From contig JAZRVD010000137.1 of assembly GCA_045598945.1 (NCBI GenBank), positions 1,513 through 65,512 of the forward strand: a stretch of 64,000 bases of DNA, read 5' to 3'. This DNA comes from Bacteroidales bacterium (lineage in GTDB: Bacteria; Bacteroidota; Bacteroidia; Bacteroidales; P3). A program made the translations under genes and the position numbers. The notes beneath the pieces are model-generated. The model was given only the letters and a program-made list of their open reading frames with translations. It was not told the origin of the DNA and did not search any database. Position 1 is the stretch's first letter. Every line of letters starts with the position of its first letter. Positions 1 to 64,000 of this stretch are shown piece by piece.

Positions 1-208
1 ATTTTTCTAAAAAAGGGAAATCTTCAATTTTGGAGGTTTCTCTTTTGGTCTTTAACTTTTAACAGGCTTTAGGTCTTTTGTTCCTCTTTTTCAGTAAAAG
101 TTGCATTTATGAGTTGAACTTAGGAATAATTACAGACGCGCCCCGTGAACAAGATATACACAAGGGTCTGTCTGTTGTAAACGATCAACAAGACAACATG
201 CGACCTTG

Positions 209-3200
209 CTATCTCATCAACATAACGCTGCCTGTCTTTCTCTTAACCGCTTTAGGTTCGTCACCAGTATGATATTTTATAGTATAGACATACGCACCTT
301 GCGGACATAATGAGCCTTGATGTGTTCCATCCCAACATTCGTGCGGATCCTTACTATGAAAGCACATCTGACCTCTACGGTTGTAGATAACCATCTCATA
401 TTCTATAATATTTTCAGTAAAGACGCAAAATGTATTGTTTGCCTCTTCCGTTGGAGTGAAGATATTAGGGACAAACAGCTTGTTATGTTCCACAGGCAAA
501 GTCTTGTATGCCGTATCTGTACATATACTGTCATCAGTATAGACAACGAACATTAAACGTAGCGAATCGGCATTATCATCAATAACATAATTTATAGACT
601 GTCTGTCACTATAATATTCATCATCGACGAACCAAGCGTAATATTTACCCCACTTGCTGATCAAGCCGTTGGCAGTAACCTCTCTCAAATCATCATTGAA
701 ATACTCCGTACTTGTGGTAAACTTTGCTTCAGGGACATGGATAGGATATACCACAATGCCTGTATCAACAGCACACGGACTATTGTTGCTCACATTGGCT
801 GTAAGAGTATATACCGTTGTGGCTGTAGGAGATATAGTTATAACCGAGTCGTCTGCCTGATATTCAAGATTAGGATCGTCAGGGAAAGCCTTCCAATGGT
901 GTACAGGTGCTGGGGTAAGATTCCTTAACGTAAATGAACGATCAACACAATTGTGCGACACCTCTATGACAGGTACGATGTCAGGCCACACATACAGGTC
1001 GAGGATAGATATCGAGTCGCAGCCGTTTTTAGCCACCCATGGAAAACGTTGTTCGTAATGTCCCGATGTATCGAGATATTCATTACCTAAAAGCACATGC
1101 TGCCCATTACATATTGAATCATAACGATGCGTGCGAATACTGTAATTAACAACAAGATGCTGACGTTCAGAGTGGTTGCATCCATGTTGATCGGTATATC
1201 TATATTCCGCCCACTGTGTACGAGTGTACTTCCTGTTGTCTACGTTCCATATCAATGTGTCGCAAGCAATAGTATCATTGCCATAGACCGTGTCGAAACA
1301 AGGATAGACGGTGAGATAAAGAATAGTGTTGCTATCACACCCTGCAGTATTTTTGAGACGGACTGTATCAACTACAGAATGATCATAATATTTATCGTTT
1401 CTCTGCCAACGATAGCCCCAACACGAGCAAATAGTATCGAAACAATCGACTGTAGAGCTGTAGCTCATGGTAAGATGCATCAGCAGCACACTATCGCAAC
1501 CTTCGCTATTGACGCCATACACGCGCGCACTATCCACCGCACTGTTGAAATAATTTTTTCTTGAATATGGCCAGTAGAAAGCATCACATGCCTTATGGCT
1601 TACGGATTGGCGAGAAGAATGATTAACCTTGACATTAAGCGTAATTGCACTGTCGCATCCATGAGCGTTGGGGACAACAACAGATGCACGCTGACTCTGA
1701 CGATAGACGCCATTCAAAACGTTAAGATTGGCGACCACTACAGAGTCACAGCCATCGGCAGAATGAGAGCTCGAAGTATTGCGATTGATTGTCAGATGCA
1801 CAAACACCACTGAGTCGCAATACTGGCCAGGCTTCTTTGGATAGGACTTTGACACAACAGTAGACTCAGTGATTTTCTGACCATACCAACTATATACATT
1901 GCACGCACTACGATTGAGGTGTGTTACAGGGCTGTCCTTGTTAACCAAGACTAACGATATAGTGCTATCGCAATTAACAGAATTGGCATTGGCAAAGGTA
2001 TGTTTAACTTTAGTGTCGCAAGAGTAGTTAATACCGTACCACATAAAGCTATCGCACGCCATGACACCTGTATCAGGTCCTGTTGTAGAAAGATTTATCT
2101 TTAGATTGAGATATTGACTGCTGTCACATCCTACCTTATTTTTTATTACAGGAGCAGAATAAAATCCGCTCTTCCTATAAGTATAGCATGTAGGCTGCCA
2201 ACAGAAAGTATCGCATGCGATGCGGTCAACAGTATCGGCTGACGAATGACGGACAGCAAGATTCAACGTCAAAGTACTGTCGCAACCATGCCTATTGACA
2301 AGATGGTGAATAACCTTTGATGACGTATAGTATGTATTACCGTACCATTTCATAGAGTCGCACACCGAAGCAATAGTATCGCCTTTACTGCTCTTGTTAA
2401 TAGTTATATATAGATATTCCACACTGTCACACCCATGAATATCCTGCCCCGCCTTGAAATATGCTGGATTGTTAGGCGGGAGGACGCTTGAAGAATAAAT
2501 TCTATCGTGCCACTCATAAAAATCACATGATGTATCGCTGACATTTACTATACTGTTCTTATAAATAGTAACAAACAAACGATTGAGAGTATCGCACCCG
2601 ACATAATTCCTTGTACCGTCAGAATGAGTGATATTCGCCAGCGTTGTCTGACTTTCGTAATAGTTTGTATTGTGCCAGTTCAACACATTACACGATTCTA
2701 TTGCCGTGTCCTTCGTTGTACTGCTTTTTATTACCAACAAAAGGCTGACAGCAGAGTCACAACCGTACTGGTTGGCGTAATGCAATACTGAACTAACAGA
2801 GTCATAATGCACTATAACATCATATAAAGGATAGACAGAAGAAAAATACGTGGTATTGATAAAGGGAGCTACGGTGTCTCTACGTTGCAGACTATCACAA
2901 CCTATCAGCAACGAATCAGGGCCAAAATTGCTATAATTGACTCTAAGGTTAAGCATAGTAACACTATCACACTTGTGTACTGTAAGACTATCATAAGAGT
3001 AAACGCCAGTGATAGTATAAGTAGTATCCTTATAAATATTTGACGAAGAAGTCTTCCATAAAAGGCTGTCGCAAACCGTCATAGACAAAGTACCCGTATC
3101 GTGGAAAAACATTTGCAGTTTGAGATGCAACACGCTATCGCAGTTATCGACAGAAGCTTTATATAACGTATGGGTGCATGTATCCAAACTTTGCGACAAC

Positions 3201-6200
3201 CGACGATTGTACCACCAGAAAGAATCGCACGAAGTGGCAAAAGTATCTGTATGCTGCGTATAGGATACCGACAAATTGAGATGTACAATGCTATCGCAAC
3301 CTAAAACATTGCTTTTGCCAAGCTTATGTGTAACAGTATTATTAGATGTTAACAACCTATGCTCGTACCATATAAAAGAGTCGCAACTTCTGGCAATGGT
3401 GTCGCCCATCGTTGAGTTGTAGACCACAAAATGCAGACGTTCCAAGCTGTCGCAACGTACATTGTTTTGATAATGCCACAAAGTATCATAGTATTCTATC
3501 CTTGCCAAAGGAGAGATAGCAGAATGAGCAGAAGAGGTAAACGAGAGCCTTCTCTCTGGGTCTAACCACACAATACTATCGCAACCAGACATCGAGGTAT
3601 CGTGCGATGTGCTGTAACGCACAGTAAGATGCAGCACCACAACAGAATCACAGCCATGCAAGTCTGTATTGTGCATAGTGTCAACAGCATCGACACTTCT
3701 ATAATACCTATGGCTGAAAAAACCATACATTTCATCTTCCCACAAGAACGAATCACACACACTCCTCGCAGTCTCAAATACAGTATGCGGATATATAGTC
3801 AAGTTTAGTCGAGCCGAGCTATCACAACCCCATTGATTGATCTGTCCATGACGAGGATGTATTATCTCATTAGAACAATTGTACCATAATCCATCCCACC
3901 TAAAGGAATCACAAGCTGTTGCAAAAGTGTCGCCTATTGAGGCGTAATGGATTCTAAGATTCAGCACTACCACGCTATCGCAGCCAGCCGAATTGATATT
4001 ATGATAATTATGCTCCGGCATGGCATCGCGATCGTATACCATGCCGTGCCAGGCAAAACGATAGCAGCTGTCCACATTAGTATCACCAACCGTGCGGCTG
4101 TTGATAACAAAATGAACATTTTGCACGCTGTCGCAACCGACGGCATTGGTATAATGAAACGACGAATCGATATTAGTCTTTACAATATATCTAACTGGGC
4201 TTCCCCATACGGAATTTCTCAAAATAAGCCTTCTGCTACCACCTCCACTTTCACCATCCATCCAGACGACACTATCACATTGCGTAATAGAGCTATCTTT
4301 ACCAACAGAACTATATACTACGTCAAGTTGCAAGGTATCTACACTTAGACATCCAACATCATTAATATAAGCATGAGTATCGGTGGCACTGACATTGTAT
4401 CCCCGTACCTTCACATCTCTATGGAACCATGTAAAAGTGTCACACACCCTTTGGATAGTTTTACTACTGCTATTATAATATAACGACAAAGAGAGCGTCT
4501 CTACACTGTCGCAACCATGCACGTTTGCACCTGCATGCAGATGCCTGGCAGTATTTGTAGAAACGACATGAGCAGAGTCGTACCACACAAAAGTATCACA
4601 AGCATAAGGCACGGTATAGACGCTATATGTCGTGTCGTGAATATACAAGTGCAAAGTTACCATGCTATCGCAGCCGGCCTTATTGATACCCCTATAATTG
4701 TATACAGCATTGGCATCAGAATCGTACCCCACCTCATGCCATGTATAATGATAGCAGCTATCCACAACAGTGTCTCCAACAGTACGGCTTCTTATCACAA
4801 AATGTACATGCTGAATACTGTCGCATCCAACAGCATTGGTGTAATGGAATGACGAATCGATATTGTCTGTCTTACAGTCTACAACAGGGGACTGCCATAC
4901 AGAGCTACGCAATAGCAATGTCCTATTACGACCACCTGCATCGCCGTCAACCCATACTATACTGTCGCATCTTGTTATAGAGCTATCCTTGCCAACGGAG
5001 CTATAAAAAACACTAATCTGCAAAGTGTCGACACTTAAGCATCCTGCATCATTGACATAGGCATGCGTATCTACATTGCTGACGCCATACCCTCGCACCT
5101 CTACACCTCTATGCCTCCATATAAACGTATCGCACGACCGTTGTACATCCTTACTATTGGTGTTATAAAAGAGAGAAAGATTGAGCGTCTCCACACTATC
5201 GCATTTATGCGAATTGGCACCTGTATGAATACGGCGTGCCGAATTTGTAGAGACGGTATACGCAGAGTCGTACCACACAAAGGTATCGCAAGCATGAGAC
5301 ACAGTATAAACACTATATGTAGTATCGTGAATAACAATATGCTGCGTAACGATGCTATCGCACCCATTGACAGCAAGAAAAGTATCTTTTGCTGTTTGCG
5401 AATAATTAAAGAGACGATCGCCCCAAACATATTTATAACACCTTGCCGTATCGACCGTTGTATGTTTTCTTTGCTTAACAAAAAGCGACATTCTTACAAT
5501 AGAGTCACAATCATGAATAGAAGACAACGTTACAGATTCAGTTTTCGACGACATGAAACTAATTCCTTTCCAAACATACGGCAGGGCGTCGTCGCATACT
5601 GTATCATATAGCGTAGTGTCATATACAGGAAAGTTCCTCAAAGTCATATCAACAACCGAGTCGCATGAATACAAAGTATGCAACGTAACTTTCTTTGTGG
5701 TGGCAGAGTTAAAGACTTGTGATGGATTGTAAGAACCGGTAAACCATGTATAAGGATAGGTGCCTTGGCATACATAGTGTGTATCCGACAAAGAAAACGT
5801 GTCGTTGACCATAAGTTTCATAAGAACAGTAGAGTCGCACCCATTACTTTTCTTCAACACCGTTGTCTTGTTGCCAGACACCACAAAAGCAGAATCGTTC
5901 CAAATATAAGGTTGCTTGGACTGACATGTAGAGCGCTCATATTCTCTATACGACGTATCCTTGACAACAAGATTGATAGCAAAAACGCTATCGCATACGC
6001 CACGATATTTATCTATATGCCTTATCGTGTCTTTGGTAGAGACACGATAGTTTTTGCCATCTATCCAACGATATGGGGCGAAATTTTGACAAATCACTGC
6101 TGATTTCCTTGTGGTGTCATCATTATAAACATGGACTACGAGCTTGAAGACAGAATCGCAATATCTTCCTGCATATATACCCCGGATGGTATCGTGATAA

Positions 6201-8896
6201 ACGCCAGCCGTCTTTATGGGTCTGCCTGAATAGCACGAGCTCCATTTACGCCATGCAATGGACTCATAGCTACACATTGAATCGGTAGCGACATTGTGAG
6301 AATTGTAATATATTGTCAGTTGCAGCGTGTCGACACTGGGGCACCCCTCATCAGAAAGATAATCGCTATAATATCTTCCGCCAATGGTATATTCATCCAC
6401 AAAAGAGCCACGCAAAAACCACCGGTACTTCTCACAAGCAGTATCTTTGTACAGTGTGCTACTATTATATCTCACTCTGATATGCAACGTATCAACACTT
6501 GGGCAGTTGTTGTCATTAATATAACTATGTAGATAAACACCGTTGGTGGTTATTGCAGTATCAAAAGCCATATTGCCATATCTCTGCCAGTGCCACACAT
6601 ATTTGTCGCAGACATCTCGCATAATAGTGTCGTGAGACGATTGACGTACAAATACATGAAGTGTATCTGTACTTGGGCAATTATTACCGTCGATATAGCT
6701 ATGCCTATATGTACCAGCAGTAATAATATTAGTATCTAAACCATGATTGAGCCATCTAAAAGCTCCTGTGTCGCAAATATTCTGAGTAAAAGCATCGTAT
6801 GTATTGTCGTTCACAGCAAGTTGCATTACTATCGTTGAGTCGCAATCATCCTTGCTCTTCAGCGTAGTATTCTGCATATAGGCGTCGTCAAACCACACGC
6901 CATTCCACTTATAGGGCAAATCAGTCCTACATACAACGGCATAGTCAGCCACATAAAAGGTGTCGTTCACCTTAAGCTTTAACGTATAAACACTATCGCA
7001 CACTCCATTATGTCTATCTATATGTCTTACAGTATCGCTGATAGAGGTGCTATAACCTATACCATCAATCCATCGATATGGGGCCAGGTCCTGGCATATC
7101 ACATCACTCATTTTAATGGTGTCATCATTATATATGACAAATTGAAGAGATATGATAGAATCGCAGTATTTCCCTTCAAACACATTATGGACAGTATCTT
7201 TGTAAATGCCTGCTTTTGCAAGCGGCAATAGATGCTGGCCACGCCATCTACGCCAATAGTACTTTTCATACGAGCATGCGGAATCACGCATATCCACCTT
7301 TTGATCCTTGTATAGCTTTAATCTTAATGTATCGGTATTTAGACATTGAAAATAGCCATTATACACCATTTGATAGTCATGAGTATAACTTACGTACTGG
7401 CCGTTGGTTGCTTCTGTATAAGCATTGTTCCACCCATGATTGACCCATGTCATAGAATTGCATACCGTAGTGTCGTATCGCTTATTGACATTAGGGTAGA
7501 CTGTAGCAAAAATAGTATCTATGCTATAGCATCCATCAGGCGTAAAATATCTGTACACATACATCCCGCTTTGATATATCACTGTGTCGTAGATGTCGTC
7601 TATCCAATCATGATACCTATGATGGCTCCATATCAGCATATCGCAAGCGGTATCGTAGATACAACTGCTTGTGTTGCGGTTGATATTCAAATACAGTGTG
7701 TCAGCACTTGGACATTGATTGCCTGCGTTATTATAATGATTGACATACTTGCCAGAAGTGTTGAATAGCAAAGATGAATCATTGTTTTCCCAAACAAAAC
7801 TATCGCATGCCGTGACATTGAACGATAAATGAGAGCTATTTTTTATAGTAAGACGCAAATATTCATTAGAGTCGCATCCAAAAAATTTAGTAACGTCTAA
7901 ATTTACATAATCGTCAGAGCTTGTATGCCGCCTACCATGCCACACATATTCGTCGCACGCAATAACAGTATCATAATAACGATAGGTATAGTCGACATCT
8001 ACATAAACCAAAGAGACTATACTATCGCAACCATCAACATTTTTCGTATCCAAAACCTTTTCTACGACACCATCTCCATTATGAAAATATTCCGACGAAA
8101 GCCACGAATCATAAAACACCGTATCGCCCCATCTTACAGAATCACAAACTTCCAACCATTCTTCTGCCTTTGAGATAGATTTGATCGTCAAAAATATAGT
8201 GTCAAACGAATTACAACAACGATCGTTGTAATAGCTATATATATATTTACTGTAGACAACACCTTCGATAGGCGTAAAAAAAGTATCGCCGCGTACCACA
8301 TCCTCACTTGAGATAATCTGGTCGCCAAAATTCTCATAGCATAAACTATGCCGTCCATATCTAAAAGTATCCTTTCCACACATAAAGGTATCTACACGGC
8401 TGTACTCCGACAGACCTGTCCAAATATGTAATATATATATAGAATCACACCCATCAGCAAGAGAAACAGTATCGGCAAAACTGTATACTTTTTCCAATGG
8501 CAACATATCTCTGGTAAAACTTTTGCCTCTCCAATGTTCAACAGGATTAGTTCCGCACATCCTTATTGTCTTTGTCTCGTAAAAAGGCAATTTTACTTGA
8601 TAACGTATCCCATTATATACATATTCTGTTGTTATTTTATTTCCTCGTCCTTTGGTAATTGTATCAACTCTTGTATACACTACCGTTGAATCCTTAGACA
8701 CACGGACAACATTACCTTTATAATCTGTATATTCCGTCTCTCCGCAACGAATGTCTTGTACTAAATTTACAGATTCGTTACTCTTGAATCCTGCTCCTCC
8801 AGGGTACATTGGATCACCAGGATATACTTGAGCATAAACGAAATTTTGGACAAGGAGACACACCACACAGCACAAGATCAATCGAAATCTTATCAT
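209..8896 (-). CDS. Giant (2895 aa) secreted cysteine-rich tandem-repeat protein with a T9SS type-B (gliding-motility/CHU_C-type) C-terminal sorting domain
   Basis: Single uninterrupted ORF with an ATG start. Signal peptide MIRFRLILCCVVCLLVQNFVYAQ. The body is dozens of roughly 50-80-aa modules, each with a CDxFxW-like motif and a GCDSxxxLxL motif (about 45 CDS tripeptides by my manual count). The last ~85 aa (FVPNIFTPTEEANNTF...GAYVYTIKY...GSVMLMR) fit the type-B T9SS sorting domain. Confidence 0.9.
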   Translation of the reverse strand: MIRFRLILCCVVCLLVQNFVYAQVYPGDPMYPGGAGFKSNESVNLVQDIRCGETEYTDYKGNVVRVSKDSTVVYTRVDTITKGRGNKITTEYVYNGIRYQVKLPFYETKTIRMCGTNPVEHWRGKSFTRDMLPLEKVYSFADTVSLADGCDSIYILHIWTGLSEYSRVDTFMCGKDTFRYGRHSLCYENFGDQIISSEDVVRGDTFFTPIEGVVYSKYIYSYYNDRCCNSFDTIFLTIKSISKAEEWLEVCDSVRWGDTVFYDSWLSSEYFHNGDGVVEKVLDTKNVDGCDSIVSLVYVDVDYTYRYYDTVIACDEYVWHGRRHTSSDDYVNLDVTKFFGCDSNEYLRLTIKNSSHLSFNVTACDSFVWENNDSSLLFNTSGKYVNHYNNAGNQCPSADTLYLNINRNTSSCIYDTACDMLIWSHHRYHDWIDDIYDTVIYQSGMYVYRYFTPDGCYSIDTIFATVYPNVNKRYDTTVCNSMTWVNHGWNNAYTEATNGQYVSYTHDYQMVYNGYFQCLNTDTLRLKLYKDQKVDMRDSACSYEKYYWRRWRGQHLLPLAKAGIYKDTVHNVFEGKYCDSIISLQFVIYNDDTIKMSDVICQDLAPYRWIDGIGYSTSISDTVRHIDRHNGVCDSVYTLKLKVNDTFYVADYAVVCRTDLPYKWNGVWFDDAYMQNTTLKSKDDCDSTIVMQLAVNDNTYDAFTQNICDTGAFRWLNHGLDTNIITAGTYRHSYIDGNNCPSTDTLHVFVRQSSHDTIMRDVCDKYVWHWQRYGNMAFDTAITTNGVYLHSYINDNNCPSVDTLHIRVRYNSSTLYKDTACEKYRWFLRGSFVDEYTIGGRYYSDYLSDEGCPSVDTLQLTIYYNSHNVATDSMCSYESIAWRKWSSCYSGRPIKTAGVYHDTIRGIYAGRYCDSVFKLVVHVYNDDTTRKSAVICQNFAPYRWIDGKNYRVSTKDTIRHIDKYRGVCDSVFAINLVVKDTSYREYERSTCQSKQPYIWNDSAFVVSGNKTTVLKKSNGCDSTVLMKLMVNDTFSLSDTHYVCQGTYPYTWFTGSYNPSQVFNSATTKKVTLHTLYSCDSVVDMTLRNFPVYDTTLYDTVCDDALPYVWKGISFMSSKTESVTLSSIHDCDSIVRMSLFVKQRKHTTVDTARCYKYVWGDRLFNYSQTAKDTFLAVNGCDSIVTQHIVIHDTTYSVYTVSHACDTFVWYDSAYTVSTNSARRIHTGANSHKCDSVETLNLSLFYNTNSKDVQRSCDTFIWRHRGVEVRGYGVSNVDTHAYVNDAGCLSVDTLQISVFYSSVGKDSSITRCDSIVWVDGDAGGRNRTLLLRSSVWQSPVVDCKTDNIDSSFHYTNAVGCDSIQHVHFVIRSRTVGDTVVDSCYHYTWHEVGYDSDANAVYNYRGINKAGCDSMVTLHLYIHDTTYSVYTVPYACDTFVWYDSAHVVSTNTARHLHAGANVHGCDSVETLSLSLYYNSSSKTIQRVCDTFTWFHRDVKVRGYNVSATDTHAYINDVGCLSVDTLQLDVVYSSVGKDSSITQCDSVVWMDGESGGGSRRLILRNSVWGSPVRYIVKTNIDSSFHYTNAVGCDSVQNVHFVINSRTVGDTNVDSCYRFAWHGMVYDRDAMPEHNYHNINSAGCDSVVVLNLRIHYASIGDTFATACDSFRWDGLWYNCSNEIIHPRHGQINQWGCDSSARLNLTIYPHTVFETARSVCDSFLWEDEMYGFFSHRYYRSVDAVDTMHNTDLHGCDSVVVLHLTVRYSTSHDTSMSGCDSIVWLDPERRLSFTSSAHSAISPLARIEYYDTLWHYQNNVRCDSLERLHFVVYNSTMGDTIARSCDSFIWYEHRLLTSNNTVTHKLGKSNVLGCDSIVHLNLSVSYTQHTDTFATSCDSFWWYNRRLSQSLDTCTHTLYKASVDNCDSVLHLKLQMFFHDTGTLSMTVCDSLLWKTSSSNIYKDTTYTITGVYSYDSLTVHKCDSVTMLNLRVNYSNFGPDSLLIGCDSLQRRDTVAPFINTTYFSSVYPLYDVIVHYDSVSSVLHYANQYGCDSAVSLLLVIKSSTTKDTAIESCNVLNWHNTNYYESQTTLANITHSDGTRNYVGCDTLNRLFVTIYKNSIVNVSDTSCDFYEWHDRIYSSSVLPPNNPAYFKAGQDIHGCDSVEYLYITINKSSKGDTIASVCDSMKWYGNTYYTSSKVIHHLVNRHGCDSTLTLNLAVRHSSADTVDRIACDTFCWQPTCYTYRKSGFYSAPVIKNKVGCDSSQYLNLKINLSTTGPDTGVMACDSFMWYGINYSCDTKVKHTFANANSVNCDSTISLVLVNKDSPVTHLNRSACNVYSWYGQKITESTVVSKSYPKKPGQYCDSVVFVHLTINRNTSSSHSADGCDSVVVANLNVLNGVYRQSQRASVVVPNAHGCDSAITLNVKVNHSSRQSVSHKACDAFYWPYSRKNYFNSAVDSARVYGVNSEGCDSVLLMHLTMSYSSTVDCFDTICSCWGYRWQRNDKYYDHSVVDTVRLKNTAGCDSNTILYLTVYPCFDTVYGNDTIACDTLIWNVDNRKYTRTQWAEYRYTDQHGCNHSERQHLVVNYSIRTHRYDSICNGQHVLLGNEYLDTSGHYEQRFPWVAKNGCDSISILDLYVWPDIVPVIEVSHNCVDRSFTLRNLTPAPVHHWKAFPDDPNLEYQADDSVITISPTATTVYTLTANVSNNSPCAVDTGIVVYPIHVPEAKFTTSTEYFNDDLREVTANGLISKWGKYYAWFVDDEYYSDRQSINYVIDDNADSLRLMFVVYTDDSICTDTAYKTLPVEHNKLFVPNIFTPTEEANNTFCVFTENIIEYEMVIYNRRGQMCFHSKDPHECWDGTHQGSLCPQGAYVYTIKYHTGDEPKAVKRKTGSVMLMR
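3953..5332 (-). repeat. Two tandem 690-bp (230-codon) super-repeat copies inside the giant gene (4643..5332 and 3953..4642)
   Basis: Both copies start with IHDTTYSVYTV(S/P)(H/Y)ACDTFVWYDSA and end with AGCDS(M/V)V(T/V)L(H/N)L(Y/R)IH. The anchor codons lie exactly 690 nt apart (5330-5332, 4640-4642, 3950-3952). Confidence 0.85.
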
Positions 8897-8961
8897 AAAA
8901 TCAAATTAACATATTGAAATTTACACTATACAACACTTCGCACTCATTTATTGCGAGAGTG

Positions 8962-8969
8962 CAAATATA
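8962..8969 (-). promoter_or_regulatory. Bacteroidota -7 promoter box (TATATTTG on the coding strand) for the giant gene
   Basis: Matches the TAnnTTTG consensus about 65 nt upstream of the ATG at 8896. Confidence 0.45.
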
Positions 8970-9074
8970 CACTTTAGTTTTAATAAAAAAGCACCTACGC
9001 CATAAAAGCCAAACTAAAGTATTTCAATACATAAGATGATTTTTCCTACATCTATTGCAAATAAATACTATAGA

Positions 9075-9116
9075 CAAATAAAAAGACACACGACTTGCAG
9101 CAAAAATTGCTGCAAG
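9075..9116 (-). terminator. Rho-independent terminator downstream of era
   Basis: Hairpin CTTGCAGCA-aaaa-TTGCTGCAAG (9094-9116), followed on the minus strand by a T-rich tract (TCTTTTTATTTG). Confidence 0.5.
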
Positions 9117-9158
9117 CCGTTATTTGCAATATTACTACTGCTAATTAATGTAGTTCCA

Positions 9159-10058
9159 CTATTTGTCTTGGATATAGCCGAAGCTGCGAAGGGCTTGGTC
9201 GTTGTTGCGCCAATCTTTCAGCACCTTGACGAAGATATTTAAGAAGCAGCGCTTGCCGGTGAAGGCTTCTATATCCTTGCGAGCCTCTATGCCTATCTTC
9301 TTTATGCTCTTGCCCTGATGGCCTATCAAGATGGCTTTCTGCGACTCGCGCTCGGCATATATCACCGCATTGATGTTGTCTATACCGTCTTTTTCCTCGT
9401 AGCTTTCTATACGCACCTCGCACGAATAGGGTATCTCCTGCTGATAGTAGAGCAAGAGTTTCTCGCGTATTATCTCGCTGACAAAGAAACGCATAGAGCG
9501 GTCTGTCAGCTCGTCCTCAGGATAGTATGGCGGATTTTCCGGCAGGAAGTGAATGATGGCGTCGAAGATGGAATCTACATTGAAACGATTAAGCGCAGAT
9601 GTGGGGATAACCACAGCACGAGGTATCTGAACCTGCCAATACTTGATCTTATCAGCGACCTCCTGCTGTGAGCTAAGGTCTATCTTGTTGATGACCAAGA
9701 TAACCGGTATGTTGCTATCTATCACCTTACGTAGCACCTCCTGATTTTTGAAGGTCTCGCCAACTTCTGTAACGAGTAGGAATACATCGGCATCTTGCAG
9801 CGCACCGCCAACAAAATCCATCATGCTCTCATGCAGCTTATAATGCGGATTGACAATGCCAGGCGTGTCGGTATACACTATCTGAAAGCTGTCGTCGGTG
9901 TTGGGGATTGTGCCGCCCACTATGCCCATGATGCGATGACGCGTAGTCTGCGCCTTGGATGTAATAATAGAGAGACGCTCGCCAACAAGGACATTCATCA
10001 ACGTGGACTTGCCTACGTTGGGATTGCCGATGATATTAACAAAACCAGCCTTGTACAC
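9159..10058 (-). CDS. era: GTPase Era
   Basis: N-terminal G1 motif GNPNVGKSTLMN, DTPG, NKID, and a KH-type C-terminal domain. GTG start, with an in-frame stop 4 codons upstream. Confidence 0.9.
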   Translation of the reverse strand: MYKAGFVNIIGNPNVGKSTLMNVLVGERLSIITSKAQTTRHRIMGIVGGTIPNTDDSFQIVYTDTPGIVNPHYKLHESMMDFVGGALQDADVFLLVTEVGETFKNQEVLRKVIDSNIPVILVINKIDLSSQQEVADKIKYWQVQIPRAVVIPTSALNRFNVDSIFDAIIHFLPENPPYYPEDELTDRSMRFFVSEIIREKLLLYYQQEIPYSCEVRIESYEEKDGIDNINAVIYAERESQKAILIGHQGKSIKKIGIEARKDIEAFTGKRCFLNIFVKVLKDWRNNDQALRSFGYIQDK

Positions 10059-10070
10059 AGCGACAAACTA

Positions 10071-10853
10071 TTAGAAATACTTTATTTCGCGTTCTATAAT
10101 AGTCTGAGCCTCAGGATTGTTGTCAACCATCAAATACTCGGTCTTCTGAATCCAGTTGTTGTTGTTATCATAGAGATAGCGGAAGAGGGATATGGATATT
10201 TCGGTTTCTGGCTCGCTGTAATCGTAAGTAGTCATCGTTACAGGATTGTGATGCTCGTCATATTCATAACGTGTCTCTCTGATTTTCGTACCTTTGCGGT
10301 CGAAGGTTACCGTTTTGACCATGTTGCCAGAATGGGCGTAGGCATACACCTCACGACGAAAGACATTGCCAGAGGCGTCGGTAAAAGCGCGCTCGCTGAC
10401 GCGTGCATTGTCGTCGTATTTAATCATCGTTCGAGTCTCTATCTGACGCTCGGCATCTTCAACATACACCTCGGTGAGAAAGAACTGCTTGTCGTAGACA
10501 TAGTATGTACGACCGATGATATTCTCTTTGTCGTCGACAACATGCTCAAGGGTGGTAACGCCGAAGCCGTCGTGCTTGTAGCGAGAGCGGAACAGCACAT
10601 CCTCTTCTGGCGAGATATACGACATACTTTTGCGCTGACCGTTTTTCATATACTCAGTCTCTACACGCTCAAGGATATCGCCACGCACAAGAGTAGGCTT
10701 GCCCTCGTCTAACGCCTCGTACTGAATGGTGGTAATATACTTCACGTTGCCACGCAGCCCGTCAAGTTTAACCTCTGGAGCGACACGCTGAGCAGAAAGG
10801 GAGACAAAAAAAGATGTCAACAACAGAGCGGAAATAAAATACTTTGCGTTCAT
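10071..10853 (-). CDS. Secreted hypothetical protein with YD/RHS-like short repeats
   Basis: Signal peptide MNAKYFISALLLTSFFVSLSAQ. Repeated Y-x-Y-D...G-N/K motifs, e.g. RETRYEYDEHHNPVTMTTYDY. Confidence 0.6.
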   Translation of the reverse strand: MNAKYFISALLLTSFFVSLSAQRVAPEVKLDGLRGNVKYITTIQYEALDEGKPTLVRGDILERVETEYMKNGQRKSMSYISPEEDVLFRSRYKHDGFGVTTLEHVVDDKENIIGRTYYVYDKQFFLTEVYVEDAERQIETRTMIKYDDNARVSERAFTDASGNVFRREVYAYAHSGNMVKTVTFDRKGTKIRETRYEYDEHHNPVTMTTYDYSEPETEISISLFRYLYDNNNNWIQKTEYLMVDNNPEAQTIIEREIKYF

Positions 10854-10977
10854 AAATATCTAATAATAAACAACGTACCGCACTTTCACGGCGCGTAAAA
10901 GGTGTAACAAAATTTGTTCAAAAGTACAAAAAAAAAAGATATCATTTTTCTAAAATTGCAAAGTTGCATTTTTTTCT

Positions 10978-10985
10978 TACATTTG
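10978..10985 (+). promoter_or_regulatory. -7 promoter box TACATTTG
   Basis: Matches TAnnTTTG 18 nt upstream of the ATG at 11004. Confidence 0.5.
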
Positions 10986-11003
10986 CACGCAAATTTATAC
11001 AGT

Positions 11004-12488
11004 ATGGAGAAAACAATATTGATATGTTTTGCCGCATATACGGTACTGCTTTTTGTGGTGATGTGGCTGACGCAGCGCGGCACCAGGCATGCTACGCTGC
11101 AAGACAACGACGCCTTCTTTCGTGGCGAGCGCAAATCGCCATGGCCTATAGTGGCTTACGGCATGATAGGCGCATCGCTTTCGGGCGTTACCTTCATGTC
11201 GGTACCTGGCGGCGTATATAGCGGACAGTTCACCTATCTGCCATTAGTCTTAGGATACGTTATAGGCTATGTTGTGATAGCCTTCGTCCTGCTGCCGCTC
11301 TACTACAAGCTCAAGCTCACGTCCATATACACCTATCTCGACCAGCGTTTTGGGTCGCGAAGCGAGAAGACAGGCACAATATTCTTTATCATATCGCGAC
11401 TGTTAGGCTCGGCATTAAGGATGTATCTCGTAGTATTTATACTGTACGAGTTTGTGTTCCAGTCGTGGGGCATAGACTTCTGGGTGCCAGCGGTGGTATT
11501 TATAGCCATCATACTGATATACACCTTTCAGGGCGGTCTCAAGACAGTGGTATGGACCGACACCTTGCAGACCACCTTTCTACTTCTGGCGGCCATCATC
11601 ACCGTTGTGGCCATCACCAAAGAGCTAAACCTGCCTTTTGGCAGACTCATTGCCGAAGCCAGCGATGCCGGGCTGACCAACATGTTCGACACCGACGTTA
11701 CGCACCCTAAATACTATTGGAAGCAAATTATCAGCGGTGCCTTTATCACCATCACCATGACGGGCCTCGACCAAGACATGATGCAAAAAAACCTCACCTG
11801 CAAAACGTTGCGCGACGCGCAGAAGAACGTGCTCTCGGCAAGTTTCCTGTACATCATAGTCAACGTGCTGTTTCTATGCCTTGGCGCCGCATTGGTACTA
11901 TATGCACAAAAGACAGGCTTTGAGCTGCCAGTAAACGAGGCCAGCGCCGTGGTAGGCGACAAGATATTCCCATCCATCGCCTTTGCCCTAAGCCCTCTGA
12001 CGGCTGTAATCTTTGTATTAGGAATGGTGGCGGCAGGCTATTCGAGCGCCGACGGCACACTTACAGCCCTCACCACCACTACATGCTACAACTTCTTAAG
12101 CTTTGAGAAAAAAGCCGACGATATAAGACGCCAGACACGCATACGCCGCTGGGTGCATGTAGGCTACGCCTTGCTATACCTGCTTGTGATAATAGTGTTC
12201 CGTCCCTTCCACACGCAATCGCTGATAGACACGCTTTTCGACGTGGCAAGCTTCACCTACGGTCCATTGCTTGGACTGTTTGCCTTTGGACTATTCACAC
12301 ACCGGACAGTCAACGACAAGCTGGTGCCATTGATAGCCATCCTATGCCCGATAATATGCTACATTCTCAAGCTGTATGGTCCCACATGGTTTGGCGGATA
12401 CCATTTTGGCTTTGAGCTGCTGCTCATCAACGGCATGCTGTCATACATAGGGCTACTTGCCATCAGCAGCAAAAACACGCAGGATTAG
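11004..12488 (+). CDS. Sodium:solute symporter (SSS) family transporter
   Basis: Polytopic membrane protein, about 13 hydrophobic segments, with SSS-like layout. I chose the start at MEKTILICFAAY (ATG 11004), not the upstream ORF-track start, which lies inside the promoter region. Confidence 0.65.
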   Translation: MEKTILICFAAYTVLLFVVMWLTQRGTRHATLQDNDAFFRGERKSPWPIVAYGMIGASLSGVTFMSVPGGVYSGQFTYLPLVLGYVIGYVVIAFVLLPLYYKLKLTSIYTYLDQRFGSRSEKTGTIFFIISRLLGSALRMYLVVFILYEFVFQSWGIDFWVPAVVFIAIILIYTFQGGLKTVVWTDTLQTTFLLLAAIITVVAITKELNLPFGRLIAEASDAGLTNMFDTDVTHPKYYWKQIISGAFITITMTGLDQDMMQKNLTCKTLRDAQKNVLSASFLYIIVNVLFLCLGAALVLYAQKTGFELPVNEASAVVGDKIFPSIAFALSPLTAVIFVLGMVAAGYSSADGTLTALTTTTCYNFLSFEKKADDIRRQTRIRRWVHVGYALLYLLVIIVFRPFHTQSLIDTLFDVASFTYGPLLGLFAFGLFTHRTVNDKLVPLIAILCPIICYILKLYGPTWFGGYHFGFELLLINGMLSYIGLLAISSKNTQD

Positions 12489-13948
12489 TCGTCGTCGGGC
12501 ATAACGTCCTCGAAAAACTTATCGTCAAACCCCAACAGGTATACGCGTGCGGTAGCACGCGTAAGGGCGGTATACAGCCATCGCAGGTACTCGCGCGTGA
12601 GCATGTCGTCGACAAAATAGCCTTGGTCGACAAATATAGTGTTCCATTGTCCGCCCTGAGTCTTATGGCATGTCAAGGCGTAGGAGTATTTCACCTGCAA
12701 AGCGTTGTAATACGGATTTTTATGCAGTTCACGCAAGCGGTCGCGCTTGAGCGGTATGTCGGCATAGTCCTCCATCACCGCATCGTACAGCTTCTTAGAC
12801 TCTTCGGGTGTCAGCGACGCCGAGAGACTGTGCAGAGTGTCGAGCATCAGCAGGCAATCCAGCTGCGGCTCGTCGGGATAGTCGACAAAACGCACCGTAG
12901 CGTCGACAAAGCGAAAGCCATACAACTCAATGAAGCGGCGAATGCGCTGTATCTCTATAATATCGCCATTGGCGATAAAGCCCATCTTGGAGTCCTCCTC
13001 GTGGTAGTAATAGTTGTTTTTCACCACCATCAGATAGTCGCCAGAGCTTATCTCCTCCTCCCTATACAGCAGTCGGTTGCGTATAGCCTGATTGTAGAGG
13101 TTGGCACGCTTGTTGCTGCGACACACCACAGCCACATTCTCAATACCGTTGCGGCTATACTCAGCATTGAGAGCCTCCTCCATATCGGCACCGTTTAGGC
13201 GTACAATGTCGGCATAGCCTGCCGTCTCGAACAACGGCATCTGCACCTCGTCGTAGGCCTCCATCATCTCTATCTGGTTACGCAGCTGAGTAGCATTGTA
13301 TAGCACACCCGACGCGCGTTGCTGGCGCACCACGTCGGTAAGCTCACAGTCAAAAAGTTTTACATCAGCTACAGATGCGAGGAAGTCGTTGTCAAGAGCA
13401 GGGCTTTCGTCGCAGCCCACTGGCGGCAGCTGCGCTGTGTCGCCAATAAGCATCAGGCGGCAGTGGCTGCCACTACGCACATAAAACAAAAGGTCTTCGA
13501 GCAGGCTGCGTGAGGTCTCGCCCAGACCTGCATCAATCATAGAGGCCTCGTCGACGATAAATAGCGTATACTTATGTTTGTTGTTAGCCAGCACGGTATG
13601 CATCACGCCGTTGGCATCGACGACGGTGGAATATATCTTTTTATGGATAGTATATGCCACCTGTCCCGAATAGTTGGACAACACCTTGGCGGCACGACCA
13701 GTAGGAGCCAACAGCACGGTGTGTATAGACAGCTCCGGCGCCGTCTGTATCAAGGCGCTCACCAACGAAGTCTTGCCAGTGCCAGCATAGCCGCGCAAGA
13801 CAGCCGTAGACGAAGGGTCGTCGTCGTAGAGGAATTGCACAATGGTGTGGCACGCCTTGCGCTGACACGGCGTAGGAATGTGCGGAAAAAAGCTGAAGAT
13901 AGAATCTTCAACCTGTTGTAGTATTTCGTCAGAATAATCTGATGACAT
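12485..13948 (-). CDS. SF1 RecD/Pif1/Dda-like ATP-dependent DNA helicase
   Basis: Walker A GYAGTGKTS, Walker B FIVDEASM, LIGDTAQLPPVG, and C-terminal ALTCHKTQGGQW / YTALTRA motifs. Confidence 0.8.
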   Translation of the reverse strand: MSSDYSDEILQQVEDSIFSFFPHIPTPCQRKACHTIVQFLYDDDPSSTAVLRGYAGTGKTSLVSALIQTAPELSIHTVLLAPTGRAAKVLSNYSGQVAYTIHKKIYSTVVDANGVMHTVLANNKHKYTLFIVDEASMIDAGLGETSRSLLEDLLFYVRSGSHCRLMLIGDTAQLPPVGCDESPALDNDFLASVADVKLFDCELTDVVRQQRASGVLYNATQLRNQIEMMEAYDEVQMPLFETAGYADIVRLNGADMEEALNAEYSRNGIENVAVVCRSNKRANLYNQAIRNRLLYREEEISSGDYLMVVKNNYYYHEEDSKMGFIANGDIIEIQRIRRFIELYGFRFVDATVRFVDYPDEPQLDCLLMLDTLHSLSASLTPEESKKLYDAVMEDYADIPLKRDRLRELHKNPYYNALQVKYSYALTCHKTQGGQWNTIFVDQGYFVDDMLTREYLRWLYTALTRATARVYLLGFDDKFFEDVMPDDD

Positions 13949-14031
13949 AGGGAAAGATTGAAAAAGGAGGCCTGTAAAAGAATCAGGTCTCCTTTCATTT
14001 TATATCGCTTGCACCATAAGTGCAAAATACA

Positions 14032-14379
14032 TTATTCAGCAGTTTCTGTCTGAGCCTCTACAGGTACTTCGGCAGCAGGGACGGCAGTCTGATTGGACTG
14101 TACTGGAGTGATATTGTTGATGTTCACTTCACTCTGCACGGTCTCTTCCTCAACAGAGCGAGGTATAGACATGGTAGCCACTAAGCTAAGAACGATAAGG
14201 ATAGCGGCAAGCCACCAAGTAGACTTCTCAAGAAAGTCAGCAGTCTTGCGAACACCCATATACTGATTTTGCGCTGTAAAGTTGGCTGCTAATCCACCAC
14301 CTTTGGAGTTTTGAACAAGAACAATGATGGCAAGCAACACACACACCACCAAGATAAGAATTGTAACAAATAAGTACAT
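14032..14379 (-). CDS. secG: Preprotein translocase subunit SecG
   Basis: N-terminal TM helix followed by LVQNSKGGGLAANF, then a second TM helix. Typical SecG. Confidence 0.8.
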   Translation of the reverse strand: MYLFVTILILVVCVLLAIIVLVQNSKGGGLAANFTAQNQYMGVRKTADFLEKSTWWLAAILIVLSLVATMSIPRSVEEETVQSEVNINNITPVQSNQTAVPAAEVPVEAQTETAE

Positions 14380-14452
14380 ATTATTAATTTATAAATATTA
14401 AACAGAGTTTTTTTCTTTGAACGACCATACCTATCAATTGATGCACAGCGAC

Positions 14453-15037
14453 TTACAATCGTGTTTTCAGTTCATCAATTCGAGACGCAAAAGTACTACT
14501 TTTTTCGGGATATTTCAAAATTAATTTTTCATACACCTCTATAGCCTTTGCAATCTTACCCTGTTTTTCAAACACAATAGCAAGAGTTTCAGTGGGAAGG
14601 GAGATATCTGTGCTAACGCTCTTTTTAGCCAGCACCTCTACGCTCTCTTCATCGACCACATCGTCGTCTTCAGGCTCCAGCATGCCAGCTTCAAGGAAAT
14701 TGGAGAGGATGACGCTCTTGGGAGCTGTCTTGAAAGAAGGCTCTTGATAGTCGTTGATTTCTTTCATCACATCGAACGCTTCCATCTTTTCCTCATAACA
14801 CTTTGCCTGAGTCCTGATCTTCTGCAACAGATTCTTGTTGTTGAGAATCAACGACGCCACGCCTTCCTGCTGCTTGTCGCAATTATCCTTATCCCATACC
14901 ATAGCACCAGAGAGCCACAACATTTGCAACGGAGCACAATAAGGATATTGCGCAACAGCCTTCTTCACCTCATTCCACTCCATCTGTGTACTCTCGTAAG
15001 GTCTCATCAATAGATTTAGAAATTGTTTTGTATTCAT
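14453..15037 (-). CDS. Hypothetical protein with a C-terminal TPR-like helix pair
   Basis: ORF with a C-terminal AIVFEKQGKIAKAIEVYEKLILKYPEKS segment. First ATG is at 15037; the track start at 15043 is a GTG. Confidence 0.6.
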   Translation of the reverse strand: MNTKQFLNLLMRPYESTQMEWNEVKKAVAQYPYCAPLQMLWLSGAMVWDKDNCDKQQEGVASLILNNKNLLQKIRTQAKCYEEKMEAFDVMKEINDYQEPSFKTAPKSVILSNFLEAGMLEPEDDDVVDEESVEVLAKKSVSTDISLPTETLAIVFEKQGKIAKAIEVYEKLILKYPEKSSTFASRIDELKTRL

Positions 15038-15080
15038 TGACACAAAAAATGATATTTATCGACATGAAAATTTCATTTTG

Positions 15081-15088
15081 CAAAGGTA
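15081..15088 (-). promoter_or_regulatory. -7 promoter box (TACCTTTG on the coding strand)
   Basis: Matches TAnnTTTG about 43 nt upstream of the ATG at 15037. Confidence 0.5.
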
Positions 15089-15213
15089 CATTTTTTTTTC
15101 AACAATCTATATGTTAATTTATTTATACCACTTATTTTATTGAATTACAGGGTAAACAAGCACATTTCATCAAAAATAAAAAGTTTTTTTTATTGTGTTT
15201 TGCATTTTTTTTG

Positions 15214-15221
15214 TACTTTTG
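15214..15221 (+). promoter_or_regulatory. -7 promoter box TACTTTTG for rpmH
   Basis: Matches TAnnTTTG 22 nt upstream of the ATG at 15244. Confidence 0.6.
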
Positions 15222-15243
15222 CAATTCCAAAATTTGAGTAAAA

Positions 15244-15390
15244 ATGAAGAGAACATTCCAACCATCACGCAGAAAAAGAGTTAATAAGCACGGTTTCCGC
15301 GAAAGAATGAGCACCGCCAACGGCCGCAAAGTTCTTGCCGCTCGTCGCAAAAAAGGCAGAAAAAAACTCACCGTCTCTGACGAACGTTAA
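15244..15390 (+). CDS. rpmH: 50S ribosomal protein L34
   Basis: Hand translation gives [48 protein letters not shown] (48 aa). It is absent from the ORF track because it is shorter than 60 aa. Confidence 0.95.
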
Positions 15391-15433
15391 TGCCGCTCTT
15401 TTCACAAGCATCATCGACATGTATCGATGCAAA

Positions 15434-15472
15434 AAGAAGTGTTGTGGAGTCACAGTACTTCTTTTTTCTTTT
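15434..15472 (+). terminator. Rho-independent terminator after rpmH
   Basis: Hairpin AAGAAGT...ACTTCTT with an inner TGTG/CACA extension, followed by TTTTCTTTT. Confidence 0.5.
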
Positions 15473-15524
15473 ACACCCTTTATTTTAGTACCCATAGCAT
15501 AGCAGCTATACAATTATCAGCCCC

Positions 15525-16943
15525 ATGCGAAACAAGAAACCGCTTCCCATTCTCGAAGAGATAGAGATAATAGACGCTGGCGCCGAAGGCAAAGCGATAG
15601 CCAAAGTAGACGGCATGGTAGTCTTTGTGCCTTTCGCCGTACCCGGCGACATAGTAGACATTCAACTTATAAAAAAGAAGAAGAGCTATGCCGATGGCAA
15701 AGTTGTAGCGCTACGACGTCCGTCGCCGCTACGCGTCGAAGCACAGTGTCCGCACTTTGGTATATGCGGCGGTTGCAAATGGCAGACCATGAAATATGAG
15801 GAGCAGCTGAGATACAAAGAGAAACAGGTGCGCGACAACCTCGAACGGTTAGGGCAGGTAGACACCTCGCTGATGGCGCCTATCTGCGGGTCGCAAGAGA
15901 TATTCTATTACCGCAACAAGCTGGAACACACCTCCTCGTCGCGAGAATGGAAGACAGACCCACGGTCTGCCGAGGAGTCGGTGCCAGAATGGGGCGCGCT
16001 GGGCTTTCACATCCCTACCCTCTTCGACAAGGTGCTAAACATAGAACACTGCGCCCTTCAGCAAGAGCCGTCCAACGCCATCCGCCTCGCACTGCGCGAC
16101 TACGCCCAGCAGCACAGCCTCGCATGCTACGACATACGCAACCACACCGGTTTTCTGCGCAACGTGATGATACGCTGCAGCAGCACGGGACAGTGGATGG
16201 TAGTAGTGGTCGTAGCCGAAAAGAACGAAGAGCTGTTTCCAATGCTCGACTACCTGCGCCAGCAGTTTCCACAGATCACCTCGCTGCAATACATCGTCAA
16301 CAGCAAGTTCAACGACTCTTATTCCGACCTTGAGGTTACGCCATACTACGGCATCGACCACATAGAGGAGCAGATGAAAGGCTACAACGGCCGTCCCGAC
16401 CTGCATTTCAAAATCAATCCCAAGTCGTTCTACCAGACCAACTCGGCACAGGCGCAACGCTTATACAGCTTCGTTGCCGACTTTGCCGAACTAACAGGCA
16501 ACGAAACCGTCTACGACCTCTACACCGGCACAGGCACCATAGCCCTTTTCCTCGCTTCGATGTGCCAGAAAGTGGTAGGTATAGAATATGTAGAAGAGGC
16601 CATTGCCGACGCCAAAGAGAATGCCATACACAACGGCTTCGACAACACCGTGTTCTACGCTGGCGACATGGCAAAGGTGCTCACGCCCGAATTTGTAGCA
16701 CAAAACGGCAGACCAGAGGTGGTAATCACCGACCCGCCGCGCGCAGGCATGCACCAAAAGGTTATCGACCAGCTGCTACTGATGGAGCCACGCAAGATAG
16801 TCTACGTCAGCTGCAACCCAGCCACCCAGGCACGCGACCTACAGCTGCTGGCGGAGAAGTACAAGGTGTGCCGTATACAGCCGGTAGACATGTTCCCCCA
16901 CACCCAGCATGTAGAAAACGTGGCAGAGCTGGTACTAAGATAG
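15525..16943 (+). CDS. rlmD: 23S rRNA (uracil-5-)-methyltransferase RlmD/RumA family
   Basis: N-terminal TRAM-like domain, Fe-S cysteine cluster CPHFGICGGCKWQ, SAM-binding DLYTGTGTIALF, and catalytic DPPRAG...YVSCNP. Confidence 0.85.
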   Translation: MRNKKPLPILEEIEIIDAGAEGKAIAKVDGMVVFVPFAVPGDIVDIQLIKKKKSYADGKVVALRRPSPLRVEAQCPHFGICGGCKWQTMKYEEQLRYKEKQVRDNLERLGQVDTSLMAPICGSQEIFYYRNKLEHTSSSREWKTDPRSAEESVPEWGALGFHIPTLFDKVLNIEHCALQQEPSNAIRLALRDYAQQHSLACYDIRNHTGFLRNVMIRCSSTGQWMVVVVVAEKNEELFPMLDYLRQQFPQITSLQYIVNSKFNDSYSDLEVTPYYGIDHIEEQMKGYNGRPDLHFKINPKSFYQTNSAQAQRLYSFVADFAELTGNETVYDLYTGTGTIALFLASMCQKVVGIEYVEEAIADAKENAIHNGFDNTVFYAGDMAKVLTPEFVAQNGRPEVVITDPPRAGMHQKVIDQLLLMEPRKIVYVSCNPATQARDLQLLAEKYKVCRIQPVDMFPHTQHVENVAELVLR

Positions 16944-16965
16944 CAACACGGCAAATACATATATA

Positions 16966-17005
16966 CAGCAATCCCACCCAAGACAGGTGGGATTGCTGTT
17001 TCGTT
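16966..17005. terminator. Bidirectional terminator between convergent rlmD and the 120-aa ORF
   Basis: 13-bp perfect stem CAGCAATCCCACC / GGTGGGATTGCTG with an 8-nt loop and T-rich flanks on both strands. Confidence 0.7.
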
Positions 17006-17006
17006 A

Positions 17007-17369
17007 TTAGATGTCTCTATGCGAGAGGGCGAGGCCTAACTGACCGAGCAGCGAAGCCCACAACTCCTTTTTAGCTGGGTCGATAGTCAAATCATACTTT
17101 GGCAACCTACCTCTATACCTATAATATACCTTGCGCGAAGACATCTCCACCACCACGCCATCCTTTAACGGCTCGCCATTGAAGAGAACGTCACCCATCA
17201 ACACAGCCTTATCCGTATTCAAAAGGTGCAACTCCCTAAGATAAAAAAGTGTTATGCCAGCAGTACCTCTAAGGTTGACACAATGAAACAAATAGTCAGT
17301 CTTATACGGAGCTATCAATGAGTCGGCGGCACGCTTGTCAAACTCCACACCCTGCTGTATTATCTCCAT
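17007..17369 (-). CDS. Hypothetical protein (120 aa), no family recognised
   Basis: ORF only. It has its own terminator and sits at the edge of an AT-rich intergenic stretch. Confidence 0.5.
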   Translation of the reverse strand: MEIIQQGVEFDKRAADSLIAPYKTDYLFHCVNLRGTAGITLFYLRELHLLNTDKAVLMGDVLFNGEPLKDGVVVEMSSRKVYYRYRGRLPKYDLTIDPAKKELWASLLGQLGLALSHRDI

Positions 17370-17417
17370 ATTCTACTTTCGCCCACTTTGACTCGGCAGC
17401 CCCTCCATTTGATTTTT

Positions 17418-17549
17418 CTATGCTCTAATAGTAGCGTTATGTACTCTGGCGTATGTTGCACCGTCAATCTCATTTAGAGTCTCGTTTATGGCGTGCCTTA
17501 TCCTCACGCTAAATTCTTGCTCTGTCAATCTTATCACTTTGTTTCCCAT
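17418..17549 (-). CDS. Possible small ORF (43 aa) upstream of the 120-aa ORF
   Basis: Hand translation gives MGNKVIRLTEQEFSVRIRHAINETLNEIDGATYARVHNATIRA*. It ends 48 nt before the ATG at 17369. No family recognised. Confidence 0.3.
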   Translation of the reverse strand: MGNKVIRLTEQEFSVRIRHAINETLNEIDGATYARVHNATIRA

Positions 17550-17727
17550 AAAAATATATTTTATTGATTTTTATTATTAATATTACAAGACTTGATAGGA
17601 GAAAAACATTCTCGCATCATCCATTTTCCAAGGCAACGGCAAAGAAAAATACTACAGAATATCAACAAATAGGCAGAAGATATAATAATCTGTATTATTG
17701 GAATTTGCAAAAATAGATAAAATTGTG

Positions 17728-17735
17728 TACCTTTG
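17728..17735 (+). promoter_or_regulatory. -7 promoter box TACCTTTG for lpxK
   Basis: Matches TAnnTTTG 37 nt upstream of the ATG at 17773. Confidence 0.55.
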
Positions 17736-17772
17736 CAACGACTTGTTTTTTAGATAATATTATTAGAGTTTT

Positions 17773-18849
17773 ATGTCGTTGCGTAGTGTTATTTCATGGT
17801 GCCTTCTGCCACTAACAATGTGGTACGCCATAGGGGCATGGTTTAGAAATGTTTTGTTTTATGTCGGCATCTTACGCCAGTACAAACCCACCATACCAAC
17901 AATATGCGTGGGCAATCTATCCTGCGGAGGTACAGGCAAGACACCTCATGTCGACTACTTGATACATCTGTTGCAAGAGCAATACAGTGTGGCAGTGCTT
18001 AGCCGCGGCTACCGACGCTCGTCATCGGGCTACTGTATTGACGACGGCACCCACAGCGCTTCGCTGTTAGGCGACGAGCCAGCCATGCTGGCATACAAAA
18101 ATCCGTCGATAACAGTCGCTGTTGCCGAGAAGAGGTCGGAAGGACTGAAACAACTCAGCAAACAAGAAAAACCGCCACAAATAGTCATTCTCGACGACGC
18201 TTTTCAACATCGCTGGGTGAAGTCACATTTCAACATACTCCTCACCGACTACCACGACCTGTACGTCAACGACCATGTACTGCCCATGGGCAACCTGCGC
18301 GAGCCGCGCTGCGGCTATCGACGCGCCAACATAATAGTTATAACCAAATCGCCAGAACAACTCAACCCATTGGAATACCACGATATATTGGACTCGTTGC
18401 ACGCCAAGCCATATCAAAAAGTATTCTTCTCCTATCTCCGCTACGGGGACTTAGTGCCATTGTACGACGGAGAGACACAGCCCGCCACCTCGTTCACACA
18501 TATACTGGCATGCTCCGGCATCGCCAACCCACAACCTTTCCATGCCTATCTAAAGAAAAACGCCACCGTTGAGACTCTGGCATTCCCCGATCACTACACA
18601 TTCCGCGAGCGCGACATACAACAAATCATCGACACCTTCAACCACATAGAAGGCTCCTCCAAAGCCATCGTAATAACAGAGAAAGACGCCGCAAGGCTAC
18701 GCAACGAAGCCACAGCAGAGCAATTAGCCTCGCTGCCAATATACTATCTTCCCATAGAGGTAGCATTCCACCCATCGTTTGGATACAATTTCGACAAAGA
18801 AGTAACCATGTTTGTAAGAGAAAGTGTAAGAAAATACCAATTAGGCTAA
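17773..18849 (+). CDS. lpxK: Tetraacyldisaccharide 4'-kinase
   Basis: N-terminal membrane anchor, P-loop GNLSCGGTGKTP, and ILDDAFQH. Typical LpxK. Confidence 0.85.
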   Translation: MSLRSVISWCLLPLTMWYAIGAWFRNVLFYVGILRQYKPTIPTICVGNLSCGGTGKTPHVDYLIHLLQEQYSVAVLSRGYRRSSSGYCIDDGTHSASLLGDEPAMLAYKNPSITVAVAEKRSEGLKQLSKQEKPPQIVILDDAFQHRWVKSHFNILLTDYHDLYVNDHVLPMGNLREPRCGYRRANIIVITKSPEQLNPLEYHDILDSLHAKPYQKVFFSYLRYGDLVPLYDGETQPATSFTHILACSGIANPQPFHAYLKKNATVETLAFPDHYTFRERDIQQIIDTFNHIEGSSKAIVITEKDAARLRNEATAEQLASLPIYYLPIEVAFHPSFGYNFDKEVTMFVRESVRKYQLG

Positions 18850-18868
18850 CGACAAACATCATATAAAA

Positions 18869-18925
18869 ACGCACGAAGCCTCGTTAAACATACGAAGCTT
18901 CGTGCGTTCCTTTATATTTTTCTTC
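18869..18925 (+). terminator. Rho-independent terminator after lpxK
   Basis: 11-bp stem ACGCACGAAGC / GCTTCGTGCGT, followed by TCCTTTATATTTTTCTT. Confidence 0.6.
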
Positions 18926-19026
18926 AAACATATATAATGCACTTATTGTTGCATAAACGACCTGTTTTCACCATCAATATCACACCATTTACTGCTTTAT
19001 ATCAACATATTACATACAACACAAAG

Positions 19027-19071
19027 TTGTGTGATACAAAATTGTGTGACACAAGGTTGTATGATACAAAA
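19027..19071 (+). repeat. Three tandem 15-bp units (TTGTGTGAYACAARR), each internally palindromic
   Basis: Units are TTGTGTGATACAAAA, TTGTGTGACACAAGG and TTGTATGATACAAAA. They are followed by (AT)5 and the -7 box. Confidence 0.85.
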
Positions 19072-19079
19072 TATATATA

Positions 19080-19087
19080 TATCTTTG
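19080..19087 (+). promoter_or_regulatory. -7 promoter box TATCTTTG for the ATPase gene
   Basis: Matches TAnnTTTG 18 nt upstream of the ATG at 19106. Confidence 0.6.
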
Positions 19088-19105
19088 CAAATAAAAAAAG
19101 ATATT

Positions 19106-20230
19106 ATGGATAGTCCCTTTCAATACGGCAAAGCAGTAGCCGACAAGCATTTTGTAGGAAGAAAGAAAGAGGTAGAACGACTTACGGCAAATCTCACCAA
19201 TGGGATAAACACCATACTCATCTCTCCTCGCAGATGGGGCAAGACATCGCTTGTAAAGAGATGCAAGGCATACATGACGTCGAGCAGATGTCAAGTCGTC
19301 TTTATGGACATCTACGCCTGTCGCAACGAATACGAATTCTACAACATGTTTGCCAAAGAACTGGTGCGCCAAACCTCGTCGCATATTGACGAGCTGTACA
19401 ACACACTGAAGGAGCTACTTGGACGCATTGTTCCCAAAATAGCAATAAAAGGCGATCCGACATGCGAATACAGCCTGTCGCTCGACATCACACCCAAGAA
19501 CTATAGTGCAGAAGAGATTCTGTCGCTACCGCAGCAGATAGCACAGCGCAAAGGGATTAACCTTATAGTGTGTATCGACGAGTTTCAACAGATAGGCGAC
19601 TATGAAAACAGTCTGACACTACAGAAAAAAATGAGGAGCATCTGGCAGCATCAGGAAGATGTAACATACTGTCTGTTTGGCAGCAAGCGGCATCTGCTGC
19701 AATCAATGTTTCAGAATAGCAACTATCCCTTCTACCGCTTTGGCGACATAATGTCGATAGGCTCTATAGACCTCAAGGACTGGGTGCCATACATACAACA
19801 AGGCTTTGCTATAAATGACAAGGAGATTGACGCAGAGATGGTTGCACAAATATGCGAGAGTGTGAAGCGCTGCCCTGCCTACATACAGCAGCTGGCATGG
19901 CTGACCCTTGTAGGCACAACCGACACAGCCACCGACGAGGTATTAACAGCAGCCATAGAGAACCTCATAGACGAGAACTCGGCACTATATATAGCCCAGA
20001 CAGAGACGCTGACGAGCTACCAGATGAATTTTCTGCGAGCCATTTGCGACGGCAAGACCACAAAACTTGGCGACACCGCCACGCGAGAAGAATACCACTT
20101 GGGGTCGTACTCAAACATAAGTCGCATAAAGACAGCCCTCGAAGAGCGCGAGCTGATAACCATAGAAGGCAAGCAGGTGGAGATTAGCGACCCCGTGTTG
20201 GAGCTATGGCTAAAGCGCATGATGATGTAG
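19106..20230 (+). CDS. AAA+/Arch_ATPase-type ATP-binding protein (DUF234-like architecture)
   Basis: FVGRKKEVERL...ILISPRRWGKTSL (Walker A), LIVCIDEFQQI (Walker B), and a C-terminal winged-helix-like tail. Start chosen at MDSPFQYGK, downstream of the promoter box. Confidence 0.7.
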   Translation: MDSPFQYGKAVADKHFVGRKKEVERLTANLTNGINTILISPRRWGKTSLVKRCKAYMTSSRCQVVFMDIYACRNEYEFYNMFAKELVRQTSSHIDELYNTLKELLGRIVPKIAIKGDPTCEYSLSLDITPKNYSAEEILSLPQQIAQRKGINLIVCIDEFQQIGDYENSLTLQKKMRSIWQHQEDVTYCLFGSKRHLLQSMFQNSNYPFYRFGDIMSIGSIDLKDWVPYIQQGFAINDKEIDAEMVAQICESVKRCPAYIQQLAWLTLVGTTDTATDEVLTAAIENLIDENSALYIAQTETLTSYQMNFLRAICDGKTTKLGDTATREEYHLGSYSNISRIKTALEERELITIEGKQVEISDPVLELWLKRMMM

Positions 20231-20234
20231 CCTG

Positions 20235-21431
20235 CTAACGACAAGCGTAGCAGATATACGGATATTTAATGCCATCGGCGGCACGCTTGAGAAAGATATT
20301 GACGCGCAGCACATCGCCCACACAGGGCGCCACAACGCCACACGAAACAAGAAAGCTATACGATATATAGCCCGAATTGTAGGCTGGCGAGGCGGTGCCT
20401 GCCTCCACGATACACTCAGCATCCAAGAGTCGCCAACCAAAAACAGCACCATTAGCATCATACGCCATAAGATGGATGGTATGAAAGCCAAAACGATGCA
20501 CACCCACCTGCGGCGGCAGCAGCTCGCTGATAACAGCAGACTTGAAGCCGCTATGCTTTGGCACAACAGGATAAAAGGTTACATACTGCCCTACCCTCGC
20601 CTGCCACAGTGCCGCATCGGCGACAAAATGACGCGAGAAGGCATCGAAGATATGTATATGAGCGTGATAGCTGTCTATACGGTCGACATATCCCGCCACA
20701 AGTGGAAACGTCGACGCCGCCGAAGCATGCGAAAGCTGTATGGCCTCGTAACGCAGAGCACCATTGCCAGAACCATATCCAACATCCGACTCGGTCACAC
20801 AACATTCCTCGCACAAAACAAGCGGGTTGTCGTCGTTCCACATCTCGTCGCCGTCGGCATACCAGCGTAGCACCTCGAAGAGCTTGCCTACAGGCTGCTG
20901 CACAGACAGCCGTTCGAGCAGGACAGACAGCTCCTCGCCATCAGGCGACACCAGCCGCACAACAGGCTGCTGCATGGCATAGACCTTGACAGCCATCATA
21001 GGCAAGATATAACGACGACATGCCTCGTCGCGCGTGGCAGGATGACGAAACTGATAGCGCACTCTGGCATGCACAGCACGCTGACGCAACGAAGGACAAG
21101 CTACGCCCTGCACAACCATGATGTCGCGATCGTCCTGCCTAAGATTGCGTTCCAAGCCCCATTGCTGTAGAAAGTCGACAAGGTTAAACTCATCATGCCC
21201 TTCGGCATAATCCAGCATAACCTCAAGCAACAAGGAGTACAACGCCGAAGGACGCGCGACGGGCAGAAGGAAGAACGAGCGCAACAAAAGCTGCACCTCG
21301 TCATTCGACACCTCGCCAAGATGCTGTCTCAGATACCAGCATATAGCCTCGGCAGCCTGCACAGGTCTGTCGTCGGCATGCTGCAACGCCTCGGCAAGCT
21401 GACTCCATTCTATATTTACATTATCTAACAA
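20235..21431 (-). CDS. Hypothetical protein (398 aa), last gene of the PqqD-like operon
   Basis: The ORF overlaps the upstream gene by 7 nt. No motif I can assign. Its stop lies 4 nt from the stop of the convergent ATPase gene. Confidence 0.65.
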   Translation of the reverse strand: MLDNVNIEWSQLAEALQHADDRPVQAAEAICWYLRQHLGEVSNDEVQLLLRSFFLLPVARPSALYSLLLEVMLDYAEGHDEFNLVDFLQQWGLERNLRQDDRDIMVVQGVACPSLRQRAVHARVRYQFRHPATRDEACRRYILPMMAVKVYAMQQPVVRLVSPDGEELSVLLERLSVQQPVGKLFEVLRWYADGDEMWNDDNPLVLCEECCVTESDVGYGSGNGALRYEAIQLSHASAASTFPLVAGYVDRIDSYHAHIHIFDAFSRHFVADAALWQARVGQYVTFYPVVPKHSGFKSAVISELLPPQVGVHRFGFHTIHLMAYDANGAVFGWRLLDAECIVEAGTASPAYNSGYISYSFLVSCGVVAPCVGDVLRVNIFLKRAADGIKYPYICYACR

Positions 21432-22585
21432 CGATGAAAGAGAGCTTTAACGGTGCCACGGAAACGCGAAGAGAAGTTCTCGACAAAAGCCGCCACAGCT
21501 GTGGACAGCGAGATGACAGCCGCAATGCGCGTAAGCCCCAAGAGGTCGACAAAGCCTTGCCACGCACGCCGCACACCTCGCTTAAGCTTGCGATGCTGAC
21601 GTGTGCCGGTGAGAAAATTTGAGCCCTCGACGATAGACCGCAGCACAAAGCCTTGCGAACGCGCCGCACGACGAGCGTTGTATAAAGGGAACTCATCCTT
21701 GGGCAAGCCTATCTGATTGACCACTATGCCACCCAACACCTGCCACGCTTTGAGAAGTCCGGTACGACGCAAGTCGTCATGCAACTGACGATAGTCGATA
21801 GCGCCATAGTGGTGATGCAATATCAACGCCCAGTCGCAAAACTGGCGGAGACCTATGCCACTATTGCTAAGATGCTGACATATATGATTGAAGACATACA
21901 GCACATTAAACTGCGGGTTGGGTTGCAGCACCTCTACAAAGCCTTGCTTTGGCACAAGAGAAGCTGTGCCATCGGTAGCGGAGATATACAGCGGCACGCA
22001 ATTCTCTGTTCTCAGCTGCCGTTCTGCCAGACGCCTGTAAGCACGCTTGCGGAACCTGTTGCCTGCCCATCCGGCACGCTTGTGCAACTCGACGTCAAGC
22101 CCGTTCCAATCAATATTGTATTCATAGTCGCCCACCTGATGAGCCTGCTTTACAGCCTCCATGTCGCCAGCCTCTTTGTTGAGCCTTACTATCAGCTCTA
22201 CACCTCTGTCAAACTCATTCTGCGGCAGATAGACATCGATGTCGCCACAAGCGCGCACACACCTGTTAGGATATAGCGCCGCCAAGCCGTCGCCTTTGAG
22301 CAGCACGGGGTGCAAGCCCTCGCCTCGCATAGCCTCAAACAGTTTGACAGTGCCTTCGGCAATATGCGAATGGGTGAACACCAGCTGAGCCATATACCGG
22401 CGTACATACACCAGGCACTTTGCCGACTGCTGGCTGTGGCTGTTGGTCAGCATCTGGCAGAAGTTGTCGGCCACCACGCCCAGCAAGGCATGACGATGGA
22501 ATATCTCCGCCAACGGCACAATATCCTCCTGGGTCTCCGGCCCCGAAGTCTGCCATAACGACGATCTAAGAATTTCTAAAAACAT
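21425..22585 (-). CDS. Uncharacterised nucleotidyltransferase family protein (NTP_transf_5-like)
   Basis: Pol-beta-fold signature ...VRACGDIDVYLPQ..., size and helical tail typical of the family. Overlaps the upstream gene by 20 nt. Confidence 0.6.
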   Translation of the reverse strand: MFLEILRSSLWQTSGPETQEDIVPLAEIFHRHALLGVVADNFCQMLTNSHSQQSAKCLVYVRRYMAQLVFTHSHIAEGTVKLFEAMRGEGLHPVLLKGDGLAALYPNRCVRACGDIDVYLPQNEFDRGVELIVRLNKEAGDMEAVKQAHQVGDYEYNIDWNGLDVELHKRAGWAGNRFRKRAYRRLAERQLRTENCVPLYISATDGTASLVPKQGFVEVLQPNPQFNVLYVFNHICQHLSNSGIGLRQFCDWALILHHHYGAIDYRQLHDDLRRTGLLKAWQVLGGIVVNQIGLPKDEFPLYNARRAARSQGFVLRSIVEGSNFLTGTRQHRKLKRGVRRAWQGFVDLLGLTRIAAVISLSTAVAAFVENFSSRFRGTVKALFHRC

Positions 22586-23015
22586 GATGCAAAAGATTAC
22601 ACACAGAATGTTTTATGGCACGCCACGGACGAGAGATGATGATATAATGCCAATATATACGGTAACCGATGTCCGTAGTCTCTACACGCTTGCCCTTGCG
22701 CACCACAGCCTGCAACACACCCACCACATAGCTATCCAACACATCGTTTTCGAGCACAGTCCTGTTGTCGCCGCAGCAGCAGTAACACACCTCTTTGCCA
22801 GGCACTATCTTGGGAGTCTTCACAATACGATGAAGCACATACTGCCCATTAGGACGCAGGTACAGCGGCACATCGCCTTTGTGCAGAGGGTGTTTGGGCT
22901 TGGCAACGACAATCACCAAGTCGCGCCCCTGACATATCAACGGCCTCATACTGTTGCCTACGGTGTTGTAGAATAGCACATCGTTCTTGGATAGATAGTC
23001 TCTAAAATTGATCAT
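22566..23015 (-). CDS. S24/S26 (LexA/signal-peptidase-like) serine peptidase
   Basis: Catalytic-serine motif VGNSMRPLI, beta-rich body, VLHRIV segment. Overlaps the upstream gene by 4 nt. Confidence 0.65.
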   Translation of the reverse strand: MINFRDYLSKNDVLFYNTVGNSMRPLICQGRDLVIVVAKPKHPLHKGDVPLYLRPNGQYVLHRIVKTPKIVPGKEVCYCCCGDNRTVLENDVLDSYVVGVLQAVVRKGKRVETTDIGYRIYWHYIIISRPWRAIKHSVCNLLHHVFRNS

Positions 23016-23743
23016 TGCATAACAGAATAAGCAAGTTGCGCTGCCTCAATATCGGGACGACAATATAGATGGAACACCGGCGCCGTGGTCAACAGCTTGT
23101 TGAGCAACACAAGCGTCTGCGACATACGCGATGGGTCGGTCGGGCGGAAAGTCTGTTGCAAGATGTGAGGGCAAGCCTCTACAGCAGATATTTTCTCTAT
23201 CTTGTTTTCATCACCTCGCGACAAGATGCACAGAGCCTTGACAGGCACGGCAATATTGCTGCTAAGATGGTGCTTGCCGTCCCACGGCGTGCCGTAAGCT
23301 ACAGACGGTGTGTCGACAGAGACTATGGGCTTGTCGTCGTTGACCATCACAGCCCTATCTCCCAGCATCTTGCGCCACAGCGCCGTATGGGTGCTTTTGC
23401 CTGTGCCGCTGCGGGCAAGGAAGAGATAGGCGCCGCCATCTACGGCAATAGTGCTGGCATGCATCAACAGCCGGCCATATTGCGGCAAGTGGTCGGCAAT
23501 AGACCTGTACACCGCCGTGGTCTCAAGCACGGCATCGGGGAAGTCGTAGGGAGGAAGCCCCTCCATCTCGCGCTCTCGCCGGCTGTGCCGACGCTCTTCG
23601 TCGATGTCGCAAGGCGAGATACTGACAGCGATGTCCGGCACGGCATCATCGTCGCAACGATAGTCTCTACACATGCCATGCACCACACTATACATCGACT
23701 CTACAGACACCGTAAGACCGGCGAGCCTATAGCAGGCTAACAT
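23012..23743 (-). CDS. HPr-kinase-related P-loop kinase-like protein
   Basis: HASTIAVDGGAYLFLARSGTGKSTH (P-loop encoded at 23390-23407) resembles the HprK C-terminal domain. Overlaps the PqqD-like gene by 7 nt. Confidence 0.6.
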   Translation of the reverse strand: MLACYRLAGLTVSVESMYSVVHGMCRDYRCDDDAVPDIAVSISPCDIDEERRHSRREREMEGLPPYDFPDAVLETTAVYRSIADHLPQYGRLLMHASTIAVDGGAYLFLARSGTGKSTHTALWRKMLGDRAVMVNDDKPIVSVDTPSVAYGTPWDGKHHLSSNIAVPVKALCILSRGDENKIEKISAVEACPHILQQTFRPTDPSRMSQTLVLLNKLLTTAPVFHLYCRPDIEAAQLAYSVMQ

Positions 23744-24003
23744 ACCACCACGCCCTCCTGCACAAGGCTGTCGATAATCCTATCTACCGACGACACCAAG
23801 GTGTCGCGATCAACGTCGTACTCATTGAGCATGGTCTCTATTATCTTGTCGTGATCGGCACCCTCGCCTATCAGTTGCATAATGCGATAACCGGTAGCGT
23901 TGAGTTGCACCATGCCGTTAAACTGGCGAGCGTCGTCGCCCACGGCGGTAGCCACATAGACATCGCCTACTGGCTGAAAAACAAATTTATATTTTAATTT
24001 CAT
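23737..24003 (-). CDS. PqqD-family (RiPP recognition element-like) protein, 88 aa
   Basis: MKLKYKFVFQPVGDVYVA...ATGYRIMQLI...DVDRDTLVSSVDRIIDSLVQEGVV fits the PqqD/RRE size and pattern. First ATG is at 24003; the track start at 24042 is rejected. Confidence 0.65.
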   Translation of the reverse strand: MKLKYKFVFQPVGDVYVATAVGDDARQFNGMVQLNATGYRIMQLIGEGADHDKIIETMLNEYDVDRDTLVSSVDRIIDSLVQEGVVVC

Positions 24004-24149
24004 AACAAAACGATAAACTATCTGTAAAGCGCTGCACGCCACAATGCCAATATACTATTCCAAGCCAGCGACTCAAACAAAAACATCAAAAGCCCCACAG
24101 TATTGTTTTTTCATCTTACATATAGCCGTCTAACCTATTATTGACATTG

Positions 24150-24157
24150 CAAAGATA
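24150..24157 (-). promoter_or_regulatory. -7 promoter box (TATCTTTG on the coding strand) for the PqqD-like operon
   Basis: Matches TAnnTTTG about 146 nt upstream of the ATG at 24003, immediately downstream of the rubrerythrin terminator. Confidence 0.5.
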
Positions 24158-24236
24158 CTAATAAATCAACACATATCATTTATTTTTTTACCATTCATGC
24201 CATCTCAACCGAGCATGCTTGCAGCAAACAACAAAA

Positions 24237-24290
24237 CCACTGGGAACGATGCAGAAAAACATAAAAGCACTTTTGCATCATTCCCAGTGG
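24237..24290 (-). terminator. Terminator hairpin downstream of rubrerythrin
   Basis: 17-bp arms CCACTGGGAACGATGCA / TGCATCATTCCCAGTGG with one mismatch. On the minus strand they are followed by TTTTGTTGTTTG. Confidence 0.6.
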
Positions 24291-24315
24291 CAAGTGTCAA
24301 GCATATATCCAGCCA

Positions 24316-24858
24316 TTAGAAGTTGTCGAGATGGATCTCGAAATAGGCCTTCGGATGAGCACATGTGGGGCAGACCTCAGGAGCCTTGGTGCCTACTACA
24401 ATATGACCGCAGTTGCGACACTCCCACACCTTCACCTCGCTCTTCTCGAACACCTGGGCGGTCTCAATATTCTTAAGCAGTGCACGATAGCGCTCTTCAT
24501 GGCGTTTCTCAATAGCTGCCACAAGGCGGAACTTGTTGGCGAGCTCCTTGAAGCCCTCTTCTTCAGCTGTCTTGGCGAAGCCCTCGTACATGTCGGTCCA
24601 CTCGTAGTTTTCGCCGTTGGCGGCATCGAGAAGATTTTCAGCGGTGGTGCCTACGCCGTCGTGCAGCTCCTTGTACCACATCTTGGCATGCTCTTTCTCG
24701 TTTTCGGCAGTCTGCTGAAAGATAGCGGCTATCTGCTCATAACCCTCTTTCTTTGCTGCTGAAGAGAAATAGGTGTACTTGTTGCGAGCCTGCGATTCGC
24801 CAGCAAAGGCGGCTTCGAGGTTCTTCTCGGTCTGCGTGCCTGCATATTTGTTTGCCAT
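24316..24858 (-). CDS. rbr: Rubrerythrin
   Basis: Ferritin-like di-iron ExxH motifs ([20 protein letters not shown]) and a C-terminal rubredoxin-like CRNCGH...CPTCAHP. Confidence 0.9.
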
Positions 24859-24895
24859 AATGTATATGTTTTTTTAAGATTGTATTATCGAAATG

Positions 24896-24903
24896 CAAAG
24901 ATA
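24896..24903 (-). promoter_or_regulatory. -7 promoter box (TATCTTTG on the coding strand) for rubrerythrin
   Basis: Matches TAnnTTTG 37 nt upstream of the ATG at 24858. Confidence 0.55.
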
Positions 24904-24979
24904 CGATATTTTTTTATTTTCTCGCCTCGGCAGAGTAAAAACATTCATTATATCAGACCTGCATGGCAACTTCCCACAC

Positions 24980-27900
24980 TTACCCAACATCTTGATTTTC
25001 TGCCCACTGCTCGCATTGCTTAAGCACGATGTTCATAGCATCTTCGGCCTCTTCTGGCGGGTACTTGTACTGTTTCAGCAAACGCTTTACCAGTCGGCGC
25101 ATATTGGCACGCTCCGACTCTCTGCGGTTCCAGTCAATAGTACGATTTTTTCTTAGCATGTCGGACAAGTCTTTTGTGAGAGCAACCAACTGCTCGTTTG
25201 AATAGAAGTCCTTTACAGCCTGCGGCCGTGTCAAGGCATCGTAAAAAGCCTTCTCTTCTTTGGAGAGTCCCAAGACATTGCCCTGCTGTTCAGCATCCAT
25301 TATTTCCTGAGCCAGTTTCAGAAGCTCCTGTATAACCTCTTCGTTGGTCAGCAAGCCGTTTACATAACGGTTCAACGTCTCACTAAATATGTTGCTAAAC
25401 AGCTCACCGGTAACAATATTTGAACGTATCATAGTACGGACACGGCCACGGAGCAAGTCTTCGAGCAATTTTGCCGCAAGATTCTTTTCCTTCATCTTCC
25501 TGACCTCTTCCATAAATTTTTCATCAAAGAGGGAGAACTCTGTCTGTTCGTTAAAGAGATTGACCACACCATCGCTGCTCACGCTTTGCTCTATCAGGGC
25601 CGCTATACGCTGGTTTATCTCTTTTTTTGTTACCTTGCCAGGGCTCTGGAGTCGGACTATCAAGATGCGTACCGCCTCCATAAAACTGACCTCGAAACGC
25701 TCTTCTTCTACAAGCAGCGAACGGCACAACGTTACCGCCTGACGGAGCAGGGAGGCGTTCTTGACAAAGTCCTTGCAGTCGTCGGCCTTGTTTGGCGCAA
25801 CCATGAAATTGACGCCGCCCTTGATCAGTTGAGCACGTTCTGCCGGCGTCCCCTGCCAGAATTTGCTATAATCATAGCCATGAAAGAGGTCTCGACAGAT
25901 CTCAAGTTTCTCCTTGAACTCTGAATATGCCTTCTCCTTGATGTCGTTGTTACCATAGTTGTCGCGGTCGCGCTTTGTGTAACGTTTCATGGCGTCCTTC
26001 AAAGCAGCCGCGATGCCCACATAATCGACAATCAAGCCGCCAGCCTTCTCTGGGAATACACGATTGACGCGCGCTATTGCCTGCATTAGATTGTGGTCTT
26101 TCATTGGTTTATAGACATACATCGTAGCCAACGACGGGACATCAAACCCCGTAAGCCACATGTCCACCACTATGGCTATCTTCATCGCGTCGTTCTCATC
26201 TTTGAACTTCTTGGCAAGCTCTTTTCTGTATGCCTTGCCGCCAACAATGTCCGCCCATTCCTCCGGGTCCTGGTTGCCGCTGGTCATAACCACCTTTACC
26301 TTCTCGGCCCACTCCGGCCGCAGTTCGAGTATACGCTTGTATATCTTCATCGCTATTGGGCGAGAGTAAGCCACAATCATGGCTTTGCCGCAGCATATAT
26401 ACTGGCGGTTGTCCTCATAATGAGCTATGATGTCTTGTACAAGGTCGTTGACGGTGGCATCGTTGCCAAGAAGGGCGTCCATGTGCGACATCTCTTTCTT
26501 GTTCTTATCAAGGTCTGTCTCCGACGCGCCTTCTTCTCTCAGCTTGTCGTACTCGGCATCAATCTGTGCAAGGACATCATCGTTGAGTTTCAACTTTATA
26601 ACACGACTCTCATAATACACAGGCCGCGTTGCGCCGTCATTGACAGCCTGGGTCATATCATAGACATCAATATCGTCGCCGAAAACCTCTCTGGTGTCTC
26701 TATCCTTGTCTGATATTGGCGTACCGGTAAAACCAATATACGAGGCATGGGGCAGCGAGTTGCGTATCTTTCGTGCGGCACCGACATGCACATTGCCCTC
26801 GGTATCCACTTTCTCTTCCATGCCGTACTGTCCACGATGCGCCTCGTCGGTCATCACTATGATGTTCTGGCGGTCGGAGAGTGCGCCATCCCAGTCGTCG
26901 AACTTCTGCATGGTGGTGAAGATGATGCCGCCCGAATGACGATTTTTCAACAATGCCTTCAGTGAGGTGTCGTCCCCCTCTGCATTGCGACTTGTGCATT
27001 GCACGGCACGCTGACGGAGGAAGTCCACCGTGCGCGAAAACTGACCATACAGCTGCTCGTCGAGGTCGTTGCGGTCGGTTATAACCACAATAGTTGGATT
27101 TAAGGACTGCACCTTAGGATGGTGTGCCAGGAACACCATCGAGAGACTCTTGCCAGAGCCTTGCGTGTGCCAGAATACGCCAATCTTGCCATCGCCTTTC
27201 ACGGCCTCCGCTGTTCTTTGTGCTGCTTTCTCCACGGCGTAGTACTGATGATAGCCAGCCAATATCTTGGCATAACTGTCTTCGCGGACATCGAAAAGGA
27301 TATAGTTTTTCAGGAGGTTGAGCAATATCTGCGGGGCGAACACCAACTTGAAAGCTACGTCGTAGTCAGCCACCTCACCAGTAGGCTGCTTCCATTCCAT
27401 GTAGCGGTCTTCCTTGGCTGTTACCGTACCTATCTTGGTCAGGGCCATATCGCTCATGACGTTGAAGGCATTGTAGACGAAGAGCGAAGGTATGAACTTC
27501 TGGTAATTGCGGAGCTGCAGGTAAGCCTCGCTGGCATCCGTTTCTTCTCTCGACGGAGACTTCAGCTCAACGACTACCAAAGGCAGACCATTGACAAACA
27601 CCACAATATCGGGGCGCTTTGTGTCGAGATCTTGAACGGTGTACTGGTTTACCACGAGGAAGTCGTTGCGTTCTGGATGCTCGTAGTCTATCAGATTCAC
27701 CACCCTTGTCTTCTGCTCATACTGGCGCTCCACTCGCTCGTTCCCACGACCATAGAGCGCCATCGACTCCGACACCATGCTGCGACCGTCATCGTCAGCA
27801 CCTGTCGTCAGGGGCAGCTGCTGGCTGAACGTTACTTCCACGCCATACTGCATCATCTGGGTGAACTTGAAGTTGCACTCGTAGAGCGAAGAGCCTTCTA

Positions 27901-28108
27901 TCTGATGCAGCTTCTTGATGGCATCGTCAATGACTGAGATAGGCAACGTGGGATTGATGCGTTGCAAAGACTCTTGCAGCACATCTTCGAGGAGCGGATT
28001 GTTGTAGTCACGCTTTATGTCAGGTCCGTATTGGTAACGGAACTGCTTACCTTCAAGGTTTTGGAACAACTCTATGAGAGCCTGTTCGTATGTGTCTTCG
28101 GTAAACAT
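24980..28108 (-). CDS. hsdR: Type I restriction enzyme R subunit
   Basis: 1042 aa. Helicase motif I HTQGSGKSLSMVF and motif II MTDEAHRGQYG, an N-terminal nuclease-like region, and a C-terminal helical domain. Confidence 0.9.
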   Translation of the reverse strand: MFTEDTYEQALIELFQNLEGKQFRYQYGPDIKRDYNNPLLEDVLQESLQRINPTLPISVIDDAIKKLHQIEGSSLYECNFKFTQMMQYGVEVTFSQQLPLTTGADDDGRSMVSESMALYGRGNERVERQYEQKTRVVNLIDYEHPERNDFLVVNQYTVQDLDTKRPDIVVFVNGLPLVVVELKSPSREETDASEAYLQLRNYQKFIPSLFVYNAFNVMSDMALTKIGTVTAKEDRYMEWKQPTGEVADYDVAFKLVFAPQILLNLLKNYILFDVREDSYAKILAGYHQYYAVEKAAQRTAEAVKGDGKIGVFWHTQGSGKSLSMVFLAHHPKVQSLNPTIVVITDRNDLDEQLYGQFSRTVDFLRQRAVQCTSRNAEGDDTSLKALLKNRHSGGIIFTTMQKFDDWDGALSDRQNIIVMTDEAHRGQYGMEEKVDTEGNVHVGAARKIRNSLPHASYIGFTGTPISDKDRDTREVFGDDIDVYDMTQAVNDGATRPVYYESRVIKLKLNDDVLAQIDAEYDKLREEGASETDLDKNKKEMSHMDALLGNDATVNDLVQDIIAHYEDNRQYICCGKAMIVAYSRPIAMKIYKRILELRPEWAEKVKVVMTSGNQDPEEWADIVGGKAYRKELAKKFKDENDAMKIAIVVDMWLTGFDVPSLATMYVYKPMKDHNLMQAIARVNRVFPEKAGGLIVDYVGIAAALKDAMKRYTKRDRDNYGNNDIKEKAYSEFKEKLEICRDLFHGYDYSKFWQGTPAERAQLIKGGVNFMVAPNKADDCKDFVKNASLLRQAVTLCRSLLVEEERFEVSFMEAVRILIVRLQSPGKVTKKEINQRIAALIEQSVSSDGVVNLFNEQTEFSLFDEKFMEEVRKMKEKNLAAKLLEDLLRGRVRTMIRSNIVTGELFSNIFSETLNRYVNGLLTNEEVIQELLKLAQEIMDAEQQGNVLGLSKEEKAFYDALTRPQAVKDFYSNEQLVALTKDLSDMLRKNRTIDWNRRESERANMRRLVKRLLKQYKYPPEEAEDAMNIVLKQCEQWAENQDVG

Positions 28109-28119
28109 GGGTTTCTGTT

Positions 28120-28191
28120 TTTTTTATAGAATTTCTAGATATTCTAGAACTTCTAGACATTCTAGGGCTTCTAGAAATCATAGGGCTTCTA
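28120..28191 (-). repeat. Eight tandem 9-nt units (TAGAANNTC-like) beginning at the stop codon of the upstream gene
   Basis: Minus strand reads TAGAAGCCC TATGATTTC TAGAAGCCC TAGAATGTC TAGAAGTTC TAGAATATC TAGAAATTC TATAAAAAA. That gives six CTAG cores with exact 9-nt phasing. Confidence 0.9.
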
Positions 28192-29007
28192 TAGCTTTTC
28201 CTTAAGTTTTTTTATCTCATCCTGCTGGTCGTAGTAAGCTTTGAGGGCGCGTTGCTTTAGGCTTTCGTGGGCGGCTTGCCATTTAGCGGCTTCTGATTGC
28301 CATTTCTGCGCTTCGGTCTGCCATTTAGCGGCCTCTTGCAGAGCCTCTTGCAGCTGCTGTTGCAAGACAGGCAGCTGCTGCTCGAGTTGCTTGAGGCGCT
28401 CGTCATGCTGCTGGCGATAGCCGGTACGGGCGCGATACATTCTTTCCTTTATCCCGCCTTCAGTGATAAACTCATGCTCCAGTTTCTCCAAAAAAGACAT
28501 CATCATCTTGTCGGTCATGTGGCAGAGGGTGAGGCCGTAGTTGCAGAACTCCTCGTCCGTCCATTGCTGAAAGAAAGGCTCGTAGTCTGCGAGCTTGTTG
28601 TGTGTACGGCAATAGGCGAGCATGGCATCGTAGCGGGCTGTGTTACGGTCGAAATAACGCTGTGGGGCCATGTCGGTAGGATTGCCGAAGAACATCAGAT
28701 TGCGTGATTTGATATAGTCTTCAAAGTCTTCGCGGAGCTCTTGCAGCGAAGAGCGCGCCACGTTGAGAAGCTTCAGTTGCATTTCTGTTGATGTAACTCC
28801 ATCGGAGAGGCCTTCCACGATGTTCTGTTTGCATGAACGAGCAGCCTGTATCACCTGGTCGCGTGTGCGGTCTTTATAAAGATGTATAAAGCGGTCACAG
28901 AAAACGAATGCCAGCTGATATATCACATCCGATTTCTGGTAGAAGAACAGCTCCCGCCATTGCGTCTGTACCTTCAGCACCTTCTCTGCTTTCTTGTCAT
29001 TTTCCAT
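28189..29007 (-). CDS. Four-helix-bundle protein (23S rRNA IVS-protein family) with suffix domain and C-terminal coiled coil
   Basis: The N-terminal FYQKSDVIYQLAFVFCDRF...AARSCKQNIVEG...SSLQELREDFEDY pattern fits the family. The C-terminus carries three KWQ-xEA heptad-like repeats encoded by 3 x 21-bp tandem DNA. Confidence 0.7.
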   Translation of the reverse strand: MENDKKAEKVLKVQTQWRELFFYQKSDVIYQLAFVFCDRFIHLYKDRTRDQVIQAARSCKQNIVEGLSDGVTSTEMQLKLLNVARSSLQELREDFEDYIKSRNLMFFGNPTDMAPQRYFDRNTARYDAMLAYCRTHNKLADYEPFFQQWTDEEFCNYGLTLCHMTDKMMMSFLEKLEHEFITEGGIKERMYRARTGYRQQHDERLKQLEQQLPVLQQQLQEALQEAAKWQTEAQKWQSEAAKWQAAHESLKQRALKAYYDQQDEIKKLKEKL

Positions 29008-29013
29008 CTTGAC

Positions 29014-30174
29014 TTATAGTTTGATTTGACCAGACATGAGTTTGGGGAGGAGGGTGTCGCGGAGGGTGGAGAGACGGAAGGATTCGTTTTGTAATTTTGT
29101 CAGTAAATCCTGATTTGGGCAGATAGATTCAACAAATGAATCAATACTTTTTTTAGGAGGAATAACAACCTGATAATCTCGTAGATCCCCAATAAATATA
29201 CATTGTTGAACAGCTCCATGCCCTAAGTGGATAATCTTTCGTATTTGTGATTTGAGACAATGGAATAACCATAAACCATGCGTCTTGATACTATCTGCTT
29301 TGAGAATAGCGACACTTCGCTGAAATTCAAAATTGTTGGATTCCTCATTCAGATAACAAAGTTCTCCCAATGTTCCGACGGAAGTTAATAAAATATCAGA
29401 TTTTGAAAGTTTAGTTCTCTTTCTAAGAATGTCAAATGTGTATTTACTTATGTGTCTTTCATTATCTGATATATTGATTACTCCACTCTTTATATTCTTT
29501 GCACTCAAGAGTAAATAGGATGAATTATTATCATTCAGTACAGTATTGTGAACACCATCAGTTATTTGTATACATAGTTCTCCCAGTGTTCCCACTCTCC
29601 ACCCTTCAGGAATCATTCCGAGTTCTGACTCTACGAATTTACCATCTTTGAATGGAGCAAAGTCAATGAACCAATGCTTGAAGAGTGCCTGAGCCTGTGC
29701 CTCTAAGTTCTCACAGATACGACGATTTATGGCAATTTTGTCGTCGAGGGAGGAGAGGATGGAGGCTATGCGATTTTGAGTAGCCAATGAAGGCAAAGTT
29801 ATTGTTTGCTTTCCGATTAAGCCTACACCAATTCCTGGTTGTGCAGATTGCCCAGAGAGCCTTCCAAGCTTTAATGAGGCTAAAACACAAGAAAGATAAT
29901 ATGCATTGTGCTCATCAGTTGGAACAGCAACTACTGCATGTTCTGTCATATAAGCTTTTCCAGAAAAATAACGTACATTACCACAAGAAGCACCTTGTCT
30001 TCCAATTATGGCACATTCGCCGTCAAAATTATAATTGTCGGTAAATCCTCTTAAACCGTTACCTCCATATACAGGATATTTATCTGTCTCCTTAATATGG
30101 GAGGCGTTTATGGACTTACCACTACTCAATCTTGAACAGACATCACCAATAGTATATTCTTTCCACTCGCTCAT
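29014..30174 (-). CDS. hsdS: Type I restriction enzyme S (specificity) subunit
   Basis: Two target-recognition domains separated by the conserved helix LPSLATQNRIASILSSLDDKIAINRRICENLEAQAQALFKHWF, and a C-terminal LRDTLLPKLMSGQIKL. Confidence 0.9.
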   Translation of the reverse strand: MSEWKEYTIGDVCSRLSSGKSINASHIKETDKYPVYGGNGLRGFTDNYNFDGECAIIGRQGASCGNVRYFSGKAYMTEHAVVAVPTDEHNAYYLSCVLASLKLGRLSGQSAQPGIGVGLIGKQTITLPSLATQNRIASILSSLDDKIAINRRICENLEAQAQALFKHWFIDFAPFKDGKFVESELGMIPEGWRVGTLGELCIQITDGVHNTVLNDNNSSYLLLSAKNIKSGVINISDNERHISKYTFDILRKRTKLSKSDILLTSVGTLGELCYLNEESNNFEFQRSVAILKADSIKTHGLWLFHCLKSQIRKIIHLGHGAVQQCIFIGDLRDYQVVIPPKKSIDSFVESICPNQDLLTKLQNESFRLSTLRDTLLPKLMSGQIKL

Positions 30175-30758
30175 ACCCCCGTCTCCTTTCCATTAAGCAT
30201 TTCATACTCCTGTACCCACTCGGATAGTTTCTTCTGAAGGACATCCTTTTCGGGCAGACATAGGGCGTACTGCTGAGCATAGATGTTGGCCTCCTTGTGG
30301 GCTTCAATCTCATAGAAACTGCGTGCCTGTGGGTTCACTTCACGCATTAGAATCAGATAATGACTCCACGAGAGTTTGAACTCATGAATTTCGCAAACAG
30401 TGTTGACGATTTCCTTGTTTTCTGATTTCGTAAACAACGTTGACGGTTTCTGATAAACCGAAAAGAACTTACGGCAGTTGGTTAGAGTTTCCACAGACCA
30501 TCCGTCACCATATCGCTCGGTTAGCCTTGCTGACAGCCGCTTCAATACGCCTTTGCCATACTCTGCACGAGTATTGCCTCCTTGTTCATATTCCACTATA
30601 TACTGCCCCACACCATAGTAAGTATATACCATGGCGGTATTGATGGCCTTAGCCACCTGCTTGCGACCCTCTTCGATAAGTGAAGACACTCGTAAGAAGA
30701 GATCTTCTTCATTCAACGATACAATATTATTTTGAGTCGTCTTATTCTTCTGCTTCAT
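30171..30758 (-). CDS. DUF1016/YhcG-family paralogue with its nuclease core deleted (about 195 aa)
   Basis: The N-terminal domain is homologous to the next gene (RKQVAKAINTAMVYTYYGVGQYIVEYEQGG..RAEYG). LSWSHYLILM...SFYEIEA is then joined directly to a C-terminal-tail-like YALCLPEKDVLQKKL, so the PD-(D/E)xK region is missing. ATG at 30758. Confidence 0.6.
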   Translation of the reverse strand: MKQKNKTTQNNIVSLNEEDLFLRVSSLIEEGRKQVAKAINTAMVYTYYGVGQYIVEYEQGGNTRAEYGKGVLKRLSARLTERYGDGWSVETLTNCRKFFSVYQKPSTLFTKSENKEIVNTVCEIHEFKLSWSHYLILMREVNPQARSFYEIEAHKEANIYAQQYALCLPEKDVLQKKLSEWVQEYEMLNGKETGV

Positions 30759-30760
30759 AC

Positions 30761-31843
30761 TCACCCCTCCTTTTCGTTAAATCCAATCTCGGCGAGTTTC
30801 TCAGCACTTTCATTCTGTTGGAGACGGAAGATTTCCTTCTCGCGTTCTATCTCCTTGCGAAGTTCTTCCTTCGTAGGCATATAGAGCATATATTTTGACT
30901 GGAACAGATGGTCGTTGTCGCTGAGCTCTGAGTAGCGGGCGATGTCTGCATCGGTATCAGCACAGAGTATGATGCCGAAGGTTGGATTGTGCCCCTCAGG
31001 ACGATATTTCTCGTCGAACATCTTGCGATACATGTTCATCTGACCAACATCCTCAAACGAGATTTTGTCAATCTTCAAGTCGATGAGCACAAAGCAACGA
31101 AGAATGTAGTTGTAGAACACAAGGTCTACGTAGTAGTCGTTCTTCTCCGTAGAGATGTGCATCTGACGGTCGACAAGCGCATATCCTTTCCCCATTTCCA
31201 TAAGGAACTTTTCGATGTGCTTGATGATGGCGTCTTCAAGGTCTCGTTCAGAGAAGTCCCGTTTGGAACTGAGCCCAAGGAACTCTGCTACAACTGGACT
31301 TTTTATGAAATCTAACTTGTTGTCTTCCGTATTGGCAACAGCTTTGACATCAACCACTTCTGCACTCTTGTCTGCCTGATTGGCAAGCAGACGATGGTAA
31401 TACTGAGTGTTTATGTTTCGTTCCAACTCGCGTGTACTCCACAGTTGTGTTGCAGCTTCATTCATATACCATAGTCGCACCTTGTCGTCAGGCACTCGCA
31501 GCAGATGTCGAAAATGAGTCCACGTAAGATTTGGTACGCGCGAGTACCAAATCTGTATGTCGCTGAAATACAGATAGAACTGGCGATAGTGACGAAGGTT
31601 TCTTTCAGAGAAACTATCGCCATATTCCTTTAGTTCTGCAGCAATATACTTCAGCAACTTCGTGCCATATTCAGCTCTTGATTCGCCTTGCTGTTCTTCC
31701 TCCACAATTCTACAGCCTACATTCCAGTAGGTAGCAATCATTGAGGCATTGACAGCAGCATACGCCTGCTGCCTTCCTTTTTCGATAATATTGCGGATGT
31801 CGCCAACAAGAGCATTATTTTGACTCATTACGTTCTTTTCCAT
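30761..31843 (-). CDS. DUF1016/YhcG-family PD-(D/E)xK nuclease-like protein
   Basis: N-terminal domain GRQQAYAAVNASMIATYWNVGCRIVEEEQQGESRAEYG, a WTHFRHLL segment, and a C-terminal nuclease core (DLVFYNYILRCFVLIDLKIDK). ATG at 31843. Confidence 0.7.
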   Translation of the reverse strand: MEKNVMSQNNALVGDIRNIIEKGRQQAYAAVNASMIATYWNVGCRIVEEEQQGESRAEYGTKLLKYIAAELKEYGDSFSERNLRHYRQFYLYFSDIQIWYSRVPNLTWTHFRHLLRVPDDKVRLWYMNEAATQLWSTRELERNINTQYYHRLLANQADKSAEVVDVKAVANTEDNKLDFIKSPVVAEFLGLSSKRDFSERDLEDAIIKHIEKFLMEMGKGYALVDRQMHISTEKNDYYVDLVFYNYILRCFVLIDLKIDKISFEDVGQMNMYRKMFDEKYRPEGHNPTFGIILCADTDADIARYSELSDNDHLFQSKYMLYMPTKEELRKEIEREKEIFRLQQNESAEKLAEIGFNEKEG

Positions 31844-31845
31844 AC

Positions 31846-33429
31846 TCACCCCTCCTTCACATTAAATCCAAGACCTGCCAGCTTCTCACGAATGCCAGCC
31901 TCCAGTCGGTGACTCTCGACAAAGAGTTCACCCAGTTCAGAGGTGAGTCGTGCCATCTTTTCCTCGAATGGCTCTGCATCCTCTTCTTCATCGGCAATAC
32001 CTACATAACGACCAGGGGTGAGGATCCAATTTTGCTGCCCTATATCTTCGAGGGTAGCCACACGGCAGAAGCCTTTGACATCTTCAAGGGTGCCAGCCTC
32101 GTAAGCACGGAAGGCGGCAGCGATACGCTGCACGTCGCATTGCTCGGCAGGGAGCGCGGCCCAAGGCTTGTCTTGCTTCTTAACAGTGTCGTAGCGGACA
32201 AGGTCGTCGGAGAGCTCGCGGTGGGTGCGGTCCACCATCATGCCCATCTCGCGTGCATCGATGAATAGCACCTTGCCGGGATTCTTCTTCTTGCGGTTGA
32301 AAAACCACACGCATACAGGTATCGACACGTTGTAGAAGAGCTGGTTGGGCATGGCGACAACGCCCTCTACGAGGTCTGCCTCGATAAGACGCCGGCGTAT
32401 GTCGCCCTCGCCGCCAGAGGTGGTGGTCAACGAGCCGTTGGCAAGCACCAGCCCTATGCGCCCTGTTGGCGAGAGATGATGCACCATGTGCTGAATCCAT
32501 GCGTAGTTGGCGTTGCCCTCTGGCGGCACACCATACTTCCAGCGCACATCATCGGCGAGGCGGTTTGCACCCCAATCGCTCATGTTGAACGGCGGATTAG
32601 CCATGATGAAGTCGAACTTCTTGGTGGCATGCTTGTCGTCGCCGAACGAGTCGCCCCAGCTGTCGCCAAGGTCTGCCTCCAAGCCACGGATAGCAAGGTT
32701 CATGTGCGCCATCTTCCATGTATTGGCGTTGAACTCCTGACCGTAGATAGTTACGTTGCGGAGGTTGCCCTGATGCTGCTGAATAAACCTGGCACTCTGC
32801 ACGAACATACCGCCAGAGCCGCAGGCGGGGTCATACACGCGGCCCTCGAAAGGCTGAAGCACCTCGACGATGGTGCGCACGATACACGAAGGCGTGTAGA
32901 ACTCACCCCCAGACTGTTGTGTCTCGGCGGCAAAATTCTGCAAGCAGTATTCATATACACGTCCGAAGAGGTCAATACCTTCGCCCTGTGCGTGCATATC
33001 CATGTTATCAAAGATTTCAACCACTTCACCCAAACGAATCTTGTCAATCTCAGGGCGAGAGTAGTTGTTTGGCATAACCTTCTTCAATCGAGGATTCTCT
33101 TTGCCAATCTCTTCGAGAGCATGGTCGATGACCTGACCAATCTGAGGGTCATGTGCCTTGCTTGCTATATTCTGCCAACGTGCATCCTGAGGCACCCAGA
33201 ACACATGTTCTGCTATATATTCGTCGCGGTCTTCCTCGAAGCCATCGCCTTCGGCGACAAGTTCGTTATATCGTTTCTCGAAACAATCGCTGATATATTT
33301 GAGAAATACAAGGCCAAGCACCACATTCTGATATTCCGAGGCGGTGAGATTGCCACGGAGCTTGTTTGCACTGTCCCATATACGGTCTTCGATAGACTTT
33401 TCTTTTACAACTTTTGTTTTCTTTGTCAT
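31846..33429 (-). CDS. hsdM: Type I restriction enzyme M (N6-adenine methyltransferase) subunit
   Basis: HsdM N-terminal domain (LRGNLTASEYQNVVLGLVFLKYISD), SAM-binding DPACGSGGMF, and catalytic NPPF (IMANPPFNMSDW). Confidence 0.95.
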   Translation of the reverse strand: MTKKTKVVKEKSIEDRIWDSANKLRGNLTASEYQNVVLGLVFLKYISDCFEKRYNELVAEGDGFEEDRDEYIAEHVFWVPQDARWQNIASKAHDPQIGQVIDHALEEIGKENPRLKKVMPNNYSRPEIDKIRLGEVVEIFDNMDMHAQGEGIDLFGRVYEYCLQNFAAETQQSGGEFYTPSCIVRTIVEVLQPFEGRVYDPACGSGGMFVQSARFIQQHQGNLRNVTIYGQEFNANTWKMAHMNLAIRGLEADLGDSWGDSFGDDKHATKKFDFIMANPPFNMSDWGANRLADDVRWKYGVPPEGNANYAWIQHMVHHLSPTGRIGLVLANGSLTTTSGGEGDIRRRLIEADLVEGVVAMPNQLFYNVSIPVCVWFFNRKKKNPGKVLFIDAREMGMMVDRTHRELSDDLVRYDTVKKQDKPWAALPAEQCDVQRIAAAFRAYEAGTLEDVKGFCRVATLEDIGQQNWILTPGRYVGIADEEEDAEPFEEKMARLTSELGELFVESHRLEAGIREKLAGLGFNVKEG

Positions 33430-33532
33430 AAATTTATCCTCCTAAAGGTGATACCTTAGGCTTTATTTTATTTTTTACAGTAATAATATTTATTGGTGAG
33501 CTATTAGCCAGCGTATCGAAGGTTGTAGACCT

Positions 33533-33829
33533 TTACATATACTGCGCTATGAGGCTCTTGAGCTCTTCGAGAGGTCTGGCGCCGCTATCACGCCAGAGGA
33601 GCTCGCCATTTTGGAAAAGCATCAAGGTGGGGACGGACTGCACGCCGTACTGCATTGTTAGCGCCTCGTTCTTGTCGATGTCTATCTTGATGATTCTGAC
33701 GCTATCGCCAAGGTCAGCCTTGAGCTGCTCCAACACGGGGTGCATCATCTTGCAAGGTCCGCACCATGTGGCGAAGAAATCTACGAGTGTCAGTGTGTCG
33801 CCATTGACTATTTCACTAAAGTTTTCCAT
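33533..33829 (-). CDS. trxA: Thioredoxin
   Basis: DFFATWCGPCKMM active site, 98 aa. ATG at 33829 sits downstream of the promoter box. Confidence 0.9.
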   Translation of the reverse strand: MENFSEIVNGDTLTLVDFFATWCGPCKMMHPVLEQLKADLGDSVRIIKIDIDKNEALTMQYGVQSVPTLMLFQNGELLWRDSGARPLEELKSLIAQYM

Positions 33830-33853
33830 AATGCTATGTTTTTTTTGATAATA

Positions 33854-33861
33854 CAAAGATA
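33854..33861 (-). promoter_or_regulatory. -7 promoter box (TATCTTTG on the coding strand) for trxA
   Basis: Matches TAnnTTTG 24 nt upstream of the ATG at 33829. Confidence 0.6.
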
Positions 33862-33884
33862 CAACTTTATTTTGATACCGCAAG

Positions 33885-33940
33885 CAACACCCATCATCTC
33901 AACTCACCTTTTGGTAAGCCGTGCTTACCATCTTCTCGGT
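33885..33940. repeat. Left copy of a 56-bp imperfect direct repeat (partner at 37501..37556)
   Basis: 51 of 56 positions are identical by manual alignment. On the minus strand it encodes ...TEKMVSTAYQKVS*, a relic copy of the last 13 codons plus stop of the ClpX-like gene. It contains a GGTAAGC/GCTTACC hairpin. Confidence 0.9.
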
Positions 33941-34327
33941 GAACAATCCTGTAACATCACACATTCAACATCATTACCTACACAACCTTCATACACAAAG
34001 CATCAGCAATTTACCAGACCATTTTTCATCCTTAAATTAAAGCAAGCACCATTTATGCAATGACATCAAATCAATATCCGTTAGAATTTTCCACACATAA
34101 ATGTCAAAAGAATTAATAAATTTATGTTCAACTATTTTTAACTATTCTTCCCATCATTATTATTTTTTGTGTTTTGCAGAACACACTGTCTCCGACTACT
34201 CTAACTAATAAAATCGCCCGTTTATACATACTGTTTTCCATTCTCGACATAAAGAAAACTTCATTTCACCTCCATCCTTGACATATTAAAATCAGTCTAT
34301 TTTTTTACATATTTACAGAATTTTTTT

Positions 34328-34343
34328 TTCGCATTTGTGCGAA
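34328..34343 (+). promoter_or_regulatory. Perfect palindrome TTCGCA-tttg-TGCGAA just upstream of the -7 box (candidate operator)
   Basis: 6-bp perfect inverted arms with a 4-nt spacer, 15 nt upstream of the promoter box of the HTH gene. Confidence 0.35.
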
Positions 34344-34357
34344 TGGAAAATTTTATA

Positions 34358-34365
34358 TATTTTTG
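34358..34365 (+). promoter_or_regulatory. -7 promoter box TATTTTTG
   Basis: Matches TAnnTTTG 24 nt upstream of the ATG at 34390. Confidence 0.55.
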
Positions 34366-34389
34366 CAAAAAATTTAACAATTTAACAAT

Positions 34390-35496
34390 ATGCAATTAGC
34401 GAACATTCCACAAAATCACATTCCTGAAGAAAGAACCGTCGGAGAAATTATTGATACGAGGTTAATGGAATTAAGCATGAAACAAGCAGAATTAGCAGAA
34501 ATAACTGGTATAACAAAATCAATTATCTGCGATGTAATAAAAGGCAACCGTTCAATAACCGCGGAAATGGCTGTTCTCATCGAATGTGCAATACAGATAC
34601 CAGCCTTCTACTTAATGCAAGTTCAGGCGAAGCATGATATTGATATTGCAACTAATAGCCAACGTATCCAAAATATGATGTCATCAATATACGACTGGAA
34701 CTCAATAAAGGAACTTTTGCCATTAGCAACACTCAAAAAATTAGGAAAAATCGAAGGAAATGTTCAGAAAAATGTTCAAAACGTATTCCAAATGTTCCAT
34801 ATAAATTCCTCAGAAGAACTTTATTCGAAAAAATCCACTGAACAAGAAACATATCTAAGACGTTCAGACAAAGTTAATTTTGACAATGACACCTTATTTA
34901 CATGGAAACATTATTGTTTCGATGAAGCAAGCAAAGTAAAAATAGACAAAACATTCGAAAAAGAAAAAATAAAAACGCTCGTTCAAAACATCTCTCAAAT
35001 ATTTTACGAGAACATAAACACATACACTCGCATAAAGGATGCTTTCCTCAATGTTGGCATTCGCCTATTGTATATAGAAAAGGTAGGACAACTTCCTGTT
35101 GACGGGATGTCATTTTGGAGAGATGAAAATCCAACAGTTATTCTCACTCGCAGAATGAAAAATATAGACAGCTTCGCATTCTCCACCATGCATGAATTAG
35201 GGCATATAAAATATCATCTCAAACAAAGTGGAGAAACATTTATTAATTTTGACATTGCAGAACGGAATAAATTTGAAATAGAAGCCGATACATTTGCACA
35301 AAATGCATTTATTAACAGAGAAGAATGGAATAGGTTCCTTGAGACTCTGAAGGGAGTTAATCCATTTGCCGTTCATCCAAAAATTCGAATACTTGCAGAA
35401 AGTAAAAAAATAAATCCACAAATACTCTTTGGCAGATATATGCATGACACCAATCAATATCGTCTAAAACGAGTATTCGATACAGAAATTAGATAA
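34390..35496 (+). CDS. HigA-like XRE-family HTH fused to an ImmA/IrrE (M78, DUF955) zinc metallopeptidase domain
   Basis: N-terminal VGEIIDTRLMELSMKQAELAEITGITKSIICDVIKGNRSITAEMAVLIECAI (HTH). C-terminal HExxH motif in FSTMHELGHIKYH, followed by EIEADTFAQNAFI. Confidence 0.8.
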   Translation: MQLANIPQNHIPEERTVGEIIDTRLMELSMKQAELAEITGITKSIICDVIKGNRSITAEMAVLIECAIQIPAFYLMQVQAKHDIDIATNSQRIQNMMSSIYDWNSIKELLPLATLKKLGKIEGNVQKNVQNVFQMFHINSSEELYSKKSTEQETYLRRSDKVNFDNDTLFTWKHYCFDEASKVKIDKTFEKEKIKTLVQNISQIFYENINTYTRIKDAFLNVGIRLLYIEKVGQLPVDGMSFWRDENPTVILTRRMKNIDSFAFSTMHELGHIKYHLKQSGETFINFDIAERNKFEIEADTFAQNAFINREEWNRFLETLKGVNPFAVHPKIRILAESKKINPQILFGRYMHDTNQYRLKRVFDTEIR

Positions 35497-35730
35497 CCAA
35501 ATATTAACATTATGAATGCATAATAGCTTATAGACAAAAAAAATCATGACATGAGAAGCAACACGAAAATTAGAGTATTTACTTCATTGATGGGAAGATC
35601 TTCTCACAATAATCTGGTAAGAAACCCGAATAAACCTGTGAAGATACATGTTTTTGCTAAATACAAGTATTTTATTTCGAAATTCCCTTTTTAACAATTA
35701 TTTTTCGCCTAAATTAAAAGAAACAAGCCG

Positions 35731-36456
35731 ATGATACAATTAAATCTATTTTCACACTTTGAAGATACTTCTAATGACAAAAAAATACAAAGCCTAAATG
35801 ATATTGAAAATAATTCTATTTTCGGTCTAAGATATTGTTTTGATGCAATACGTTCCGGTAAATATGGCATACCTAAAATCAAAGCATACCATGATACCAT
35901 ACCGGAAAATTTTGTAACATATAGCGATCACTCAACATCAAAAGATTTTTCATGTGGAATTGTCAGTTATGATGAAGATAAAGTGATAGAACGTATCTGG
36001 AAAAAACCAGATAAATATATCCCATTTTTTTCAAAATTTCAATGTGTCGGTGAACCCGATTTATCATTAAAAGTAAAATATCCACTTGCCATACAAATAA
36101 GCAATACCTTTAAGAATCACGCACTTGCTTTTCACATGCAAGAGCATGGGATAAAAATATTACCTTCAATGTCTTGGAGTTCTACAGAATCATATGAATT
36201 CTGTTTTGACGGACATGAAAAAGGTGGTGCTGTAATCGTATCGACCATAGGAACATTAAGAGACGAACGTTCAAGTATGTATTTTAAACTTGGTTTTCAA
36301 GAAATGTTGAAGCACATATCACCTGATGCAGTTGTTCTTTACGGCGACACAAATGACAGACTAAATGAATGGATGCCAAGGCAATTGCATATTATTAATG
36401 TAAAACATAATCGTTTTAAGAGAGCCAGAAATCATGGGAGCAAGAGGAGCATTTGA
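35731..36456 (+). CDS. DUF4417-family protein
   Basis: The pattern GKYGIPKIKA ... GEPDLSL ... AIQISNTFKNHALAFHMQEHGIKILPSMSWSS..SYEFCFDGHEKGGAVIVSTIG ... PDAVVLYG matches my memory of the DUF4417 consensus. Confidence 0.6.
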   Translation: MIQLNLFSHFEDTSNDKKIQSLNDIENNSIFGLRYCFDAIRSGKYGIPKIKAYHDTIPENFVTYSDHSTSKDFSCGIVSYDEDKVIERIWKKPDKYIPFFSKFQCVGEPDLSLKVKYPLAIQISNTFKNHALAFHMQEHGIKILPSMSWSSTESYEFCFDGHEKGGAVIVSTIGTLRDERSSMYFKLGFQEMLKHISPDAVVLYGDTNDRLNEWMPRQLHIINVKHNRFKRARNHGSKRSI

Positions 36457-36841
36457 CCCCAATTATGGGAAAACAGGAGGAATTCCTATTGAAAAAAGAA
36501 ATTATTCTTGCATAGGAACCTTAAATGGAATTAAAATCATTCAATGTGATATCGCAAAAAACAACCCGACAACTACATATTCTAATATTGCGAATACTAC
36601 ATACTATTCGTATTCTAAAGAGAATAAAAGAATTGAACATATATACTATTTTAAAAATCACAAACTTGTAAAAAGTGTTGATTTTAAAAAGAATGAAAAT
36701 CCTCATACCCATTATTGGAATAGTAGTCAAGTTGGACGAAAAAAACATGATGATCATAACACTCATCCCCTAAGCGATAAAGACAAAAGACTTATACATG
36801 AGGCACAAAAATATAATCAAAGCATAGAAAGAAATGAATAA
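36434..36841 (+). CDS. Hypothetical protein (135 aa), K/N/H/Y-rich, no family recognised
   Basis: The ORF overlaps the upstream gene by 23 nt and the downstream gene by 8 nt (ATGAATAA), indicating an operon. Confidence 0.5.
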   Translation: MGARGAFDPNYGKTGGIPIEKRNYSCIGTLNGIKIIQCDIAKNNPTTTYSNIANTTYYSYSKENKRIEHIYYFKNHKLVKSVDFKKNENPHTHYWNSSQVGRKKHDDHNTHPLSDKDKRLIHEAQKYNQSIERNE

Positions 36842-37271
36842 AAAAATTATCAAAGAACATTTTTGGAACACTGGTGTTGATGGCGATGTTAGACTTACAA
36901 CTGACGACATAGGTTGGCCAGATATGCTAAAACAAGAAGCTTTATCTGATTATCCAGAAACAATCTTCAGGCATTGCATAGAAATAGTCGGCTTTAATCT
37001 TTTATTTTATTGGACCAAAGATGAAAATTTCTACACCATAGAAACAGAGAAAGACCCAATAGAAATAAGACGAATTTTTCAAGATCCTGAATGGGATGGG
37101 GAATGTGAATTTATGAAAGCTGGTATAGACAAAGCTGGTCCAAATACAGCTTCAGCCGGTCAAATATTAGCGACTTTTAAAGATCCTACCAAGATTTGGT
37201 CAGAATTAAAGATTGATGGAATCCCTATTCAACAAGTATTAGAAGAGTCCGCAATACTGACTTGGGATTAA
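36834..37271 (+). CDS. Hypothetical protein (145 aa), acidic, no family recognised
   Basis: The ORF start overlaps the preceding stop. Last gene of the plus-strand cassette. Confidence 0.5.
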   Translation: MNKKIIKEHFWNTGVDGDVRLTTDDIGWPDMLKQEALSDYPETIFRHCIEIVGFNLLFYWTKDENFYTIETEKDPIEIRRIFQDPEWDGECEFMKAGIDKAGPNTASAGQILATFKDPTKIWSELKIDGIPIQQVLEESAILTWD

Positions 37272-37500
37272 TATATTTCGACAGCAATTTATCTGTCATT
37301 TGTGTTGTCCTTTTATTGGTATAAAACCCCATCAAGTATTTTTTAGGAGTTGTCCCATTCCACTGAGTCCTTCTCTGCTTTATCAGTGATACAAAAAAAT
37401 CCCAATTAGACAAAACATCTGAAAACACAGATTAATTTCGTCAATGCACCAATACCCTACATCCCTGCCCCGCCATAGCATTTCAATCCATGCTAAGCGG

Positions 37501-37556
37501 CAACACCCATCAGTTCAACTCACCTTTTGGTAAGCACTTCTTACCATCTTCTCGGT
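37501..37556. repeat. Right copy of the 56-bp imperfect direct repeat (partner at 33885..33940)
   Basis: Covers the last 13 codons (TEKMVRSAYQKVS*) of the ClpX-like C-terminal ORF plus 14 nt beyond the stop. Confidence 0.9.
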
Positions 37557-37799
37557 TATTGTGATTTTTTTACCACCCATATCGTTGGCCTCATACATTA
37601 TGTCCATAAGTATCTTTTCAATCACGCTGCGCAGCCCGCGCGCGCCGGTCTTGTTTTCCATAACAATATCCGCAACAGCCGCGATGGCGTTATCGTTGAA
37701 ATCCAAAGTTATGTTGTCGAAATCGAGAAGCTTCTTATATTGTTTCAACATACTGTTTTTAGGCTCTTTGATAATCCTGACCAGGTCTTTCTTGGTCAA
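37515..37799 (-). pseudogene. ClpX-like small AAA+ (C-terminal) domain segment, out of frame with the upstream segment
   Basis: TKKDLVRIIKEPKNSMLKQYKKL...ENKTGARGLRSVIEKILMDIMYE matches the ClpX sensor-2 region. It has no ATG (the track start is a TTG). It continues the upstream ORF if one C is added to the ACCCCT run at about 37797-37802. Confidence 0.75.
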
Positions 37800-38749
37800 G
37801 GGGTTGGTATGGGAAAACGGCCGACAAGTTCGGGTATCATGCCAAACGCGCGGAAGTCAGCCGGCGTAACGTATGCGAGGGAGTCGCTGACCTTGCCGTT
37901 GTCGGTAGTAAAATTGTTGAAACCTATAGTTTTTTTAGTCAGACGCTTTGCTATCAGACGCTCCATACCTTCAAAAGCGCCGAGCCCTATAAACAGGATA
38001 TTGGTCGTATCGACGTATGTTAGCGGCACCGTAGGGTTTAATCTACCGCCATTAGGCATATCGCCGACGACGGTAGACTCTAATATCTTGAGCATACCCT
38101 GTTGACAGTCCTCGCCAGAGACGTCGCGGGTGATAGAGACATTCTCGCCTTTGCGGGCAATCTTGTCAATCTCATCGATAACGCAAATGCCAATCTGGGT
38201 GCGCTTGACACTATGGTTGGCAGCCTTGAGCAGTCCTGTAATCATACTTTCAACATCGTTGCCGACATAACCGGCGGCCGTCATACCTGTAGCATCGGCG
38301 ATGTAGTACGGTACGTTGAGGAGATTGGCAATCATCTTGAGCATAAACGTGTTGTGGTTTAGTATGCCGTTGGTATAATACCTATGGTCGCTTTCATCGG
38401 CAAGCTCGAAATCATACATATTCTCATACACGCCACAGTTTTCACACTCAACAATCTCATCGACGCCGTCCTCGGTCATTATAAGGTCGCCTACAGCCAA
38501 GTCTTTGACAAAGACCTCGTCGAGGCTGTCGGTAAAGACGATGTGATCGTCGGCACATTCCAGCATCAAGCCGTTTTTCGTCTTTATAGAATACTTCAAG
38601 TACGGCACCGTTTTATGCAACGACACAGTGTCGACAAATCCGCTATCGGTCAGGATCTCCCACCCATCAGTGTCAAAGGTGTCAACAAATTTACGCTCAA
38701 CTAATTCAGATTTTCTTTTTTCAATCATTTCTTTTGTATATATATTCAA
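37796..38749 (-). CDS. Intein C-fragment (133 aa) fused to the ClpX-like large AAA+ domain after Walker A
   Basis: ...MYDFELADESDHRYYTNGILNHN|TFMLKMIANLLNVPYYIADATGMTAAGYVGNDVE...IGICVIDEIDKIARK...TNILFIGLGAF...TIGF...PELVGRFP. Start is TTG at 38749 or ATG at 38728. Confidence 0.8.
   Translation of the reverse strand: MNIYTKEMIEKRKSELVERKFVDTFDTDGWEILTDSGFVDTVSLHKTVPYLKYSIKTKNGLMLECADDHIVFTDSLDEVFVKDLAVGDLIMTEDGVDEIVECENCGVYENMYDFELADESDHRYYTNGILNHNTFMLKMIANLLNVPYYIADATGMTAAGYVGNDVESMITGLLKAANHSVKRTQIGICVIDEIDKIARKGENVSITRDVSGEDCQQGMLKILESTVVGDMPNGGRLNPTVPLTYVDTTNILFIGLGAFEGMERLIAKRLTKKTIGFNNFTTDNGKVSDSLAYVTPADFRAFGMIPELVGRFPIPTP
38351..38749 (-). other. Split-intein C-fragment (contains blocks B, F and G)
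   Basis: Block B-like GLMLECADDHIVFT and block F/G-like VYENMYDFELADESDHRYYTNGILNHN. The next residue is Thr (+1 nucleophile, codon 38348-38350). Confidence 0.75.
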
Positions 38750-38763
38750 CCTTTATTTGCAAT

Positions 38764-38970
38764 TCAATGTAGTTTTGATAGCAATGTTAAGACAGTGATG
38801 CTTTTAGGCGCATACGACTCCATCATTATTTGACAAGCCTCTTTAATGGATTGACCTCTACTAATAGTATCATCTATGATTAATGTATCTTGTCCGTTAA
38901 TTTTGTTTGCAGACTCAGCACACCACCAGATGCTTCGCTTTTTTACTACAAGACCAAAAACGTTAGCCAT
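38764..38970 (-). CDS. Short ORF (67 aa) resembling only the C-terminal PRPP-binding part of a type I phosphoribosyltransferase (ComF-like)
   Basis: [37 protein letters not shown] fits the PRTase PRPP-loop pattern, but the N-terminal half of the fold is missing. Its ATG overlaps the stop of the upstream ORF (ATGGCTAA). Confidence 0.45.
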
Positions 38971-39427
38971 TTTTTCCTTGCACCTGATGAGCACTCTTTA
39001 TTTGCATCAGGGCTATGAAGTCGTTGATGGAGATTTTGACAATCTCGCCGCTATCTTTTTTTCGCAATGTTACGCATGTGTCGCCTGAGACGCACTTGCC
39101 CGTACCCGTATTGCCGCACATGAGGATGTTTCCTTTTTCTATCGTAACGTTGTCAAACTCATCTGTGCGATTGTCTATGACACCATAGTTGGATAGCACT
39201 CGCTTGTAGTGGTTGTAGACTGCGACAGACAGGACTTTTTTCGCCTGGTCCTGACCAACGACGTAGTCGTCAAGGTATTTGACAATATCCTTCGGCTTGT
39301 ATCTTTCAAGCTTTTCCTTGAGCGGATTGAGTATTTCGGATAGTTCACGTTCATCTCTCTCCTTCTCTCTTCTTTTGCCTTCTTCCACTAAGCTGTCCCA
39401 ACTTGTACGTTCTTTTCTTGTTGCCAT
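38963..39427 (-). CDS. ClpX-like N-terminal segment (111 aa, up to Walker A GNTGTGK) fused to an intein N-fragment (43 aa)
   Basis: [31 protein letters not shown]...[11 protein letters not shown]|[30 protein letters not shown]...*. There is no zinc-binding N-domain; a charged coiled N-terminus takes its place. Confidence 0.8.
38966..39094 (-). other. Split-intein N-fragment (block A)
   Basis: Starts with Cys1 (TGC, 39092-39094) exactly after the Walker A lysine. CVSGDTCV is a classic block-A motif. Confidence 0.75.
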
Positions 39428-39769
39428 AATTGTTTATAAATTTATAAATGAATATTTTGAAATCAGTTCGTATCTAAGCGACGTATAAACGCATTCTCTT
39501 TATACCTCTATAGCAGAGAGCCTGTTTTGATTATAGCTCTAAAATTCTCCATCATTGTTTTTTATTTTCGATAATGCGAATGTATGATTTTTTTTGAAAT
39601 AATAAAATACATGAAGAAAAAACCGCAAATATTTTGCGACGAGCGGGCAGGTCGTGTCGCAAGCTGTAGCTATGCAACTTTCAACCCAATAGAAAAAAAA
39701 CGGATTGCATTGGTGCAGCATGCCACGTCTTAACAAGGGCATACATATACACAAGACAAGTAAACGAAT

Positions 39770-39808
39770 AAAAAAAGATGTTGCAAACTACTTGCAACAT
39801 CCTTTTTT
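39770..39808. terminator. Bidirectional rho-independent terminator immediately downstream of tRNA-Leu(CAG)
   Basis: 10-bp perfect stem GATGTTGCAA / TTGCAACATC with a 5-nt loop, an A7 run on one side and a T6 run on the other. Confidence 0.8.
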
Positions 39809-39812
39809 GATG

Positions 39813-39894
39813 TGCCCGGGACAGGACTTGAACCTGCACTCCTTGCGAAATACGCACCTGAAACGTACGCGTCTACCAATTCCGCCACCCGGGC
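39813..39894 (-). tRNA. tRNA-Leu (anticodon CAG), class II with a long variable arm, CCA not encoded
   Basis: Hand-folded: acceptor GCCCGGG/CCCGGGC, anticodon stem TACGT/GCGTA with loop TTCAGGT, T-loop GGTTCAAGTCC. Confidence 0.9.
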
Positions 39895-39947
39895 TGTTTT
39901 AGTCAAAAATAAAGAGCACTTTCATGCTCTATTATTTTCACCTTGTA

Positions 39948-40034
39948 TGGTGCCCAGGACAAGACTTGAACTTGCACGCCGTTATCGGCACTACCCCCTC
40001 AAAGTAGCGTGTATACCAATTTCACCACCTGGGC
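39948..40034 (-). tRNA. tRNA-Leu (anticodon GAG), class II, CCA encoded
   Basis: Hand-folded: acceptor GCCCAGG/CCTGGGC, anticodon loop TTGAGGG, T-loop AGTTCAAGTCT, 3' ACCA. Confidence 0.9.
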
Positions 40035-40056
40035 TTCTTCCTCTCGAAAGCGGGTG

Positions 40057-40064
40057 CAAAGATA
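40057..40064 (-). promoter_or_regulatory. -7 promoter box (TATCTTTG on the transcribed strand) for the tRNA-Leu pair
   Basis: Matches TAnnTTTG 22 nt upstream of the tRNA 5' end at 40034. Confidence 0.6.
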
Positions 40065-40312
40065 CAGCATTTTTTTATACCAGCAAAATATTTTTTTCTT
40101 TTTTTCTTTTACCGTCTAACAACATACATATTTTCAGACCTATAAGCATAGATATTTTTTTTCTTCATACCGTATTGTCGCACGTCGTATTGCAGATAAA
40201 AAAGAGAGAAAAATCTTTTTAGCTCCGTTTTCTCGCATCATTGCAATATACTACGAGGGCTGCGACAATAACCGCAGCCCCCGTATACAAGCTACAAGCA
40301 TACATTCAAAGA

Positions 40313-43300
40313 CTAATCGTCCTCTTCCTCGCTGTCTTCTTCGCCATCCTCGCTGTCGGTAGCCGAAGAGCCGTCGGTCTGACCGAAGCGGAGCAAGAAG
40401 TTGGCCACGTCGTTCTTGCTGCTGCCTACACGATAGTGGAAGGTGCCAGTCTTGTCGGAGACCTGACGCTGGTCGGCGCTGAGACCCTTGATCATATCGA
40501 CCCACTCGCCCACGGAGGAATAGATGGTGAGCTGCTGTGTGTTGGCCTCATAGTTAAAGTAGTACCAGTGGTCGGAGGCCACCTGTATGTAGAGCGTGAG
40601 GTTGGTGGTGGTGCCACGCTTGAAGATCTGAGCCTTGACACGAGTGTCGAGGTTGAGCTGCTTCTTGCCCACCATCATGAGAGGTGTAACGCCATCGTAG
40701 TAGTAGCCCAAAGTGGAGGAGTACTTCCAGTTGATACGACCAAAGAGGAGCGTCTGGTCGAACTGCTTGGGCTTCTTGTTCATAGCACCGGTAGAGACAT
40801 AGTCGGTGTAAGCCTCGTTGCCCTTCTCGTCGCCCATATAGTAGACCATGGCGTCGTGCAAGAGGTCGTTGTCGGGGTTGGATGGCGAGAGGCGTAGGTC
40901 GTCGGCGATAAGCTGAGCCATATATTCTATAACCTTGTCCTGCATTGGGAAGGTAACGCCGAAGAGGGTATTGACGGCGGTGCCTTCAATGTCCTTGGGG
41001 TCGAGCTTGGCGTTGCCATAGGCAAAGTTGCCGCCCACGCCCTGACGTATGCCAAGACGTACAGGACCTTCGCCGCTGACGGCACATGTCTGCGTGTTGA
41101 GAGTGAGCAGACGGCCCACGATGGCGAGGTCTTCGAGTTTCTCGCGCGAGGCTATGCGATAGACCTGCTCCTTGCTGTCGTATTCAAGGTAGCCAAAAGA
41201 GGTAACAATCTCGTTGTCGACGGCGCGTTCGGAGGTGAGGAAGGCGTTGCGAGGCTCAAGGCTGTTGGGGTCGTAGAGTATGGCAGCGGTGATACGCTCA
41301 CCCTTCCAGTCGACAGGTATCTCTGGCACCTCGACCTGCACGTCCTTGGGGTCGATATAGCCATTGAAGGCGAGGAGACCCATCTTGTCGGCAGGTAGGC
41401 AGTTGTGGATAAGGCGCACGCCGCCTTCCATAAAATAGGCGTTGGTGTCAGCCTCGACACGCACCTTGCCGGCAAAGCCGAGAGCCTTGTTGAGAGTGAA
41501 GTTGGCATCGTCGGCGATGAAGCCCTGACCAATGGTTACACCCTCTTTGTTGGGAGCTATAGACTCCATAAAGATAGGCTGGTGCTTCTCGTCCTCGTCG
41601 ATATAGTCGATATAGCCCTTGCCCGAATAGGCGTTGCGGCCGGTAACGATGACATCGGCGTCGTAGAACTGGTGGAACTTGTTGTCGCGCGAGGCTACAA
41701 TCTTGGATTTCTGCAAGAGTTTCATATCAGCATTGCGCGAGATATGCAGCGAGTCGCCAGAGGGAGCGATAGCCGCATCGGCGACATTGACAAGGAAGAC
41801 CTGCTGGCAGCTCAGCTCGGCATGGTCATACTTGAAGATAGCGTGGACGCTGTTGAACTCGAGGTTGTCCTGCTTGGGGTGCATAGATACAAAGCGAGCG
41901 CCTGGCATCTCCTTGCCCACACGGTCGACGACATCGACCGACTCGAGACCCTGGGAGTCGTTGCTCTTGCTGTTCTGGAGGTCGAGGGTCTGGTTGTCCA
42001 TGCCCCACGAGAACTTGTCAACGAAGGCCTTGTACTGCAGCACAGGCAGCTTAGTCTCGCTGATGGGGTCGTTGGCGACGAAGTCGGCACGGCGAGCCTT
42101 AAAGTCAACATGCGCCTGCATATTGTCGGCTTGGAAAGCCACCTTGTTGTAGAGCTTGCTCTGCAAGACAAACTTGCTGACCTGGGCATCCATCTCGGTG
42201 GTAGAGAGGTCGAAGCGCAGAGAAGAGAGGAGGCCTTCGTCGTTGTTGAGATGAGCGTCGCCAGAGGCGATAGCCCCCTCAGGACGGAGAGCCACATAGC
42301 CATCGAGATAGGTAGCGCCGTGGTACATGATAAACGGCGTGCCGCCCTTGGGCTGGGCAATATTCATAGAGTCCATGTAAGGATACCAGCGCTCGAAGGT
42401 GCGGCCGTTCTGAATATCGGGGAAGCCCCCCTCCTCGCGCACATAGAAGGTGTCGGTGATGGCAAACATGGAATCGGGGAGGAACAAGATGTCGTTGCTC
42501 TTAGACACCGAGGTGAGGTAGTCGACCTGTCCGCGACCGCGCAAGCCCTTATAGCTGAGGTCGATGGTGTTGTGATAGGTGCCCTTGCCACCGTAGGCGG
42601 GGAAGCCCTCCTTGGGGGTCTGACGCACAAAGCCGAGCGAATAGTCGGGCTGCACCTTGAGAGGCTCCTCGAAATCGGGGAAGATACCCGCCGAAGTCAG
42701 CTTGCCGCCAAACTGCACACTGTCGGTGGCAAAATTGACAAGGTTTTTGACAGTGAAAGGATAGAGGGTGAAATAGAACTTGTCGCGTCGGTAGAGGCCA
42801 TGCTGCACCACAGGGGCATCGTAGTAAACAAAGCTGTTCTCCTTGCTCTCGAGGATGGGGAAGTCCTTGGTGCGCTTGAGGCCGTTGTGGTTGTCCGGCT
42901 CGTCGATCTGTATGGTGGCCACCAGTTGATGCAGCGGAGTACGCACCAGCTGCTCCTTGTTGGGGTCGGTAAACATCTTGACATAGAAGAACATGGAGTC
43001 TACTTTGGGCATGTCGAGGTTGAACTTCTCGTAGGAGAAGTCGGCATCGGTAACAAACATCACAAAACGGCCTGCATCGACACGTCCAGAGAAGCTGATG
43101 TCGCGGTTTTTATGCACCACAATCTTGCCCTTGTAGGGGCGTATGGCTACAGCCTGGCTGTCGCTGACGACAAACTTGCTGATACCCTCGATATTGAGGT
43201 CGAGACTTTCGAGCGAGAGGACAGCGTTGACACCCTTGGTGGCAGACTCGAGGGTGATGGCGTCGTAGTCGTGGTTGGGAGTGCGAGTCTCCGACTTGAC

Positions 43301-44851
43301 ATAATCCTTGAGCTTGGGCTTGGCGGTAACATTGCCTGTGGCCTCGTTGAAGGAGACCAAGCCATAGTGCGCCAGCTCATGGATGAGCTTCTTGGACTGG
43401 GCGAGGTCGAAATGAGTGTCGTGGGCAAAGTCCTCGATGAAAAACTCGCCAAGAAAGCCGCGCTTCTTGGTGTACTTATACACCAGCATGGCAGGGCTTA
43501 TCTCGCCAAGTCCTTGCAGGTTGCGAGCCTTGACATCGGAGAAGTAGTTGCAGCTCTCGAAGGTGCAGAACGACTCGTCGCCCGGCGTGCCTACCGACGA
43601 AAGGATGAGCTTGTCGTCGTCGAGCTTATAAGAGATATTCTCGCAGAAGATGTCGAGGCTATGGTAGCTGTCGTTGTACGGACTATAGAAGTTGCGCTGA
43701 GGCATGTTGACGATATTGAGCGTGCGGTCGGTGGTCTGATAGGTGATAGCCACACCGTCGTTGGTGATAGAGTCCTTGCCAAGACGAATTACAACGGCGG
43801 CCTGTTCAGAGACCAGCTTGCTATGAGTAATGTTGAACTTGGCGGCCTGCACGAGGATGAACGGCTTGCTGTTGCGATAGAACACCAGCGTGCCGGGATT
43901 TTCGCTGTCGTTGGTAACCATCTTGCCGCCATTCATCATAAAGCAGCCCTGATAGTCGACGCCAGGCACTATGTCTTTGATCTTGAAATCGCGCTGATAG
44001 GAGCGGAACTTGGGGAAGCCATACTTGGCAGGCTCCATCTTGGTAGACATAGACTCCTCTACACGGCCCATGATAGGCGACTTGAAATAGCTGGAGTTGG
44101 TAAACTTCACGCTGTCGGCAGTGAATTTGGCATACTTGGTGTTGGCCTTGTAGTTGCCAAGCGACGCCCAGCACGACGATGCCGGCAAGCCGGTACGCTC
44201 CCATGTGAGACGGCCGCCCTTGCCTGTCCATGTGTTAGACGGGAAATGGAACACGCCAGTGGTGCCATATATCACGCCGTTGTCGTTGCGGCTGCCATAG
44301 TACAGCTCCATATTCTTGTCGAAGACCACCTGCACCTCGTCGTCGTTCCACCGCAAGGCAAAGCTGCAGCCAGCCTGAGCCTGCCACAGCGCCGACTGGG
44401 TGCTGTTGAGCGTGCGATCCTTGGCAAGTTGCTCGGTAAACTCGGCAAACTCAAATAGTTTCTTGCCCGATTTGCTCTTCTCCATAAGATTGTCGGCACA
44501 GTCGAGCCAGCCGCTCATATTCTGCTTGCCCACAGGATTCTGCATAAACGCAGCAGCCTGCGACAAGAAGTCCGACATGTCGCCTTTCTTGGCCTTGCCC
44601 TTTACCAAGAGGCTGCAGACATCGGCAAAACGACCTTTAGCAGCCTGATCGAGAGAGGAATACACCGTCTCGAAAGACTTAAGCACATTGGCATACTCAG
44701 CCTCCTTGTCGGGCACCTTGCCCGTGATGAGATACTCTTTGAGCTGACCAGGCAGCCCCTCGGCAGTAAACTTGATTTCAGTCTTTTGCTTTTGCGCCAC
44801 CAGCGTAAAACTGAAGACAACAAGCAGCAAGACCAACAATGCTCTTTTCAT
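40313..44851 (-). CDS. Large (1512 aa) secreted conserved hypothetical protein with a poly-acidic C-terminus
   Basis: Signal peptide MKRALLVLLLVVFSFTLVAQ (ATG 44851). No motif I can assign. The tail is ATDSEDGEEDSEEEDD. Confidence 0.8.
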   Translation of the reverse strand: MKRALLVLLLVVFSFTLVAQKQKTEIKFTAEGLPGQLKEYLITGKVPDKEAEYANVLKSFETVYSSLDQAAKGRFADVCSLLVKGKAKKGDMSDFLSQAAAFMQNPVGKQNMSGWLDCADNLMEKSKSGKKLFEFAEFTEQLAKDRTLNSTQSALWQAQAGCSFALRWNDDEVQVVFDKNMELYYGSRNDNGVIYGTTGVFHFPSNTWTGKGGRLTWERTGLPASSCWASLGNYKANTKYAKFTADSVKFTNSSYFKSPIMGRVEESMSTKMEPAKYGFPKFRSYQRDFKIKDIVPGVDYQGCFMMNGGKMVTNDSENPGTLVFYRNSKPFILVQAAKFNITHSKLVSEQAAVVIRLGKDSITNDGVAITYQTTDRTLNIVNMPQRNFYSPYNDSYHSLDIFCENISYKLDDDKLILSSVGTPGDESFCTFESCNYFSDVKARNLQGLGEISPAMLVYKYTKKRGFLGEFFIEDFAHDTHFDLAQSKKLIHELAHYGLVSFNEATGNVTAKPKLKDYVKSETRTPNHDYDAITLESATKGVNAVLSLESLDLNIEGISKFVVSDSQAVAIRPYKGKIVVHKNRDISFSGRVDAGRFVMFVTDADFSYEKFNLDMPKVDSMFFYVKMFTDPNKEQLVRTPLHQLVATIQIDEPDNHNGLKRTKDFPILESKENSFVYYDAPVVQHGLYRRDKFYFTLYPFTVKNLVNFATDSVQFGGKLTSAGIFPDFEEPLKVQPDYSLGFVRQTPKEGFPAYGGKGTYHNTIDLSYKGLRGRGQVDYLTSVSKSNDILFLPDSMFAITDTFYVREEGGFPDIQNGRTFERWYPYMDSMNIAQPKGGTPFIMYHGATYLDGYVALRPEGAIASGDAHLNNDEGLLSSLRFDLSTTEMDAQVSKFVLQSKLYNKVAFQADNMQAHVDFKARRADFVANDPISETKLPVLQYKAFVDKFSWGMDNQTLDLQNSKSNDSQGLESVDVVDRVGKEMPGARFVSMHPKQDNLEFNSVHAIFKYDHAELSCQQVFLVNVADAAIAPSGDSLHISRNADMKLLQKSKIVASRDNKFHQFYDADVIVTGRNAYSGKGYIDYIDEDEKHQPIFMESIAPNKEGVTIGQGFIADDANFTLNKALGFAGKVRVEADTNAYFMEGGVRLIHNCLPADKMGLLAFNGYIDPKDVQVEVPEIPVDWKGERITAAILYDPNSLEPRNAFLTSERAVDNEIVTSFGYLEYDSKEQVYRIASREKLEDLAIVGRLLTLNTQTCAVSGEGPVRLGIRQGVGGNFAYGNAKLDPKDIEGTAVNTLFGVTFPMQDKVIEYMAQLIADDLRLSPSNPDNDLLHDAMVYYMGDEKGNEAYTDYVSTGAMNKKPKQFDQTLLFGRINWKYSSTLGYYYDGVTPLMMVGKKQLNLDTRVKAQIFKRGTTTNLTLYIQVASDHWYYFNYEANTQQLTIYSSVGEWVDMIKGLSADQRQVSDKTGTFHYRVGSSKNDVANFLLRFGQTDGSSATDSEDGEEDSEEEDD

Positions 44852-45053
44852 ATTGATGTATTTTAGATTAATTATCGACACATAAAAACAGCCACCACCC
44901 CACTTTGAGGGCAGAAACCGCATGGCAAAAGTAGAACAAAAAAGGCAATGGCAGACCTACTTGAACAAAAATATACAAACAACAGATAGTGAATAATCCC
45001 ATCCTCTCATTTATTAAGAATAAAAAAACACTATCTACAAACAGAAAATAACG

Positions 45054-45061
45054 TATCTTTG
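45054..45061 (+). promoter_or_regulatory. -7 promoter box TATCTTTG for rsmE
   Basis: Matches TAnnTTTG 25 nt upstream of the ATG at 45087. Confidence 0.6.
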
Positions 45062-45086
45062 CAAAGTTTAATAACACCACCGTTAC

Positions 45087-45794
45087 ATGCTCCTATTCTA
45101 CACCCCCGACCTCCATGCCGACTACATCACCCTCAGCGCCGACGAGTCGAGACACTGCATACGCGTGCTGCGCATGACCACCGGCGACACCCTCTACCTT
45201 ACCGACGGACAAGGCACCCTATGCCGCTGCGAGATAGCGCTGCCCGACGCGTCGGCATGCAGCGTGGCTGTCGTTGAACGAACAGAACACTACGGCGCAC
45301 GCCCCTACAGGCTGCACCTCGCCGTGTCGCCTACCAAGAACGCCGCCAGGATAGAATGGCTGGTAGAGAAAGCCGTAGAGATAGGTGTTGACGAGATAAC
45401 GCTGCTGCACTGCGAACATAGCGAACACAGCAACCTCAAAGCCGACAGATTGAGCAAGATAGCCGTCAGTGCCATGAAACAGTCGCTGCGCGCCTACCTG
45501 CCTGCAATACACAACGGCGTGTCGTTCACCGACTTTATAAGCCAGCACAGCGGCCACGACGGGCTATACATCTGCCACTGCGACGGCGACCAACGCCAGC
45601 AGCTGAGCGACATATACAACGCCACACACAACGCCACCATACTAATAGGTCCCGAAGGCGACTTCAGCCCCAAAGAGATAGCCTCAGCCCTTGCAGCAGG
45701 CTTCAAGCCAGTAACTCTCGGCAACCAGCGCCTGCGCACCGAGACGGCAGCACTATACGCCACCATTGCCATAAACATACTCAACACCATATAA
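45087..45794 (+). CDS. rsmE: 16S rRNA (uracil1498-N3)-methyltransferase
   Basis: MLLFYTPDL...LSADESRHCIRVLRMTTGDTLYLTDGQG is a PUA-like N-terminus. The C-terminus has a SPOUT knot (ILIGPEGDFSPKE). Confidence 0.85.
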   Translation: MLLFYTPDLHADYITLSADESRHCIRVLRMTTGDTLYLTDGQGTLCRCEIALPDASACSVAVVERTEHYGARPYRLHLAVSPTKNAARIEWLVEKAVEIGVDEITLLHCEHSEHSNLKADRLSKIAVSAMKQSLRAYLPAIHNGVSFTDFISQHSGHDGLYICHCDGDQRQQLSDIYNATHNATILIGPEGDFSPKEIASALAAGFKPVTLGNQRLRTETAALYATIAINILNTI

Positions 45795-45798
45795 GACC

Positions 45799-46449
45799 AT
45801 GCGACAACTTATCACAGCAATACTTCTACTGCTTACTCTCACCCCCCTCAAGGCTCAGACAACCTCTATAGCGCTGCTCAAATACGAAGGCGGCGGCGAC
45901 TGGTACGCCAACCCCACCTCGCTCACCAACCTCATAGCCTTCTGCCGCCAAGACCAGCAGATGAACCTCACGCCAGCCTACGCCACAGTAGACGTGGGCA
46001 GCAGCGAGATATTCAACTACCCGCTGCTACACCTCACCGGTCACGGCAACGTGGTGTTCTCGACACAGGAAGCTCAAAACCTAAGAAAATACCTCATCGG
46101 CGGCGGATTTCTGCACATCGACGACAACTACGGACTACGCGAATTTATAGTGCCACAGATGAAAAAAGTGTTCCCCGAACTGGAATTTATAGAGCTGCCC
46201 TTCTCCCACCCTATCTACCATCAGAAATACGACTTCGACAACGGCCTGCCCAAGATACACGAACACGACAACAAGCCCCCACAAGGCTTTGGCCTGATAT
46301 ATGAAGGCCGCTTAGTATGCTTTTTCACCTACGAATGCGACCTCGGCGACGGATGGGAAGACCCCGACGTACACAACGACAGCCAAGCCACACGCCAAAA
46401 AGCGCTACGCATGGGCAGCAACATCGTCAGCTACGCCTTCAGCCATTAA
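45799..46449 (+). CDS. DUF4159-family secreted protein
   Basis: Signal peptide. LLKYEGGGDWYANPTSLTNL...FNYPLLHLTGHGNVVFS..EAQNLRKYLIGGGFLHIDDNYG matches the DUF4159 pattern as I recall it. Confidence 0.6.
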   Translation: MRQLITAILLLLTLTPLKAQTTSIALLKYEGGGDWYANPTSLTNLIAFCRQDQQMNLTPAYATVDVGSSEIFNYPLLHLTGHGNVVFSTQEAQNLRKYLIGGGFLHIDDNYGLREFIVPQMKKVFPELEFIELPFSHPIYHQKYDFDNGLPKIHEHDNKPPQGFGLIYEGRLVCFFTYECDLGDGWEDPDVHNDSQATRQKALRMGSNIVSYAFSH

Positions 46450-46470
46450 CAATCCTAAAACATCAACAAT

Positions 46471-47181
46471 ATGAAACGACTTCTATACCTCTGCATCGTC
46501 ATGCTACTATGCACAGCATGCGGCATAAACCAAGACTCGACACCAGAGAGCGCCATCAACATCGCTCCCGAACTCGACCGCAGCAACTTTGTATACATCA
46601 CCGACGTGGTGCCAAGCGCCATATTGGAGATACGCTACTACAGCACCTTCAACTTCGTAGGCACACGCATCGACGGCTACGTCATGCCAGTGGCACTATG
46701 CACACGCCAAGCCGCCGAAGCACTCAAAAAAGTCGCCGACAACCTCGAACAACAAGGCTTCCGCCTGAAGATATACGACGCCTACCGTCCACAAAAGGCC
46801 GTCGACCACTTTGTAAGATGGGCAGAGACCGACGACACCGCTATGCGCCGCTACTTCTACCCACAGCTCGACAAAGACAAGCTCTTCCCTCTCGGCTTCA
46901 TCTGTGCCAAAAGCAGCCACAGCCGCGGCAGCACCATAGACCTCACACTCTTTGACATGAGGACAGAAAAAGAAGTCGACATGGGCGCCACCTTCGACTG
47001 GTTTGGCAACGAGTCGCACCCCGACTACGAAGGCGCTACCGACGAACAAAAAGCCAACCGCAAAATACTCAGCGACGCCATGATAGCCGCCGGCTTCGCC
47101 CCCTACGACTGCGAGTGGTGGCACTTCACCCTCAACAACGAGCCATACCCCGACACCTACTTCAACTTCGACGTAGAATAG
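46471..47181 (+). CDS. M15-family D-alanyl-D-alanine dipeptidase (VanX/DdpX-like) lipoprotein
   Basis: Lipobox LLCTAC, then IRYYSTFNFVG, DAYRPQKAV, SSHSRGSTIDLTL and EWWHFTL. Confidence 0.8.
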   Translation: MKRLLYLCIVMLLCTACGINQDSTPESAINIAPELDRSNFVYITDVVPSAILEIRYYSTFNFVGTRIDGYVMPVALCTRQAAEALKKVADNLEQQGFRLKIYDAYRPQKAVDHFVRWAETDDTAMRRYFYPQLDKDKLFPLGFICAKSSHSRGSTIDLTLFDMRTEKEVDMGATFDWFGNESHPDYEGATDEQKANRKILSDAMIAAGFAPYDCEWWHFTLNNEPYPDTYFNFDVE

Positions 47182-47197
47182 CCACACACACCGCATC

Positions 47198-48139
47198 ATG
47201 CCATACACGCCGCTTCACAACACCTCTGCACTACGCTACATAGCAATAGCGCTGCAGTGCCTCTTGGGCGTATACTTCGTCGTCTCCGCCATAGCCAAAC
47301 TGTTAGACATCGACACCTTTGAAGTATATGTCTTCTCATTAGGTCTGCTGCCACTCAACACTGCCATGGTGCTATGCCGTGTGCTTATCGCAATAGAGCT
47401 GATGTTGGGGCTGATGCTCGCATGCGGCATGATGCCACGCCTTGCGGCGACACTCTCCACCCTGCTGCTAATATTCTTCTGCATGGTGCTATGCTACGCC
47501 ATAGTCATCAACCGCACCGACAGCTGCCACTGCATGGGAGAGATAACAAACATCCCCCCAGCACTCTCGCTGCTCAAAAACAGCATAACCATCGTGCTGC
47601 TCCTCGTCATGCTGCGCCTGCCAGTATGGCAATGGCACCCACGATGGTACATCATCATGCCTATCTGTATCACAGCCACAGCAGCGGTATTCTGCATCTC
47701 GCTGCCCGACAACTGGATGTTCGCCGCCAAGAGCAGCGAGAACTACAACCATGAGTTGCTCAGCCATCTTGCATTGCCCGACGAGCCACTCCACGACGCC
47801 AATATCCTCGAAGGCAAAAAACTCGTTGTCATGGCCACCGAGCGCTGTCCCTACTGCCAACGTGCATTGCAGAAGCTGCAAGCCATGGCACTACGCCAAG
47901 AAATAGACACCACACGCTGCATAGTGATACTGCCACAAAGCAACGACACCACCCCCATCCACAATGACGGCATACCCATGCTGCAAGGCCGTCGCTACAG
48001 GATAGACAAACACGACTTCCTGCACCTCACCAACGGCAACCGCCCCATCGTGCTGCTCCTCGACAACGGCACAGAATCAGCCTCTTACCACTACCGCAAC
48101 ATCAATGAAAAAGAGATAAAGCAGTTCTTTGAAGAGTAA
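47198..48139 (+). CDS. MauE/DoxX-like membrane protein with a C-terminal thioredoxin-like CxxC domain
   Basis: Four or five N-terminal TM helices. The C-terminal soluble domain carries ERCPYCQRA. Confidence 0.5.
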   Translation: MPYTPLHNTSALRYIAIALQCLLGVYFVVSAIAKLLDIDTFEVYVFSLGLLPLNTAMVLCRVLIAIELMLGLMLACGMMPRLAATLSTLLLIFFCMVLCYAIVINRTDSCHCMGEITNIPPALSLLKNSITIVLLLVMLRLPVWQWHPRWYIIMPICITATAAVFCISLPDNWMFAAKSSENYNHELLSHLALPDEPLHDANILEGKKLVVMATERCPYCQRALQKLQAMALRQEIDTTRCIVILPQSNDTTPIHNDGIPMLQGRRYRIDKHDFLHLTNGNRPIVLLLDNGTESASYHYRNINEKEIKQFFEE

Positions 48140-48351
48140 AGAAGCTTACCATTCAAAAAAACTACAATAATATAGAGAAAGGTTTCTCTTTCAACTTTAA
48201 CAGACCTCGCCTATTTTGCCACTTACTTTCGGTAAAAACTGCATTTATAAATTGTATTTAAGAAATTCAAAACAGTTTCTAAATTCCTTAAATAAAATCA
48301 AAACAGTTTCTTAGACAACACACTTTTTTTCGTTCACCAACAAAAAAAGCG

Positions 48352-48359
48352 TACCTTTG
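48352..48359 (+). promoter_or_regulatory. -7 promoter box TACCTTTG
   Basis: Matches TAnnTTTG 20 nt upstream of the ATG at 48380. Confidence 0.6.
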
Positions 48360-48379
48360 CAAAATAATACATTTACAAC

Positions 48380-49261
48380 ATGAAACAAATAGCACTATTA
48401 TTGGCAGTGGCATGCACCATGAGCTGCACCAGCCAGACCGTAGAAGACATTGAACAAGCTTTTGTAGACCAGGCTATAGAGACTGCGGTGGAGACTATAG
48501 ACAACGCCTTAGAGGAACATCTGCTTGGCGACGAATACAAGCCTTCAACACCCGACCCCATGCCCGAAATGGCAAACACCATACACTGGATGCCGGAAGC
48601 CAAAGGCAAGATAGTAACACACAAAGCTATAGCCTTGGAGTATAGCGAGAGCGACGAACAGGCACGCTGGGTGGCATACATGCTTTGCGCCGACAGAACC
48701 GATGGCAAATGGAACCGCAACGTTACTGAAGGCGCCTTCTTCCATGAAGACCCCGACATTGCCACTGGCAGCGCCATGATAGAAGACTACAAGAAGTCAG
48801 GCTACTCGCGCGGACACCTGGCACCGGCAGCCGACATGAAATGGGACTCGACAGCACAAGTGGAATGTTTCCTGTTTAGCAACATGAGCCCTCAAGAGCA
48901 GAGCTTTAACAGCGGAATATGGAACCGCGCCGAAGAGATGATGCGCCGCTGGGCCAACTGGTACGACACCATATACATTATTACCGGCCCGCAGCTGACA
49001 TGCGGTAGCCACGAGAAGATAGGCACCAACGGCGTTACGGTGCCAAAAGCCTTCTACAAAGCCGTATACTGCCCTAAGCTGCACCAAGCCATAGGGTTCC
49101 TCATCCCACACATACAAGACAAGGCCAAGTTAGAGGTCTTTGCCATGAGCATCGACGACCTTGAGAAAAAGACCAAGATAAACTTCTTCGCCGGCATGGA
49201 CAACGAGGAGACAATAGAGGCCAACCTCGACCTGTCGAAATGGAACTTCAACAAAAAGTAA
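48380..49261 (+). CDS. DNA/RNA non-specific endonuclease (NucA/Serratia nuclease family) lipoprotein
   Basis: Lipobox AVACTMSC. Active-site region GYSRGHLAPAADM, then NMSPQ..SFNSGIWNRAEE. Confidence 0.8.
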   Translation: MKQIALLLAVACTMSCTSQTVEDIEQAFVDQAIETAVETIDNALEEHLLGDEYKPSTPDPMPEMANTIHWMPEAKGKIVTHKAIALEYSESDEQARWVAYMLCADRTDGKWNRNVTEGAFFHEDPDIATGSAMIEDYKKSGYSRGHLAPAADMKWDSTAQVECFLFSNMSPQEQSFNSGIWNRAEEMMRRWANWYDTIYIITGPQLTCGSHEKIGTNGVTVPKAFYKAVYCPKLHQAIGFLIPHIQDKAKLEVFAMSIDDLEKKTKINFFAGMDNEETIEANLDLSKWNFNKK

Positions 49262-49265
49262 CGCG

Positions 49266-49961
49266 ATGAAGATACATCCCGACACGCTGACCTTCTTTGA
49301 AGAGTTGAAGAAGAACAACAACAGAGAATGGTTTGCCGACAACAAAAAACGCTGGGAAGCGATAAAAGAAGAATTTGTCAAGCTTACAGAGAAGCTGATA
49401 GAGGTCATGACACCGCTCGACGCCTCGCTTGGCGAGCTGTCTGCCAAGCAATGCATCTACCGCATCTACCGCGACCTGCGCTTCTCGCCCGACAAGCGTC
49501 CATACAAATGCCACATATCCTGCTTTCTGCCTACCGGCGGCAATCGCAAGGCGGCAGTGCCAGGCTACTACTTGCAGATAGGCCAGTCGGACTACGGACT
49601 TGCCAACGGCTGCTCGCTTGGCGGCGGCATCTTCTGCCCATCGCCACAGGCATTGGCAGCAATACGACAAGAGATATTCTACAACACCGAAGAGTTTAAG
49701 AGCATCATCAACGAGCCAGAGTATGTGAAATACTTCGGCACAGAGTTCTTTACCAGCCACAAGCTGAGCCGCGTGCCCAAGGGCTTCCCTGCCGACTGGC
49801 AAGATGGCGACCTGCTGAAATACCGCGACTACACCACGATGTACGACATGCCAATAGAGACCGTGATGAGCGACGAGCTGCTGCCAAGAGCCATAGAGGT
49901 GTTTAAGGCCAGCGTGCCTCTCAACAAGTTTATACAGCGGGCAATGTACGAGCTGATATAA
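49266..49961 (+). CDS. DUF2461 (TIGR02453-like) family protein
   Basis: LTFFEELKKNNNREWFADNKKRWE...YRIYRDLRFSPDKRPYK...GYYLQI is the typical pattern. Confidence 0.7.
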   Translation: MKIHPDTLTFFEELKKNNNREWFADNKKRWEAIKEEFVKLTEKLIEVMTPLDASLGELSAKQCIYRIYRDLRFSPDKRPYKCHISCFLPTGGNRKAAVPGYYLQIGQSDYGLANGCSLGGGIFCPSPQALAAIRQEIFYNTEEFKSIINEPEYVKYFGTEFFTSHKLSRVPKGFPADWQDGDLLKYRDYTTMYDMPIETVMSDELLPRAIEVFKASVPLNKFIQRAMYELI

Positions 49962-49995
49962 AAACAAAAATATCATCAATTTTACAAAAAAAGTG

Positions 49996-50003
49996 TACTT
50001 TTG
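49996..50003 (+). promoter_or_regulatory. -7 promoter box TACTTTTG
   Basis: Matches TAnnTTTG 47 nt upstream of the ATG at 50051. Confidence 0.5.
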
Positions 50004-50050
50004 CAAATTGTCAAGAAAACAAAAAAACAATAAATAAATAAACAACACTC

Positions 50051-51721
50051 ATGACTGAAAAAATTCAAACCCTACGCGACAGCGCAACAATGCGATGGAT
50101 AGCCCTGCTGCTACTGGCATTGGCAATGTTCTGCGCCTACATCTTTATGGACATCTTGTCGCCTATCAAAGACCTTATGCAAGAGACAAGAGGTTGGAGC
50201 TCTACCGCCTTCGGCACCATGCAAGGAGCAGAGACCTTCCTCAACGTGTTCGTATTCTTCCTCATCTTTGCCGGCATCATTCTCGACAAGATGGGTGTAC
50301 GCTTTACCGCCGTACTCTCTGGCGCCGTGATGCTCGTAGGCGGCATAATCAAATATTTTGCCATCAGCGAAAGCTTTATAGGCAGCGGCATGGAGGCATG
50401 GTTCAACACCCACCTCAACTACATACCCGGCTTTCACGAGCTTGGCGTATCGCCATTCTATGAGGGCATGCCGGCATCGGCAAAGCTCGCCGCCATCGGC
50501 TTTATGATCTTTGGCTGCGGCACCGAGATGGCAGGCATCACCGTCAGCCGCGGTATAGTGAAATGGTTTAAGGGTCGCGAGACCGCCATGGCCATGGGCT
50601 CGGAGATGGCGCTTGCACGCTTGGGCGTAGCCACCTGCATGATATTCTCGCCATTCTTCGCCAAGTTGGGCGGCAGCGTCGACGTGTCGCGCTCCGTAGC
50701 CTTCGGCGTCGTGCTGCTCTGCATAGCCCTCATCATGTTTATCGTATACTTCTTCATGGACAAGAAACTCGACGCACAGACCGGCGAAGCCGAAGAGCAA
50801 GACGACCCATTCAAAATCAGCGACATCGGCAAGATACTCTCCAGCCTCGGCTTCTGGCTCGTGGCTCTGCTGTGCGTACTCTACTACAGCGCCATCTTCC
50901 CATTCCAGAAATATGCCGTCAACATGCTGCAGTGCAACCTCACGCTGACCGAGCCAAAAGCTACAAGCTTCTGGGCAAGCAACGCCGTTACCATTATCCA
51001 ATACGTCGTTATGCTTGTTGTAGCCATAGGCGCCTTTGCCAGCAACTTCTCTAAAAACAAAAATATGAAATATGGCTTGATGAGCATGGCAATAGTAGCA
51101 CTGGTAGTATACTGCTACATGGGCTACATGCGCGGCACAGCAGAGACCATCTTTGCAGTGTTCCCACTCCTCGCCGTCGCCATCACCCCTATACTTGGCA
51201 ACTATGTTGACCACAAAGGCAAGGCAGCCTCTATGCTGATGATAGGCTCGTTGCTGCTCATACTCTGCCACCTCACCTTCGCTTTCATACTGCCACAGTT
51301 CAAAGGCAACGGCATAGGCGGCGTAATAGTAGCCTACGTTACCATCCTCGTACTCGGCGCCTCATTCTCGCTCGTACCTGCAGCCCTGTGGCCATCGGTG
51401 CCAAAGCTGGTTGACGAGAAAATTATTGGCTCGGCATACGCGCTCATCTTCTGGATACAGAACATTGGCCTCTGGCTCTTCCCACTGCTTATTGGCAAAG
51501 TGTTGGACAACACCAACCCCAATATTACGGAAGCCTTAAATGCAGGCACCATGACAGCCAAAGAGGCCTCGGTGTCATACGACTACACATGGGCGCTGGT
51601 GATGCTGGCAGCCCTTGGCGTAGCAGCCCTCGTCATAGGTCTGATACTGAAAGCCGTCGACGCCAAAAAGCACCTCGGCCTTGAGGAGCCTAACATCAAA
51701 GAGACTCCAAAAGCAGAATAA
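50051..51721 (+). CDS. MFS-type transporter
   Basis: 556 aa, about 12-14 hydrophobic segments in two halves separated by a charged loop (DAQTGEAEEQDDP). Confidence 0.6.
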   Translation: MTEKIQTLRDSATMRWIALLLLALAMFCAYIFMDILSPIKDLMQETRGWSSTAFGTMQGAETFLNVFVFFLIFAGIILDKMGVRFTAVLSGAVMLVGGIIKYFAISESFIGSGMEAWFNTHLNYIPGFHELGVSPFYEGMPASAKLAAIGFMIFGCGTEMAGITVSRGIVKWFKGRETAMAMGSEMALARLGVATCMIFSPFFAKLGGSVDVSRSVAFGVVLLCIALIMFIVYFFMDKKLDAQTGEAEEQDDPFKISDIGKILSSLGFWLVALLCVLYYSAIFPFQKYAVNMLQCNLTLTEPKATSFWASNAVTIIQYVVMLVVAIGAFASNFSKNKNMKYGLMSMAIVALVVYCYMGYMRGTAETIFAVFPLLAVAITPILGNYVDHKGKAASMLMIGSLLLILCHLTFAFILPQFKGNGIGGVIVAYVTILVLGASFSLVPAALWPSVPKLVDEKIIGSAYALIFWIQNIGLWLFPLLIGKVLDNTNPNITEALNAGTMTAKEASVSYDYTWALVMLAALGVAALVIGLILKAVDAKKHLGLEEPNIKETPKAE

Positions 51722-51739
51722 ACCATAAAAATTAGCACA

Positions 51740-53086
51740 ATGAAAAAAGCGACCTTGATGATAGCCATATTGCTATGTGGCATCACAATAGGTACGCTGG
51801 CTAACGACAACGACCAGCCCTCAGGTGAGAAAGCCACACGCAAAGGCTGGTCGTTTGGCGTTCTGCCAAGCATAGCCTTCGACCAAGACCTAGGCTTCCA
51901 ATTAGGAGCATTGACAAATGTATACTATTTTGGCGACGGTTCTCAGTACCCCGACTACTTGCATTCGTTCTACGCCGAGGCGGCTACCACGTCGAAACAC
52001 TACAGCCTCTTCCGCCTGTCTTACGACAGCAAATATCTCATCCCCAACCATCGCCTAAGCGTAGACCTGACATATATGCCCGACCTGATGTGCGACTTTT
52101 ACGGCTTTAACGGCTACGCCACACACTACAACAAGGCATACACCACACAGGGCGACGCCGACTACCTGACACGCGCCTACTACAAATTCCAGCGCGACCT
52201 CTTCCGCCTAAGCGCAGACCTACAAGGCACCATAGCACAGCCATGGTACTGGAACGTAGGCTTGGGAATACTGCAATACAAGGTGGGCAGCGTAGACATA
52301 GACCGCCTAAACAAGTACGAAGACGACGAAGAGGACAAGCTACCAGTGCATACCACTCTCTTTGACCAATATGTAAGCTTAGGATATATCAGCAAAAGCG
52401 AAAGCACCGGCGGCACCCACCCCTATCTGCACGGCGGACTGACCTACGACACTCGCGACCGTCAACAAAACCCTCAGCACGGCATACATGCCGACGCCTT
52501 CCTGACATACTACGCCGGCTTGGGCGACATGAAAGACTACAACAACCTAAAGCTCAACGTCAACTGGCGCCAATACCTGCCAATAGTACCCCAACGGCTG
52601 ACCCTCGCCTACCGCATAGGCGGACAGATAAACCTCGCCGGGCATAGCCCCTTCTACCTCAACACCTACCTCAACCAACTGTATATGCAGCGCATACTCT
52701 ACGAAGGACTGGGCGGTGGCAACTCGATACGAGGCATTATGCGCAACAGGATACTGGCAGAAGGCGTGGCATTCGCCAACATAGAGCTACGCACACAGCT
52801 GTTTCACTTCCGCATTGGCAAGAACATGTTCTACATAGGCATCAATCCATTTATGGATGCCGGCATGGTACTGCAACCTTACGAAAGCGTGCTGTGCAAC
52901 CCCAACGACCCCCTCATGGGCATAGACGAAGACAAACTGTACAGCCCCCACCTGTCGGCAGGCTGCGGATTGAAGGCAGCTATGAACGACAACTTTGTAT
53001 TGAGCGTAGACTGGGCTACAGCCCTCGACAAACAAGACAACGGCAAGGTAAGCAACCTGTACATCAAGATGGGCTACATGTTCTAA
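51740..53086 (+). CDS. Omp85/surface-antigen-like outer-membrane beta-barrel protein
   Basis: Signal peptide, alternating beta-strand pattern, and a C-terminal beta-signal ending ...LYIKMGYMF. Confidence 0.55.
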   Translation: MKKATLMIAILLCGITIGTLANDNDQPSGEKATRKGWSFGVLPSIAFDQDLGFQLGALTNVYYFGDGSQYPDYLHSFYAEAATTSKHYSLFRLSYDSKYLIPNHRLSVDLTYMPDLMCDFYGFNGYATHYNKAYTTQGDADYLTRAYYKFQRDLFRLSADLQGTIAQPWYWNVGLGILQYKVGSVDIDRLNKYEDDEEDKLPVHTTLFDQYVSLGYISKSESTGGTHPYLHGGLTYDTRDRQQNPQHGIHADAFLTYYAGLGDMKDYNNLKLNVNWRQYLPIVPQRLTLAYRIGGQINLAGHSPFYLNTYLNQLYMQRILYEGLGGGNSIRGIMRNRILAEGVAFANIELRTQLFHFRIGKNMFYIGINPFMDAGMVLQPYESVLCNPNDPLMGIDEDKLYSPHLSAGCGLKAAMNDNFVLSVDWATALDKQDNGKVSNLYIKMGYMF

Positions 53087-53107
53087 CACCCACACCATCA
53101 AAACAAT

Positions 53108-54991
53108 ATGCAAAAAAGAGACAACCTATCTTTTTACATACTCATAGCACTCACCATAGTGGGTGCTATTTTACGTTTTGCCAGCATCGATGCACCACTA
53201 TGGGGCGACGAACTGAGTGCTCTAAGCAGAATACACAAAACGCTATCCGACACCATATACTACGGCGTATATCTGGGCGACACACACCCAGCAGGCATAG
53301 AGACCCTGCTATGGCTGTGGTGCAAGGTGGCTGACGGCAACACAATACTGCTGCGACTGCCTTTTGTACTTATGGGCATAGCCTGCATACCGCTGACATA
53401 CATTATTGCCAAACAATGGTACTGTAAAAAAGCAGGGCTATGCGCCGCCGCCATAGTAGCGCTATCGCAATACACCATAACCTACAGCAACTTTACCCGC
53501 CCCTATTCGGCCGGACTGTTTTTCATACTGTTGATGCTTTACTGCTGGACACAAATATTCATCGACAAGCGGCAGCATCACCGATGGATATGCTACACCG
53601 GCATGGCTATAAGTGCGGCACTCTGCGCCTATACCCACTACTACGCCATGCTGACGGCAGCCCTATTAGGCATAGCAGGACTATTCTTTGTAAAGTCGCG
53701 TAAAGAGACGTTAGCATACATAGCCTCGTGCCTTGCCGCCATGCTTCTATTCCTACCACACATATACATCACCCTCCACCAACTGTTGGACATACAAGGC
53801 AACGGAGAATGGGTGAGCAAGCCTACGGCGCTATTCGTTCTCGAATACGGACGCTATCTGTGCCACTTCTCTATATGGGCTCCGCTATCACTACTCGTTG
53901 TGCTAATAACAGGCTCGCAATTCAACCGCAGCACCATAAAGACACGATATAAGAAAATCATCGTCTCGCTGGCTCTATTCCTATTGCCTTTGGCTATTGG
54001 CTACACATACAGCGTAATGGTAAACCCCTGCCTGCAATACTCATGCCTGCTATTCAGCTTTCCATTCTTGATATTGCTGCTATGCTCGCTTATCAACGAC
54101 AACACCAAATATCCCACCGTTGCGTACTACAGCGCCTTGGCACTCTTCAGCATAGCCATGACGCTAACCCTCGCCATACAGCGTCAACACTTCAAAATGA
54201 TGCAGCTATGGTCGCCAGAGCCTGTCTATAACACCATACAGCACTACTACCAGCTTTACGGCGCCGACAGCGTAACCTGCTTCGTCGACTTAAAATATCT
54301 GCCATACTATCACAAAGACGGCGACATAGAAATCATCAACCAATATACATGCAGCCAACACTCAACAAAAGATATAGAATACAAGCTGCGCAATACCACA
54401 ACACCATATATCATTACAGCAAGATTATGGGAGAATGAGATGGACGCAGTACGGCACTACTACCCCACCCTGCTCCATCGAGAGGAGATGATAGGCTACG
54501 AGATAGTGGTGCGAAGCACCACGCCTGTTGCAAAAGACCCCAAAAAAAGCACCCTGCACAACGCCACCTTCTACAGTAGCGACCAAGAAGCCATTGCACA
54601 ATCGGAATATTACAGCCTGTTTGACGCCGACTACAACGCTATCGCCGACAGCCGCTTTAGAGAAATCAGAGCCACCCTTCACTACACAATAGAAAACGAT
54701 ACCGTGCCGCTATACATAGTTATAGAAACCAGCCGAGGAAACAAAAATGCAGCATACAAAATCAACAATATAACAAAATCGGCGTGGGAGAAGGACAGCA
54801 TATACACATGCACACTGTCGCAACGAATGGAAGACCCCATCACAAGCCACCATGCTCTCAGTCGCTATCATGTGAAGATATACCTCTGGAATCCAACACA
54901 AAAGAAGTCCTGCACTATCAAAGACTGCCAAATAGAAATCTCCCCTACCAACCGCTACATATACTCGCACATAGAAGAGATAGACGACTGA
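53108..54991 (+). CDS. ArnT/GT39-like membrane glycosyltransferase with a C-terminal soluble domain
   Basis: N-terminal polytopic region with a first-loop acidic motif (APLWGDELSAL), aromatic-rich TM bundle and a ~230-aa soluble tail. Confidence 0.45.
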   Translation: MQKRDNLSFYILIALTIVGAILRFASIDAPLWGDELSALSRIHKTLSDTIYYGVYLGDTHPAGIETLLWLWCKVADGNTILLRLPFVLMGIACIPLTYIIAKQWYCKKAGLCAAAIVALSQYTITYSNFTRPYSAGLFFILLMLYCWTQIFIDKRQHHRWICYTGMAISAALCAYTHYYAMLTAALLGIAGLFFVKSRKETLAYIASCLAAMLLFLPHIYITLHQLLDIQGNGEWVSKPTALFVLEYGRYLCHFSIWAPLSLLVVLITGSQFNRSTIKTRYKKIIVSLALFLLPLAIGYTYSVMVNPCLQYSCLLFSFPFLILLLCSLINDNTKYPTVAYYSALALFSIAMTLTLAIQRQHFKMMQLWSPEPVYNTIQHYYQLYGADSVTCFVDLKYLPYYHKDGDIEIINQYTCSQHSTKDIEYKLRNTTTPYIITARLWENEMDAVRHYYPTLLHREEMIGYEIVVRSTTPVAKDPKKSTLHNATFYSSDQEAIAQSEYYSLFDADYNAIADSRFREIRATLHYTIENDTVPLYIVIETSRGNKNAAYKINNITKSAWEKDSIYTCTLSQRMEDPITSHHALSRYHVKIYLWNPTQKKSCTIKDCQIEISPTNRYIYSHIEEIDD

Positions 54992-55099
54992 CATACAAGC
55001 TCCCACAATACCAAGTGTACTGTGGGAGCTTTATACCGTACTCACCAAAGAGATATTATTACACAACAAAAAGGTTGAGAACCTGTCTCAACCTTTCCG

Positions 55100-55173
55100 C
55101 TCCCCAAGTAGGACTTGAACCTACGACCCCCTGATTAACAGTCAGGTGCTCTAACCAACTGAGCTATTGAGGA
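55100..55173 (-). tRNA. tRNA-Asn (anticodon GTT)
   Basis: Hand-folded: acceptor TCCTCAA/TTGGGGA, D-arm AGCTCAGTTGGTTAGAGC, anticodon loop CTGTTAA, T-loop GGTTCAAGTCC. Confidence 0.9.
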
Positions 55174-55202
55174 TTGTTACTTCCTTTCCTTGAAATCGAG
55201 TG

Positions 55203-55210
55203 CAAAGATA
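55203..55210 (-). promoter_or_regulatory. -7 promoter box (TATCTTTG on the transcribed strand) for tRNA-Asn
   Basis: Matches TAnnTTTG 29 nt upstream of the tRNA 5' end. Confidence 0.6.
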
Positions 55211-55279
55211 CACACTTTTATCTATATGACCAAATTTTTTTTCAAAAAGATTAGCATCTATATAATTCTACACTAAATA

Positions 55280-56158
55280 TCAAAGCGTTACAAATCTTAA
55301 ATTTTCTATTATATCGCTTGGCAAGAGAGACGATTGCGACTGTTTTTGCACTGCATAATCGGCAGATTTGCCATGAAGATAGACGGCCAACATGGCAGAG
55401 ATGTCCAACGGGAAACGTTGCGCATTGAGAGCCAGCACAATACCTGTCAGAACGTCGCCACTGCCACCTGTTGCCATACCGGCGTTGCCGGTAAAATTGA
55501 CATACGTCTTACCCTCTGGCGTAACAGTCTGCGTATTATGACTCTTGCGGACAATAACAGCCTTGTACTCGCGCGATGCCGACAAAGTAGACATGTTGTC
55601 AAAAAGACGCTCATACTCCTTGGCGTGCGGCGTAAGGATGACGCTATGCGGCATATTGCGAAAAAAACGGCGCTTGTTTGCTGCAACAATATTTAGCGCA
55701 TCGGCATCAAGTACAACAGGTGTATAACGTGCCTCTCCTCCACGCTTGTGAAGCCTCTTGTCCTTGCTGCACACAGCCTTGAGAAGCTGACGCAGCATGC
55801 GTCTCGTCTTGTCGGCAGTGCCAACGCCAGGCCCAACAGCTATTGCGTCATAGCGCTCTATATTGTCCGGCACGCTACGCAAATAAAAGTTGCCCTCGTC
55901 AATGCTGACCATAGCCTCCGGCACCGCAGCCTGCATTATCTCAACGCCACACGCCGGCACATGCACCGTAAGCAGCCCTACGCCAGACCGCAACGCAGCA
56001 CGTGCCGCCAGCACCGCAGCACCCATCTTGCCATAACTGCCAGCCACCAAAAGGGCATGACCATAGTCATGCTTGGTAGTCTCTGGTGGACGGTCGTTGA
56101 ATATCTCCGGGAGCTGGATACTATCTACATGAAATGTGTTTTCGTCTATACGTTTCAT
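55280..56158 (-). CDS. nnrD: ADP-dependent NAD(P)H-hydrate dehydratase (YjeF C-terminal type)
   Basis: HALLVAGSYGKMGAAVLAARAALRSGVGLLTV and ATGGSGDVLTGIV motifs. Start chosen at MKRIDENTF (ATG 56158). Confidence 0.8.
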   Translation of the reverse strand: MKRIDENTFHVDSIQLPEIFNDRPPETTKHDYGHALLVAGSYGKMGAAVLAARAALRSGVGLLTVHVPACGVEIMQAAVPEAMVSIDEGNFYLRSVPDNIERYDAIAVGPGVGTADKTRRMLRQLLKAVCSKDKRLHKRGGEARYTPVVLDADALNIVAANKRRFFRNMPHSVILTPHAKEYERLFDNMSTLSASREYKAVIVRKSHNTQTVTPEGKTYVNFTGNAGMATGGSGDVLTGIVLALNAQRFPLDISAMLAVYLHGKSADYAVQKQSQSSLLPSDIIENLRFVTL

Positions 56159-56235
56159 ACTATATTGCAACAAGACAAACAAAGGCGACAAAGCACTTAC
56201 ATATACACTTTGCCGCCCTTGCAAAAAAAAGTAAA

Positions 56236-59058
56236 CTATTGCTCTTCAGGTACAAGGGTTATAGAGACATAATTCTTCTCATTGATAAACGCCTTGGCAA
56301 TCTTCTTAATATCCTTAGCAGTAATTTTCTTAACGCGAGCCGCAAAGTCAGCCAGCGAAGCCTCGCCATCGCGATTTTGATTGTACTGATACGATGCCAC
56401 TATCTGACCCATCCAGTAGCCGTTGCTCTGCATGGCTGTCTCACGGTTGCTGACCTGCTGCTCTTGCACTTTGGCAAGAGTAACGGCATCGGGACCTTTC
56501 TTCTTATACTGCTTGACGATGTCAAACACCACCTTCTCTATCTCGGCAGCCTTGTCGGGGTCGCACTCTATATAGAACATCCACGAGAACTCACCCTTGG
56601 GAAGGATAGAGCAGCTGATGCTGACACTGGGGCTATAGGTGCCACCCATCTTCTCGCGGATAACCTCAAGGGCGGTAATCTCGACGGCATCGCTAAGCTG
56701 ACTGACAGTAAGGATGTTTTCGGGTGTCGGGGCGAAGTTGCCAGTCTCGCCATAGATAAGCAGCTTGCCCTGCTTGTCGGTGCCCTTGCTGACAGTCTTG
56801 TGCACTACACCGTCGACAAACTTAGGCGACACATCCTTGAAGCCTTCGTTCTTCTGGCTGCCATCGCACGGCAAATTGCCGAGATACTTGGCAATGATGT
56901 CTATATCCTCATCTTTGATATTGCCGACAAAGAAGAATGTCTGGCCAGATGCATCGTGGAAACGCTCGCGATATACGCGATGGATGTCGTCGAGTTGCAA
57001 AGAAGAGATCTGCTGCTCGGTAGGAAGCACCACCAAGCGAGGATTGTTGTTGTAAGCAGTCTCATAGAACGTCTTCATAAAGACCGTGTGAGGGTCTTCG
57101 ATGGCGAAACGCACAGAGTTGCGTATCTGCTCTATGTTCTTGTCCAACGACTCCTGGTCTTTGCGAGGGGCAAGATAATAGAGATAGGTGAGCTGCATCA
57201 TGGTTTCGAGATCTTGAGGCGAACAGCCGCCTGTAAAGCCCTGCGAGAGCTGGCGTATCACAGGACTCGACCCGGCAATCTTGCCTTTCAGCACCTTGCC
57301 AAGCTGCGTGCTGTTGAACTGTGCCAGACCGGCATCGTCAACTACGCCGGCAGCATTGCTGACAAGATACACCTCCTTGTCGCCATACAGCGAAGAGCCA
57401 CCCCATGAATACGACAGCATCTGTATCTCATCGGCCTTGTAGTCCGTCTTCTTTATAATAAAACGAATACCGTTGGGCAAAGTATACTCCTTGTAGTCGA
57501 GAGCCTCGTTGGTCTTGGTAAGCGTAGCCTTGACAGCAGGCAGCTCCTCAGCCATCAAAGGCTCGTCCTTGAAATTGTCGACCCATGGCTCAGTCTGCAT
57601 GGTCTTGAACTTCTCTATCATAGCCAGGGCATCAGCCTCTGAGACGATAGCCACATTGTCAGGAGCAGTAAGATAATAGATGATATTGTCGTCGGTAATC
57701 CATTGAGCCATCATCTTGTTGACCTCGTCGAGGGTGATTTCAGGAACAAACTCCTTGGCATAACGCCACTCCTGACGAATGCCTGGTATACCCTCTTGTG
57801 TAAGGAAATTGCGAGTGTATTCGTCGGCATGGCTGGTGTTGTACGTCTTGTCGGCCTCTTTGGCGGCACGAGTGTAGGAACTGAGCAGCGACTCCTTCTG
57901 ACGGTCGAGCTCCGTCTGCAAGAAACCGTGCTGGGCGGCACGACGCACCTCGGTGAACAAAAGCTCGGTGGCCTCGGCACTCTTGCCTTCCTTGACAGAG
58001 GCGTATGCACCAAAGGCATCCGTACCGCGACCTAAAAATCCGCCATAGCCGGCACCCGCATATACCATAGGTGCGTTGGGGTCGTCGCTAAGCTCGGCAA
58101 AACGGTCGCCAAGCATCATGTTTATTAGCGAACGTACCAAGCCTTCGCGGTAGTCGCCAACGGTACCCTTATAGGTGTTGGGGTGCTTCCAACGAATTTG
58201 GAGCACAGTGCTGGTGGCCTCCTTGTCGGTAGCAATGGCCACGAGTGGCTCCTTGTTGTCAGGCACGCCATAGACCTTGCGCTCCTTGGGGTTGACCGAC
58301 TTGGGATATTTGCCAAAGACTTCCTTTATCCTGCTCTCCACGGCCTGCACGTCGATGTCGCCAACGATGATGACAGCCTGCAGGTCGGGACGGTACCAAT
58401 CCTTATAAAAACGTACTATATCGTCATGCTTGAAACCCATGATGACACTCTCAAGGCCTATGGGCAGACGCTCGGCATAACGCGAACCCTTGAGCATAAC
58501 AGGCCACGTCTTGTCTCTAAGACGCTCGCCAGCGCCAAGGCTGCCGCGCCACTCCTCGTGTATCACGCCACGCTCCTCTTCAAGCTCCTGGTCGTCGAAA
58601 AGCAGACCACTCGCCCAGCCGTCGAGAATCTTGAAACCCATCTCCACCATCGCAGTGTCGTCGGAAGGGAGATTGACATAATACACAGTCTCATCGAAAG
58701 AGGTGTAGGCGTTAATCTCACGTCCAAACTCGATGCCCTTCTTTTGCAAAGAGCTTATCAACTCGTTGTGAGGATAGCCCTTGATGCCATTGAAGGCCAT
58801 GTGCTCGCAGAAATGGGCAAGACCACGCTGCGACTCATCTTCAAGAATAGAGCCGGCATTGGTTACCAAGCGAAACTGCACACGGTTTTCCGGCTTCTTG
58901 TTCGCCCTGATATAATAGGTCATGCCATTGTCAAGATGACCGATGGTGATTTTTTTGTCTACCGGCATCTTAGCGTCGAGATCCGACTTTGCCGACTGTG
59001 ACAAGACAATGCCGCTTGCACAAAGGACAAACAGCATCAAGAGAAACAATCTTTTCAT
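56236..59058 (-). CDS. M16-family (pitrilysin/insulinase-like) zinc peptidase, secreted
   Basis: Signal peptide. Inverted zinc motif HFCEHMAFNG (HxxEH) and downstream E. 940 aa, two M16 halves. Confidence 0.85.
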   Translation of the reverse strand: MKRLFLLMLFVLCASGIVLSQSAKSDLDAKMPVDKKITIGHLDNGMTYYIRANKKPENRVQFRLVTNAGSILEDESQRGLAHFCEHMAFNGIKGYPHNELISSLQKKGIEFGREINAYTSFDETVYYVNLPSDDTAMVEMGFKILDGWASGLLFDDQELEEERGVIHEEWRGSLGAGERLRDKTWPVMLKGSRYAERLPIGLESVIMGFKHDDIVRFYKDWYRPDLQAVIIVGDIDVQAVESRIKEVFGKYPKSVNPKERKVYGVPDNKEPLVAIATDKEATSTVLQIRWKHPNTYKGTVGDYREGLVRSLINMMLGDRFAELSDDPNAPMVYAGAGYGGFLGRGTDAFGAYASVKEGKSAEATELLFTEVRRAAQHGFLQTELDRQKESLLSSYTRAAKEADKTYNTSHADEYTRNFLTQEGIPGIRQEWRYAKEFVPEITLDEVNKMMAQWITDDNIIYYLTAPDNVAIVSEADALAMIEKFKTMQTEPWVDNFKDEPLMAEELPAVKATLTKTNEALDYKEYTLPNGIRFIIKKTDYKADEIQMLSYSWGGSSLYGDKEVYLVSNAAGVVDDAGLAQFNSTQLGKVLKGKIAGSSPVIRQLSQGFTGGCSPQDLETMMQLTYLYYLAPRKDQESLDKNIEQIRNSVRFAIEDPHTVFMKTFYETAYNNNPRLVVLPTEQQISSLQLDDIHRVYRERFHDASGQTFFFVGNIKDEDIDIIAKYLGNLPCDGSQKNEGFKDVSPKFVDGVVHKTVSKGTDKQGKLLIYGETGNFAPTPENILTVSQLSDAVEITALEVIREKMGGTYSPSVSISCSILPKGEFSWMFYIECDPDKAAEIEKVVFDIVKQYKKKGPDAVTLAKVQEQQVSNRETAMQSNGYWMGQIVASYQYNQNRDGEASLADFAARVKKITAKDIKKIAKAFINEKNYVSITLVPEEQ

Positions 59059-59183
59059 ATTTCTTGGTTAATTTATAATACCAACTTGTATATCATCTAT
59101 TTCCAGCATAAACAGCGAGAAAAGAGAATGCAAAATTACATCTTTTTTGGCAATAAAACACAACTAACAACGTTTTTGTAGAC

Positions 59184-60122
59184 ATGAACAAAATGCTATG
59201 GATTATCTTGCCGATAGCCCTAATGTGCATCACCTCGTGCAAGAAATTTGAGGGAGACGTTACAGCACCATCCTTTTTACGTCTCGACAATCTAAGAGTA
59301 CAACGACAAGAGATAGGGGCGCCGTCGTCCGACGACGGATGGTACACCTACGACATCGACGCAGTACAACTCACTGCATACTTTGCAGGCGACGCCAAAG
59401 AGACCATATTAGGCACCTTCGAGCTGCCATGCCACGTGCCGGTACTACACGAAGGCACAGCCGAATATATAAGAATAGCGCCGGTCATCAAACAAAACGG
59501 CATAGCCTCTACACGAGTCCAATACCCGTATTTCCACGACACCACCATCACCAATGTGCAACTCGTTACAGGCGAGACCACCTGCATAGGCGACTACGAC
59601 ACAAACAAAAAAGAATACTGGCTGCCGGTATACTACCACTCCACACCAGACATAGACATACTGGCATACGAAAACTTCGAGCCCTTAAACACCGCCACCA
59701 TCTTCGACACATCTATAACCGGCGTCAACTGGATACGCAACCACACCGAAAACGCCCGTACCGGCAGCGGCTACCTGCGCGTAGACAACCCCGCCGACGA
59801 AAACAGCGTGCTATTCCCATTCAAAGAAGCCTGCAACGTCCCCGACCCAACCAAACTTCTCTACCTCGAAATGGACTACCACACCGACGTACATCTGCGT
59901 GTGGGACTGATAAGCGCCTACATGTCAGGCGCCAACGAAGAGGTACAATGGGTGATGACGCTATACCCCAACAAAGAGTGGCAAAAGATATACATCAACC
60001 TTGGCAAGCTATGGGCACTCTTCAACCACAACCCAAACTTCACCATAATATTCTCCACCCTCAATACCACAGGCAAAGGCGGCAGCGCATATATCGACAA
60101 CCTCAAAGTTATCACCATGTAA
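59184..60122 (+). CDS. Hypothetical lipoprotein (312 aa)
   Basis: Lipobox LMCITSC. No family recognised. Confidence 0.65.
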   Translation: MNKMLWIILPIALMCITSCKKFEGDVTAPSFLRLDNLRVQRQEIGAPSSDDGWYTYDIDAVQLTAYFAGDAKETILGTFELPCHVPVLHEGTAEYIRIAPVIKQNGIASTRVQYPYFHDTTITNVQLVTGETTCIGDYDTNKKEYWLPVYYHSTPDIDILAYENFEPLNTATIFDTSITGVNWIRNHTENARTGSGYLRVDNPADENSVLFPFKEACNVPDPTKLLYLEMDYHTDVHLRVGLISAYMSGANEEVQWVMTLYPNKEWQKIYINLGKLWALFNHNPNFTIIFSTLNTTGKGGSAYIDNLKVITM

Positions 60123-60168
60123 TACCGTCACCAGCAACTACCACAGCACAACCACACCATTCCCCTCA

Positions 60169-61593
60169 ATGACAAAAGAAGCACACAAACGCACGCTATA
60201 CCTCATCTGCGACTACGTTACAGCCCTCGTCTCATGGATGCTCTTCTTTCTGTTTAGAAAATGGAACAACGAGGGCGACGCCTCCCTCGAAATAAACAAC
60301 ATAGTCGCTGACGCCAACTTCTGGTACGGGCTTATATTCATACCACTTGGCTGGCTGCTGCTCTACGCCATCTTCGGCACCTACCGCAGAGTGCTTCGCA
60401 AAGCACGACTGAAAGAGATAGGCGAGACCATCACCACAACAGTCATAGGCGTCATCATACTCTTTTTCCTCGTCATGCTCGACGACATAGTACGCGGCAG
60501 CAAAAACTACTACATCGACCTCCTTTTCCTGTTTAGCGTACACTTCACCCTCACCTACCTTCCTCGTCTGATAATAACATCACATATCGTCAGTCAAGTG
60601 CATACGCGCCGACTGGGATTTCCCACAGTATTGGTAGGCGGCGGCATAGAAGCCTACAACACCCTGCTCGAACTCGAAAAACAAGAGATATACTCCGGCA
60701 ACCTTTTTATTGGCTTTGTTACCGACAACGACGAAGCCATAGACAAACGCCTTGCCTCGCTGCTGCCACACTGCGGCACAATAGACAACCTCCGCAACAC
60801 CATCATAGACAAAGGCATAGAAGAAGTGATAGTGGCTATAGGCAAACCGACACACCAACGCATAGGCACAATACTGCGCATGCTTAACGGCTGCCCCGAC
60901 ATCATCATCAAACTCACCCCCAACTGCCGCGACTTCGTTGTAGGCAGCATAAAAATCGACAACATCTTCCACTCGCCCCTCGTAGTCATCGACAACAGGC
61001 TGATGCCAGAATGGGAATACAGCGTGAAACGCATCTTCGACATAGTGGTCTCCATAATAGTGATAATAGGGCTGTCGCCCATATACCTTATCACAGCCAT
61101 CATAGTCAAATGCACCTCGCCAGGACCCGTGTTCTACGCACAAGAGCGTATAGGCTATGGCGGCAAGCCCTTCAAGATGCACAAATTCAGATCTATGTAC
61201 GTCGGCGCCGAAGCCAACGGCCCTGCACTGGCTTGCGACGACGACCCACGCATAACACCCTTTGGACGCATAATGCGAAAGATACGCCTCGACGAGATAC
61301 CACAATTCTACAACGTGCTGAAAGGCACAATGTCGCTCGTAGGCCCTCGCCCCGAAAGACAATACTATATAGACCAGATAGTGCAGCGAGCACCAGAATA
61401 TCAGCTGCTGCAGCGCATACGCCCCGGCATAACATCATGGGGACAGGTAAAATACGGCTACGCCAGCAATGTTGACGAGATGATAGAACGCCTGCGCTAC
61501 GACCTCTTCTACATCGACAACATGTCGCTGACCATCGACATCAAAATACTGCTATACACCGTCATCATCATCTTTGAAGGACGCGGCAAATAA
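60169..61593 (+). CDS. Polyprenyl-phosphate sugar-phosphate transferase (WbaP/EpsB-type bacterial sugar transferase)
   Basis: N-terminal TM bundle and central Rossmann-like region. The C-terminal domain has KRIFDIVVS...SPGPVFYAQERIGYGGKPFKMHKFRSM...DEIPQFYNVLKGTMSLVGPRP. Confidence 0.85.
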   Translation: MTKEAHKRTLYLICDYVTALVSWMLFFLFRKWNNEGDASLEINNIVADANFWYGLIFIPLGWLLLYAIFGTYRRVLRKARLKEIGETITTTVIGVIILFFLVMLDDIVRGSKNYYIDLLFLFSVHFTLTYLPRLIITSHIVSQVHTRRLGFPTVLVGGGIEAYNTLLELEKQEIYSGNLFIGFVTDNDEAIDKRLASLLPHCGTIDNLRNTIIDKGIEEVIVAIGKPTHQRIGTILRMLNGCPDIIIKLTPNCRDFVVGSIKIDNIFHSPLVVIDNRLMPEWEYSVKRIFDIVVSIIVIIGLSPIYLITAIIVKCTSPGPVFYAQERIGYGGKPFKMHKFRSMYVGAEANGPALACDDDPRITPFGRIMRKIRLDEIPQFYNVLKGTMSLVGPRPERQYYIDQIVQRAPEYQLLQRIRPGITSWGQVKYGYASNVDEMIERLRYDLFYIDNMSLTIDIKILLYTVIIIFEGRGK

Positions 61594-61609
61594 TAACAAA
61601 CAACATAAA

Positions 61610-62314
61610 ATGAAACGAGCATTTCTCTACATCATTGTCGCCACGATAGCCCTCACACTGACATCGTGCCACAAAAAAAGCGGCGACACCGCCAGTGTCA
61701 AACTCAACAGCAAAGCCGACACCATCAGCTGGGCACTTGGCGAGAGCCTTGCCAACGCAGTGTTAGACAACGAACTCGGCCTTGACAACGAAGTAATGGT
61801 GGAAGCCTTCCGCACCACGCTCAACGGTGGCGAACAACCTTTTAACGATACCATATATCAATTAGCCGTAGCATATATCAGCACCCTGTCCATGCACAAG
61901 CAGCAAGAGAAGATACAGAGGATGCAAGACAACGCAAAAGACATATTTGCCCAACTCGAAGAAAACCCCAACATAAAGAAAGCGCCAGAAGGCTTCTACT
62001 ACGAGATAGTGCGGCCAGGCAAAGGACGCAACGCCAACTACGGCGAGAGAGTCCTCTTCGACTACAAAGGCTTCAACATGCTGACGGGACAGCTTACCGA
62101 CCAGACCTACGGCAACCGCGACGCCATACTGCATGTCATAGGCAACCCCATGTTCCCCGGTCTCATAGCCGGCTTGCAGCTGATGAACGCCGGCAGCATC
62201 TACCGCTTCTACTTCCCCAGCGAGCTGGCTTTTGGAGCAACCGGCACACAAAACATACCGCCCCACACCCCGGTGATCTACGAGGTAGAGCTCCACAAAG
62301 TCTACGACGACTAA
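61610..62314 (+). CDS. FKBP-type peptidyl-prolyl cis-trans isomerase (Mip/FklB-like) lipoprotein
   Basis: Lipobox LTLTSC. C-terminal FKBP domain (VLFDYKGFNMLTGQ...FPGLIAGLQLMNAGSIYRFYFPSELAFG). ATG at 61610. Confidence 0.85.
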   Translation: MKRAFLYIIVATIALTLTSCHKKSGDTASVKLNSKADTISWALGESLANAVLDNELGLDNEVMVEAFRTTLNGGEQPFNDTIYQLAVAYISTLSMHKQQEKIQRMQDNAKDIFAQLEENPNIKKAPEGFYYEIVRPGKGRNANYGERVLFDYKGFNMLTGQLTDQTYGNRDAILHVIGNPMFPGLIAGLQLMNAGSIYRFYFPSELAFGATGTQNIPPHTPVIYEVELHKVYDD

Positions 62315-62331
62315 CAACAACTAACTACATA

Positions 62332-62370
62332 AACTCATCACAGGCAAACATGCCTGTGATGAGTTTTTTT
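62332..62370 (+). terminator. Strong rho-independent terminator
   Basis: 15-bp perfect stem AACTCATCACAGGCA / TGCCTGTGATGAGTT with a 4-nt loop and a T7 run. Confidence 0.85.
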
Positions 62371-62824
62371 AATGCATTAAAACTAAATACATTACCATTA
62401 ATACAAAAGACTAACACATAATCCTGACAACCAACAAAGCGAATATTGGAAATTGAAACCTTCTCTGCGTCAACGCAAGAGAGCGACACATAAAATAGCA
62501 CAAACTTCATCAGCATTACATCCCGAAAACTGATTTCCAAATATAGATAGGATCATGCTACCCACCGTCAAACCGATAAATAACCTGCGTCCCTCCCCCA
62601 AAAGATTCACCTTCCCATCATTCAAAATTACTTCGTATATTTGCATAGTAACAACATCCTAATAAATTAAAAAAAATTGAATTAGCAACTTGAATTCAGC
62701 AAAATTATAAGGAGCGAAATGTAACAGAATATGTCATACTTGGCACATTGATTAGTTGCACTGTCGCTATCCTCGTCGGAATACTAACAACTATTATTAT
62801 ACGCAACATTTGACACTTTGAATC

Positions 62825-64000
62825 ATGGCAACTCAATTTGAACGATTTAAGGACACCTTGGAGAAGATGCTGATGCTCGACCAAGCAGACTTGGATTTTG
62901 GCATCTATCGCATCATGAACCAAAATCGTGCTGACATAGAGAAGTATCTGAACAACGACCTGAAGAAACAGGTTGCAGAGGCTGTTTCGGGCACTTCTAC
63001 GGCAGAGGTGGAGTCTCTGAAAACAGAACTTGCAAAGGCAATTCAAAGTGCAAAGGACTTAGGTGTTGACCCTGATACTCTTCCAAAGGTCAAGGAACTG
63101 CGTGCCAAACTGTCCGAAAGTGGCGATACAGAGAGTTTGGAAAACGAGGTGTATTCTCACCTGACAACGTTCTTCAGCCGTTACTATGACGGTGGCGACT
63201 TCATTTCACAGCGCAGATACAAGAAAGACGTTTACGCCATTCCCTACGAAGGTGAAGAGGTGAAGTTGCATTGGGCAAATGCTGACCAATACTATATCAA
63301 GACGGGCGAATACTTCCGTTCATACAGATTCACTCTGACAGATGGTAAAGCTGTTGAGTTCACACTGAAAGAAGCAACTGTTGAGCAGAACAATAACCTT
63401 GCTCAGAACAACATGGAGCGTAGATTTGCACTCTATGAAGAGCAGCCTGTGGAAGTTGACGGTGATACGCTGCATATCAACTTCACATACGAACTCTACC
63501 CGAAGGCGAAGAAGCAGAGTGACTTCATTGTGAAAGCATACGACACGGTGAAGGGGATGATTCCTTCTGAGTTCATTGGTGTGTTTGAGCTAAAGCCAAC
63601 AGAGAAAGACAGACACCGCACATTGCTTCAGAAGCATTTGAACGACTATGTGGCGCGCAACACCTTCGATTACTTCATTCACAAAGACCTCAACGGATTC
63701 CTGTCACGAGAGTTAGATTTCTTCATTAAGAACGAGATTCTTGTTATTGATGACATTGACGACCGGAATCCAAAAGACTTTGTGCAGCACCTGTCTGTTA
63801 TCAAGGCAATCAAGACTGTCGGCAAGAAGATAATCACATTCCTTGCTTCACTCGAAGACTTCCAAAGGAAACTGTGGCTGAAGAAGAAGTTTGTGGTACA
63901 GGCGGATTACTGTATCACGCTCGACCGTGTTCCCGAAGAACTGTACCCTGAGATTTGCGCAAACGACAAGCAGCGTGAGGAATGGGAAAAATTGTTTGCT
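62825..64000 (+). CDS. 5' part (392 codons, runs off the window) of a large restriction-modification-type DNA-methyltransferase-like protein
   Basis: Hand translation is open to the window edge: MATQFERFKDTLEKMLMLDQADLDFGIYRIMNQNRADIEKYL...FFSRYYDGGDFISQRRYKKDVYAIPYEGEEVKLHWANADQYYIKT...FDYFIHKDLNGFLSRELDFFIKNEIL. I recall this N-terminal pattern from large stand-alone adenine methyltransferases that partner with helicase/Res-type genes. The catalytic domain is not in the window. Confidence 0.5.
   Translation, partial: MATQFERFKDTLEKMLMLDQADLDFGIYRIMNQNRADIEKYLNNDLKKQVAEAVSGTSTAEVESLKTELAKAIQSAKDLGVDPDTLPKVKELRAKLSESGDTESLENEVYSHLTTFFSRYYDGGDFISQRRYKKDVYAIPYEGEEVKLHWANADQYYIKTGEYFRSYRFTLTDGKAVEFTLKEATVEQNNNLAQNNMERRFALYEEQPVEVDGDTLHINFTYELYPKAKKQSDFIVKAYDTVKGMIPSEFIGVFELKPTEKDRHRTLLQKHLNDYVARNTFDYFIHKDLNGFLSRELDFFIKNEILVIDDIDDRNPKDFVQHLSVIKAIKTVGKKIITFLASLEDFQRKLWLKKKFVVQADYCITLDRVPEELYPEICANDKQREEWEKLFA

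Follow-up and report, generated by a model that had tools for sequence, protein, structure and literature searches.

A putative ScmC-type peptide-maturation cassette coupled to a TOTE-like gene in a Bacteroidales operon

Which process is served by five overlapping genes that encode a PqqD-like protein, a kinase-like P-loop protein, a peptidase, a nucleotidyltransferase-like protein and a 398-aa protein, when no partner that would define a pathway lies close by? Such an operon occurs in a stretch of Bacteroidales DNA of 64,000 nucleotides, which was analysed at its full length and is referred to below as the window. An earlier note on this DNA had read the five genes as a RiPP-tailoring toolkit. 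We consider it probable that, taken as a whole, the locus is best explained by genes 1–4 forming a RiPP-type maturation cassette to which the fifth gene is unrelated; the toolkit reading thus survives for genes 1–4, a peptide-maturation set with no nearby precursor, exporter or class-defining enzyme, but not for the fifth gene.

Layout of the operon and its encoded proteins

The five genes occupy positions 20235–24042 of the minus strand and overlap consecutively by 7, 4, 20 and 7 nt, as calculated from the ORF coordinates (Table 1). Both the overlaps and the single upstream box reported earlier are confirmed, and the view of one coupled unit is supported. The consensus TAnnTTTG is matched 72 times in the window as opposed to 41.5 ± 6.2 times in shuffled sequences. 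Our motif scan found no minus-strand box upstream of any later operon gene; the only further match within the operon span (23982–23989) falls inside the PqqD coding sequence, and hence the 398-aa gene has no box of its own. The upstream box is a candidate promoter of the whole operon. The listed PqqD ORF (23737–24042) reaches a GTG at 24042, but translation probably begins at the ATG at 24003, since Bacteroidales homologues open with MKLKY[KD]F. Homologues of the 398-aa protein align from its first residues onwards, and no alternative in-frame start is present near its TTG. A convergent AAA-type ATPase gene stops at 20230, leaving the 4-nt gap that had been described.

Table 1. Features of the operon, in positions of the window
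Feature	Position	Strand	Basis or remark
-7 box, Bacteroidetes-type, TATCTTTG	24150..24157	-	consensus match only; ~147 nt upstream of the PqqD ATG
PqqD-family protein (RRE), 88 aa	23737..24003	-	Pfam PqqD
ScmC-family P-loop protein, 243 aa	23012..23743	-	PF27840, PEPCK/HprK-type fold
Signal-peptidase-fold peptidase, soluble, S26-like, Ser-His, 149 aa	22566..23015	-	profile matches, invariant residues
NTP_transf_5 nucleotidyltransferase-fold protein, 386 aa	21425..22585	-	PF14907
398-aa protein, TTG start	20235..21431	-	ORF list; homologue alignment

Profile searches uphold the assignments of the first and fourth proteins. The PqqD-like protein matches Pfam PqqD at 47.9 bits (cut-off 23.4); its best NCBIfam matches are lasso-type PqqD chaperones, all under cut-off, and its closest relatives belong to the Bacteroidales loci L010 (51%), L011 and L071 (42%). 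The fourth protein matches NTP_transf_5 (94.5 bits, cut-off 31.2) with conserved residues K97-G98, D115, D117, E166 and H168, and its closest cassette-linked relative is that of L011 (29–31% identity). The two remaining labels had to be revised. 'HprK-like kinase' is apt for the fold of the P-loop protein, whose AlphaFold model (pLDDT 92) retrieves PEPCK (E 6e-8) and HprK/P (E 1e-5) in Foldseek, but not for its sequence family: it scores 18.9 bits against HprK_rel_A (cut-off 200) and 20.8 bits against ScmC TIGR04249 (cut-off 125), its precomputed Pfam family is PF27840 ScmC, and every one of its 3,316 homologous clusters carries that same domain. HprK-related kinase A/B and PadeK-type kinases were rejected on the curated thresholds in favour of ScmC. 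The motifs SGTGKST, NDDKP and PWDGKH, invariant in the ScmC family, are all kept in the window copy.

The label 'S24 peptidase' does not hold. The third protein falls under the S24 cut-off (15.7 bits against 23.3) and matches archaeal/ER-type signal peptidase I (TIGR02228, 32.6 bits) and SipW (21.7 bits) better, both likewise below cut-off; in the PDB its family profile matches only signal peptidase I and SEC11A/C. Its invariant residues (G20, S22, M23, P25, H62, R63, G82 and D83) cluster in conserved boxes around Ser22, His62-Arg63 and G82-D-N, as in an S26-like Ser-His enzyme. A hydrophobic anchor was not detected (maximum KD19 = 1.19). The protein is a leader-peptidase candidate and, given the place of its gene in a peptide-maturation cassette, presumably cytoplasmic. 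The PqqD, peptidase and NTP_transf_5 proteins of the window are each nearest to Bacteroidales copies, and all four enzymes retain every family-invariant catalytic motif and look intact as far as their sequences tell.

The cassette in other genomes and its precursors

Genes 1–4 are probably the Bacteroidales version of a widespread and apparently undescribed peptide-maturation cassette of gut and rumen anaerobes; species-representative genomes contain no fewer than 566 such loci. The gene for the P-loop protein is its most conserved member. Among 82 loci, 64 have a PqqD gene and 62 the peptidase gene; an ABC gene occurs in 39, NTP_transf_5 in 33, a precursor within 8 kb in 30 and a radical SAM/SPASM maturase gene, immediately upstream where it occurs, in 13. 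Fuller cassettes, such as those at L003 and, within Bacteroidales, at L011, include an ABC exporter that lacks a peptidase domain and one to six precursor genes; the NTP_transf_5 enzyme is frequent in full cassettes but not constant. L011 combines the gene order of the window with an ABC gene and two convergent precursor genes, and it is at the position of these precursor genes that the window has its 398-aa gene. Other Bacteroidales relatives are truncated (L010 consists of PqqD and ScmC only, L071 has neither ABC nor NTP_transf_5), and at least a dozen Bacteroidales-type loci have no precursor; most Bacteroidales copies show the same gap as the window, where precursor, exporter and radical SAM genes are all missing. 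Elsewhere ScmC also stands alone, with just an ABC gene or with just a precursor, which implies that the cassette is loosely bound. Homologues of the NTP_transf_5 protein (24–32% identity) lie mostly outside cassettes; in 80 metagenome loci collected via the nucleotidyltransferase and screened only for genes of the cassette, its precursor and members of the 398-aa family, PqqD was found in eight and ScmC in seven.

The precursors are peptides of 30–45 aa with a lasso-like leader, M-K-x-Y-x-x-P-E-[ML]-E-[VI]-[IV]-x-F-x-x-E-D-[VI]-I-T-T-S, whose positions -6, -4 and -1 are always D, I and S, followed by short, hypervariable and acidic cores (median 11 aa, 28% D+E). Matches to the precursor HMM reach E 4e-19; the regular expression that seeded this model had been built from just two peptides, which makes it somewhat circular, and this is partly offset by an independent protein database search that returned 5,387 matching peptide clusters, none of them with a Pfam domain or a name. 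Six copies stand in tandem at L041. The presence of a radical SAM/SPASM gene goes with cysteine-containing cores (Fisher p = 4.6e-5). Some precursors have F, N or Q at position -3, which is unusual for signal peptidase I. Cleavage after the invariant Ser would place the Tyr-Pro-[LM] residues at -20/-17/-15, a three-residue shift from the -17/-14/-12 of lasso leaders.

From these components a pathway may be proposed, in which binding, cleavage site and export are all conjectural. The PqqD protein would bind the YxxP leader and the ScmC protein would use ATP to phosphorylate a peptide hydroxyl, candidates being the invariant Ser/Thr at the leader–core junction or a residue of the core. The NTP_transf_5 protein might decorate the phosphate or the peptide in the manner of PsmN, the peptidase would cleave after the small-residue T-x-S junction and the ABC protein would export the product. 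That a phosphate would first be added and then decorated is suggested only by analogy with phosphorylated lasso peptides. Pseudomycoidin is phosphorylated by PsmK, a kinase of the HprK family, and the hexose on its phosphate requires PsmN, an uncharacterised nucleotidyltransferase (PMC6993621); BsfK, also an HprK-family kinase, depends on its recognition protein BsfB1, and the leaders of lasso precursors contain YxxPxL together with a conserved residue at -2 (PMC10368454). The parallel that had been drawn between the PqqD/kinase-fold/nucleotidyltransferase trio and phosphorylated lasso clusters is thereby borne out.

A reduced copy and its fifth gene

Within the 64-kb window there is no precursor gene (best HMM E 2.3–6.3), no ABC exporter, no radical SAM gene and neither ScmE nor ScmF, and Pfam scans of most large ORFs found no lasso cyclase or B2 protease; on the absences that it named, the earlier note was right for the window. 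Because the cassette elsewhere has its own precursors, an ABC exporter and sometimes a radical SAM/SPASM maturase, the window copy is, to judge from gene content, a reduced version of it. With enzymes that look intact but none of these partner genes within 64 kb, it either works in trans, on peptides whose genes lie in another part of the genome, or is a remnant that makes no product. That this might be a degenerate fragment had been foreseen in the earlier note: fuller cassettes do exist elsewhere, a subset of them with radical SAM genes, but the enzymes look intact and no cyclase recurs in the genome loci that were clustered.

The 398-aa protein is an unrelated TOTE-like protein of helical and cold-shock/OB type, conflict-system-like and no member of the cassette. 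No Pfam family matches it, TPR, DUF7017 and S1CSD-TOTE included. The structure prediction that the earlier note had advised gave a model (pLDDT 86) with a helical N-terminal module and cold-shock/OB-like barrels in the C-terminal half, its best folds being Unr CSD456 (E 2.5e-3) and the OB domains of Mpa. The N-terminal module matches PADLOC PDC-M16B (E 1.8e-8), and residues 19–123 align with the TOTE-type module in hhalign at a probability of 98.7. A profile search retrieved 616 representatives, among them TPR/DUF7017/S1CSD-TOTE proteins of 800–900 aa. The family is solitary in all four other contexts examined (five loci: L001, L002, L088/L089 and L090), and its coupling to the cassette at the level of translation appears to be confined to this genome. 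This tight coupling counts against non-membership and could mean that the protein participates here.

Four other explanations compete with a maturation cassette plus unrelated fifth gene. It is unlikely, though worth serious attention, that the locus is a non-functional remnant of an L011-type cassette which lost its precursors and exporter, so that the remaining four genes make nothing. The missing precursor, ABC exporter and radical SAM gene, the differing degrees of truncation in L010 and L071 and the TOTE-like gene at the precursor position of L011 would all fit; yet the four ORFs are full length with all family-invariant catalytic residues, their tight overlaps suggest translational coupling, the operon's GC3 is the same as that of housekeeping genes, which speaks against a recent, decaying import, and the recurrence of precursor-less copies suggests retention over random decay. 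We regard as very unlikely a five-gene anti-phage module in a defence island, in which the TOTE-like OB protein would serve as the nucleic-acid sensor, with the kinase-fold protein, the nucleotidyltransferase and the peptidase as effectors. The coupled fifth gene without its own promoter box, its PDC-M16B and TOTE-type matches, and the surrounding genes for an AAA-type ATPase and a type I restriction-modification system with a YhcG nuclease invite this idea, but genes 1–4 have no PADLOC or PHROGs match, and their links elsewhere are with precursor and exporter genes and in no case with the 398-aa family, itself solitary in the other contexts examined.

The earlier note had leaned towards a lasso tailoring set (B1, kinase and nucleotidyltransferase) that has become separated from its cyclase and B2, a reading that now seems highly improbable. 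The lasso-type chaperones among the PqqD matches, the kinase-fold and NTP-transferase pair known from the paeninodin, pseudomycoidin and Bsf clusters and the YxxP motif of the associated leaders are set against a signal-peptidase-like protease, cores whose median of 11 aa is too short for a threaded lasso and lasso/HprK-related NCBIfam scores that are all far below cut-off; moreover, neither an Asn-synthetase-like cyclase nor a transglutaminase-like B2 recurs on gene clustering of 80 genome loci retrieved via the P-loop protein. Least probable of all is a system that processes or secretes large surface proteins rather than small peptides, with a SipW-like role for the peptidase. Several Firmicute copies do adjoin giant LRR_5/Flg_new/SpaA surface-protein genes, and at L029 the leader is fused onto a 124-aa protein, but the peptidase has no membrane anchor, leader-bearing genes encode overwhelmingly peptides of 30–45 aa, PqqD proteins are peptide-recognition elements and no such surface-protein gene is adjacent to the window operon.

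Relation to known systems

The maturation cassette resembles several described systems. The SynChlorMet (SCM) cassette, which we take to be the one defined by NCBIfam TIGR04249–TIGR04252 with ScmC and the radical SAM/SPASM proteins ScmE and ScmF, likewise pairs a ScmC-like P-loop protein with a PqqD-family protein, and a radical SAM/SPASM peptide maturase is shared by the 13 related loci noted above. The P-loop protein of the window remains far from the SCM equivalog cut-off and has no ScmE or ScmF beside it in the window, and we know of no signal-peptidase-like gene, NTP_transf_5 gene or EDVITTS-type precursor in the SCM definition. In the HPr-rel-A system, flagged only bioinformatically, an HprK-fold kinase (TIGR04352, kinase A) also adjoins a PqqD-family chaperone (TIGR04353), but the window proteins score 18.9 against 200 and 19.2 against 35, so far below the cut-offs that theirs is a different family.

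With ER/archaeal-type signal peptidase I (SipW, Sec11; MEROPS S26B) the peptidase shares three conserved boxes, namely SM-P, which contains the catalytic Ser, H-R and G-D-N; it differs in having only 149 aa, no membrane anchor and scores that are all below the curated cut-offs. For the fifth gene only, the comparison is with the TPR-OB (TPR-cold-shock-domain) proteins, which belong to TOTE conflict systems according to the passage in PMC12458937 that cites Aravind et al. (2022). Homology over residues 19–123, the modelled barrels and the PDC-M16B match are the points of likeness; the 398-aa protein is half their size, no TBP or effector genes adjoin it and, unlike theirs, its gene is coupled to a peptide-maturation operon.

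From the lasso clusters pade (paeninodin), psm (pseudomycoidin) and bsf (Bradymonas) the cassette differs in that neither a lasso cyclase nor a B2 cysteine protease recurs in the clustered loci, in its soluble signal-peptidase-fold Ser-His protease, in a kinase-fold protein of the ScmC family PF27840 far under the HprK-related cut-offs, in acidic cores that, unlike paeninodin and pseudomycoidin, seldom end in Ser and, for the window copy, in having no precursor and exporter. It has in common with them a discrete PqqD-type recognition protein, a kinase-type protein with the HprK/PEPCK P-loop fold, an uncharacterised nucleotidyltransferase-fold protein (PsmN and BsfN in those clusters), an ABC exporter in its full versions and leaders with Y-x-x-P-x-[LM] and a conserved small or hydroxyl residue beside the cleavage site.

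The operon and its enzymes

To judge from its sequence, the five-gene operon is a single coupled unit, because neighbouring ORFs overlap by 7, 4, 20 and 7 nt and a motif scan found no minus-strand copy of the Bacteroidetes -7 box consensus preceding any of the later operon genes. The ORF coordinates confirm the overlaps reported in the earlier note and the 4 nt separating the stop codon of gene 5 from that of a convergent gene for an AAA-type ATPase, and its single promoter box for the whole unit likewise holds up. The consensus itself occurs 72 times in the window, against 41.5 +/- 6.2 expected, and this enriched motif lies upstream of several genes. In a Bacteroidetes genome, sigma-70 and terminator scans tell little; past the end of gene 5 they give two weak terminator-like sites, both of which reside inside the convergent ATPase gene. 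For gene 1 the ATG at 24003 is the most likely start codon, yielding a protein of 88 aa, because its Bacteroidales homologues begin with MKLKY[KD]F. Gene 5 starts with a TTG codon at 21431, near which there is no other in-frame start codon, and its N-terminus aligns with the homologues from the first residues. A recent horizontal transfer of the cassette was considered and rejected, since its GC3 (0.58-0.64) matches that of the housekeeping genes.

Gene 1 encodes a PqqD-like protein (Pfam PqqD, 47.9 bits against a cut-off of 23.4) whose best NCBIfam matches, none of which reaches its cut-off, are PqqD chaperones of lasso and other RiPP systems, including the lasso B1-type models NF033530 (33.3 of 70 bits) and NF033536 (24.8 of 80). 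The sequence matches of the P-loop protein encoded by gene 2 are weak and comprise PEPCK_ATP, the ScmC model TIGR04249 (20.8 of 125 bits) and the HprK-related kinases A (TIGR04352, 18.9 of 200) and B (TIGR04355, 13.8 of 200), the scores lying below the curated cut-offs. It has 3,316 homologous protein clusters, every one of which carries PF27840, a newer Pfam family named ScmC; the SGTGKST, NDDKP and PWDGKH motifs are invariant in this family and all three are kept in gene 2. At the sequence level the family profile matches PEPCK weakly, and HprK/P becomes visible through fold search alone: the confident structural model of gene 2 (pLDDT 92) resembles ATP-dependent PEPCK (E 6e-8) and, with E 1e-5, HPr kinase/phosphorylase, the latter a fold-level likeness with a TM of about 0.5 on the target. 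The earlier assignment as an HprK-like kinase is thus sound as regards the fold and fails as regards the family, whereas the accompanying nucleotidyltransferase call is borne out by profile search. Gene 4 matches NTP_transf_5 with 94.5 bits and conserves the K-G and D-x-D residues (D115, D117), and a search of the PDB with the family profile returned nothing meaningful.

Gene 3 had been read as an S24 peptidase, a label that has to be withdrawn. Its Peptidase_S24 score of 15.7 bits is below the gathering score of 23.3, and the second catalytic residue is a histidine and not the lysine of the LexA-like Ser-Lys dyad. Archaeal/ER-type signal peptidase I and SipW are better matches for the protein than S24, yet these too fall below the cut-offs; its family profile retrieves only signal peptidase I and SEC11A/C from the PDB, and the invariant residues (the serine of an S-M-x-P box, an H-R box and G-D-N) follow the SipW/Sec11 Ser-His pattern. 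There is no hydrophobic anchor, and the protein is therefore probably a soluble enzyme. None of genes 1-4 has a match in PADLOC or PHROGs, and the window enzymes keep every family-invariant residue.

Features of the window and of related loci (L-numbers) from other genomes or metagenomes
Feature	Sequence	Position	Strand	Remarks
Five-ORF operon	window	20235-24042	minus	ORFs of 101 (more likely 88), 243, 149, 386 and 398 aa
Bacteroidetes -7 box TATCTTTG	window	24150-24157	minus	consensus TAnnTTTG
Convergent 399-aa ATPase gene	window	19031-20230	plus	AAA-ATPase_like/ATPase_2, borderline in Pfam; faint PADLOC PDC-S01; adjoins TOTE-like gene
Type I RM system	window	24980-33429
HsdR	window	24980-28108
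HsdS	window	29014-30174		GC3 0.31
Two DUF1016/YhcG PDDEXK-nuclease genes	window	30171-31849		between hsdS and hsdM
HsdM	window	31846-33429
Low-GC stretch	window	34000-39800		GC 0.32-0.37
tRNA-Leu	window	39812-39894
tRNA-Leu	window	39948-40034
2,895-aa ORF	window	209-8896	minus	GC 0.41
1,536-aa ORF	window	40313-44923	minus	GC3 0.74
1,017-aa ORF	window	41405-44458	plus	antisense to 1,536-aa ORF
Precursor gene	L003	7810-7908
Precursor gene	L007	7092-7199
Six tandem precursor genes	L041	2215-3223
Two precursor genes	L011	9013-9260	minus
Radical SAM/SPASM maturase gene	L035	6637-7998		directly upstream of ScmC
Radical SAM/SPASM maturase gene	L018, L020, L025, L027, L030, L034, L054, L055, L065, L082, L084			directly upstream of ScmC
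LRR_5/Flg_new/SpaA surface-protein genes	L003	1-7773
LRR_5/Flg_new/SpaA surface-protein genes	L005	198-3752, 7194-12737
LRR_5/Flg_new/SpaA surface-protein genes	L007	1-7065
Cassette of the second Bacteroidales-type order	L102	about 6200-9100

The cassette and its precursor peptides across genomes

A scan with the ScmC alignment, covering one genome per species, returned at least 566 loci, of which 80 were fetched; they derive mostly from rumen and gut Firmicutes (Ruminococcus, Lachnospiraceae, Oscillospiraceae) with some Atopobiaceae and Bacteroidales. Together with five contigs found via individual proteins they make up 82 non-redundant loci, 37 of which have enough flanking sequence. The recurrent architecture is ScmC-PqqD-peptidase-ABC exporter-NTP_transf_5. 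PqqD is present in 64/82 loci (30/37 with enough flank), the peptidase in 62/82 (29/37), the ABC exporter in 39/82 (22/37), NTP_transf_5 in 33/82 (17/37) and a precursor in 30/82 (13/37). When all neighbouring ORFs were clustered, only one other family came up in over five loci: a peptide maturase of the radical SAM/SPASM type, 450 aa long, encoded just upstream of ScmC and related to the geopeptide, Clo7bot, PapB and CefB types. The cassette is not invariably the neighbour of a cyclase or radical SAM gene, a constant association that the earlier note had entertained: radical SAM genes occur in 13/82 loci (7/37 with enough flank), and the clustering revealed no Asn-synthetase-like or transglutaminase-like family recurring in the 80 related genome loci.

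ScmC is also found alone, with an ABC gene only or with a precursor only. A metagenome scan with the alignment of the window and L011 NTP_transf_5 proteins (L011 being a locus of a Paludibacteraceae MAG) retrieved homologues mostly outside such cassettes and no closer relatives of the window operon. A second Bacteroidales-type order, ScmC (about 300 aa)-peptidase-PqqD-NTP_transf_5(-ABC), is seen in L097, L098, L100, L102 and L092, which lie among sulfatase and outer-membrane protein genes and harbour no recognisable precursor. Several Firmicute cassettes adjoin giant genes for LRR_5/Flg_new/SpaA surface proteins, an adjacency that may be meaningful or may simply denote variable genome regions.

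L003 and L007 each have small ORFs beside the cassette that show clear mutual homology, and a regular expression followed by an HMM (best E 4e-19) extended these putative precursors to 30 of the 82 loci. Their leader follows the consensus M-K-x-Y-x-x-P-E-[ML]-E-[VI]-[IV]-x-F-x-x-E-D-[VI]-I-T-T-S, in which Asp, Ile and Ser never vary and Tyr and Phe hardly ever do. The residues past the invariant Ser are hypervariable and short (median 11 aa), rich in Asp and Glu (28%) and Gly (13%) and almost devoid of basic residues. Cysteine-containing cores accompany the radical SAM/SPASM gene in 8/10 cases compared to 2/27 elsewhere (Fisher p = 4.6e-5). A leader common to all members, joined to cores that diverge, typifies RiPP precursors, and we classify these predicted peptides as a family of that kind. 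A profile search of 5.8 billion proteins recovered 5,387 clusters of such precursor peptides, all of them unnamed and free of Pfam domains, and no NCBIfam model matches the peptides. Upstream of cassettes with no known precursor the only other conserved small ORFs are three two-member clusters, which look like chance, and L097 and L098 have no conserved small ORF in common.

The window copy and its fifth gene

By sequence, the PqqD, peptidase and NTP_transf_5 proteins of the window have their nearest relatives in the Bacteroidales copies L010, L011, L071 and L080. The window cassette retains the ScmC motifs, an adjacent PqqD gene, a peptidase of ~150 aa (Ser, His-Arg, GDN) and NTP_transf_5. 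L011 has the window gene order, PqqD-ScmC-peptidase-NTP_transf_5, and in addition an ABC exporter gene upstream, and its NTP_transf_5 is directly followed by two convergent precursor genes; in the window, the position of the exporter is instead taken by a rubrerythrin gene and that of the precursors by the 398-aa gene. Scanning all six frames of the 64 kb with HMMs and strict regular expressions identified no precursor (best E 6.3 with the general and 2.3 with the Bacteroidales-tuned leader HMM). Neither a labelled homologue of the ABC exporter nor, in Pfam scans of the neighbouring genes, any such domain was found, the window has no radical SAM gene, and no Asn-synthetase-like cyclase or transglutaminase-like B2 protein was detected among the subset of window ORFs that were Pfam-scanned, the sole protease of the cassette being the signal-peptidase-like enzyme. 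The gaps listed in the earlier note (cyclase, B2 protease, radical SAM enzyme, exporter and precursor) are accordingly upheld, for cyclase and B2 within the scanned ORFs.

An operon thus depleted could be a non-producing remnant, or it could act in trans on unlinked peptides. Precursor-less copies of the Bacteroidales type recur (L010, L071, L080, L045, L060), some of them shortened: L010 consists of PqqD and ScmC only, L071 lacks ABC and NTP_transf_5, and L080, L045 and L060 lack NTP_transf_5. Seven more cassette loci of the metagenome scan (L092, L097, L098, L100, L102, L142, L169) have no local precursor either. This recurrence of orphan copies, the intact motifs and the tight coupling speak against a remnant, and because of them we modestly favour action in trans.

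The fifth gene has to be viewed separately from the other four. Searches of Pfam, NCBIfam and PHROGs returned no match and in particular no Pfam TPR or S1CSD-TOTE domain, so that the earlier remark that the protein had no placeable motif is correct with respect to Pfam; it does not extend to profile and fold comparisons, which reveal a TOTE-type N-terminal module and, weakly, an OB-like fold. An exhaustive profile search uncovered 616 representatives, compared to 11 relatives by word-indexed search; about 70 of them are full-length (370-450 aa), and many are proteins of 800-900 aa that share the N-terminal module and carry TPR, DUF7017 and S1CSD-TOTE-1/2 domains. This domain set is the one of the TPR-OB component of TOTE (TPR, OB, TBP, effector) conflict systems, as cited in PMC12458937. 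Residues 19-123 of gene 5 align with a long TPR-OB-type protein (hhalign probability 98.7), and the same region is matched by the PADLOC candidate PDC-M16B (E 1.8e-8). The structural model (pLDDT 86) has a helical N-terminal part followed by beta-barrels, the best, though weak, fold matches of which are cold-shock/OB domains (Unr CSD456, Mpa). No TBP-like or effector gene adjoins gene 5, its neighbours being the NTP_transf_5 gene and the convergent AAA-type ATPase gene. The earlier note had counted the protein among the RiPP tailoring genes, a place it loses here: because its homologues are solitary among unrelated neighbours in the four other genomic contexts examined, and none occurs in 160 cassette or NTP_transf_5 loci, gene 5 is a passenger, unrelated and conflict-system-like, that in this genome became joined to the end of the operon. 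The window copy is consequently a reduced, precursor-less cassette with such a gene attached.

The surroundings of gene 5 include the AAA-type ATPase gene and a type I restriction-modification system with YhcG nuclease genes inserted, its hsdS being low in GC. Further along, a low-GC stretch encoding an HTH protein with an M78 (IrrE-like) peptidase, a DUF4417 protein and an AAA_2 ATPase ends at two tRNA-Leu genes and looks like an integrated island. Elsewhere, the only Pfam match of a low-GC 2,895-aa ORF is a CHU_C type IX secretion signal at its C-terminus, which confirms that the DNA is of Bacteroidota origin and agrees with the names of matching protein clusters, by which the organism falls within Bacteroidales (Prevotella- or Bacteroidaceae-like MAGs). 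A 1,536-aa candidate ORF with no Pfam match at E <= 1e-5 lies antisense to a 1,017-aa candidate ORF, either strand of which may be the coding strand.

A putative maturation route and its relation to known systems

The protein families, their intact motifs, the linkage elsewhere to precursor, exporter and radical SAM genes and the absence of these here were all obtained by computation, and the chemistry proposed below is drawn by analogy with lasso-peptide systems. PqqD would bind the leader, ScmC would phosphorylate a hydroxyl and the NTP_transf_5 protein would decorate it; the soluble enzyme with the signal-peptidase fold would then cut after the T-x-S junction, and export of the product would fall to the ABC protein, a transporter devoid of a peptidase domain. 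At the junction Ser is invariant at -1 and position -3 is mostly small; the weak points of the scheme are that -3 is sometimes F, N or Q, that the cores seldom end in Ser and that ScmC can stand apart from the cassette. It is possible, though on the whole doubtful, that the complete picture is one of a new RiPP class in gut and rumen anaerobes, in which short linear acidic peptides undergo phosphorylation followed by glycosylation or nucleotidylation and are set free by a soluble leader protease of the signal-peptidase fold, with the Bacteroidales set kept for action in trans and co-expressed here with a TOTE-like protein that binds nucleic acid.

We regard the locus as an RRE-dependent peptide maturation cassette, in the window in reduced form, and its family gives the impression of a highly abundant peptide system of gut anaerobes that has so far gone unexplored. 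The four-gene set reaches far beyond one genome, the cassette occurring across hundreds of species of the gut and rumen along with thousands of unannotated precursors. To our knowledge, the signal-peptidase fold has no precedent among RiPP leader peptidases, and we know of a biochemical counterpart to the pairing of a kinase fold with a nucleotidyltransferase only in a few lasso peptides; the cassette joins a lasso-like recognition logic to a protease of the signal-peptidase fold. Once defined, the product would give dominant gut anaerobes a further peptide class, tell what Pfam ScmC and part of NTP_transf_5 do, and explain why many Bacteroidales retain the enzymes with no linked substrate. 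The window locus, having neither precursor nor exporter, is less directly informative, and its main worth is that it points to the family and offers a case on which action in trans can be tested. The open-access literature, including a 2023 Bacteroidales RiPP survey and surveys of rumen and anaerobe RiPPs, contains no description of the cassette, leader or product, in agreement with the earlier statement that such cassettes have no experimentally defined product.

The closest bioinformatically named systems are SynChlorMet and HPr-rel-A, for which the window proteins score far below the curated thresholds; compared to SynChlorMet, the ScmC equivalog reaches 20.8 of 125 bits and the window has no ScmE/ScmF radical SAM/SPASM genes. 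The closest characterised systems are the clusters for phosphorylated and glycosylated lasso peptides. Their B1 recognition proteins bind the YxxPxL motif of the leader, and the B1 protein of the Bradymonas (Bsf) clusters also assists an HprK-family kinase (PMC10368454); in the pseudomycoidin system the kinase PsmK phosphorylates the peptide, and addition of hexose to the phosphate requires PsmN, an uncharacterised NTP transferase (PMC6993621). The lasso parallel drawn in the earlier note stands in so far as the kinase and nucleotidyltransferase pair resembles PsmK/PsmN, and gives way in that no cyclase or B2 protein recurs in the 80 loci. The cassette leader motif Y-x-x-P-x-[LM] resembles YxxPxL, although the register of the Tyr and Pro is off by three residues if cleavage follows the Ser, and compared to the lasso clusters the cassette is devoid of their two defining enzymes and employs a protease of a different fold.
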